The notes under the pieces were generated by a model, which was given only the letters and a program-made list of their open reading frames with translations, had not been told where the DNA came from and made no database searches. Below, piece by piece: positions 1 to 32,000 of a stretch of DNA of 32,000 bases (position 1 is the stretch's first letter; the number at the start of each line of letters is the position of its first letter). Position numbers and translations under genes: made by a program. The DNA is taken from NCBI GenBank assembly GCA_016700135.1, contig CP065004.1:870001-902000 (forward strand), given 5' to 3'. Source of the stretch: Candidatus Saccharimonadota bacterium. GTDB lineage: Bacteria > Patescibacteriota > Microgenomatia > UBA1406 > GWC2-37-13.

Positions 1-318
1 CATGCTGTTATGAAGGGAAAGATTGACTTGAACAGTACTGTATATTCAGATTCGTGGAGCGGATACAACGGACTTGTTGATGTCGGGTATGACAAACATT
101 TGAGAATCAATCACAAGAAAAATGAGTTCTCAAATACAAAAGGGGTCCATATCAATGGCATAGAGTCATTCTGGTCCTTTTGTAAAAGACGTCTCGTTAA
201 GTTCAATGGTGTAAAGAAAAACTTTCCATTACACTTGAAAGAGTGTGAATGGAGATGGAGCAAATCCCCATCGATCCTTTACAATGAACTATTACAAATT
301 GTTAATGTGCTAGTCTAG
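1..318 (+). CDS. IS1595/ISXO2-like DDE transposase, C-terminal 105 aa (partial at window edge)
   Basis: The frame is open from base 1 (HAVMKGKIDL...). The sequence is identical to the C-terminal part of the 224-aa transposases of copies 2 and 3. The stop codon TAG lies inside the inverted repeat. Confidence 0.9.
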   Translation, partial: HAVMKGKIDLNSTVYSDSWSGYNGLVDVGYDKHLRINHKKNEFSNTKGVHINGIESFWSFCKRRLVKFNGVKKNFPLHLKECEWRWSKSPSILYNELLQIVNVLV

Positions 319-322
319 AGCC
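1..322 (+). mobile_element. IS1595-family insertion sequence, copy 1 (5' part lies outside the window)
   Basis: Bases 1-322 are the reverse complement of the corresponding part of the 715-bp elements at 15166-15880 and 29011-29725. It ends with the terminal inverted repeat TGCTAGTCTAGAGCC at 308-322. Confidence 0.9.
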
Positions 323-692
323 TTAGTAAATGATTGAGAGTAGGTTTTAATATGCAATAGTTTCCCTTGATCCATTAAGTCTACAATTCGTCCTAAATCT
401 CCGGCATTGCGGGATAGTCTATCAGGTGCCCAAGTGAGGATGGCGTTAAATTTTCCTTCTGCCAGTTCTTTCAGAAGCCTGTTAAACTCTGGACGTTGTC
501 CTGATTCTTTAGCGGAATGGCTTTCAGTAATAACCTCAACGACATTTAACTTCTCCCGCTTTGCCATTAATCTCATTTCCTGAAGCTGCCCGTCAATACC
601 ATTGCCTGCCGCTCATCAGATTCACTCGATTTTCTCGCATACAAACAGTATCCGATTGCTTCTGTTTTGCCCTTGGTTGTGATCCTTTCCAT
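323..692 (-). pseudogene. serine recombinase (resolvase/invertase-type catalytic domain), frameshifted and truncated by IS copy 1
   Basis: Minus-strand ATG at 692-690 gives MERITTKGKTEAIGYCLYARKSSESDERQA, which carries the catalytic-serine motif YARKSS. The frame then shifts by one base near 601-605 into the track ORF (..GIDGQLQEMRLMAKRE..SAKESGQRPEF..WAPDRLSRN..). That frame runs directly into the IS end at 322, and the tail ALD-stop is IS-encoded. Confidence 0.8.
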
Positions 693-786
693 ACAACACA
701 ATGAATGACGCAACCGTACTATGAAGTCAAGGCGCAAGATACTATACGATTAAAAAGAGAAATTTACTAACATTTATATGAGGAAG

Positions 787-2040
787 TTAGGCCGAAGGTG
801 TCTGTGATTGAGCTTTCCAAGATTTTACTACCTGAGGTTGAGCATCTGGAGACTCTTTATAACTCAATTCTTCTATTAACCCATGTGCTGCATGAGCTAC
901 TTTTCCTGCCACTGCAAGTTCTTGTGGATTGGTTACCCCTGTAAAAGTAAGTTCTCGTGCGTTATTTACTGCCTCAGTTGCTAGCGTAAGCGCTGCTTTC
1001 TCTGGATCACCATCAGCAGCTTCTAATGCTGCATGTACATCTTGTGTAACAGATGTTCTTTGATCTCTGGGCAATAAGTCAGGGTTTCGCTGAGTAGTTT
1101 TCGGAACTAAATCATGGGTACGAAAATCAAGATGCTGGAATACTTCCACATCTCCAAGCTTTAAGGAACTTGAGTATGAATGAAAACTATCAAACATACG
1201 AAGTGCAACATGTGGGGGAATTTTAGAAAGATCCACATTTTTAAGATCAATTTTATTTCTTCCAACCTCAACTCCTAATGTCTCCTGAAGAGCACGTCCT
1301 GATCTTACAGCTTCCATATCTGTTATTTCTTTTCCTGCTAAATCAACCTCTACATCTTCTGGCGTTTTTGATTCAATTTTGCCCATCATTTCGCCTGTTC
1401 CATCATAAACTACAACTTCTTTTGCAAGCGTATAAGAAATAACTCGATCCATACCAAGACGTGTTGCTGCAAATGCTGCACCTTGAGATAACCACATAGG
1501 AATCCCAGTCATCCGAACTGTATTAACTCCACGTGCTTTAAGTTCTTTCAACTGTGCTGCAACTTCTCGCATATATTCTTGTGCTTTAGTAGGATCAGCC
1601 ATTTGTTGCATCGCTTCAGGATTATCAGCAAAGGTTAATCGAAGATCTACAACGTCTGTTGGAGCATTGGGATCAAGTTTGGAGGGTGGAACTTCAGCAA
1701 GTAATGGTTTGGTCGGATGATCTGGAATATCAGCAGCAAATTCATCAGACCATAATACAACTCTACCTTCACGTCCTGGATTATTGAATGCAAATTCTTT
1801 GACCTTAGAACCAGGTTTACCTGCCTCCGCTGCAACACCCATATAAATATCCATGAGTGTTCCACCTGTTAAATCAAGACTTTTACTATCAAAAACTTTT
1901 TTTGTTCTGGCAACTTTTACATATTCTGCAAGTTGGTATATATCTGCTTTTCCACCTTCGTAGAGGTCTTTACTAACATCAAATACTCGTGGTTCTGATT
2001 GAGGTACTTGGGGTTCTTGTCCAACTGGTATTTCTGTCAT
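787..2040 (-). CDS. hypothetical protein, 417 aa (operon gene D)
   Basis: Long uninterrupted ORF with an ATG start in the ATATGACAGAA context shared with the three upstream genes. I recognise no motif. Confidence 0.85.
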   Translation of the reverse strand: MTEIPVGQEPQVPQSEPRVFDVSKDLYEGGKADIYQLAEYVKVARTKKVFDSKSLDLTGGTLMDIYMGVAAEAGKPGSKVKEFAFNNPGREGRVVLWSDEFAADIPDHPTKPLLAEVPPSKLDPNAPTDVVDLRLTFADNPEAMQQMADPTKAQEYMREVAAQLKELKARGVNTVRMTGIPMWLSQGAAFAATRLGMDRVISYTLAKEVVVYDGTGEMMGKIESKTPEDVEVDLAGKEITDMEAVRSGRALQETLGVEVGRNKIDLKNVDLSKIPPHVALRMFDSFHSYSSSLKLGDVEVFQHLDFRTHDLVPKTTQRNPDLLPRDQRTSVTQDVHAALEAADGDPEKAALTLATEAVNNARELTFTGVTNPQELAVAGKVAHAAHGLIEELSYKESPDAQPQVVKSWKAQSQTPSA

Positions 2041-2107
2041 ATTTTTATTTAATTTAATCTAATCTTGGTTGTTAAGATCAATAGTTTAGATTAGTAATAT
2101 ATTGCTA

Positions 2108-2136
2108 ATATTATCAACCGCATTAGTAAAAGTCAA
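2108..2136 (-). promoter_or_regulatory. candidate sigma70-type promoter for gene D (TTGACT-N17-TAATAT)
   Basis: On the minus strand, TTGACT lies at 2136-2131, followed by a 17-nt spacer and TAATAT at 2113-2108. It sits in the 104-bp gap just after the helicase stop codon. Confidence 0.35.
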
Positions 2137-2144
2137 GCAAGATT

Positions 2145-5100
2145 TTAAGATGTCATTTGTTCAATCGCTTGCTCTGCTAAATCAGGAAGCTCGGTATCTT
2201 TTGGTGGCCTTTCTCTTCCTTGTAAAAGCGATACAAATGTGGTTTGGAACCTTTGTACGTCTTCAGGATTATTACCAATATATTCTTTTACCAGATCGCT
2301 TTTTGAAGCCTTTATAGCAGCATGCATATTTTCTACTCCTCGTAACGCATTTCGCAGTTCTTGTGTTGTCGCATCATCATATCCTCTCTCTGCTTCTTGG
2401 GTTGCGAGTCTTATTTGCTGAAAAATAATAGGAAACTCTGCTTCAGAAATTTTCGCTTCTGCCATAGCTTGGGGCCCGCGACCGATAAGCGCTGCTTGTA
2501 TCAATGCTCGTTTTCGAGGTTTGTTATTTCGTTGCATAAGTGTTCTTACCTCTTCTACAAGACTTTCTGTATCTCGTGCTTGAATACCACCTAAGAGAGT
2601 AGTATGAACAGGCTGTGGTTCAGTTTTTCTTTCGCCATTTGTTGTTGCAGGTATAGTACTTTCAAACGTTTCTGTTCTTTCTGGTTCAGTTTGAGTAGAT
2701 ACCTCTTCCTCTGCAGGCTCTCTTGGTGCAGTTATATCTTCTGGCCGAATGCCAGCCCGTGCAAACGCAGCAGCAAAAGGACTGCTCATAAGTTCTTCTT
2801 GTTCAGCTTCTGCTTGTCTTGCCCTTTCAGCCTCTTCTTCAGCAAGTCGTCGTGCTTCTTCTGCTTCAGCTCTCAACTTATCCTGTTCTCTCTTTTGCTC
2901 TGCCGCTTCTTGAATTCTCTGTTGAATCTGCTGCAAAGTCTCTTTTGCACTTCTGGGATTCGACTCAAGCCCATATGAAGCTTCTTGTAATTGATCTCGC
3001 AATCGATAAAAATCAGTATAAGAAAGACCATATTGTTCATAAGCTGCATTACCTATTTGATCTACCATGCGATCTAATTGTGAGCGTACTTCTGTTTGGA
3101 GTTTCCTGACTTGTGGCAACAGCTCAATTCGTTCTTGCTCAAGTCGCTGTTTTTCTAATGCTTGAGTTCGTATTTCCTCAACTCTTGCTTGCGCTTGCTG
3201 TGCTTCAGCTTCAGTTGCGTAATATCGGACTGAGTAAGAGTCACCAGAGTAAGAAGATCGTTCAACAGTAAGTGCCGGATACGCATACATTGGCTCACCA
3301 GTTTCAGGATCAGTACCATATGCTAAACGCTCTGGCAAAGTTGGCGCTTCACCTGTGGGATCAAAACTAGTTAATCTCTGTTGTAATACATCTGATGGTT
3401 GCGCGTAACGCCAGCTGTCCCATTGTTGCTTTACCAGGTGCTCTCTTGTTCTCTTTTTCAATTCTTCTAAATCTTTTCCTTCGAATTGTTTTGCAGTGCT
3501 TCCTTCTTTATCAACTATTTCAATAGTAATTGCTCTACCTGAAGGCAGAGCTGGCACCTCAGTAAATGAAAACACTTGATTAGCTGGAACTCGTATCCGA
3601 GCAGAAAATCGATCAGAACCCCAACCGCTATCAGCATAAGTAATACCAAATGTTGCATCACCGATTTGAAGGGTATCTGGATTATCCCGAATAATTTGTT
3701 CCTGAACTTCTACTGATACATATTCATCGAGTTTTACAGATAAATCAAGCGTCCCTGCTGCCAATGCTTCTTCTAATTCTTTTCGTGACGCAATTGACTG
3801 AAGTCTTCCTTTATAAATTTCTGCTAGTTGTTGGGTTGATAAAGGTTGTGCAGTTTCACCAGCTGAACGAAGATATAAATCTCTTAATTTTGTTATGACT
3901 TCATTGTTCTCTGATACAAATGGTAAATCAAGTCTGCCCGCAGCTAAAGCATTTGCAAATACTTCTACCGCTTCATTACCTGTCAGCTTTCTTTGTTCTG
4001 AAGCGTACGAGCTATAACTGCCTTTGAGATACAAATCAACGCTTCGTACCACTCGATCAGTTTCAGGATCGTAACTAGTGCTTCGCGCCTCTTCTCGGAC
4101 AAGCTGTGGTGCTACAGTTTTAAGCACTGATGGATCAACTTTTGTTGCTAAAGTAATAAGCGGCAGTTCGCCACCTCTTCTTGTTTGTACTGTGATTAAT
4201 TCATTGGCAATCACGATGTCACCAACAACTGCTGATTCTCTTCCAAGCATGGCACGTTCTCCTGTTTCAGTATTTTGATACCATCCACGCCCAGCAGCAG
4301 TAAAGATTTTATCTGGAAACCCTGCAATAATTGCTTGGCAAATCGTTTCTGGTTTTGCCTTATCCGTATTGAGAGAATATCCTAAACGTTTAACTTGTTC
4401 AGTTAATTGTGCAACGTTTTGTCGCACTTCTTTTAATGCTTGGATAGAGACATAATTTTCTCGACACCACTGATACGAAAACCCTGCACGTTCTGCTTGT
4501 TGATAGACATTCAGTAAATTGATAAGGTCAGAAGCTTGGGACGTGTTAAATGCTCGATGTGCTGCATCTGCTTGCTCTCCTTCAGCTTGTGGGCGATAAA
4601 ATAACCGTTTGCTTGTTCGAAGCGCTGCAATAACTGCCATTTCTCGGCCACATCCCATTTCAGCACCTTTCAGAAGCATTGTGCCTTCTCGTGGATCACA
4701 GCTTAGCTCTGCCAATTTTTCTCCAAACTTAGAAAGTCGTGTTTCATCTTCTGGGTCAAGCGCTCCAAGTAGCCGCAGTTGATTTTTTGCAGTTTTCCAA
4801 TTTTGTTTCTCAGGTGAATCAATAAATCGAAGTGGATCTCCCTCACGAGAATATCCCATGGCCTTAATTTGCATTACCACTTCTCGTAATGAAGTTCGCA
4901 TAATTTCAGGTTTTGTGGAGGTAGGTCGTCTATTAAATTCATCTTCAGTTAAAAGGAAATAACACTCACCAGGTTGTGTTCTGCCAGCTCGTCCTTGTCG
5001 TTGTCGTAAGGAATCCTGTGCAACAGGCCCAACTACTAATTTTGAGGTATCAGACGCAGGATCATATTCTTTAATACGGGCAAGCCCTGAATCGACTACG

Positions 5101-6020
5101 TATTTAATACCATCAATAGTAAGTCCTCGTTCAGCAATATTGGTTGAAATAATAATTTTTCTTCCTCTTGTTTTTTCAAAGACTCTATGACGCTCAGCAG
5201 GTGGTAATTCACTGTGAAGGGGAAGTATTGTGACTCCTGTGACATGTTGTCTTGCTAACGCATCCACAGTCGCTTGGATTTCTTGTTTTCCAGGCATAAA
5301 AATTAATACGTCACCATCTTCTCCAGCTTGGTGAATTTGTGCTACAACTTCTGCTGCTTTGTCTGGCATTCTACTTGGGTCTATTCGCTCAGGTGCATAA
5401 TGGACATCAACGGGATACGGTCTTCCTTTTGCTTCCACAATTGGTGCGCCACCAAAATGCTCTGAAAACTTCTGTGCATTCAGTGTTGCTGACATTAAAA
5501 CAAACTTTGCCTTACTTCCTTGCTGCTGTGCTTTTTCAACGAGCGCTAAACCAATATCTGAAAGTAAGTAACGCTCATCAAATTCATCAAAAATAACAAC
5601 CGATGCTTGATCAAGCGTAGGGTCATTGCGAACAATATTTTTGAAAACGCCACTGGTCATAAAGACAATATTGCTATTTCTCCCTGAGCGTTTTTCAGGG
5701 CCTGTTAAGTAGCCTACTTCACGACCAACCTCAACACCCATCTCATCTGCAACTCGATTTGCGACTTCAACAGCAACAGGCACTCTATTCTCAACAACAA
5801 AAATTTTCCCTTGTTGCGCGAATCCTTCTGCCCATAACGCTTGGGGAACTTGTGTTGTTTTTCCACTGCCAGTTTCAGAAACGAGGATTAAACGATTATC
5901 ATGTTGGAGCGTGTCAACGATTTCTGGCATTTTCTGCCAGATAGGAAGTTCGTGATTGCCTACTTCACTTCTTGGAGCATGTTCTCTAGAATGTCCTTGA
6001 CCGGTTTGATGCTCTGTCAT
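2145..6020 (-). CDS. DEAH/RHA-family (HrpA-like) helicase, 1291 aa, with long C-terminal extension
   Basis: Helicase motifs: I SETGSGKTTQ, II DEFDER (variant of DEAHER), III MSAT, IV LIFMPG, V TNIAERGLTIDGIKYVVDSG, VI QRQGRAGR. An HA2-like segment follows (LGALD..LAELSCDPREGTMLL..) and then an OB-like segment. The last ~650 aa are unassigned and include a charged coiled-coil stretch (EAEEARRLAEEEAERARQAEAEQEE). Confidence 0.9.
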   Translation of the reverse strand: MTEHQTGQGHSREHAPRSEVGNHELPIWQKMPEIVDTLQHDNRLILVSETGSGKTTQVPQALWAEGFAQQGKIFVVENRVPVAVEVANRVADEMGVEVGREVGYLTGPEKRSGRNSNIVFMTSGVFKNIVRNDPTLDQASVVIFDEFDERYLLSDIGLALVEKAQQQGSKAKFVLMSATLNAQKFSEHFGGAPIVEAKGRPYPVDVHYAPERIDPSRMPDKAAEVVAQIHQAGEDGDVLIFMPGKQEIQATVDALARQHVTGVTILPLHSELPPAERHRVFEKTRGRKIIISTNIAERGLTIDGIKYVVDSGLARIKEYDPASDTSKLVVGPVAQDSLRQRQGRAGRTQPGECYFLLTEDEFNRRPTSTKPEIMRTSLREVVMQIKAMGYSREGDPLRFIDSPEKQNWKTAKNQLRLLGALDPEDETRLSKFGEKLAELSCDPREGTMLLKGAEMGCGREMAVIAALRTSKRLFYRPQAEGEQADAAHRAFNTSQASDLINLLNVYQQAERAGFSYQWCRENYVSIQALKEVRQNVAQLTEQVKRLGYSLNTDKAKPETICQAIIAGFPDKIFTAAGRGWYQNTETGERAMLGRESAVVGDIVIANELITVQTRRGGELPLITLATKVDPSVLKTVAPQLVREEARSTSYDPETDRVVRSVDLYLKGSYSSYASEQRKLTGNEAVEVFANALAAGRLDLPFVSENNEVITKLRDLYLRSAGETAQPLSTQQLAEIYKGRLQSIASRKELEEALAAGTLDLSVKLDEYVSVEVQEQIIRDNPDTLQIGDATFGITYADSGWGSDRFSARIRVPANQVFSFTEVPALPSGRAITIEIVDKEGSTAKQFEGKDLEELKKRTREHLVKQQWDSWRYAQPSDVLQQRLTSFDPTGEAPTLPERLAYGTDPETGEPMYAYPALTVERSSYSGDSYSVRYYATEAEAQQAQARVEEIRTQALEKQRLEQERIELLPQVRKLQTEVRSQLDRMVDQIGNAAYEQYGLSYTDFYRLRDQLQEASYGLESNPRSAKETLQQIQQRIQEAAEQKREQDKLRAEAEEARRLAEEEAERARQAEAEQEELMSSPFAAAFARAGIRPEDITAPREPAEEEVSTQTEPERTETFESTIPATTNGERKTEPQPVHTTLLGGIQARDTESLVEEVRTLMQRNNKPRKRALIQAALIGRGPQAMAEAKISEAEFPIIFQQIRLATQEAERGYDDATTQELRNALRGVENMHAAIKASKSDLVKEYIGNNPEDVQRFQTTFVSLLQGRERPPKDTELPDLAEQAIEQMTS

Positions 6021-6041
6021 ATATATTCATTGTAATGGTGA

Positions 6042-7541
6042 TTAGTCTTCTCGCTCTTGCGTTAGCGTGTGTCGTTGTCCCATTTTCTCCATATTACTTA
6101 AGAACAACTCATAATCAGAATCCTTAAACCATTGTCTAAATTTTCCCTCAATTCTCTGAGCTAACTCATGTAACTCTTCCTGCGTTGCATCTTGTCTTTG
6201 AAACAACTCTTGAATTTTTTGTGCTTCTTCTGCTGTTTCTCCTACTTCCCACAGCTCACTATTTTCAACACCAGCAGGAAACTTACCAGTTTTTAACATA
6301 TACACTGCTCGAGGCAATAAATCACATGCCACTCTGTATAGTGGAATTACTTTTTTAATTTGTTTCGTGCCCTCTTTATCAACACGTTTTACATAACTTT
6401 TACCCCATGCATCTCTATGCAAAAATTCTTCTGCTGCACCAAGATAGTGGTGAGCAACCATATCAGGAGACAGCTCTTGCTGAAGTCTTGCTTGTAATTT
6501 TTGCCCTGACTCTGTTTGCGGTATGGTATGTGTAGCCACAATCATACTGATGGGCTGATATGATTCCTTTCCACCTTTCACCACATCCCAAGCAGCTAAC
6601 TTTTCAGGCACTGCAATAACATCCATTCTTCTTTCACGAGATAATTGCGGACCAAACTTAGTATCCAATTGATAAAACCGAGGCTCAGTTAGTAAAGAAG
6701 TTACAGAAACAACATCCTGATCATGCTCATCCTCAGCCATTAACAAGTCATAACTTGCAAGTTCCGCATACAGCCGTGCGTCAGCTATGTTTTTATCAGG
6801 CATGAGAATCACCATTTCATCTTTTGAATCTTCTGCTAATCTTTTTTGTACTTCATCATACGCTGCTCTCGCTTGCTCAGCGCCTACTTCAGTTGTGTAA
6901 CGAGCTAATACCTCCTCTACCTGTTGTTCAAGTGCAGGCGCTGTTTCAAGCCCTCTACCTTTTCTCAATTGATTTGCATGTTGGATTAACGGATACAACG
7001 GATGCGCTTCCAGATATTTTTGCTGGTCTTCAATGGCCTCATCAGGAGCATCAACATAGAGTAAAATATCCTGCACTGTTCGAGTGATTTTTTTATATTT
7101 CTTTCGTGGATCAGTTGTTTCTGAATCTTCCCTATAATCCTGCCAAAACTCATTTGCTTTATGGATAAGTGCTTTTCTCATAAGCTGTCTCTCGTCTGGA
7201 GAAACTCTGTCTAAAAGCGCTTTTCTATATTCAAATTCTTCCGGAGTACGGTGTTGTGAATGATTGGCAACAACAAACCAAAGTGGCAACCATGACTCCT
7301 GATGCGTTGGGTACCCTGCCCATTGTGGTAGATGCTCTGGATCTTTTGGTAAAACCAATGCCACATCCTTTCCTAAAACCAATTTTGTAGGCCGTGTTGT
7401 ATCAGTTAATAAAATAACATTATGATTATTTGCAGTAGCACTTTCAAACTGCTCGCTTCCATAGGCCATATGTTGCTTCCATGGCTCTGCTTCTCTTTGT
7501 TCTGGTGGTCTTATGTGTGGTTGTATTATTTCTTCTGCCAT
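6042..7541 (-). CDS. hypothetical protein, 499 aa (operon gene B)
   Basis: Long ORF. I prefer the ATG at 7541-7539 (MAEEIIQ..., context ATATGGCAGAA) over the track's TTG at 7547. This start lies 2 nt after the TGA stop of the upstream gene. No motif recognised. Confidence 0.8.
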   Translation of the reverse strand: MAEEIIQPHIRPPEQREAEPWKQHMAYGSEQFESATANNHNVILLTDTTRPTKLVLGKDVALVLPKDPEHLPQWAGYPTHQESWLPLWFVVANHSQHRTPEEFEYRKALLDRVSPDERQLMRKALIHKANEFWQDYREDSETTDPRKKYKKITRTVQDILLYVDAPDEAIEDQQKYLEAHPLYPLIQHANQLRKGRGLETAPALEQQVEEVLARYTTEVGAEQARAAYDEVQKRLAEDSKDEMVILMPDKNIADARLYAELASYDLLMAEDEHDQDVVSVTSLLTEPRFYQLDTKFGPQLSRERRMDVIAVPEKLAAWDVVKGGKESYQPISMIVATHTIPQTESGQKLQARLQQELSPDMVAHHYLGAAEEFLHRDAWGKSYVKRVDKEGTKQIKKVIPLYRVACDLLPRAVYMLKTGKFPAGVENSELWEVGETAEEAQKIQELFQRQDATQEELHELAQRIEGKFRQWFKDSDYELFLSNMEKMGQRHTLTQERED

Positions 7542-7543
7542 AT

Positions 7544-9520
7544 TCAATTATTATCGCTTTGTTGTCTCCTCTTCTCAACTGCATTTGCGACAAACATTGC
7601 TGTTGCAAAAACAGACGGATTATAGGTTCGCTCAGCCTTACTTCGATCAAGATTTGTGATAATCCCTGCTTCGTCACGGCTACCCGCAACACGCTGAACA
7701 TTTCCTTCTAAAACGCTTTGATACATACCGATAATTTCTATTGGCCTATCTCGTTGAATTCTGACCCCTGTTTCTGGATCAATCCCAATCTCAATCAGTT
7801 TTCGCCATTCTTCAGCGCCTTCTGGGTTATTAGATACAATAATTACCGCATCTGCTCCTTCTAAAATCCTCGCATTTTCAGCAGTTAAGCGAGTGATTTT
7901 AACGATTTTACCATTTTCATCTTTTTTTATTTTTCCTCCACCAATGTCTCCAATAACAAAATCTGTATCTTCTTGCTGTGTTGCTTGCACAAGTTCTTGT
8001 TTTGCTTCCTCAGCAAGCTCGAGCGACCACGACCGTTTCATTGACTGCCTTCGTCCTGCCGCTTCCTCAAGTGCTCTTTTTGCCTCATCAAGTTTTTCCT
8101 GAGATAATTTTCCTTGAGCAAAAAGAGATTCTGCTTCTTTATACGCAACCTCAGCATCAAGGTACCAAGCCGGGGTAGGTGCAGCTTTATCTAAATCTAA
8201 ATGCGCAACGCGTACTCCTAAGTTTTTGAGTGCCTCCCGGAAAATAGTTGAATAGACAGATTTACCAGAGTTTGGATCACCACACATGACAACCGATTTT
8301 ACTTTTGAAAAATCTGGCATCTCACGTCCTGCAAATGCCTCAACGAGTTGAGCAACGATTCGTGCTGTTTCCTTATCGTTTACTGGTAAACGAACTGTTT
8401 TTGCATTTACTGCACCATACATTCTGTAGGTATCTATAAGCTCGGGCATTTGCTCAGAAATAATTTTCTCAACCGAGGGCAAATCTTCTCGTGTCCAATA
8501 GCGAATAACTGTTATTAAATCAGCAGGTTCTCTCCCCATTTTGACTGCATCTCCTGCCTCACGAAGTACACCAATTGCATACGGTGTTTTATCTGCACCA
8601 TTATTATCAATTGCCATTTCCATAAGTTTTAATACCGAAAACTTTTCTGTGAGGCCCTGCGTATCAACAAGTGCAATTTGGCCAAAACCACTAGCTGTTG
8701 GAATTTCAACACGAGCCATTTTTTCTGCCTCACCTCTAAAATATTCCCAATCCTCAGCTTTTAGTCGCTGCACTGCATCCTCAAGTCGCTTCTGTGCTCG
8801 ATTTTCCCACGCCTTCAATGCTTCCTGATATACTTGTGATTCCTGTTCAGTTGCGTTTTTCGGTAATGTAGGACGTGGATCATCTGAATCAGGACGGACC
8901 GCTGCATCGAGCCCTTTTGCAAGCACCATTTCCTCTTCAGTTATTGGAAGAGTAGCTGTATCTCTGTCGCAAATTGCGCCAATTCTAGCAATTTTTGATG
9001 GTTCATTTCCAAGTCTGCATTCATATGCTTGTGGTACAGATTTCACAACAACAGATGAAGCATCTGTTTGAAATGCTGTAGTGCTATGATGATCCAAGAA
9101 AAACACCGGATGCTCAAGTTCTGGCAAGTTTCTCCGTTTTCTTTCTTCGTTAATACGCTCTGCCAATTTAACAACTTCTTCTTCCGATTGGCTCAGATTT
9201 CTGAAATCAAGGGGAATATCGGTAACAATAACTCGATCAACTCCTTCTAGAGGCAATCCCGGCAGTGTTTTTGAGTAAAATGCACCAGGATGCGTAGCAC
9301 CCCTTCCATTTCTCACAACTGGTGAGCCAACATACGTTTCAACTTCAGCGCCTCTTTTTTCAAGATACTGAGCAGATGTTGCAACCATGCTGACTCCATG
9401 TGCATCGGGACCACCAACAACTAATACTTTTTGCCCTTCAAATGATTCTCTTTCTTCAGGAAGTGCAATAGCACCAGTCCGTTCAATTGGGGTAGGCTGA
9501 GGTGCAATTTGTTCCGTCAT
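7544..9520 (-). CDS. fusion protein: DHH-like phosphoesterase module + P-loop NTPase (Clp1/GPN-loop-like), 658 aa (operon gene A)
   Basis: The N-terminal part carries GGPDAHGVS, VIVTDIP and FFLDHHSTT, which resemble DHH-family motifs I-III. The C-terminal part carries Walker A MCGDPNSGKS followed by AHLDLD, and later DFVIGDIGGG (Walker B-like). A charged helical insert separates the Walker motifs. Confidence 0.7.
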   Translation of the reverse strand: MTEQIAPQPTPIERTGAIALPEERESFEGQKVLVVGGPDAHGVSMVATSAQYLEKRGAEVETYVGSPVVRNGRGATHPGAFYSKTLPGLPLEGVDRVIVTDIPLDFRNLSQSEEEVVKLAERINEERKRRNLPELEHPVFFLDHHSTTAFQTDASSVVVKSVPQAYECRLGNEPSKIARIGAICDRDTATLPITEEEMVLAKGLDAAVRPDSDDPRPTLPKNATEQESQVYQEALKAWENRAQKRLEDAVQRLKAEDWEYFRGEAEKMARVEIPTASGFGQIALVDTQGLTEKFSVLKLMEMAIDNNGADKTPYAIGVLREAGDAVKMGREPADLITVIRYWTREDLPSVEKIISEQMPELIDTYRMYGAVNAKTVRLPVNDKETARIVAQLVEAFAGREMPDFSKVKSVVMCGDPNSGKSVYSTIFREALKNLGVRVAHLDLDKAAPTPAWYLDAEVAYKEAESLFAQGKLSQEKLDEAKRALEEAAGRRQSMKRSWSLELAEEAKQELVQATQQEDTDFVIGDIGGGKIKKDENGKIVKITRLTAENARILEGADAVIIVSNNPEGAEEWRKLIEIGIDPETGVRIQRDRPIEIIGMYQSVLEGNVQRVAGSRDEAGIITNLDRSKAERTYNPSVFATAMFVANAVEKRRQQSDNN

Positions 9521-9539
9521 ATTTTTATCTTATAAAGAA

Positions 9540-9548
9540 AGTATAGCA
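9540..9548 (-). promoter_or_regulatory. candidate extended -10 promoter (TGcTATACT) for the four-gene operon
   Basis: The minus strand reads TGCTATACT, and 19 nt separate its end from the ATG at 9520. No Shine-Dalgarno sequence lies in between. Confidence 0.35.
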
Positions 9549-9627
9549 AATTTTACCCGACTGTTATTACCTCTTCTTCTTATAATTTTACACAGAGAGA
9601 CTACAACAAATCAACCATAGGTCGAGC

Positions 9628-9644
9628 ATATAAAGTCTTTATAT
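9628..9644. promoter_or_regulatory. 17-bp perfect palindrome ATATAAAGTCTTTATAT, candidate operator
   Basis: It lies in the 164-bp divergent region between operon gene A and the XRE gene. The half-site TATAAAG recurs at 9531-9537, between the candidate -10 and the ATG of gene A. Confidence 0.4.
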
Positions 9645-9684
9645 AGACAATTTTATCTCTGAATTTTGCGGAAAATTGCTCTAT

Positions 9685-9909
9685 ATGCCTTATTATTTTA
9701 CTGCAAAGCTTCGTAAAGAAATAGGTGACAATTTAAAAAGGACTAGGAAAAAGAAGGGACTCAAACAAGTTGAAGTAGCAGTTGATGCAGGAATAAATCC
9801 CAGCTATTACAGCAAAATTGAACGAGGGGAAGTAAATCCATCCTTGGAGAAATTATATCGAATCATAAAAGCGCTTAAAATAAACTCTTCTGAGGTTTTG
9901 CCTTTTTAA
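9685..9909 (+). CDS. XRE-family helix-turn-helix transcriptional regulator, 74 aa
   Basis: LKQVEVAVDAGINPSYYSKIERGEVNPSLEKLYRIIKAL is a typical HTH_3/Cro-C1 motif. The ATG at 9685 is preferred to the track's TTG at 9676. Confidence 0.85.
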   Translation: MPYYFTAKLRKEIGDNLKRTRKKKGLKQVEVAVDAGINPSYYSKIERGEVNPSLEKLYRIIKALKINSSEVLPF

Positions 9910-9927
9910 ATTCTCCTTAGTACTTAA

Positions 9928-11448
9928 TTAAAAAACCTTATCTAATGTGATTCTATCTTCATCGTCAAATATACTTAGTGGGTTGTATCGATCATAAATA
10001 CTAGGTCCCCCAATAATCATTATCCCTGGCTGAGGAGCATTATCCTCTTCCATGATTTTCAGTAAAAGCAGTGAGAAAGCATCAGCTAAATCATCGTGCT
10101 TTTCTATTCTAAATCCTGTGAGTTGCATGATCAAATCTTCTGCGCCCTGTCTAGGGAATAGTACTTTGCCTTGTTGAATGAGATGAGTAATAAGCGTTAG
10201 GCGTGATTGTTTATCCTGTCCTGATACCTTCACCCCTTCAGCTGGAATATTCATGACGTTTGATAGATGTTCTATAAGTGCCAACTGATACCCAACCTCT
10301 TCAATATACAGCTTAGATTGTAAACTGGTAGCAATCCCTGCAGCTGTTTCTACCGTTTGAGGAAATCCCATCCTTTTATTGATGGGATTCGGAAGAATAT
10401 AAACCTGCAGCTTTTCTCGGTAGCCATACACCTTTGCAGTGATCATCGCTGTGAAATCAGCTGATTCCCTCTGAGAAATTGCCAAATCAATTCCTGTTGC
10501 GTTAAAGCGAAATTTATTGCCCATTTCATCCGGAATAGTATCGTAATATTGGATCCAGTCAGGATGAACTAATCGATCTTCATCAGAAATAATTTTAAGT
10601 AAGAATTCTCGATACCAGGCAGTATCTGAGGCAATGGTTGCTTTATGTTTCTCAATAGCTTGCATGTCAGGAAATTTACCTGTCCAAGAAATAACATCGT
10701 TATCATCAATAAGAGGATAGGCGAAGAATTTACCATCAAGTTTCCCCAAACCCATCATATTCTTAAGTCGCATCAACAAACAGTCTTCATGCAGGAGATT
10801 ACCAATAATGATTTTCTTTGTATAGGTATCACCAATTGGCATAATCTCTCCACTGAACCACTGAAATACTTTATCTCTACCTTCTTTCGTTTTTACACTC
10901 TGTAAGTCTTCAACATCATCACAAATAATGACATCTGGTCGATATTTTCCATGCCGAATTCCTCGGATACTTTGCTCAGTCGAAGCAATCATAATTTTTG
11001 CATCATAATTAGAGAGCACGATCGAGGTCGAACCCCACTCATCGCTAAATTCTTGGAATGGTCCGATATCTGCCTTGAGTAGGTGGTTTGTTTCCAACTC
11101 TTTTTTAATGTTCGCTAGATGCTGTCGTGCCTGGTTATGTGTCTGTCCTAATATCAAAACGAACTTTTTCTGTTGAGAACCAATAATCGACCAGATGGGA
11201 TAGGACAAGCTCATGAGTGTTGACTTACCTGACCCTCGAAAGGCAACGATTGTTGCCAGACGCAAATCTTGATCTTCACTAATATGAAACATTTCATGAT
11301 GAAACGGAGCAAAGGGGTAATCGATGTACTCACTCAAATAAATAGTGAAGAACCAGAAATGGCTTTTCTTGGCAAGCATCTTCCGAATGGAGCGTTTCTT
11401 TTTAATCTGCTCAAGTTCTTGAGGTGATAAGGTTTGTGCTACATTCAA
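9928..11448 (-). CDS. phage terminase large subunit (TerL)
   Basis: Walker A is AFRGSGKST and Walker B is DVIICDDVED. The C-terminal RNaseH-like nuclease region carries acidic motifs (GIDLA, YIEEVGYQ, KHDDLADAF). The TTG start overlaps the upstream stop by 4 nt. Confidence 0.85.
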   Translation of the reverse strand: MNVAQTLSPQELEQIKKKRSIRKMLAKKSHFWFFTIYLSEYIDYPFAPFHHEMFHISEDQDLRLATIVAFRGSGKSTLMSLSYPIWSIIGSQQKKFVLILGQTHNQARQHLANIKKELETNHLLKADIGPFQEFSDEWGSTSIVLSNYDAKIMIASTEQSIRGIRHGKYRPDVIICDDVEDLQSVKTKEGRDKVFQWFSGEIMPIGDTYTKKIIIGNLLHEDCLLMRLKNMMGLGKLDGKFFAYPLIDDNDVISWTGKFPDMQAIEKHKATIASDTAWYREFLLKIISDEDRLVHPDWIQYYDTIPDEMGNKFRFNATGIDLAISQRESADFTAMITAKVYGYREKLQVYILPNPINKRMGFPQTVETAAGIATSLQSKLYIEEVGYQLALIEHLSNVMNIPAEGVKVSGQDKQSRLTLITHLIQQGKVLFPRQGAEDLIMQLTGFRIEKHDDLADAFSLLLLKIMEEDNAPQPGIMIIGGPSIYDRYNPLSIFDDEDRITLDKVF

Positions 11449-11903
11449 TGTATTTGCACCTCCGTTTCTGTTCCTTTGGGAGAATCCCTCTCTAGAGCAG
11501 TTGGAAGTAATTCAGCTAATTTAAGTGCTTTCATGACCAACGCTTCTTGCTCAGGAGTCAATTGTTCCTCATGTTTCAGGTGTCCTGTTATTTCAACCTT
11601 TGTTGCGTAGCGAGGATGGTGATGCTTGAGCCAGAAAATAATCGCCGTAAGGTTTTTATCTCGAATTGCAGCCATGAGCTGGGATTCTGCCATGTCATTC
11701 ACTAAATTATTTCCTTCTGCAATTGCCTCATCTGCAAGTTTGGCAAACTCCTCATTTTCTTTTCGCCAACGATAGTATGTTGCTCGACCAATTCCAACTT
11801 TTTCACAGGCAACTTGCACAATTGGTGTTTTCTTGAGTTGCTCAATGACTAGCTCTTGGTTTTTATCTATCCGTTTCTGAATTGTTGACTGATTATTTTC
11901 CAT
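11445..11903 (-). CDS. small-terminase-like HTH protein
   Basis: The HTH ACEKVGIGRATYYRWRKENEEF lies in a 152-aa protein encoded immediately upstream of TerL and overlapping it. This position and size are typical of TerS. Confidence 0.6.
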   Translation of the reverse strand: MENNQSTIQKRIDKNQELVIEQLKKTPIVQVACEKVGIGRATYYRWRKENEEFAKLADEAIAEGNNLVNDMAESQLMAAIRDKNLTAIIFWLKHHHPRYATKVEITGHLKHEEQLTPEQEALVMKALKLAELLPTALERDSPKGTETEVQIH

Positions 11904-12654
11904 CGCCTTTTATCCTTTCTGCCTTTTGATCACTGACTTTTTGAAAGCGATCAATAATTACTTGGCAGTATTCCGGATCGATCTCAACCATGAGGCATCT
12001 TCGTTTTGTTTGCTCACACGCAATTAATGTCGATCCAGAACCACCAAACGGATCATAGATGCAATCACCAATTTTTGAGCTGTTTAGAATTAGATTCCTC
12101 AGAAGTCCTACTGGTTTCGTGGTTGGATGAAGGGGACTTTTGTTAGGTTTTGGATAACACAAAATACTTTTGTCTTTCACTTTGTAAAACTCATGACTCC
12201 CATACCAACCATATGCAATCAACTCGTGTTGGGGAAGGTAATGCATTCGACCAACTACTGAATGGTTTTTAATCCAAATAAGAAGCTGGGTAAACTTAAT
12301 CTCCGCGTCTTTCATACCATCTCTTAAGGCAAACAGCATCTTGTCAGAATTGAAAATGTAAAACGAATTCTTACGAGAGAGATACGGTTTCACTACTTCA
12401 ATCCATTCTTTCGTAAATAGTCTGTATGCTTCTTCCGTCTGCGTATGATCATTGATTATCTTCTTGCTGTGCTTTTTTATCTTCGTCAAGTCAGTTTTTC
12501 CTTCAACATAGGCAACACCATATGGCGGATCTGTCAGCACCAATGATATTCGCTCATCTCGGATAAGTTTCTTCATTAAACTTGAAGCTTTTGCGTCACC
12601 GCATAGTAACCGGTGATCACCTAATTGATAGACGTCACCAATTGTTATTTGCAC
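11893..12654 (-). CDS. DNA methyltransferase (N6-adenine/N4-cytosine, beta class)
   Basis: Motif IV is TDPPYG and motif I is DPFGGSGST, in the order IV then I. The GTG start overlaps the upstream gene by 10 nt. Confidence 0.85.
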   Translation of the reverse strand: MQITIGDVYQLGDHRLLCGDAKASSLMKKLIRDERISLVLTDPPYGVAYVEGKTDLTKIKKHSKKIINDHTQTEEAYRLFTKEWIEVVKPYLSRKNSFYIFNSDKMLFALRDGMKDAEIKFTQLLIWIKNHSVVGRMHYLPQHELIAYGWYGSHEFYKVKDKSILCYPKPNKSPLHPTTKPVGLLRNLILNSSKIGDCIYDPFGGSGSTLIACEQTKRRCLMVEIDPEYCQVIIDRFQKVSDQKAERIKGDGK

Positions 12655-13946
12655 AGCTTTGCCTCCTTTCCGGTCAACTTTTCGTAGCGTTTAATAATTA
12701 GGTCGCAAAAAATGGGTTCAATTTCTAGTAGAAACGCACGACGTTTTAACTGTTCACAGGCAATAAGGGTAGAGCCGGAACCTCCGAACAGATCAAGCAC
12801 AATATCACCAGGTTTGGTACAACGTCGCAATGCTTTTTCATGGAGTGTTGGTGGTTTTTCTGTTGGGTGTTCGTAGTCTTGCGACGGCAATCGTTTTGCG
12901 AGCCAAATATTAAAAAGGTCTAGAGTGTCATCGGTAAGTCTATTCCCAGTACCCACTTCTTTATTAAGAACTTCATTTAAATTTCTAACTGAATCGGACA
13001 GATACGGATTACCTTTGATACCGTATACGCAAGGTTCATATACTTTATTAAATGCCGTTTGTGGAGTAACATTCTGATTATTTTTAATCCATAAACATAC
13101 TCGTTTTTTGGTAATGCCTAGTTCCTTATATATCTCCTGAACTAATCCAATGTAGTTTTCATCACACCAGTAAAAGATATGCGAATCAGAATGTACTACA
13201 GCAAGACCATTTTCAAGCGTTTTCTTCAAAAACGCTTTATATTCGTCCTCAGATTTTCGATCATTTATTTTGCCGCCATATTTCCCATTTGCTCCGATGC
13301 CGTTGTTATAATCAAGTGCAATGTTATACGGCGGATCGCAATAGAGCATCGATACTTTATCCTCTTTAAGTAGTTTTTTAACAATTTCTGGATCGGTAGC
13401 ATCTCCACAGCTGAGCCGATGCATGCCAAGTTCATAGATGTCTCCTAACTTACTTTTCGGTTCCTTAATCGTTTCCAGCTCTTTTTCAACATCAAACTCA
13501 TCATCCTCCACGCCTAAATTGTCATCCCAGATGTGGGAAAGGTCACTGTCATCAAAGCCAACATCTAACAATAACTCAACATCAAAGTCTTTCAGCAACT
13601 CAAAATCCCATTCTCCTGTATTGCGATTTAGACGAAGATTTAATTCTTTCTCTTTTTGGACGTTTGGGATACTCACATATACAACGGGTACCTGTGTTAT
13701 ACCTAAGCTTTTTGCGACTTCAAGACGAAAATGGCCTCCAATAACAATATTCTTTCGATTTGCTGTGCTGTTGACGATAATAGGATCAACTAATCCGAAG
13801 CGTTTAATACTCTCAGCGAGTTTTTTCGCTGCTGTCTCATCCCATTTGCGAGGGTTATATTCGGCAGGACGCAGTATATCTGCCGATACATACCGTATGG
13901 TTACTTGTCGGTTAGCAATTTTTATTTGCTGTGTTTGCTGTTGCAT
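12645..13946 (-). CDS. ParB-like nuclease domain fused to DNA methyltransferase
   Basis: The N-terminus is ParB/Srx-like (YNPRKWDE..FGLVDPIIVN..IGGHFRLEVAKSLG). It is followed by CDPPYN and FGGSGST methylase motifs, paralogous to the downstream methylase. An AAGGA Shine-Dalgarno sequence lies 7 nt upstream of the ATG. Confidence 0.85.
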   Translation of the reverse strand: MQQQTQQIKIANRQVTIRYVSADILRPAEYNPRKWDETAAKKLAESIKRFGLVDPIIVNSTANRKNIVIGGHFRLEVAKSLGITQVPVVYVSIPNVQKEKELNLRLNRNTGEWDFELLKDFDVELLLDVGFDDSDLSHIWDDNLGVEDDEFDVEKELETIKEPKSKLGDIYELGMHRLSCGDATDPEIVKKLLKEDKVSMLYCDPPYNIALDYNNGIGANGKYGGKINDRKSEDEYKAFLKKTLENGLAVVHSDSHIFYWCDENYIGLVQEIYKELGITKKRVCLWIKNNQNVTPQTAFNKVYEPCVYGIKGNPYLSDSVRNLNEVLNKEVGTGNRLTDDTLDLFNIWLAKRLPSQDYEHPTEKPPTLHEKALRRCTKPGDIVLDLFGGSGSTLIACEQLKRRAFLLEIEPIFCDLIIKRYEKLTGKEAKLCK

Positions 13947-14076
13947 AGGTTTTATCCTTCTATTTTCATTTTATGAATAAACAGTTAAAAACTTATACAT
14001 TTTTGAAAATGAGTAGTTTAAAAGTATTGTAGAAGAGTGAAAAAAGAAGCGATACGTTATGAATTATGCTTGATTC

Positions 14077-14832
14077 TTAACCAAAACGTTTTTTATATCG
14101 TTTAAGCGCATTAGACACATCAGTATAGATAAAGTCTGATTGATTAAACTCTTCCCGGATCTTTTCAGCAATTTTCTCGTACGGTCTTGTTCCGCTTTTC
14201 CATAATTCGAATACTCGCTTATCAAGTTTTAAATTCGGGATCGGCTGAGACTTGTCCTTATCTTTATCTTGCAATTGTTCTTGCTGCTTCATAACTTGTG
14301 GCCATATTGCTTTTACATCTTCTAAAGTAGTATTAGCATAAATAATGAGAGAAAGTTCGCGATGTCCGGTTTTTTTATCCCACTTGATATTCATCGAGAT
14401 ATTACTCGCAGGTACCCAGAAGTTCTCAATGTCGTTAAAAATAACATAATTCTTGAGAGAACTTCGCCATTGGGTAGAGAGTTTATATTTATGTATAAGT
14501 TGCCAGATGCAGTAATTGATGAAATTTCTTGGAGCTTTTTGATTAAACATTAACCGTTCTTGTTCATACTCAGCCATTTGTCCTTTTTCTTTTAGCTCTT
14601 GGAGCCTCTGTATCATAGAAGGGCTATTTTCACTAAAGTATTTCTGTGTCTCAAGCTCAAGATTTATCTCCCACATTGTGTATGCATTCTCATCAGTAAA
14701 TCCTCCTTCAGGAATTTTAAGTAACTTTCGCAATTCTGTAATATCTGCTTGAAAATCTTTGCGTAAGAGGAGTACTTCTAACTTCTGTTTATTACGCTCT
14801 CGACGTTTATCAAAATACGCACTTTTTGCCAT
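14077..14832 (-). CDS. hypothetical protein, 251 aa
   Basis: Uninterrupted ORF with an ATG start. No motif recognised. Confidence 0.7.
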   Translation of the reverse strand: MAKSAYFDKRRERNKQKLEVLLLRKDFQADITELRKLLKIPEGGFTDENAYTMWEINLELETQKYFSENSPSMIQRLQELKEKGQMAEYEQERLMFNQKAPRNFINYCIWQLIHKYKLSTQWRSSLKNYVIFNDIENFWVPASNISMNIKWDKKTGHRELSLIIYANTTLEDVKAIWPQVMKQQEQLQDKDKDKSQPIPNLKLDKRVFELWKSGTRPYEKIAEKIREEFNQSDFIYTDVSNALKRYKKRFG

Positions 14833-15165
14833 GCTGCTATTGTAGCAAGTTCATCTCGCTTTGCTACTAGTTTTTTGAGGTAATGAGTCGGATGATAAAT
14901 GGTATGATTCGTAGTGTGGGCAACTTATATCGATATGCTGTCTTGTAGTACCAATTAAGACATATCCTCTTCATTTCTTCACATTGCTGATCAAAAACAA
15001 AGTCATCTTCGACATCATTAATAAGATTCCCTGCTACTCGTTCTATTGCAATACTGAGCACTGCAAATTCATTTTCATAGTCAGGATCGAAAAAGTCTCG
15101 TGATCTGTTTCTTTTTGATTCTGCAAGAGCAATTAATTCTTCCTCGATAGCAAGGTAAAATCTAA

Positions 15166-15880
15166 GGCTCTAGACTAGCACATTAACAATTTGTAATAGT
15201 TCATTGTAAAGGATCGATGGGGATTTGCTCCATCTCCATTCACACTCTTTCAAGTGTAATGGAAAGTTTTTCTTTACACCATTGAACTTAACGAGACGTC
15301 TTTTACAAAAGGACCAGAATGACTCTATGCCATTGATATGGACCCCTTTTGTATTTGAGAACTCATTTTTCTTGTGATTGATTCTCAAATGTTTGTCATA
15401 CCCGACATCAACAAGTCCGTTGTATCCGCTCCACGAATCTGAATATACAGTACTGTTCAAGTCAATCTTTCCCTTCATAACAGCATGTAGCGTTCTTCTT
15501 TTACAGTTTGGAATGATACGAGTAAATACACGTCCTTGACGCTCATATATCCCAAATACTACCTGCTTAAATGACGTCCCACGACCTCTTTTACTTGACT
15601 TGCCTCTCATCCTTCGAGGTCCAAAGTATGATTCATCAATTTCTATCTCACCACCAACATATCGTTGCATCTGGTGCACTTGGTGATGATATATGAGTTG
15701 ACGAATATTATTGTAATATTTGTTGACTGTATTGCGGTTGAGACCCAAAATACCAGAGGTCTGTGTAGCACTCAGATCGTGTGCAAAACACCATAGTATC
15801 TTTTTTCTCTTGTATTTTGATATCGGCCTATTGTTACAAACCATACCTCTAGTTTAGCACTACTCTGCTAGTCTAGAGCC
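15166..15880 (-). mobile_element. IS1595-family insertion sequence, copy 2 (715 bp)
   Basis: It has perfect 15-bp terminal inverted repeats GGCTCTAGACTAGCA. It is flanked by the 7-bp direct duplication AATCTAA (15159-15165 and 15881-15887). Confidence 0.95.
15170..15844 (-). CDS. IS1595/ISXO2-like DDE transposase, 224 aa
   Basis: Motifs include IDESYFG, RGRGTSFKQVVFGIYERQG, YSDSWSGY, HLRINH and HINGIESFW. The protein is identical to the copy at 29015-29689. Confidence 0.9.
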   Translation of the reverse strand: MVCNNRPISKYKRKKILWCFAHDLSATQTSGILGLNRNTVNKYYNNIRQLIYHHQVHQMQRYVGGEIEIDESYFGPRRMRGKSSKRGRGTSFKQVVFGIYERQGRVFTRIIPNCKRRTLHAVMKGKIDLNSTVYSDSWSGYNGLVDVGYDKHLRINHKKNEFSNTKGVHINGIESFWSFCKRRLVKFNGVKKNFPLHLKECEWRWSKSPSILYNELLQIVNVLV

Positions 15881-16285
15881 AATCTAATTCCATTACTGCT
15901 TTTTACCTGCTTACTCACTTGCTGCTTTTTATTCAATAGTATTGCTTCCCAAAGAACTTCATAGTCAAAATGCAGCGAATAAGAAAGTCTTGAAATTTCT
16001 GGAATAATCCTCCTATTGAAATATCCCTTTCGTAATTGTCTTGGTGTTAGTCTGTCATCAATTTTATACTTCGTTCTTATATGGCATGTTATAGCATAGC
16101 AGGCATATGAATGAGTAAATAATACAAACCGCGTTTTATTAAATGTTGAATATTTTCTTGCCCTTCCCATAAGTAAAGGGCAGAAGCACAACTATATCAA
16201 AATGTATCATTTATCATTTGTGTTGTTATGGGATATTATAGAAAATGAGACACCCTTTTTTATACTGTCTCATTTGTCTCGTTTT

Positions 16286-16294
16286 TGGTAGAAT
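16286..16294 (+). promoter_or_regulatory. extended -10 box TGGTAGAAT
   Basis: It matches TGnTAnAAT. It ends 8 nt before the first base of the tRNA-like element, the same geometry seen at tRNA-Gly. Confidence 0.4.
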
Positions 16295-16302
16295 AGAGCC
16301 AT

Positions 16303-16356
16303 GGAGCATGGGTGGGTTATAAGGATAATTGGGTTCCAGACCTGAGTGCTCCGCCA
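16303..16356 (+). ncRNA. 54-nt tRNA-like element with encoded CCA (not a decoding tRNA)
   Basis: GGAGCAT (16303-09) pairs with GTGCTCC (16346-52). A T-arm-like element TTGGG/TTCCAGA/CCTGA spans 16329-45. A single hairpin GTTAT-AAGG-ATAAT (16316-29) replaces the D and anticodon arms. The 3' end reads G-CCA (16353-56). Confidence 0.4.
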
Positions 16357-16384
16357 CCTACCCTATAAGGTATACTTCTTAATA

Positions 16385-16413
16385 TGAACATCCGCTTGCA
16401 AGGTTCAGTTTTT
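16385..16413 (+). terminator. weak hairpin plus T5 run downstream of the tRNA-like element
   Basis: TGAAC (16385-89) pairs with GTTCA (16403-07), followed by G and TTTTT (16409-13). Confidence 0.25.
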
Positions 16414-16502
16414 GTCTGATACGAAAAGCTTTGTACTGGGATTTGAGATGATCAGTCGATCATTTACTTAATTTTCATAATTTTCAGGTACAGTTTCAAT
16501 CT

Positions 16503-17150
16503 ATGTTCCCTTTATACGATTCAAGTCCCCAAAAATCATTTCCTTTTGTAAACTACCTGATTATTGCCGCAAATCTTTTGGTTTTTTTTCTTCAGATATC
16601 AGCATCCAGTTTTGACGGATTTATTCTTCAGTACGGTTTCATACCGCAGGAATTCAGTCTGCTAAACCCTGCTGCCTATTTTTATGTTTTCAGCTCTATG
16701 TTTATGCATGGCGGACTACTCCATATCGGTTCAAATCTTTGGTTTTTGCACATTTTTGGAGATAATGTTGAGGACGAACTCGGGCATTTGAAATACCTTG
16801 TATTTTATCTAGCCGCGGGTGTTGCCGCGACCCTTGCACAGTATTTTACGGATCCTGCCAGCACGATTCCGCTTATCGGCGCGTCGGGTGCGATATCCGG
16901 TGTCACGGGCGCATATTTTATTCTTTTCCGTCAGGCACGCATCAGGACTCTGGTAACGACAGGCTTCTACATTCGGACGGTTGATTTGCCGGCAAGCTTT
17001 TTTCTCGGAGTATGGTTCTTCATTCAGCTCCTGAGCGGTTTCACCACATACGGTGCAGGAGAAGGTGGTGTTGCGTGGTTTGCCCATATCGGAGGATTTG
17101 TCTTCGGATGGGTTGCAGCAATGCTTCTCGGGAAGAAGAGTTCCGAATAA
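16503..17150 (+). CDS. rhomboid-family intramembrane serine protease
   Basis: GASGAISG carries the catalytic Ser and AHIGGFVFG the catalytic His, and HGGLLHIGSNLWFL is also present. There are multiple hydrophobic segments. Confidence 0.9.
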   Translation: MFPLYDSSPQKSFPFVNYLIIAANLLVFFLQISASSFDGFILQYGFIPQEFSLLNPAAYFYVFSSMFMHGGLLHIGSNLWFLHIFGDNVEDELGHLKYLVFYLAAGVAATLAQYFTDPASTIPLIGASGAISGVTGAYFILFRQARIRTLVTTGFYIRTVDLPASFFLGVWFFIQLLSGFTTYGAGEGGVAWFAHIGGFVFGWVAAMLLGKKSSE

Positions 17151-17159
17151 TGGTATAAT
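17151..17159 (+). promoter_or_regulatory. extended -10 box TGGTATAAT upstream of tRNA-Leu
   Basis: Perfect TGnTATAAT immediately after the rhomboid stop codon, 47 nt upstream of tRNA-Leu. Confidence 0.45.
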
Positions 17160-17206
17160 AGATACTCAGTCCGCCATTGCTTGTAAGTAGGCTGCGGCGG
17201 GACAAA

Positions 17207-17290
17207 GCCGGAGTGGCGGAACTGGCAGACGCGCAGGTTTTAGGAACCTGTGGGGTAACACTCGTGGAGGTTCAAGTCCTCTCTCCGGCA
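17207..17290 (+). tRNA. tRNA-Leu (anticodon UAG), type II with long variable arm, CCA not encoded
   Basis: Hand-folded. The acceptor stem is GCCGGAG/CTCCGGC. The anticodon stem CAGGT/ACCTG carries the loop TTTAGGA. The T-arm is GGAGG-TTCAAGT-CCTCT and the discriminator is A. Confidence 0.9.
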
Positions 17291-17300
17291 CAGCTATTGT

Positions 17301-18368
17301 CTAATGGGGATACATGTGAGGATTCGGCTCAACAAACTTCGTTCCTTTCTCAGCAGCTTTCAGACAATGTTTGAATTCATCATCAGGGACATAAGTACAA
17401 ATTTCTTTTGCTTTATCAGGCTGGACAATTCCGATTGTTCCGACGGAGCCGTCGATACAGGCAAGATGATCTTCCTGCGTACCGTAGTTACAAAGGGATG
17501 TTATAAGTTGAGGATCTTCCATAATATCCAAAAGGTAGGCATATCCTAAGCCGTAGAAACACCCGACTTCTTCATCTTTATCCTTGATGTCAAGACATTT
17601 TTGCGCGATTTCTTCACCGGTATTCTTTCCTGTCAGATATTTTACCCGATACATATAACATGCTGCTGGGTATTCACTATCTTCACATGGATAGAAGTTT
17701 TCTTTTTTGGCGTCTTCAGGGCCGAAATACAAATCGCGTTCCATATACGCTCCTGTAGCACACTGGAATTGCTCAACAGAGTCATTAAATATGCTGCATA
17801 TTGTCATTGCCTCTTGGACGTTGTAATCGGCTAGAAACATGGCAGCATGACCTATGCCGTGCATGCAGGATCCGGGCGGGACAGTATGGGAACTATTTTC
17901 TTCGTTGCAAATTTCATAGGTAACCTTTTTTAATTCTTCCATTGTTACATGAGTCCCGTTATCAGGATGAAATCGTTCCATCAATACTCCGTGAAAACAG
18001 CTTGTTGTGCACCGATCATCACAAATGTGAAAGGATTCGGCAAGATCCTGAGTACGACGATAGACTGCCTTGCCGATGTTATGACCGTGCAGATGACAAA
18101 TCGGATTTTCTTCAATAACATCAAGCATTGCATCAATGCCGATCAGATCATAGTATTTATCGATGACGTGCATGGGTATCTCTTCATAAATATTTGCTTG
18201 CACGATTTCCCTAAACTTCTGAATGTCACGATTGTCAGCTTTTTCTGAAATATTTTTTGGAAAAAAATTCATGACTGTTATCAATGCAACAGATACAGAT
18301 AGAATTACCGTAAAAATATATTTCTTCTTTTCTCTGGGTTTTTTTATTGTTGTAGTAGTCAATTTCAT
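17301..18368 (-). CDS. membrane-anchored Cys/His-rich repeat protein, 355 aa
   Basis: The N-terminus is basic and followed by a hydrophobic anchor (YIFTVILSVSVALITVM). After that come six spaced C-x-x-G motifs (CHLHG, CFHG, CMHGIGH, CATGAY, CFYGLGY, CIDGSVG). Confidence 0.8.
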   Translation of the reverse strand: MKLTTTTIKKPREKKKYIFTVILSVSVALITVMNFFPKNISEKADNRDIQKFREIVQANIYEEIPMHVIDKYYDLIGIDAMLDVIEENPICHLHGHNIGKAVYRRTQDLAESFHICDDRCTTSCFHGVLMERFHPDNGTHVTMEELKKVTYEICNEENSSHTVPPGSCMHGIGHAAMFLADYNVQEAMTICSIFNDSVEQFQCATGAYMERDLYFGPEDAKKENFYPCEDSEYPAACYMYRVKYLTGKNTGEEIAQKCLDIKDKDEEVGCFYGLGYAYLLDIMEDPQLITSLCNYGTQEDHLACIDGSVGTIGIVQPDKAKEICTYVPDDEFKHCLKAAEKGTKFVEPNPHMYPH

Positions 18369-19160
18369 GTATAATAGTTCTCCTGTATCTACTGAATGAC
18401 AACAATAATTCTATCAGATGTAGGATATTCTGATCTTTGACTGAATGCCTTTATTACTTAGTTGACCGAGCGAAAATGCGATCAGAATTTGCTAAATAAG
18501 TCTTGTAGTATTATTTTTTGTTATATTGAATAAATATCATACACATTGTCACAAGGCTTACTATATAATATATCAGTCAACATAGTAAAAATATTTATAA
18601 TATCAACAATATCTTGTATAAATAGGCAATAATGAAAAAAAAGTCTGAAGGGTGTTGTACGGAGTAATTTGCAGGATACATACTTCTCCTCAATGCAAAG
18701 CAAGGGTAAATACTTGGTTTGGATTGTCAAATAAGCACGAATATAAAAATGAAGAAAATTAGCAGAAAACTCACACATCTGCTAATACGTATCGGTTACG
18801 CTTCCCTTTGATTCCGGCTTGCAATATATTCAATGATTTGATTATACTGACAATAGAATTTAAAACCAGAACTACTGAGAAATAATATAGCACGGCCGTA
18901 CATTATATAGGTCTATATTTTTGTTTTAAAAAAATTACTCCTCTTTCGGTTGAGTAAATCTACACTCAAAAATTCATGCAAAGTAAAAAAGTGCTTCAAT
19001 CAGATATTATTATAGGATATTAAAGCAGTTTTCATTTCCCTTTCCGCTCCTTGTGATTAAGGAAAGTACTCTTCAAATATGTATATAGTTCACAAAGTTA
19101 ACAATCTAATTTTAAGAGATACTTTACAAATGATATGACGTCGTTTAATATAAAGGGTAT

Positions 19161-20126
19161 ATGAAAATGAAAGAAGCAATTGACAGATTTTTGGAATATT
19201 GCGAACTTGATAAAAACTTGTCAGACCGTACCATTAAAATGTATGCCTATTACCTCCACTTCTTCGAGGAGTGGCTGGCTAAAGAAAACGGTAAAAAAGA
19301 TATACAGGTTGAAGAAATTAATGAAGAAACCATAAGATATTTCCGACTATACTTGTCCCGAAATTATAAGAATGAGTTTAAGGGAGAACTTAAAAAGCAA
19401 ACTCAGAATTATTTCCTCGTAGCGCTCAGGAGTCTTTTCAGATATCTTATCAAATCAAAGAAAAAGGTCATGTCTCCTGAGATGATCGAGCTCGGAAAAC
19501 GAAAAGACAGACAAGTGAAGTTTCTGAAGGAAGAAGAATTACAGCGACTTTTTGAGGCTGTCAAAGGTGAGGACGAACGCGCACTCAGGGATAAGGCAAT
19601 TTTGGAGGTTCTCTTCTCTACCGGACTTCGCGTCTCCGAACTTGCGGGTCTTGATCGTGATCAGGTAAATTTGAAAACGGGTGAATTCGGCGTCATCGGT
19701 AAAGGAGGAAAAGCGCGGGTGGTATTCCTTTCTACACGGGCGATAAATGCACTCAGGAAGTATCTTGATAAGCGAACCGATCCGTATAATCCTCTTTTTT
19801 TACGGTATTCCGGGCCCACTCCAGATGAAGAACTTACCGATGAAAAACTCAGACTATCGGTCCGGTCAATTCAGAGAATGATTAATAAATACAGGAAGAA
19901 AGCAAATATTCTGTTCCGTATCGGACCGCACGTTCTCAGACATTCCTATGCGACGGATCTTCTGTCTCACGGCGCGGACCTCAGATCGGTTCAGGAAATG
20001 CTGGGGCACAAAAATATTGCAACGACACAAATTTATACTCATGTGACGAATTTGAGACTCAAGGAAATTCACGAAAAATTCCACTCGGGCAATACTGAAG
20101 AACCTGATAAGAAAGAGTCAGAATAG
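19161..20126 (+). CDS. tyrosine site-specific recombinase, XerC/XerD family
   Basis: An N-terminal SAM-like core-binding region is followed by a catalytic C-terminus (GLRVSEL.., HVLRHSYATDLL, GHKNIATTQIYTHV). Confidence 0.9.
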   Translation: MKMKEAIDRFLEYCELDKNLSDRTIKMYAYYLHFFEEWLAKENGKKDIQVEEINEETIRYFRLYLSRNYKNEFKGELKKQTQNYFLVALRSLFRYLIKSKKKVMSPEMIELGKRKDRQVKFLKEEELQRLFEAVKGEDERALRDKAILEVLFSTGLRVSELAGLDRDQVNLKTGEFGVIGKGGKARVVFLSTRAINALRKYLDKRTDPYNPLFLRYSGPTPDEELTDEKLRLSVRSIQRMINKYRKKANILFRIGPHVLRHSYATDLLSHGADLRSVQEMLGHKNIATTQIYTHVTNLRLKEIHEKFHSGNTEEPDKKESE

Positions 20127-20159
20127 CGAAATAATGAAACGGACTGATATAATTACAGC

Positions 20160-21700
20160 ATGATAAGGTCTTTACGTTCCCGACTCCCCTTTCTGATTCT
20201 TATTGTTGCGATGACAGCTTTTGGTGTATACTTTTCTCTCTTCACGATCCTTCGCTACCAAAAACTCTATGCTCATTACTTTGATTTGGGGATCATGCAT
20301 CAGACTGTTTTTAATACTTATAAAGCACTTCAGACCGGAGATATGTCCCGTGTACTTGAAATGACCGATCCTCATACGACACTTGATCAGGTCAAGAGAA
20401 TGTCAGTGCACAACGATATGTTCCTGGCACTTCTCTCTCCGGCATTCTTTATACATAGCGGACCTGAAACCCTGCTTGTGATACAGGCAATCGGTGTCGC
20501 GCTGGGTGCTTTTTGTGTATCGGATTACTCAGATCGTTTTTGAAAATCACGGAAGCGGGACTGGATGGCAGTGGTATTTGCATTGTCTTACCTTCTCTAT
20601 CCTCCGCTTCAAAAAGCGGTCAACTTTGACTTTCATGCCGTGACTCTTTCTACTCCGCTTCTTTTGGGGATGTATTACTTCTGGCTGAAAAAAATGTACA
20701 TACGGAGTTCTCTTTTTCTGTTTTTGACACTGCTTACCAAAGAACAGGTGGGTTTGGTCATCGCACTTTTCGGAATGTATGTATTAATTAAGAAAGTTAC
20801 TGATATGGACTTTTCGTTCCTGAAAGCAAAAATCCGCTTCATCAGATCAGAAAGCTTATCAAAGCAGCGGATCGTCGGGAAGTCATATTCAGTACACTCG
20901 CGATAACATCAGGAATCGTTTGGGTACTCCTTTCCATGTTGGTGATTATTCCTGCTTTCCGCGGAACGGAACATTTCGGTGCACAGTACTATGAATATCT
21001 TAAGGATGATCCTCTGCGGGTTTTCCCGGTTGTATTCCGGTATGAGACTTTTCACTACCTATTTATACTGACGGCTCCGTTGGGGATGCTGGCCCTTTTC
21101 TCTCCCGCACACCTATTGATGGCAGCGTCAGAGTTTGCTACCAATATTTTGTCTTCAAACGGAAATATGCGTAACATCTATTTTCATTATGATACGGCGC
21201 TTACGGCTTTTGTTATGATTGCCTCCATCTATGGAGCAAAAACGTGTATGAACATTTCATCCAACCGAACTGTTTTGAAAAAAATCCCGGTATCATCCGA
21301 GACAATCATCATTCTGTATGTTTTGAGTTCCACAATTCTTTTTTCTCTGTACCTCAGTCCTCTTCCGTGGGGACATCACAGGGATTTGTATGCATGGACC
21401 ACTCACCCCGGGCGTGTTCAGGATGTCAGGTTGTGGCAAAAATATCTGTCAGGAGATGATATTAAGGTGTCAGCCACAGGTCATATCGCTCCGTATTTCA
21501 CCTCAAGACGGTATTTCTATGACTTTGCCGGAGGGTATGAAAAAGCAGAATATGTAATTGTTGATGTCAGTGACATCGGCCGGGGGTTTCAAGCTGAAGA
21601 ATCAACAGCCAATTATGAAGCTCTGCAAAATGACTGGCGGTATATTACAATATATGAAAAGAATGATATTAAAGTATATAAAAATATCTCACACTTATAA
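20160..21700 (+). pseudogene. DUF2079-family integral membrane protein, broken into three ORFs by homopolymer-associated frameshifts
   Basis: YFDLGIMHQ and LLYPPLQKAVNFDFH are typical of DUF2079. Frame breaks lie near the T5 run at 20510-14, near 20555-65, and near the A5 run at 20828-32. These may be sequencing errors rather than true decay. Confidence 0.7.
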
Positions 21701-21715
21701 TTCATTTTAAATCAT

Positions 21716-22621
21716 ATGAAAGATTTTATTTCTGTTGTTATCCCATTTCATAATGAGAAGGAAAACCTTCCTGTTCTCCTGCCTGATCTGAAAGAAAAAC
21801 TCAAAAAGCTGGGAGTCGGTTATGAAATTGTTCTCGTTGATGACGGGTCATTGGATGACTATCGTGAATCCCTGCAGCCGCATCTGGATCATGAAACACG
21901 GCTTGTTGTCCTCAACAGACAGATGGGAAAAGGAAGAGCTCTCACGGAAGGACTGAAAGATATAAAAGGAAACCTGATTGTTTTCATGGATGCCGATCTC
22001 CAGGATGATCCCGCGGATCTTTCGGGTTTTTATGAGAAGGTCAACAAGGGTTTTGATCTCGTGAACGGTTTCCGTTTTGACCGAAAAGACAATCCGATCA
22101 TAAAAATATACTCAAAGTCTGCCCGCTGGTTTCTGCAGCATTTCTTGAGTTCCCCGTTTTCTGATATCAACTGCGGTTTCAAGATGTTCAGAAAAGAAGT
22201 TTTGAAAGAAGTTGTTTTGTACGGCAATAATTTCCGGTTCCTGCCGCTTGCCGCTTTTTATGAAGGGTTCCGTGTCGGTGAAGTCAAAGTTCACAATAAA
22301 CCGCGTCTTCACGGAAAATCGAAGTACGGTATGAGAAAACTCTTTATCGGCCTTATTGATATGCTTTCTGCATACTTTTTATACAAATTTTCAGAGCGCC
22401 CTCTCCACTTTTTCGGCAGTATCGGGGCGCTCCTTTTTGTAATCGGAGGTCTCGCTCTTGCTTGGGTGACATATGAACGTATTTTTGAAGGGGTACTCCT
22501 CTATCGCCGACCCGCCCTGCAGTATGCGATATTCCTCGTCATTCTCGGAATTCAGATCATTATGACAGGCATTGTCGGTGAACTTATCGTGTATCTGCAT
22601 CACAAAAAGAAGCTTTCCTGA
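21716..22621 (+). CDS. family 2 glycosyltransferase (polyprenyl-phosphate sugar synthase-like) with C-terminal TM helices
   Basis: Motifs are VVIPFHNEKENL, VDDGSLDD and MDADLQDDP. Two C-terminal hydrophobic helices are present. Confidence 0.85.
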   Translation: MKDFISVVIPFHNEKENLPVLLPDLKEKLKKLGVGYEIVLVDDGSLDDYRESLQPHLDHETRLVVLNRQMGKGRALTEGLKDIKGNLIVFMDADLQDDPADLSGFYEKVNKGFDLVNGFRFDRKDNPIIKIYSKSARWFLQHFLSSPFSDINCGFKMFRKEVLKEVVLYGNNFRFLPLAAFYEGFRVGEVKVHNKPRLHGKSKYGMRKLFIGLIDMLSAYFLYKFSERPLHFFGSIGALLFVIGGLALAWVTYERIFEGVLLYRRPALQYAIFLVILGIQIIMTGIVGELIVYLHHKKKLS

Positions 22622-22666
22622 ATTCAATCTCTGTATTCGGTACGGTTCTTCTGATACCATGAATAC

Positions 22667-23572
22667 ATGTCAGGAATTATTGCCATACTTACCGCCACAA
22701 TCATTTGGGGAGCCGGATCACCCATTTTCAAATATGCCCTGTCGGATATTCCTCCGTTTACGCTTGCTTTTATCCGATTTTTTACCGCATCTTTCATCTT
22801 TTTACCACTGGCGGTCAGTCATTATAAAAAAATGACCCCCAAGCTGTGGTGGCATCTCATAATGGGTGCCTTTTGGGGAATTTCGGTCAATGTATCCTTC
22901 TTTTTCCTGGGACTGCAGCTTTCTCCGAGCATCAATGCCACTATCATCAGCTCAATCGGACCTATACTGTTGTACGTTCTTTCACTTCGGCTGCTGAAGG
23001 AAAAACCGCATCCTCAGATTATCCGCGGGATGGTTATCTCTCTCCTCGGCGTACTGATCATTATTCTTGCGCCGCTTATCAAATCAACCCAGCTGCATAT
23101 GCTCACGGAACAGGCGGGTTTTAGTGCATTCTTAGGTAACCTATGCTTTATTGCCGCCATGATAGGCGGAATCATGATCACGATTGACAATAAACAGCTT
23201 GCCGGGAAAGTCCATCCGTATACCGTGACCGGTTTTCAGTTTCTGATCGGATCTCTTGCTTTTGTTCCGTTTATGTTCTATGAACTCCAAAGCTGGTCTT
23301 TTCAGGAACTGACCGACAAAAGTTGGATAGGAATCCTATACGGAGTATTCCTTTCGTCAGCACTTGCCTATTTCGCTCAGAATTATGCTCTTACAAAACT
23401 GTCTGCACAGAAAGTGGGGATGTTTACCTATATTATGCCTGTTGCAGCTGTCTTGGTCGCCGTTCCGCTTCTGGGAGAGTATCCCGATATCTTCTTTATG
23501 CTTGGCGCGGCAGCGGTCTTTGTCGGTATTTTGGTCGGTGAACGGAAAGTAAAAAGCGGCAGGAAGAGCTGA
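22667..23572 (+). CDS. EamA/DMT-superfamily transporter
   Basis: A ~300-aa polytopic membrane protein with two EamA-like halves (IWGAGSPIFKYAL.., ..AYFAQNYALTKL..). Confidence 0.8.
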   Translation: MSGIIAILTATIIWGAGSPIFKYALSDIPPFTLAFIRFFTASFIFLPLAVSHYKKMTPKLWWHLIMGAFWGISVNVSFFFLGLQLSPSINATIISSIGPILLYVLSLRLLKEKPHPQIIRGMVISLLGVLIIILAPLIKSTQLHMLTEQAGFSAFLGNLCFIAAMIGGIMITIDNKQLAGKVHPYTVTGFQFLIGSLAFVPFMFYELQSWSFQELTDKSWIGILYGVFLSSALAYFAQNYALTKLSAQKVGMFTYIMPVAAVLVAVPLLGEYPDIFFMLGAAAVFVGILVGERKVKSGRKS

Positions 23573-23581
23573 GCTTCTATT

Positions 23582-23590
23582 TGCTACAAT
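23582..23590 (+). promoter_or_regulatory. extended -10 box TGCTACAAT abutting the galE start
   Basis: Only 8 nt separate the end of the -10 from the ATG at 23599, which suggests a leaderless or near-leaderless mRNA. Confidence 0.35.
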
Positions 23591-23598
23591 ATACGCAT

Positions 23599-24606
23599 AT
23601 GAAAAAAGTACTTATCACTGGGGCCGGCGGTTATATCGGCTCCGTCGCAACACATCTTCTTCTTTCAAAAGGATATGAAATCGTCGCTGTTGACAACTTC
23701 TCAACAGGTTTCAGGCAACCTCTCGAGACATTACAGCAAAAACACGGTGAAGATAAGCTCAGATATTATGGAATTGACCTCTCTGCCGATCTTTCGGAGG
23801 TTTTTTCAAAAGAAAGAGACATTGATGCGGTACTCCATTACGCTGCAAGCTGCAGTGTCAATGAATCCATGGAAAATCCGGGTAAATATTTTTCGAATAA
23901 TACCTGTGCGACGCACAATTTTATCAGACAATTCGTTGAAAACGGGATAAAGCATATGGTATTCTCCTCTACCTGTGCCGTGTACGGTGAGGCTGATTAT
24001 GTGCCGATCGACGAAAAGCATCGGACCCGTCCTGCCAATCCGTACGGTGAATCGAAACTGATGTCTGAAAAAGTCATTCAGTGGTACGGCAAGCTGAAAG
24101 GATTGAATTACGTCATCCTTCGCTATTTCAATGTCTGCGGTGCGACTGATGACGGTTTGATCGGAGATGCCAAAAAGCCGTCTGTTCATCTGATGCAGAA
24201 TGCGGTACGCGGTGCTCTCGGTCTTGAGCCGTTTTACCTCACCTGCGGAAAATTCGATACCCCGGACGGGACCCCGATCCGTGATTATGTCAATGTCGTC
24301 GACCTCAATCAGGCCCATCTTCTCGCACTTGAGTATCTGACAAAAGGCGGAAAAAGCGAGATTATCAACCTCGGAACAGGGACCGGAAACTCCGTCATGG
24401 AGATTGTGAAGCAGGTAGAAGAAATTACGGGTAAAAAGATCACTGTTGATACCGGTTCCGAGCGTGCCGGCGAATATGCCAAAATGATCGCCTCCACTGA
24501 AAAAGCTCAACAAGTGCTTGGCTGGAAACCGGAACACTCTCTCAAAGACAGTGTTCAGACACTCGTGAATTGGTATACGGGACGGCCTAAAGGTTGGGAG
24601 AAATAA
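23599..24606 (+). CDS. galE: UDP-glucose 4-epimerase
   Basis: The Rossmann motif is ITGAGGYIGS and the SDR catalytic motif is YGESK. Length and overall pattern fit GalE. The ATG at 23599 is preferred over the track's TTG at 23581. Confidence 0.85.
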   Translation: MKKVLITGAGGYIGSVATHLLLSKGYEIVAVDNFSTGFRQPLETLQQKHGEDKLRYYGIDLSADLSEVFSKERDIDAVLHYAASCSVNESMENPGKYFSNNTCATHNFIRQFVENGIKHMVFSSTCAVYGEADYVPIDEKHRTRPANPYGESKLMSEKVIQWYGKLKGLNYVILRYFNVCGATDDGLIGDAKKPSVHLMQNAVRGALGLEPFYLTCGKFDTPDGTPIRDYVNVVDLNQAHLLALEYLTKGGKSEIINLGTGTGNSVMEIVKQVEEITGKKITVDTGSERAGEYAKMIASTEKAQQVLGWKPEHSLKDSVQTLVNWYTGRPKGWEK

Positions 24607-24625
24607 TTACTGTAAAAGAGTTCAT

Positions 24626-24651
24626 GGGCGGGCCGAAATATCGGCCCGCCC
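24626..24651. terminator. 10-bp GC hairpin between convergent genes
   Basis: GGGCGGGCCG-aaatat-CGGCCCGCCC is a perfect stem. There is no clear U-tract on either side. Confidence 0.5.
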
Positions 24652-24675
24652 TGACAATCTACATACTACGTATTC

Positions 24676-25023
24676 TTACCACTGATAGGTATAAGGATCT
24701 TCCATGGTGAAAACTCCCTGTAGCTGCCAGTGCAGCTCATCCTCAGTAAGGACTGCTCTGTAGATGAGCGTATAAAGCTCATCATCCTGAAATACATGTC
24801 CGCTGAAGCCTACTCCAGCACTCGTACCGGCTTTACGATCTTCCATACGATGACTGTAACGGATTCTCGTTCGTCCCTGACTAAGCAGTGACAACATCTC
24901 CTCCTTAATACTTCGGGGAATCTGATGTTCAGTCAAAGCCGTGATGTCACGAGCGATGTGTGCGATGGCGATAGGCTCGATACAAATAATGCTTTCATTT
25001 GTTTCGTTCGGATCGACAGGCAT
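24676..25023 (-). CDS. hypothetical protein, 115 aa
   Basis: ORF with an ATG start, convergent with galE. No motif recognised. Confidence 0.6.
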   Translation of the reverse strand: MPVDPNETNESIICIEPIAIAHIARDITALTEHQIPRSIKEEMLSLLSQGRTRIRYSHRMEDRKAGTSAGVGFSGHVFQDDELYTLIYRAVLTEDELHWQLQGVFTMEDPYTYQW

Positions 25024-25182
25024 GATAAACGTTCCTTTCCCTTCAGATGGATAAAAGTTGTTGCAGATTGTAAAAGCATGCTTATCCCGTCACATCAAGC
25101 AGCTTTTGCCTGAGAGACGGAACTTGCATATCCGTATTCCATAAACCGGAATACAGGCATATTATACACATTCATTACATAC

Positions 25183-25211
25183 TTGACAAAGTCCTTAAGA
25201 TACTGTATCAT
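25183..25211 (+). promoter_or_regulatory. candidate promoter TTGACA-N17-TATCAT
   Basis: TTGACA lies at 25183-88 and TATCAT at 25206-11, about 60 nt upstream of the PIG-L gene. Confidence 0.45.
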
Positions 25212-25230
25212 TATGTATGATAGTGTATGA
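25204..25230 (+). repeat. three direct heptamers TGTATCA/TGTATGA/TGTATGA at exact 10-bp phasing
   Basis: Repeat starts are at 25204, 25214 and 25224. The array overlaps the -10 and the predicted transcription start. Confidence 0.6.
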
Positions 25231-25270
25231 AATATTGTTATGACAGGTTAAAAATACATTTTTTACCTCT

Positions 25271-26020
25271 ATGAACGCCAATATTAAAGTACAGTCAATA
25301 CTGAAAGGTAAACAGAAAATTCTCGCCGTAGTCGCCCATCCGGACGACTTTGAGGATTATTTTTCAGGAACGATGCTTATTGCTATCGAAAAAGGATGGA
25401 TTAAGCCGGAAAACATCAATTTGCTGATCGTGACTGACGGTTCCAACGGAAGCCGCGGAAATATCGTGGATCCTGAGGTCCTGAAAAAACTTCGTCATGA
25501 AGAGCAGATGAAGGCACTTGATCATGTGGGTATCCCGCGTGAAAACTGTCATTTCCTTGACTTCAAGGACGGATATGTCCACAACAACGACAATCAGCTC
25601 ACCGAGCGTATCAGTTACTTTATCCGTAAACTGAAACCTGATCTTTTGCTGACACACAACGGATTTGAGGCTATTATTGAGCGTCAGAGCGGTATGTATT
25701 ATGTACACAAAGATCACCGTGTTGTCGGTCAGGCAGCGCTTGATGCAGCCTATCCGTACAGCCGTGATTTGCTCTTTTTTCCGGAACATCACAAAGAGGG
25801 TCTGGAAGGTCATTTCCTTCTGGAAGTGCTCATTGCAGAGACTCAGAATCCGAATGTGAAGGTTGATATTACGGCTAAAATGCCGGAAAAGATCGCGCTT
25901 CTCAAGAACTTTATGTCTCAGATTGAGTCTGATGACTGGTTGTATAAGTATTTCAAAGATACGACCGGCGAAGATGACCGCTATCTTGAGTCATATAAGT
26001 ACGTGAAGATCATCATCTAA
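25271..26020 (+). CDS. PIG-L/LmbE-family deacetylase
   Basis: The motif VVAHPDDFE (AHPDD.E) lies near the N-terminus, and the size is ~250 aa. Confidence 0.8.
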   Translation: MNANIKVQSILKGKQKILAVVAHPDDFEDYFSGTMLIAIEKGWIKPENINLLIVTDGSNGSRGNIVDPEVLKKLRHEEQMKALDHVGIPRENCHFLDFKDGYVHNNDNQLTERISYFIRKLKPDLLLTHNGFEAIIERQSGMYYVHKDHRVVGQAALDAAYPYSRDLLFFPEHHKEGLEGHFLLEVLIAETQNPNVKVDITAKMPEKIALLKNFMSQIESDDWLYKYFKDTTGEDDRYLESYKYVKIII

Positions 26021-26035
26021 CAGTGAAACTTACAG

Positions 26036-26070
26036 TCGCCCTTGCTTGAAAAAGCCGGGGCGATTTTTTT
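26036..26070 (+). terminator. intrinsic terminator
   Basis: The stem pairs 26036-42 with 26057-63, and an inner stem pairs 26044-47 with 26052-55. It is capped by a GAAA tetraloop and followed by T7 (26064-70). Confidence 0.8.
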
Positions 26071-26073
26071 GCC

Positions 26074-26955
26074 TCAAAAAATACTGATTTCCTGCTTGCC
26101 TTCCCGATCGATATATCCTCGGAACATGCCGGGAGAGTTGAAGGGCATGGCAATATTCCCATCACGATCCAGAGCGATCATACCGCCCAGGCCTTCCATG
26201 TCGGTTATTTCCTGAAGTGTCTGTTCGGCTGCTTCCTTGAGAGGCTTTTGGGCGTATTTGATGCGTGCTGAGACGTTGAAAGCGGCCAGTGTCCGCATGA
26301 AAAACTCCCCTGTCCCCGTGCAGGATACGGCGCAGGTCATATTGTCTGCATAGGTTCCCGCTCCGATGATGGGTGAATCCCCTACTCTGTGGGGGTATTT
26401 GTTGGTCGTACCGCCTGTGGAGGTGACAGCGGCGAGATTACCGTGAATATCACGTGCGATGGCACCGATCGTGCCGTGTTCGACTTTTTGTGAAAAATGT
26501 GGATTGAAAAAGTATGTTTCGTCGACGATTTCACAGCCGTTTTCTGCTGCCAGTTTTTCTGCCCCTGCTCCGACAATCATCACGTGAGGCGTTTTGTCCA
26601 TGACCAGTCTGGCGACTGTTGAGGCATTTTTGACACAGCAGTCAGCGACTGATCCGGCCTTTCTCGATGATCCGTCCATGACTGATGAATCTACTGAATG
26701 GGTGCCTTTACTTGTTTTGAGTGAGCCTTTTCCGGCTGTGAAATACCCTGAGTTTTCCATGACATTGGCGGCTTTTATCACGGCATCAAGTGCTGCTCCC
26801 CCTTCTTTCATGTGGTCATATCCGATTTTGAGCGCTTCGGCGATGAATCTCTGATAGATACCGTCAAATTCTTCATGATATTCATTGCAGGTCGGGCCGG
26901 GTTTCGAAAAAAGCGCACCGCCGTGTACGACGATGACAGGTTCTTGATGGGACAT
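26074..26955 (-). CDS. isoaspartyl peptidase / L-asparaginase (Ntn hydrolase)
   Basis: HGTIGAIARD carries the autoprocessing Gly-Thr. TSTGG and GDSPIIGAGTYADN are also present. Confidence 0.85.
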   Translation of the reverse strand: MSHQEPVIVVHGGALFSKPGPTCNEYHEEFDGIYQRFIAEALKIGYDHMKEGGAALDAVIKAANVMENSGYFTAGKGSLKTSKGTHSVDSSVMDGSSRKAGSVADCCVKNASTVARLVMDKTPHVMIVGAGAEKLAAENGCEIVDETYFFNPHFSQKVEHGTIGAIARDIHGNLAAVTSTGGTTNKYPHRVGDSPIIGAGTYADNMTCAVSCTGTGEFFMRTLAAFNVSARIKYAQKPLKEAAEQTLQEITDMEGLGGMIALDRDGNIAMPFNSPGMFRGYIDREGKQEISIF

Positions 26956-27074
26956 GCATTGATTATAGTGCTTCTCTTCTTGAAATCAATATTAAGATGT
27001 TTGGATTGTTAAGTGGCGTTTTTTTCTGGAATTTCCGTTATAATACCTTAATTGTAAGAATTTATTTACATTGT

Positions 27075-27851
27075 ATGTCCGAATGGAAATATGCCCGCCG
27101 GTATCGTTTCGAGTCGCAGTTTGGTGATGAACTGGATTATCTCACCAGGCTCAACAGATTCAAAGCTCCGAAGGAGGTTATGGATCTTGTGGGAAAAATG
27201 GAACCGAATATCTTTGTCACAGGCGGTGTCGCCCGCCAGGCTGCTCTGATGCAGATAAGCGGAATCGCAGTAGATGAGCTGCCGGAGACGACTGATTGTG
27301 ATTTCCTGAGCTTCAGTGAAGGCGGTATATACCGAGCACGTTTTAAAACGCCGGTTGCAGCCATTTATGTAGGATACAACCGCCCGTTTGCAGAGAAATT
27401 CGGTATATTTTTGGATAAACATACGGCTCTTACTCTGGATCAGATGGTGATGGGTACTCCCCAAGGCGCTGCTGACCCTGAGCTTTTTGTCACGGATGCT
27501 GCAGTACAGGCATATCAGGATCGTGTGGTGGAACTTTCACCGTATCAGAACGGAGATTGCCGGAGTACTGACCTGATCACAGGATTTTCCGCCGTATGCC
27601 GGGCAGCTGTCATGAGTGAAATACTGCGGCCGCAGGGATTTGTGAATGGTGTGGATCCTGCATTTGCGCGGCATGTCTTGCGGGAAGGCTGGTCTCATCC
27701 CCGTGCAATGGGAAAAATCCGAAGTGTGGTGAATAAATCGAAGCTGCACGGCGTAAAGGAAGGTTTGTATGATTACTTCCGAGGACAGGGATTTACTATT
27801 CCTCAGAGATTTGTTGATGAACCTCCGTATGTCAGTGACGATGAAGGCTGA
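27075..27851 (+). CDS. hypothetical protein, 258 aa
   Basis: Long ORF. The ATG at 27075 (MSEWKYARR..) is preferred because the track start at 26997 would sit in the divergent promoter region. Confidence 0.7.
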   Translation: MSEWKYARRYRFESQFGDELDYLTRLNRFKAPKEVMDLVGKMEPNIFVTGGVARQAALMQISGIAVDELPETTDCDFLSFSEGGIYRARFKTPVAAIYVGYNRPFAEKFGIFLDKHTALTLDQMVMGTPQGAADPELFVTDAAVQAYQDRVVELSPYQNGDCRSTDLITGFSAVCRAAVMSEILRPQGFVNGVDPAFARHVLREGWSHPRAMGKIRSVVNKSKLHGVKEGLYDYFRGQGFTIPQRFVDEPPYVSDDEG

Positions 27852-27870
27852 TCTCTTTTGAAACGATCGT

Positions 27871-28185
27871 TTATCCCCTGCTCTGCCCGATCTTTACGGA
27901 TTGAAATGCCTGAGTATCCATAAGCGTCAGAGGAAGCATATTGGCAATCGTATCCATGGTAAGCCAGTGTTGAAGAAGTGTCAGTTCGCGGTCTGTGGTA
28001 GGGAGATCCCCTTTCGCCTCCAGTTCTGCCATTCTGCTATGGACCTGATCGAGTATGAGGTAAAAATACGGAATCGTGTAGTATTCCCGGTGTTCGGGTT
28101 GTTCCGGTCGCTCGATCGGAGTGTGTTCCATGCGGTCAGTATACCATATTGAGAAAATTGGCTGGTATTTGGTATAATAGTTCAC
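27871..28185 (-). CDS. hypothetical protein (104 aa, or 86 aa from the internal MEHTP start at 28131)
   Basis: ORF convergent with the previous gene. The longest start would abut the tRNA-Gly promoter, so the internal ATG may be the real start. Confidence 0.5.
   Translation of the reverse strand: MNYYTKYQPIFSIWYTDRMEHTPIERPEQPEHREYYTIPYFYLILDQVHSRMAELEAKGDLPTTDRELTLLQHWLTMDTIANMLPLTLMDTQAFQSVKIGQSRG
28170..28178 (+). promoter_or_regulatory. extended -10 box TGGTATAAT upstream of tRNA-Gly
   Basis: Perfect TGnTATAAT ending 12 nt before the first base of tRNA-Gly. Confidence 0.5.
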
Positions 28186-28190
28186 AACTT

Positions 28191-28263
28191 GCGGAGTTAG
28201 TTCAGTTGGTAGAATGTCTCTTTTCCAAAGAGAAGGTCACGGGTTCGAGTCCCGTACTCCGCT
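28191..28263 (+). tRNA. tRNA-Gly (anticodon UCC), CCA not encoded
   Basis: Hand-folded. The acceptor stem is GCGGAGT/ACTCCGC. The anticodon stem TCTCT/AGAGA carries the loop TTTCCAA. The T-arm is ACGGG-TTCGAGT-CCCGT and the discriminator is T. Confidence 0.9.
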
Positions 28264-28289
28264 CAACCTCTTAATAAATAAGAATTCTA

Positions 28290-28733
28290 ATGTTCATAGA
28301 TGAACCAGAGGGCTTTTCCTTTTCAGATTTAAATGAATATCTAGGGGCAGCATCTGCTCTCGGGACTGCTATAAATATAAAACTTTCAAATGGAAAATCT
28401 TTGAGTGGATATTTAAACCATTCTCAAGAAAGCTTACCAGACTATATTGAGTTATTTGATCCTATCGGGAATGGTGTTGATATGGAGATAACAAAAGTTT
28501 TATCTAATCAAATTATTTGGTTTAAGCTAAAGAGATATGGAAGAACAGAAAGTTATATTAATGATGCAGGGGTACCAGAGGCGAAGTTACCTATAGTTGT
28601 AATTATGGCTAAAAAAATTAAAGGTAGTGGAATGATTATAAATCCTGGAATTACTTCTATTTACGGAGAGAAAATAGATTTTTCGGGAGAAATTAAATCA
28701 AAAAATAAAAATAAGGAGAAAAGCAATGAATAA
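28290..28733 (+). CDS. hypothetical protein, 147 aa (AT-rich islet)
   Basis: ORF with an ATG start. Its stop overlaps the next ORF by 8 nt (ATGAATAA). No motif recognised. Confidence 0.55.
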   Translation: MFIDEPEGFSFSDLNEYLGAASALGTAINIKLSNGKSLSGYLNHSQESLPDYIELFDPIGNGVDMEITKVLSNQIIWFKLKRYGRTESYINDAGVPEAKLPIVVIMAKKIKGSGMIINPGITSIYGEKIDFSGEIKSKNKNKEKSNE

Positions 28734-28950
28734 ATTAAAAAGTGGATCACAAGGAATCAGTGGTAAAAATGTAAATGTAGGGAAAATGCTATCCGATCAT
28801 GGTTCACAAACAATAACTGCATCAGGTAAAGCCAAAATCAGTGTTATGGATAACAGAGGGTATAGGCCGCGGAGATTTCCTTTTACCTCTGTAAAGATTG
28901 GAGAAGTTACCATTTTAAATGGGGAATGTCACTTTTCAACTCGTTTTTAG
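28726..28950 (+). CDS. hypothetical protein, 74 aa (AT-rich islet)
   Basis: ORF that appears translationally coupled to the preceding one. No motif recognised. Confidence 0.45.
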   Translation: MNKLKSGSQGISGKNVNVGKMLSDHGSQTITASGKAKISVMDNRGYRPRRFPFTSVKIGEVTILNGECHFSTRF

Positions 28951-29010
28951 AAAGTATTTTTAAGATATTCAAGAGGGAACCTAAAGTTGACTAGAATTTA
29001 CATTAAATTT

Positions 29011-29725
29011 GGCTCTAGACTAGCACATTAACAATTTGTAATAGTTCATTGTAAAGGATCGATGGGGATTTGCTCCATCTCCATTCACACTCTTTCAAGT
29101 GTAATGGAAAGTTTTTCTTTACACCATTGAACTTAACGAGACGTCTTTTACAAAAGGACCAGAATGACTCTATGCCATTGATATGGACCCCTTTTGTATT
29201 TGAGAACTCATTTTTCTTGTGATTGATTCTCAAATGTTTGTCATACCCGACATCAACAAGTCCGTTGTATCCGCTCCACGAATCTGAATATACAGTACTG
29301 TTCAAGTCAATCTTTCCCTTCATAACAGCATGTAGCGTTCTTCTTTTACAGTTTGGAATGATACGAGTAAATACACGTCCTTGACGCTCATATATCCCAA
29401 ATACTACCTGCTTAAATGACGTCCCACGACCTCTTTTACTTGACTTGCCTCTCATCCTTCGAGGTCCAAAGTATGATTCATCAATTTCTATCTCACCACC
29501 AACATATCGTTGCATCTGGTGCACTTGGTGATGATATATGAGTTGACGAATATTATTGTAATATTTGTTGACTGTATTGCGGTTGAGACCCAAAATACCA
29601 GAGGTCTGTGTAGCACTCAGATCGTGTGCAAAACACCATAGTATCTTTTTTCTCTTGTATTTTGATATCGGCCTATTGTTACAAACCATACCTCTAGTTT
29701 AGCACTACTCTGCTAGTCTAGAGCC
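29011..29725 (-). mobile_element. IS1595-family insertion sequence, copy 3 (715 bp)
   Basis: By reading, identical to copy 2 with the same 15-bp inverted repeats. It is flanked by the 7-bp direct duplication TAAATTT (29004-29010 and 29726-29732). Confidence 0.95.
29015..29689 (-). CDS. IS1595/ISXO2-like DDE transposase, 224 aa
   Basis: The protein is identical to the one at 15170-15844. Confidence 0.9.
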   Translation of the reverse strand: MVCNNRPISKYKRKKILWCFAHDLSATQTSGILGLNRNTVNKYYNNIRQLIYHHQVHQMQRYVGGEIEIDESYFGPRRMRGKSSKRGRGTSFKQVVFGIYERQGRVFTRIIPNCKRRTLHAVMKGKIDLNSTVYSDSWSGYNGLVDVGYDKHLRINHKKNEFSNTKGVHINGIESFWSFCKRRLVKFNGVKKNFPLHLKECEWRWSKSPSILYNELLQIVNVLV

Positions 29726-29786
29726 TAAATTTTTATTTCAAAATCTTTCGTGCTGAGCTAACAGGTTTTTAGATCTGCAGCATATT

Positions 29787-30467
29787 TCAGAGTTTTTTAA
29801 CTTGATCCGAACCTTTAACATATGGGATTTTATATATATGGAATTTCGGATATACGTGAATTGAGAGTAAATATTCACTATCAACGTTGCACGAAAAACA
29901 GATCCGCCCAATTTCATTTCTTTTTGAAAAGAGTTTATTTAATTCTTCATGCAGCTCTTCAAAAACTTTAAGTGATATTGCATTATCTGATGATGGTTGA
30001 ATTACTATATAAAAATTGTAAGGATCAGAATAACGAAGTACTTTGTTACGAATAAACTTTGCTAAAGATTCTTTATCTATTGACTGACGATATCTTTTTA
30101 GTTCAAATTCAAATATTCCTTCTGGAGTTTTAACTAGAATATCTGGTGGGTCTGTTTTCTGTTCTTTTAGATCCTCAAATGAGGTGATTTCTGTTTGGTT
30201 TAGGCGAAATGAGTCTTTTAAGTAAAAACCGAATTCACAATCATTATTAAATTCTTGTGTAAGTCCAAATATAGCTATCCACAACTCATGCTTATCTCTG
30301 TCATTTGCACTAGAGGCCATTATCTGTTTTATATCTTGTTCTCGATCTTTTACCTCTTTTCTAAATATGTGAACTATTGATTCTATATCCGATGACAGTA
30401 CTAAATTTAGAATATCTTTACTACTGAACCAGACCATAAGTCTTTGCTTATATTTTTGGAATTTCAT
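29787..30467 (-). CDS. hypothetical protein with PD-(D/E)xK-like motif, 226 aa
   Basis: PPDILVKTPEGIFEFELKR fits the D..(12-13 aa)..E-x-K pattern of restriction-endonuclease-fold nucleases. The ATG at 30467 is preferred to the track's TTG at 30572, which would overlap the divergent gene. Confidence 0.55.
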   Translation of the reverse strand: MKFQKYKQRLMVWFSSKDILNLVLSSDIESIVHIFRKEVKDREQDIKQIMASSANDRDKHELWIAIFGLTQEFNNDCEFGFYLKDSFRLNQTEITSFEDLKEQKTDPPDILVKTPEGIFEFELKRYRQSIDKESLAKFIRNKVLRYSDPYNFYIVIQPSSDNAISLKVFEELHEELNKLFSKRNEIGRICFSCNVDSEYLLSIHVYPKFHIYKIPYVKGSDQVKKL

Positions 30468-30561
30468 ATTCTTATTATAGTTGGTCCAAAATTTCGTATT
30501 TATTGAGTCAGCGTCATTTGAAAATTTTGTCTCGCTACCTTTTCTGATACCATTTACGTAT

Positions 30562-31029
30562 ATGATCTCCAAACAGCATCTCTTTGAATTTGTCGATCGT
30601 GCGGCGAAGGCGACGTATGCCGGTGGCGGCAGTTACGAAGAACATCCGGAGCGGCCGGGGTTTTTCGAGCTTGTGTATGAAGAATCTCCCCTTTCCTATC
30701 GTGATAGTTACTCAGGACATGCCCGAAGCGGCGGTCAGGAGATTGTTCGTTACGAACAAAAACCGATCTGGTGGTCGGGATACGGAGGCGGGATGGTCGA
30801 CGGGAAAGATGATCTTTCCGATCAGACATTCGAGTACCTGAAGAAAGCCCTTTCTCAGGATGAGGAAGGATTTGATTCACTGCGGGGGCCGCATGAATTC
30901 ACGGATGGAGACTGGAAGTATACTTACACCCAGGAAGGCGATATCCATGATTTTTACGGCTATGAAGAGATATCCTACAAAGGCGAAAAAGTCTTCTGGC
31001 ATCGTGCGGTCGGTGGGATAGTGAGATAA
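30562..31029 (+). CDS. conserved hypothetical protein, 155 aa (possibly DUF5680-type, from memory and unverified)
   Basis: The ATG at 30562 (MISKQHLFEFVDRAAKATYAGGG..) coincides with the jump from AT-rich to higher G+C. The track's upstream extension lies in AT-rich islet DNA. Confidence 0.7.
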   Translation: MISKQHLFEFVDRAAKATYAGGGSYEEHPERPGFFELVYEESPLSYRDSYSGHARSGGQEIVRYEQKPIWWSGYGGGMVDGKDDLSDQTFEYLKKALSQDEEGFDSLRGPHEFTDGDWKYTYTQEGDIHDFYGYEEISYKGEKVFWHRAVGGIVR

Positions 31030-31092
31030 CATCTGGATCCCCGGGTCAAGCCCGAGGATGACAGGAAAAGGGATTCCATGACTACGCTCGGA

Positions 31093-31122
31093 ATGACAAT
31101 GCTATTTGCGACATGCTACAAT
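31093..31122 (+). promoter_or_regulatory. candidate promoter ATGACA-N18-(TGc)TACAAT
   Basis: The -35-like ATGACA lies at 31093-98 and the extended -10 TGCTACAAT ends at 31122. The ATG at 31132 is only 9 nt downstream. Confidence 0.35.
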
Positions 31123-31131
31123 GAAGGTAAG

Positions 31132-32000
31132 ATGACAGCGTTTTTTAAGAAATTTCATATCTGGATTCTTCTCATATCCGCATTCGCGATCCGTCTCATC
31201 CATCTCGATCAGTCACTCTGGCTTGATGAGGCCACTACCGCTGTCACGGTCCAAAGATATTCATTCTGGGAAATTGTTACACAGTTCTCCCCTGCCGATT
31301 TCCATCCGCCTCTCTATTATCTTTTCATGGACATATGGACATCATTTTTGGGCTATTCAGAAATTGCTCTCCGGATGCCAAGCGTGATATTCAGCGTGGC
31401 AGCAGGATATTTTGTATACAAAGCAGCACGGAGACTGTTTCCCGCCACGGAGCACGGACTCGGAGCGGCAGTGCTCAGCGCCGTCTTTTTCCTCTTCAAC
31501 CCCCTTATTGTCTATTATGCACAGGAAGCACGGATGTATGCATTTGTCACCTTCCTCGTTGCCGCCAACTTTTATTATCTTCTGACTCTCATGACACGGA
31601 AAGTCCCAAACAGTAGCCTTTACTTTCACCTCACTCTTGGTGCCATGTTTTTGACATTCTATGCCAGCATTTTCTACATCGGAGCAGTCATCCTCTATCT
31701 TCTCTATCACAAAAAATATCCGCTCCTTGTCTCGGCGGTCACCACTGTTCTGGCCAGTATCACCGTCGTCTTCCCGCTTCTTTATACGCAGTACACCGGC
31801 TCAAAAACGGCGCTTGAAGCCGTCAAAAACTGGTCATTGGTACTCGGTACCGTATCTCTGAAAAATATCATTCTCATCCCGATCAAATTCACCTCAGGGC
31901 GTATCAGTTTTGAACCGAAAGTTGTATATTATATTCTTGCAGGAGTATGGGCATTGTTATCGTTCTATCTTGCCTCTCTTCTTGTCATTCCGGACTTGAT
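31132..32000 (+). CDS. GT39/PMT_2-like membrane glycosyltransferase (ArnT/PMT-type), 3'-partial, not in the ORF track
   Basis: My own translation is open from the ATG at 31132 to the window end: MTAFFKKFHIWILLISAFAIRLIHLDQSLWLDEATTA..FHPPLYYLF..AQEARMYAF... It is polytopic, and the LWLDEA acidic motif in the first loop is typical of GT-C enzymes. The track ORFs at 31335-31861 are its shadow frames. Confidence 0.8.
   Translation, partial: MTAFFKKFHIWILLISAFAIRLIHLDQSLWLDEATTAVTVQRYSFWEIVTQFSPADFHPPLYYLFMDIWTSFLGYSEIALRMPSVIFSVAAGYFVYKAARRLFPATEHGLGAAVLSAVFFLFNPLIVYYAQEARMYAFVTFLVAANFYYLLTLMTRKVPNSSLYFHLTLGAMFLTFYASIFYIGAVILYLLYHKKYPLLVSAVTTVLASITVVFPLLYTQYTGSKTALEAVKNWSLVLGTVSLKNIILIPIKFTSGRISFEPKVVYYILAGVWALLSFYLASLLVIPDL

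Follow-up and report, generated by a model that had tools for sequence, protein, structure and literature searches.

A mobile gene module of a CPR bacterium, centred on nucleotides and RNA ends, with a probable role in genetic conflict

We wanted to know what four large neighbouring genes do together in a 32,000-nucleotide stretch of the genome of a Candidatus Saccharimonadota bacterium (the window), and whether their adjacency is more than chance. The initial annotation had proposed an undescribed conflict system directed at RNA or nucleotides. The results presented here indicate that the genes form an undescribed mobile module of a CPR bacterium, centred on nucleotides and RNA ends, probably with a role in genetic conflict.

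Operon layout and control region

Four co-oriented open reading frames were found on the minus strand, at the coordinates initially annotated: gene A (7544-9520, 658 aa), gene B (6042-7541 counted from its ATG, 499 aa, with a TTG at 7547 as the other possible start), gene C (2145-6020, 1291 aa), and gene D (787-2040, 417 aa). Their spacing was also as described, the stop of A (7544-46) lying 2 nt from the ATG of B (7541), with gaps of 21 nt between B and C and 104 nt between C and D. The latter gap contains the promoter-like element seen earlier, a consensus-type TTGACT-17-TAATAT site at 2136-2108 on the minus strand, a kind of site regionally no commoner than in shuffled sequences (26 observed vs 22.4 +/- 4.7).

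Divergent from A, as had been noted, lies a gene for an XRE-family HTH regulator of 77 aa (9676-9909, plus strand; Pfam HTH_3, E 3e-16). In 15 loci a homologue of this regulator (cluster c3) immediately precedes A; it shares the strand of A in 13 of them and is divergent in the window and in locus L005. The putative control region between the two genes (9521-9675) is AT-rich. It contains a palindrome at 9628-9644 (ATATAAAG-n-CTTTATAT) and hexamers of promoter type, none of them more than a match to a consensus or a repeat.

Domain content of the four proteins

Gene A (AF2 model with pLDDT 83.5 and pTM 0.76; 80 homologues at 40-76% identity, or 49-76% without P0078 at 40%) has the predicted architecture of a disordered N-terminal leader, a DHH/DHHA1 phosphoesterase and a Csx3-AAA-type P-loop NTPase. 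The DHH module proposed from the letters alone was borne out by structure: Foldseek against the PDB, together with motifs, detected a two-lobed DHH/DHHA1 fold at residues ~20-400 (8321-9463, minus strand), with PAP phosphatase 8a8k as the best match (E 6e-10), NrnA-Rv2837c structures (4ls9, 5cet, and 5jju) and RecJ/GAN as further ones, and E values of 6e-10 to 1e-5 over ~400 residues for NrnA, Rv2837c (CnpB), PAP phosphatase, and RecJ. In a 24-sequence alignment, the DHH triad and other acidic motif residues are invariant (D39, H41, D101, D143-H144-H145, and D185). A nevertheless departs from the known DHH-DHHA1 phosphoesterases, to which it is just 11-16% identical: the Pfam search gave no DHH/DHHA1 match, motif I reads D-A-H instead of DxD, the GGGH motif is not recognisable in the DHHA1 lobe, and a P-loop NTPase is fused to the protein.

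This second domain (residues ~405-640; 7601-8308, minus strand) had been annotated as a Clp1/GPN-like P-loop NTPase. The P-loop itself was recovered, with a Walker A motif CGDPNSGKS followed by DLDKAAPTP and DIGGG, both invariant, but the Clp1/GPN placement did not hold. The domain matched the PADLOC models Csx3, Csx3-AAA, and AAA-Csx3 (E 3.7e-10 to 4e-5), and its sequence places it best in the Csx3-AAA P-loop family. The same motifs occur in P0081, a Csx3-Csx3-P-loop protein (GDPNSGKS...D-x-D-x-AAPTPxWYLD). A Clp1-like P-loop was not demonstrable, with no Clp1 or GPN structure among the best 50 Foldseek matches of A; structural neighbours of the domain were archaeal adenylate kinases, Etk/Wzc, MinD, and MipZ. 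Csx3-AAA and AAA-Csx3 proteins are ancillary proteins of type III CRISPR-Cas systems (clusters 35 and 67, e.g. Synechocystis Slr7080; Shah et al. 2018, PMC6546367). They share with A a homologous P-loop domain (E 3.7e-10) and the GDPNSGKS...AAPTPxWYLD...GG motifs, and true Csx3+P-loop proteins are present in distant relatives of the operon. In contrast to them, A has a DHH/DHHA1 phosphoesterase at the place of Csx3 and an obligate linkage to a DEAH helicase and a nucleotidyltransferase that is undescribed in the searched literature, and the window and 74 loci showed neither cas genes nor CRISPR arrays.

For gene B, in which no nameable motif had been seen, the picture changed. Sequence-profile searches gave no match supporting a nucleotidyltransferase. 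The AF2 model (pLDDT 92.9) matched ANT(4') (prob 0.96-0.99), HalB (prob 0.87-0.94), and a phage PaBG nucleotidyltransferase (prob 1.00) in Foldseek, all with E values of 0.014-0.09. The N-terminal half of B was found by hhalign to be homologous to its C-terminal half (prob 85%, E 5.8e-6), and D271, H273, D274, D276, R305, and D307 are invariant and include a DxD...D site. On the model, with Foldseek E 0.01-0.04 and the motifs, B reads as an internally duplicated Pol-beta-type nucleotidyltransferase of the KNTase/HalB type. Its likeness to ANT(4') and HalB lies in the nucleotidyltransferase plus helical-domain fold (TM 0.37-0.44, target-normalised) and the acidic triad. In contrast to these enzymes, B is a fused pseudo-dimer without detectable sequence similarity to them, has no HalA-like membrane effector beside it as Hailong HalB has, and belongs to a family mostly fused to a RelA/SpoT-type HD domain. 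This C-terminal HD_4/RelA-SpoT hydrolase domain is carried by most, longer homologues and is missing from the B of the window.

The assignment of gene C to the DEAH/RHA helicases was confirmed. Its core (residues ~19-640; 4101-5966, minus strand) matched Pfam DEAD, Helicase_C, and HA2_C, as well as Prp22, Prp16, DHX8, and HrpA structures in the PDB (E ~1e-97 to 1e-105). With HrpA/HrpB, Prp22, Prp16, Prp43/DHX15, and DHX8 it shares the RecA1/RecA2 core, the HA2 winged-helix and ratchet, and a complete set of helicase motifs, kept family-wide as SETGSGKT, DEFDER, SAT, TNIAERGLT, and QRQGRAGR. Like the family, C is presumably a 3'->5' RNA translocase. It scores under the equivalog cut-offs of both HrpA and HrpB (416 bits for NCBIfam HrpA, where 723 are required), and it lacks the N-terminal and DUF3418 regions of HrpA. 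Other differences from DEAH/RHA helicases are its motif II, DEFD, its operon shared with a nucleotidyltransferase and phosphodiesterases, and a private 650-aa C-terminal extension (2148-4100, minus strand). Family searches yielded no match for this extension, which the window copy has in common only with L005 and, in part, L067.

Gene D remained an orphan, matchless in Pfam, NCBIfam, PHROGs, and PDB, in line with the absence of nameable motifs reported before, and its family comprises only 4-5 clusters among 1.84 billion representatives. It occupies the terminal slot held in other loci by a tandem Csx3-like protein; the two are mutually exclusive across loci, and the similarity of D to Csx3 units is suggestive, below significance. 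The catalytic residues of AfCsx3 have been described (PMC7371418). By-eye mapping placed HxxH, FDPR, and H at the corresponding positions in the stand-alone Csx3 of distant loci, whereas the SGRGP-bearing unit of the Csx3-like protein of close relatives has no equivalents of D69 and R71, making ring-nuclease activity doubtful there.

A disordered N-terminal leader is shared across at least eight unrelated families, occurring in 66 of the 151 system proteins and in none of 325 flanking ones; in the models of A and B, pLDDT stays below 50 for residues 1-17 and 1-15, respectively. It is absent from the distant Csx3-type loci. Its coding region shows raised synonymous-site conservation, which suggests, at least partly, a constraint at the level of RNA or translation.

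Recurrence, modularity and mobile setting

The operon recurs in 63 related loci, on dozens of metagenome contigs, with such strict co-occurrence that the adjacency is more than chance. Among the 22 A-loci with at least 5.5 kb downstream, the helicase was present in 19 and a substitute, a protein with a polyprenyl-synthetase-like domain, in the other three; none had neither. Where at least 7.5 kb followed, the terminal gene was Csx3-like or D in 17/17 loci and never both. The middle slot varies between B (with or without the RelA/SpoT HD), GNAT plus nucleotidyltransferase, Fic plus HD, and Fic-radical-SAM (Pfam and NCBIfam domains: GNAT, HD_4/RelA-SpoT hydrolase, Radical_SAM, Fic, and an archaeal-CCA-like nucleotidyltransferase). 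A NUDIX occurs in two loci. The genes do co-occur in other contigs and against different flanks, and the idea survives the refutations proposed in the initial annotation. The unit is modular, with no fixed A-B-C-D set: about a third of the 63 loci carry B, and about a fifth carry D. What stays constant, even where the helicase is substituted, is A with the Csx3-like protein or D. Natural fusions join A to B (P0069), to a nucleotidyltransferase, to Fic, and to GNAT, and operons around distant B homologues read Csx3, P-loop, B, DEAH-helicase. The fusions, the distant operons, and the 22/22 and 17/17 counts argue for a functional linkage of the genes.

The mobile setting described initially was recovered on both sides. 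On one side lie an 88-aa fragment of a truncated serine recombinase (310-576, minus strand; Pfam Resolvase, E 1e-10), interrupted by an IS, and a partial IS1595-family copy (1-332; DDE_Tnp_IS1595, transposase fragment 10-318) that recurs as inverted repeats (1-326 vs 15162-15487, 100%; 1-332 vs 29001-29332, 99%). On the other lie, all on the minus strand and by PHROGs, TerL (9928-11448; phrog_38, E 1.7e-68), TerS (11445-11903; E 3.7e-11), and two N6/N4 methylases, one with a ParB_N fusion (11893-13946). These genes (9928-13946) lie outside the operon and make up the packaging/methylase module of the element that carries it. In L041, the same four genes and a recombinase flank the system (59-80% aa identity; the recombinase fragment of the window is 68% identical to the L041 recombinase), and L067, a distant version, has a ParB-methylase, a TerL-like gene, and a recombinase. 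Full-length recombinase homologues of 448-551 aa adjoin the system in eight loci and in L067. Flanks otherwise differ and are unrelated among loci, several of them with serine recombinase, TerS/TerL, and methylases in common; most loci show no terminase, and searches of IMG/VR, GenBank phages, and plasmids recovered no relative. The presence of only 8 loci in 185,579 species-representative genomes, the unrelated flanks, the recombinase and terminase links, the mosaic per-gene identity between the window and L005 (74-91%), and the ~70% identity of gene A across bins labelled as different phyla together point to an accessory and mobile character.

Possible functions of the module

As the initial annotation had it, no named defence or RNA-repair system fits: none of the PADLOC system-level models matched the operon, and no description of it was found in the searchable literature. 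The absence of a PADLOC match is neutral on novelty and lends nothing to a defence role. RNA tailing-and-decay systems such as TRAMP (Trf4-Air2-Mtr4) and bacterial PAP I/RhlB/PNPase also combine a nucleotidyltransferase (of the Pol-beta type), an RNA helicase, and a phosphodiesterase or exonuclease. This is a functional analogy only, since the helicase here is DEAH rather than Ski2 or DEAD, the operon has no exosome, PNPase, or RNase R, and it is mobile and modular.

We tentatively favour, with somewhat less than even confidence, an accessory, horizontally mobile module that acts on short (oligo)adenylates or on the 3' ends of RNA and is most likely used in conflict to defend the cell or the carrier element. 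The XRE repressor would set operon expression. DEAH/RHA helicases bind a 3' single-stranded RNA tail and translocate 3'->5', and C would engage the RNA as motor or sensor. B, given its fold and acidic residues, may add nucleotides to a 3'-OH through its intact site, creating or extending the tail needed by C, or making a short oligonucleotide. A could then erase this product, its DHH/DHHA1 lobes hydrolysing short oligoribonucleotides or pNp like NrnA or PAP phosphatase, with its P-loop as an NTP-driven switch or kinase step. D might be an oligo(A)-binding or trimming partner because it holds the tandem Csx3-like slot and Csx3 binds and cleaves tetra-adenylate; this is the weakest step, guessed from position alone. 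The alternatives in the middle slot (NTase+HD, GNAT+NTase, Fic+HD, Fic-radical SAM) would be interchangeable writers and erasers on a constant core of A and Csx3-like protein or D, usually with the helicase.

Possible, if rather doubtful, is a CRISPR-independent oligonucleotide second-messenger pathway derived from a Csx3-AAA ancillary module, in which the helicase would sense foreign RNA, B or an alternative nucleotidyltransferase or Fic would make a free signal resembling an oligoadenylate, whether cyclic or linear, the P-loop of A would read it together with D or the Csx3-like protein, and DHH/DHHA1, Csx3, and RelA/SpoT-type HD would erase it. It draws on the kinship of the P-loop with companions of type III CRISPR systems, the AfCsx3-type residues of distant loci, B being as close to the signal synthase HalB as to any enzyme, weak CD-NTase/OAS/CCA matches of the alternative nucleotidyltransferase, and a core that persists where the helicase is replaced. 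However, one writer would face three or four erasers, no signal-activated effector is recognisable, the gene tables of 74 loci list no Cas10, CD-NTase, or SAVED/CARF effector, and the SGRGP unit lacks the D69/R71 equivalents. It is improbable that the genes serve TRAMP- or degradosome-like RNA turnover and nucleotide salvage in nucleotide-auxotrophic CPR bacteria, with RNA tailed, unwound, and degraded to NMPs that are re-phosphorylated, and no conflict role. The parts would suit (nucleotidyltransferase, 3'->5' helicase, nanoRNase-like DHH/DHHA1 enzyme, and a P-loop near adenylate kinases), and the module of L009/L010-type loci is flanked by NDK and cell-division genes that share its strand, but such extreme patchiness, the varying flanks with their recombinase, IS, and terminase links, the cross-phylum identity of A, and swaps to GNAT, Fic, and radical-SAM, out of place in RNA decay, speak against it.

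The leader recalls the capsid-targeting sequences of T4 and the Dar proteins of P1. It could be a packaging or targeting signal with which the TerS/TerL element packages the enzymes into virions or exports them, delivering them with DNA as counter-defence that may destroy cyclic-oligoadenylate or alarmone signals. The disorder of the leader and its restriction to system proteins, the position of the operon directly after terS-terL, the recurrence of this element type in L041 and L067, and enzymes (Csx3, DHH, HD) of kinds that erase immune nucleotide signals are consistent with this. We consider it quite improbable all the same, as capsid, portal, and protease genes are absent nearby, terminases and viral relatives are mostly or wholly missing, distant Csx3-type loci have no leader, and its synonymous-site conservation suggests, at least in part, another constraint. 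Very improbable is an addiction module of toxin-antitoxin type, with B, GNAT, or Fic as translation-targeting toxin and HD, DHH, and Csx3-like protein or D as antidotes. GNAT, Fic, and small nucleotidyltransferase families include known toxins, and the variable slot here couples them to hydrolases; an XRE regulator and mobile setting are also present. Yet the operon encodes four large proteins, one of them a 1291-aa helicase, far above toxin-antitoxin size, the B of the window is intact despite its missing HD partner, and toxin-antitoxin models in Pfam and PADLOC gave no match.

Several findings weigh against the favoured reading. In the window, the operon encodes nothing in the way of a processive exoribonuclease, a nuclease toxin, or a membrane effector as the output of the system. 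The replacement of the helicase in three loci and the NUDIX in two are easier to reconcile with chemistry on small-molecule nucleotides than with RNA tailing. Loci of the Falkowbacteria type, in addition, place the module in a neighbourhood of housekeeping genes, NDK, DivIC, and FtsEX among them.

Layout and proteins of the operon

The initial annotation had described four large co-oriented genes, and all four open reading frames were present on the minus strand: A (7544-9520, 658 aa), B (6042-7541 counted from its ATG, 499 aa), C (2145-6020, 1291 aa) and D (787-2040, 417 aa), separated by gaps of 2 nt (A-B), 21 nt (B-C) and 104 nt (C-D). A promoter-like element had been placed in the C-D gap; a consensus-type match does lie there at 2136-2108, although the region shows no excess over shuffled sequences. 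An XRE helix-turn-helix gene (9676-9909, 77 aa) diverges from A. The region between the two contains a perfect 8-nt palindrome, ATATAAAG-n-CTTTATAT, at 9628-9644, which is a candidate operator in an AT-rich sequence that could also have produced it by chance. An Rfam scan detected two tRNAs only, both outside the operon block.

The N-terminal ~400 aa of A were modelled as a two-lobed DHH + DHHA1 fold (AlphaFold pLDDT 83.5, pTM 0.76). When this model was compared with the PDB by Foldseek, 33 DHH-family chains were retrieved at E<=1e-3, the best being the PAP phosphatase 8a8k (E 6e-10, ~405 columns), and NrnA/Rv2837c, RecJ and GAN were found as further DHH/DHHA1 neighbours. Residues D39/H41, D101, D143-H144-H145 and D185, which correspond to motifs I-IV including the DHH triad, are invariant in an alignment of 24 A sequences; motif I is D-x-H in A, whereas it is DxD in DHH/DHHA1 enzymes. 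The Pfam DHH and DHHA1 profiles did not match A at E<0.1, and no GGGH-like string (the DHHA1 substrate-binding motif) was seen by eye in the same alignment. PDB chains searched with A, B and D, by sequence or by profile, returned noise only, and an exact-sequence look-up of A found nothing. The DHH module that had been proposed for A is borne out by the fold matches and the invariant triad. A P-loop NTPase, previously read as Clp1/GPN-like, makes up the C-terminal third. Instead, residues 380-610 matched the PADLOC Csx3-AAA/AAA-Csx3 models PDLC01515, 01045 and 01059 (E 3.7e-10 to 4e-5), and the motifs GDPNSGKS, D-x-D-x-AAPTPxWYLD and D-x-GG are common to A and to P0081, a homologue that is a true Csx3-Csx3-P-loop protein. 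Structural neighbours of this domain in Foldseek were archaeal adenylate kinases, Etk/Wzc, MinD and MipZ, and no Clp1 or GPN GTPase was named among the best 50 matches of A. The sole related sequence match on the Clp1/GPN side was a weak one to the GTPase model NCBIfam PRK13768 (E 0.036). Placing the domain with the Clp1-type kinases is thus unsupported; it is of the Csx3-AAA type, with no demonstrable likeness to Clp1.

B had been considered a protein of no recognizable motif. Its AlphaFold model (pLDDT 92.9) matched the ANT(4') kanamycin nucleotidyltransferase (NTase) and Hailong HalB in the PDB (prob 0.87-0.99, E 0.02-0.09) and the phage PaBG NTase in BFVD (prob 1.00, E 0.014). NTases therefore top two independent structure libraries, at modest E-values (0.014-0.09), and on this predicted fold B is a nucleotidyltransferase of the Pol-beta type. 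The two halves of B are homologous to each other (hhalign prob 85%, E 5.8e-6), indicating a fused pseudo-dimer. All 48 aligned sequences keep D274-x-D276 and D307 in the C-terminal half; these residues fall on strands predicted at 274-280 and 302-311, where they would form the carboxylate triad (DxD...D/E) expected of a Pol-beta NTase. The hG[GS] motif is absent ahead of the DxD, the sequence there being ...ELASYD..., and no Pfam or PDB-profile match for B as an NTase was obtained. Most homologues of B are ~690 aa long and carry a C-terminal RelA/SpoT-type HD hydrolase that is missing from the window copy.

In C, helicase motifs I-VI and the HA2 domains are all intact, in agreement with the DEAH/RHA RNA-helicase motor claimed for it; motif II reads DEFD(ER), not DEAH, throughout its helicase family. 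C scored under both NCBIfam equivalog cut-offs, with 415.9 bits for HrpA (cut-off 722.75) and 368 bits for HrpB (cut-off 546), and orthology with HrpA or HrpB was therefore rejected. Eukaryotic spliceosomal Prp22/Prp16/DHX8 score as high as bacterial HrpA against the core (4101-5966). Beyond the core, C has a 650-aa extension that it has in common only with the closest related locus, L005, and in part with the more distant L067, and for which the searches gave no family assignment.

D, already noted for its lack of a nameable motif, remained an orphan: it had no family, PDB or PHROG match, and its family comprises only 4-5 clusters in 1.84 billion representatives, among which a profile search detected no outgroup and two weak, spurious matches to Ig-repeat proteins. 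An H...HD...D pattern suspected in the C-terminal half showed no relation to the RelA/SpoT HD profile. In related loci the terminal slot is mostly held by a 290-aa Csx3-like protein (33 bits with Pfam Cas_csx3, cut-off 21; PADLOC E 5e-12), exemplified by the gene at 16698-~17570 of locus L001. With hhalign and with an HMM custom-built for Csx3, two stretches of D, 170-220 (TG-IPMWL...) and 55-100 (...FNNPGR...), fell on the expected Csx3 segments, at noise level (E 0.2-40) and with shuffled decoys behaving alike. The Csx3-like protein itself looks by eye like a tandem of two Csx3-like units, hhalign of unit against unit being at noise (E 0.69). In unit 1, the HxxH ('LLHGAHP') belonging to the Csx3 H60 face is retained. 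Unit 2 has retained the SGRGP ligand loop but not the equivalents of D69/R71, so the protein may bind oligoadenylate rather than cut it.

Conserved unit, variable slot and mobile surroundings

Relatives were sought with A in 185,579 species-representative genomes, in metagenomes and in IMG/VR, and the ORFs of the recovered loci were then clustered. Eight A loci were found in the species representatives and 52 in metagenomes. No relatives were retrieved from IMG/VR with A, B or TerL, from GenBank phages and PLSDB plasmids by tblastn of A and B, or from plasmids by megablast of the operon block. Among the 22 loci in which >=5.5 kb follow A, a helicase was present in 19 and a substitute with a polyprenyl-synthetase-like domain in the other three, so that 0/22 had neither. 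Where >=7.5 kb follow A, in 17 loci, there was always a terminal gene, either Csx3-like (15) or D (2), never together. The slot between A and the helicase varies: it holds B in 22 loci, and elsewhere a GNAT protein with a 231-aa NTase weakly similar to archaeal-CCA/OAS/CD-NTase, a Fic-like protein with HD_4, or a Fic-radical-SAM fusion (accompanied in two loci by a NUDIX protein), and it is empty in some loci. The 231-aa (M1) NTase had no kinship to B detectable by hhalign. Recurrence across the clustered loci rules out chance adjacency, and natural fusions of A with B (P0069), NTase, Fic or GNAT tie the parts of the operon together. This establishes a tight yet modular co-occurrence: what is conserved is not the A-B-C-D quartet initially supposed but A, a helicase and a final gene for D or the Csx3-like protein, around a middle slot that can be swapped.

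In six loci (L036, L037, L048, L049, L058 and L060), the places of B and the helicase are taken by a fusion of Fic-like and radical-SAM parts and by a protein of ~527 aa containing a polyprenyl-synthetase-like domain; the NUDIX protein is encoded as well in L036 and L037. A is kept in all six, and in those long enough the last gene is that of the Csx3-like protein or D. This variant hints at modified-nucleotide synthesis. In L005, a canonical Fic protein (Fic_N + Fic, 18532-19656) comes immediately after D, at the place of the recombinase fragment in the window.

The homologues co-occur outside this contig, in loci with differing flanks (glycosyltransferases, ClpP/trigger factor, NDK/DivIC/FtsEX and others) and with recombinase or terminase links; a full-length serine recombinase lies <10 kb away in 8 of them. 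The mobile setting reported for the block was likewise found, with the divergent XRE gene, a resolvase fragment (310-576) abutting an IS1595 fragment, and TerL and TerS, both clearly matched in PHROGs, with two N6/N4 methylases after them. The window contains an IS1595-family element in three essentially identical copies (1-332, 15156-~15900 and 29001-~29735), one of which truncated the serine recombinase. The operon and the terminase/methylase block (332-15156) stand between inverted copies in a composite-transposon-like arrangement, and the remainder of the window is ordinary chromosome. The IS copy bounding the element side is followed at ~1.3 kb by a tRNA-Leu (anticodon tag, 17207-17291), at which the element could have integrated; a search of the window for att repeats gave none. 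Locus L041, at 58-80% amino-acid identity and in a different arrangement, has the ParB-methylase, the methylase, TerS, TerL, the system and the recombinase in common with the window, and in L067 a Csx3-type version is accompanied by a ParB-methylase, a TerL-like gene and a recombinase. The TerS/TerL and ParB-methylase block adjoins the system at window 9928-13946, L041 1-5166 and L067 1996-8222. Together with a serine recombinase, and in part a second methylase, it recurs in these three divergent loci, with no portal, capsid or tail genes near it, and it may be a CPR-bacterial element that is satellite-like or a degraded prophage. Identity between the window and L005 is a mosaic (XRE 87%, A 74%, C 84%, D 91%). 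Moreover, A is ~70% identical across bins labelled Roizmanbacteria, Berkelbacteria, Falkowbacteria, Omnitrophica, 'Gammaproteobacteria' and even Pacearchaeota, which indicates lateral transfer or, in some cases, mis-binning. The A of the window has 100% identity to a hypothetical protein encoded on a 1.45-Mb contig of a Candidatus Roizmanbacteria bacterium, which places the window in a CPR genome. The distribution of the module is accessory and mobile.

A leader common to unrelated proteins

In the close loci, most system proteins, although of unrelated families, start with one short, acidic, proline-containing leader of the pattern M-[SN]-[ED]-[KQ]-x0-4-F-[TP]-P-[EQ]...EPK. Examples are MSEKHPEQFTPP... 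in A, MSDQEKFTPQFE... in B, NTase and Fic, MMSEKGGEFPPQEQ... in the helicase and MSEKNFTPEAQVPQE..EPK in the Csx3-like protein and D. It is clearer in L001, L008, L013, L018 and L059 than in the window, whose leaders are more degenerate (MTEQIAPQPTP, MTEHQTGQ and MTEIPVGQEPQVPQSEP; leader regions at 9470-9520 for A, ~7490-7541 for B, ~5960-6020 for C and ~1990-2040 for D). A regular expression, composed post hoc from the same data, matched 66/151 system proteins and 0/325 flanking proteins. The leader is disordered in the models of both A and B and is absent from the distant Csx3-type loci. Synonymous codon identity is 0.66-0.80 in the leader vs 0.55-0.63 in the gene bodies, while amino-acid identity is lower in the leader, which also contains a nucleotide motif, GAAAAA-TTTACRCCR. 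The raised synonymous conservation and this motif indicate that the constraint may act partly on mRNA or translation initiation. In L001, a gene for a 424-aa protein (15134-16408) and the Csx3-like gene have near-identical 5' UTRs and first 24 codons, as is also the case in L003 and L047. This suggests that the leader doubles as a recombination joint for cassette swapping, and the 424-aa gene looks as if it was a cassette inserted through recombination inside the leader. The leader may serve as a tag for targeting or assembly, as an element of translation or as a joint for recombination. One leader on unrelated proteins of a single operon is unusual and could expose a mechanism of targeting, assembly or translational control.

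Csx3-AAA ancestry and readings of function

An evolutionary link to Csx3-AAA is established by the P-loop ('AAA') domain, which A has in common with Csx3-AAA and AAA-Csx3 proteins, and by the distant loci, in which B homologues (35-55% identity) accompany Csx3. In L067 the order is Csx3, P-loop, B and DEAH helicase (in L072, where these genes are all present, the helicase comes ahead of B), and in L069 and L073 a P-loop-Csx3 fusion precedes B and the helicase. The stand-alone P-loop of L067 matched the Csx3-AAA models at E 8e-42, and in its stand-alone Csx3 the catalytic-residue positions given for AfCsx3 (PMC7371418; mapped by eye) are occupied by HxxH, FDPR and H. Since relatives of this type carry Csx3, the DHH/DHHA1 domain takes the place of Csx3 in A, so that one Mn-dependent (oligo)adenylate phosphodiesterase would have displaced another. 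The module is nevertheless not a member of Csx3-AAA: those proteins have a Csx3 domain and adjoin type III CRISPR-cas, whereas A has DHH/DHHA1 with no Cas_csx3 match and its operon has no CRISPR context. Neither the scanned ORFs of the window nor the gene tables for related loci showed cas domains, and a custom scan of the 74 loci (841 kb) detected no CRISPR-like arrays.

Searches with PADLOC-DB v2 (Mokosh, Hachiman, Gabija, Druantia, Zorya, CBASS, etc.) gave only Csx3-type models, for A and the Csx3-like protein, and weak generic Cas3/helicase matches; no system's components were matched, and the module was rejected as any PADLOC system. The Fic-like protein of the relatives matched the PADLOC candidate PDC-S04 (E 1e-5). 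Hailong, which consists of the HalB NTase and the transmembrane effector HalA, was also rejected: B resembles HalB only weakly in fold (E 0.045), and A-D matched neither its components in PADLOC nor any Pfam family of membrane proteins or ion channels. The RNA-repair cassettes Pnkp-Hen1 and RtcB/Archease, which have an RNA ligase and/or a Hen1 methyltransferase, were rejected as well, since domains of these kinds occur neither in A-D nor in the variable-slot proteins. Searches of the literature on Csx3 with DEAH/DHH/HrpA partners, on Csx3-AAA and on CPR defence returned no account of the operon. The novelty proposed with respect to named defence systems and RNA-repair cassettes therefore stands, and the module is apparently an undescribed, nucleotide-centred accessory or conflict module, kin to Csx3-AAA ancillary proteins.

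As for its function, the proposal of an RNA- or nucleotide-directed conflict system retains its unit, its mobility and its apparent novelty and loses the fixed quartet and the Clp1-type P-loop; the role itself we infer. We tentatively favour a cycle on RNA 3' ends or oligo(A) that is used in conflict. The DEAH helicase C would engage an RNA with a 3' tail, the NTase would put nucleotides onto the 3'-OH, the DHH/DHHA1 domain and the protein in the Csx3 position (D) would trim or erase them, and the Csx3-AAA-type P-loop would act as an NTP-dependent switch or kinase, the whole write/erase cycle serving conflict. The main rival, somewhat doubtful in our view, is a pathway based on a free oligonucleotide second messenger; the Csx3 ancestry agrees with it, as do the loci with small-molecule enzymes in place of the helicase, but the module has no obvious effector. 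Housekeeping RNA decay or nucleotide salvage would be an unlikely role. We give still less credit to the idea that the TerS/TerL element delivers the leader-tagged enzymes, and the least to an addiction module. Very speculatively, and with little expectation that it is correct, the operon could be the first representative of a conflict pathway of CPR bacteria that is independent of CRISPR and derived from Csx3-AAA. In it, the common leader (M-S/N-E-K...F-T/P-P-E/Q...EPK) on every subunit would route unrelated enzymes to one destination, either TerS/TerL particles or export into the host cell, for joint delivery of helicase, NTase and phosphodiesterases as a mobile enzyme kit.

The operon bears on the function of Csx3-AAA ancillary proteins: it is conserved and CRISPR-free, and it links their P-loop to an NTase and a DEAH RNA helicase, with DHH/DHHA1 replacing Csx3. 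It thereby supplies a defined set of partners and testable substrates (oligo(A), cA4, pApA and RNA 3' tails). If immune or counter-immune, the module would add a nucleotide 'writer/eraser' architecture centred on an RNA helicase to the known repertoire, and it would be among the few candidate systems specific to CPR/Patescibacteria, which are largely inaccessible to culture.

Other associations were seen among the distant homologues. B lies beside MoxR-VWA in L065, together with a separate HD_4 gene, and in L071, where there is no HD_4 gene. In L063 and L064, a Csx3-Csx3-P-loop gene adjoins a MoxR-like ATPase. A TrmB-type regulator is often located a few kb upstream of distant B loci, with small unannotated genes between (L069, L071, L072 and L073). 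The repeated MoxR AAA+/VWA and TrmB links of the distant B/Csx3-AAA homologues suggest a wider network of related modules.
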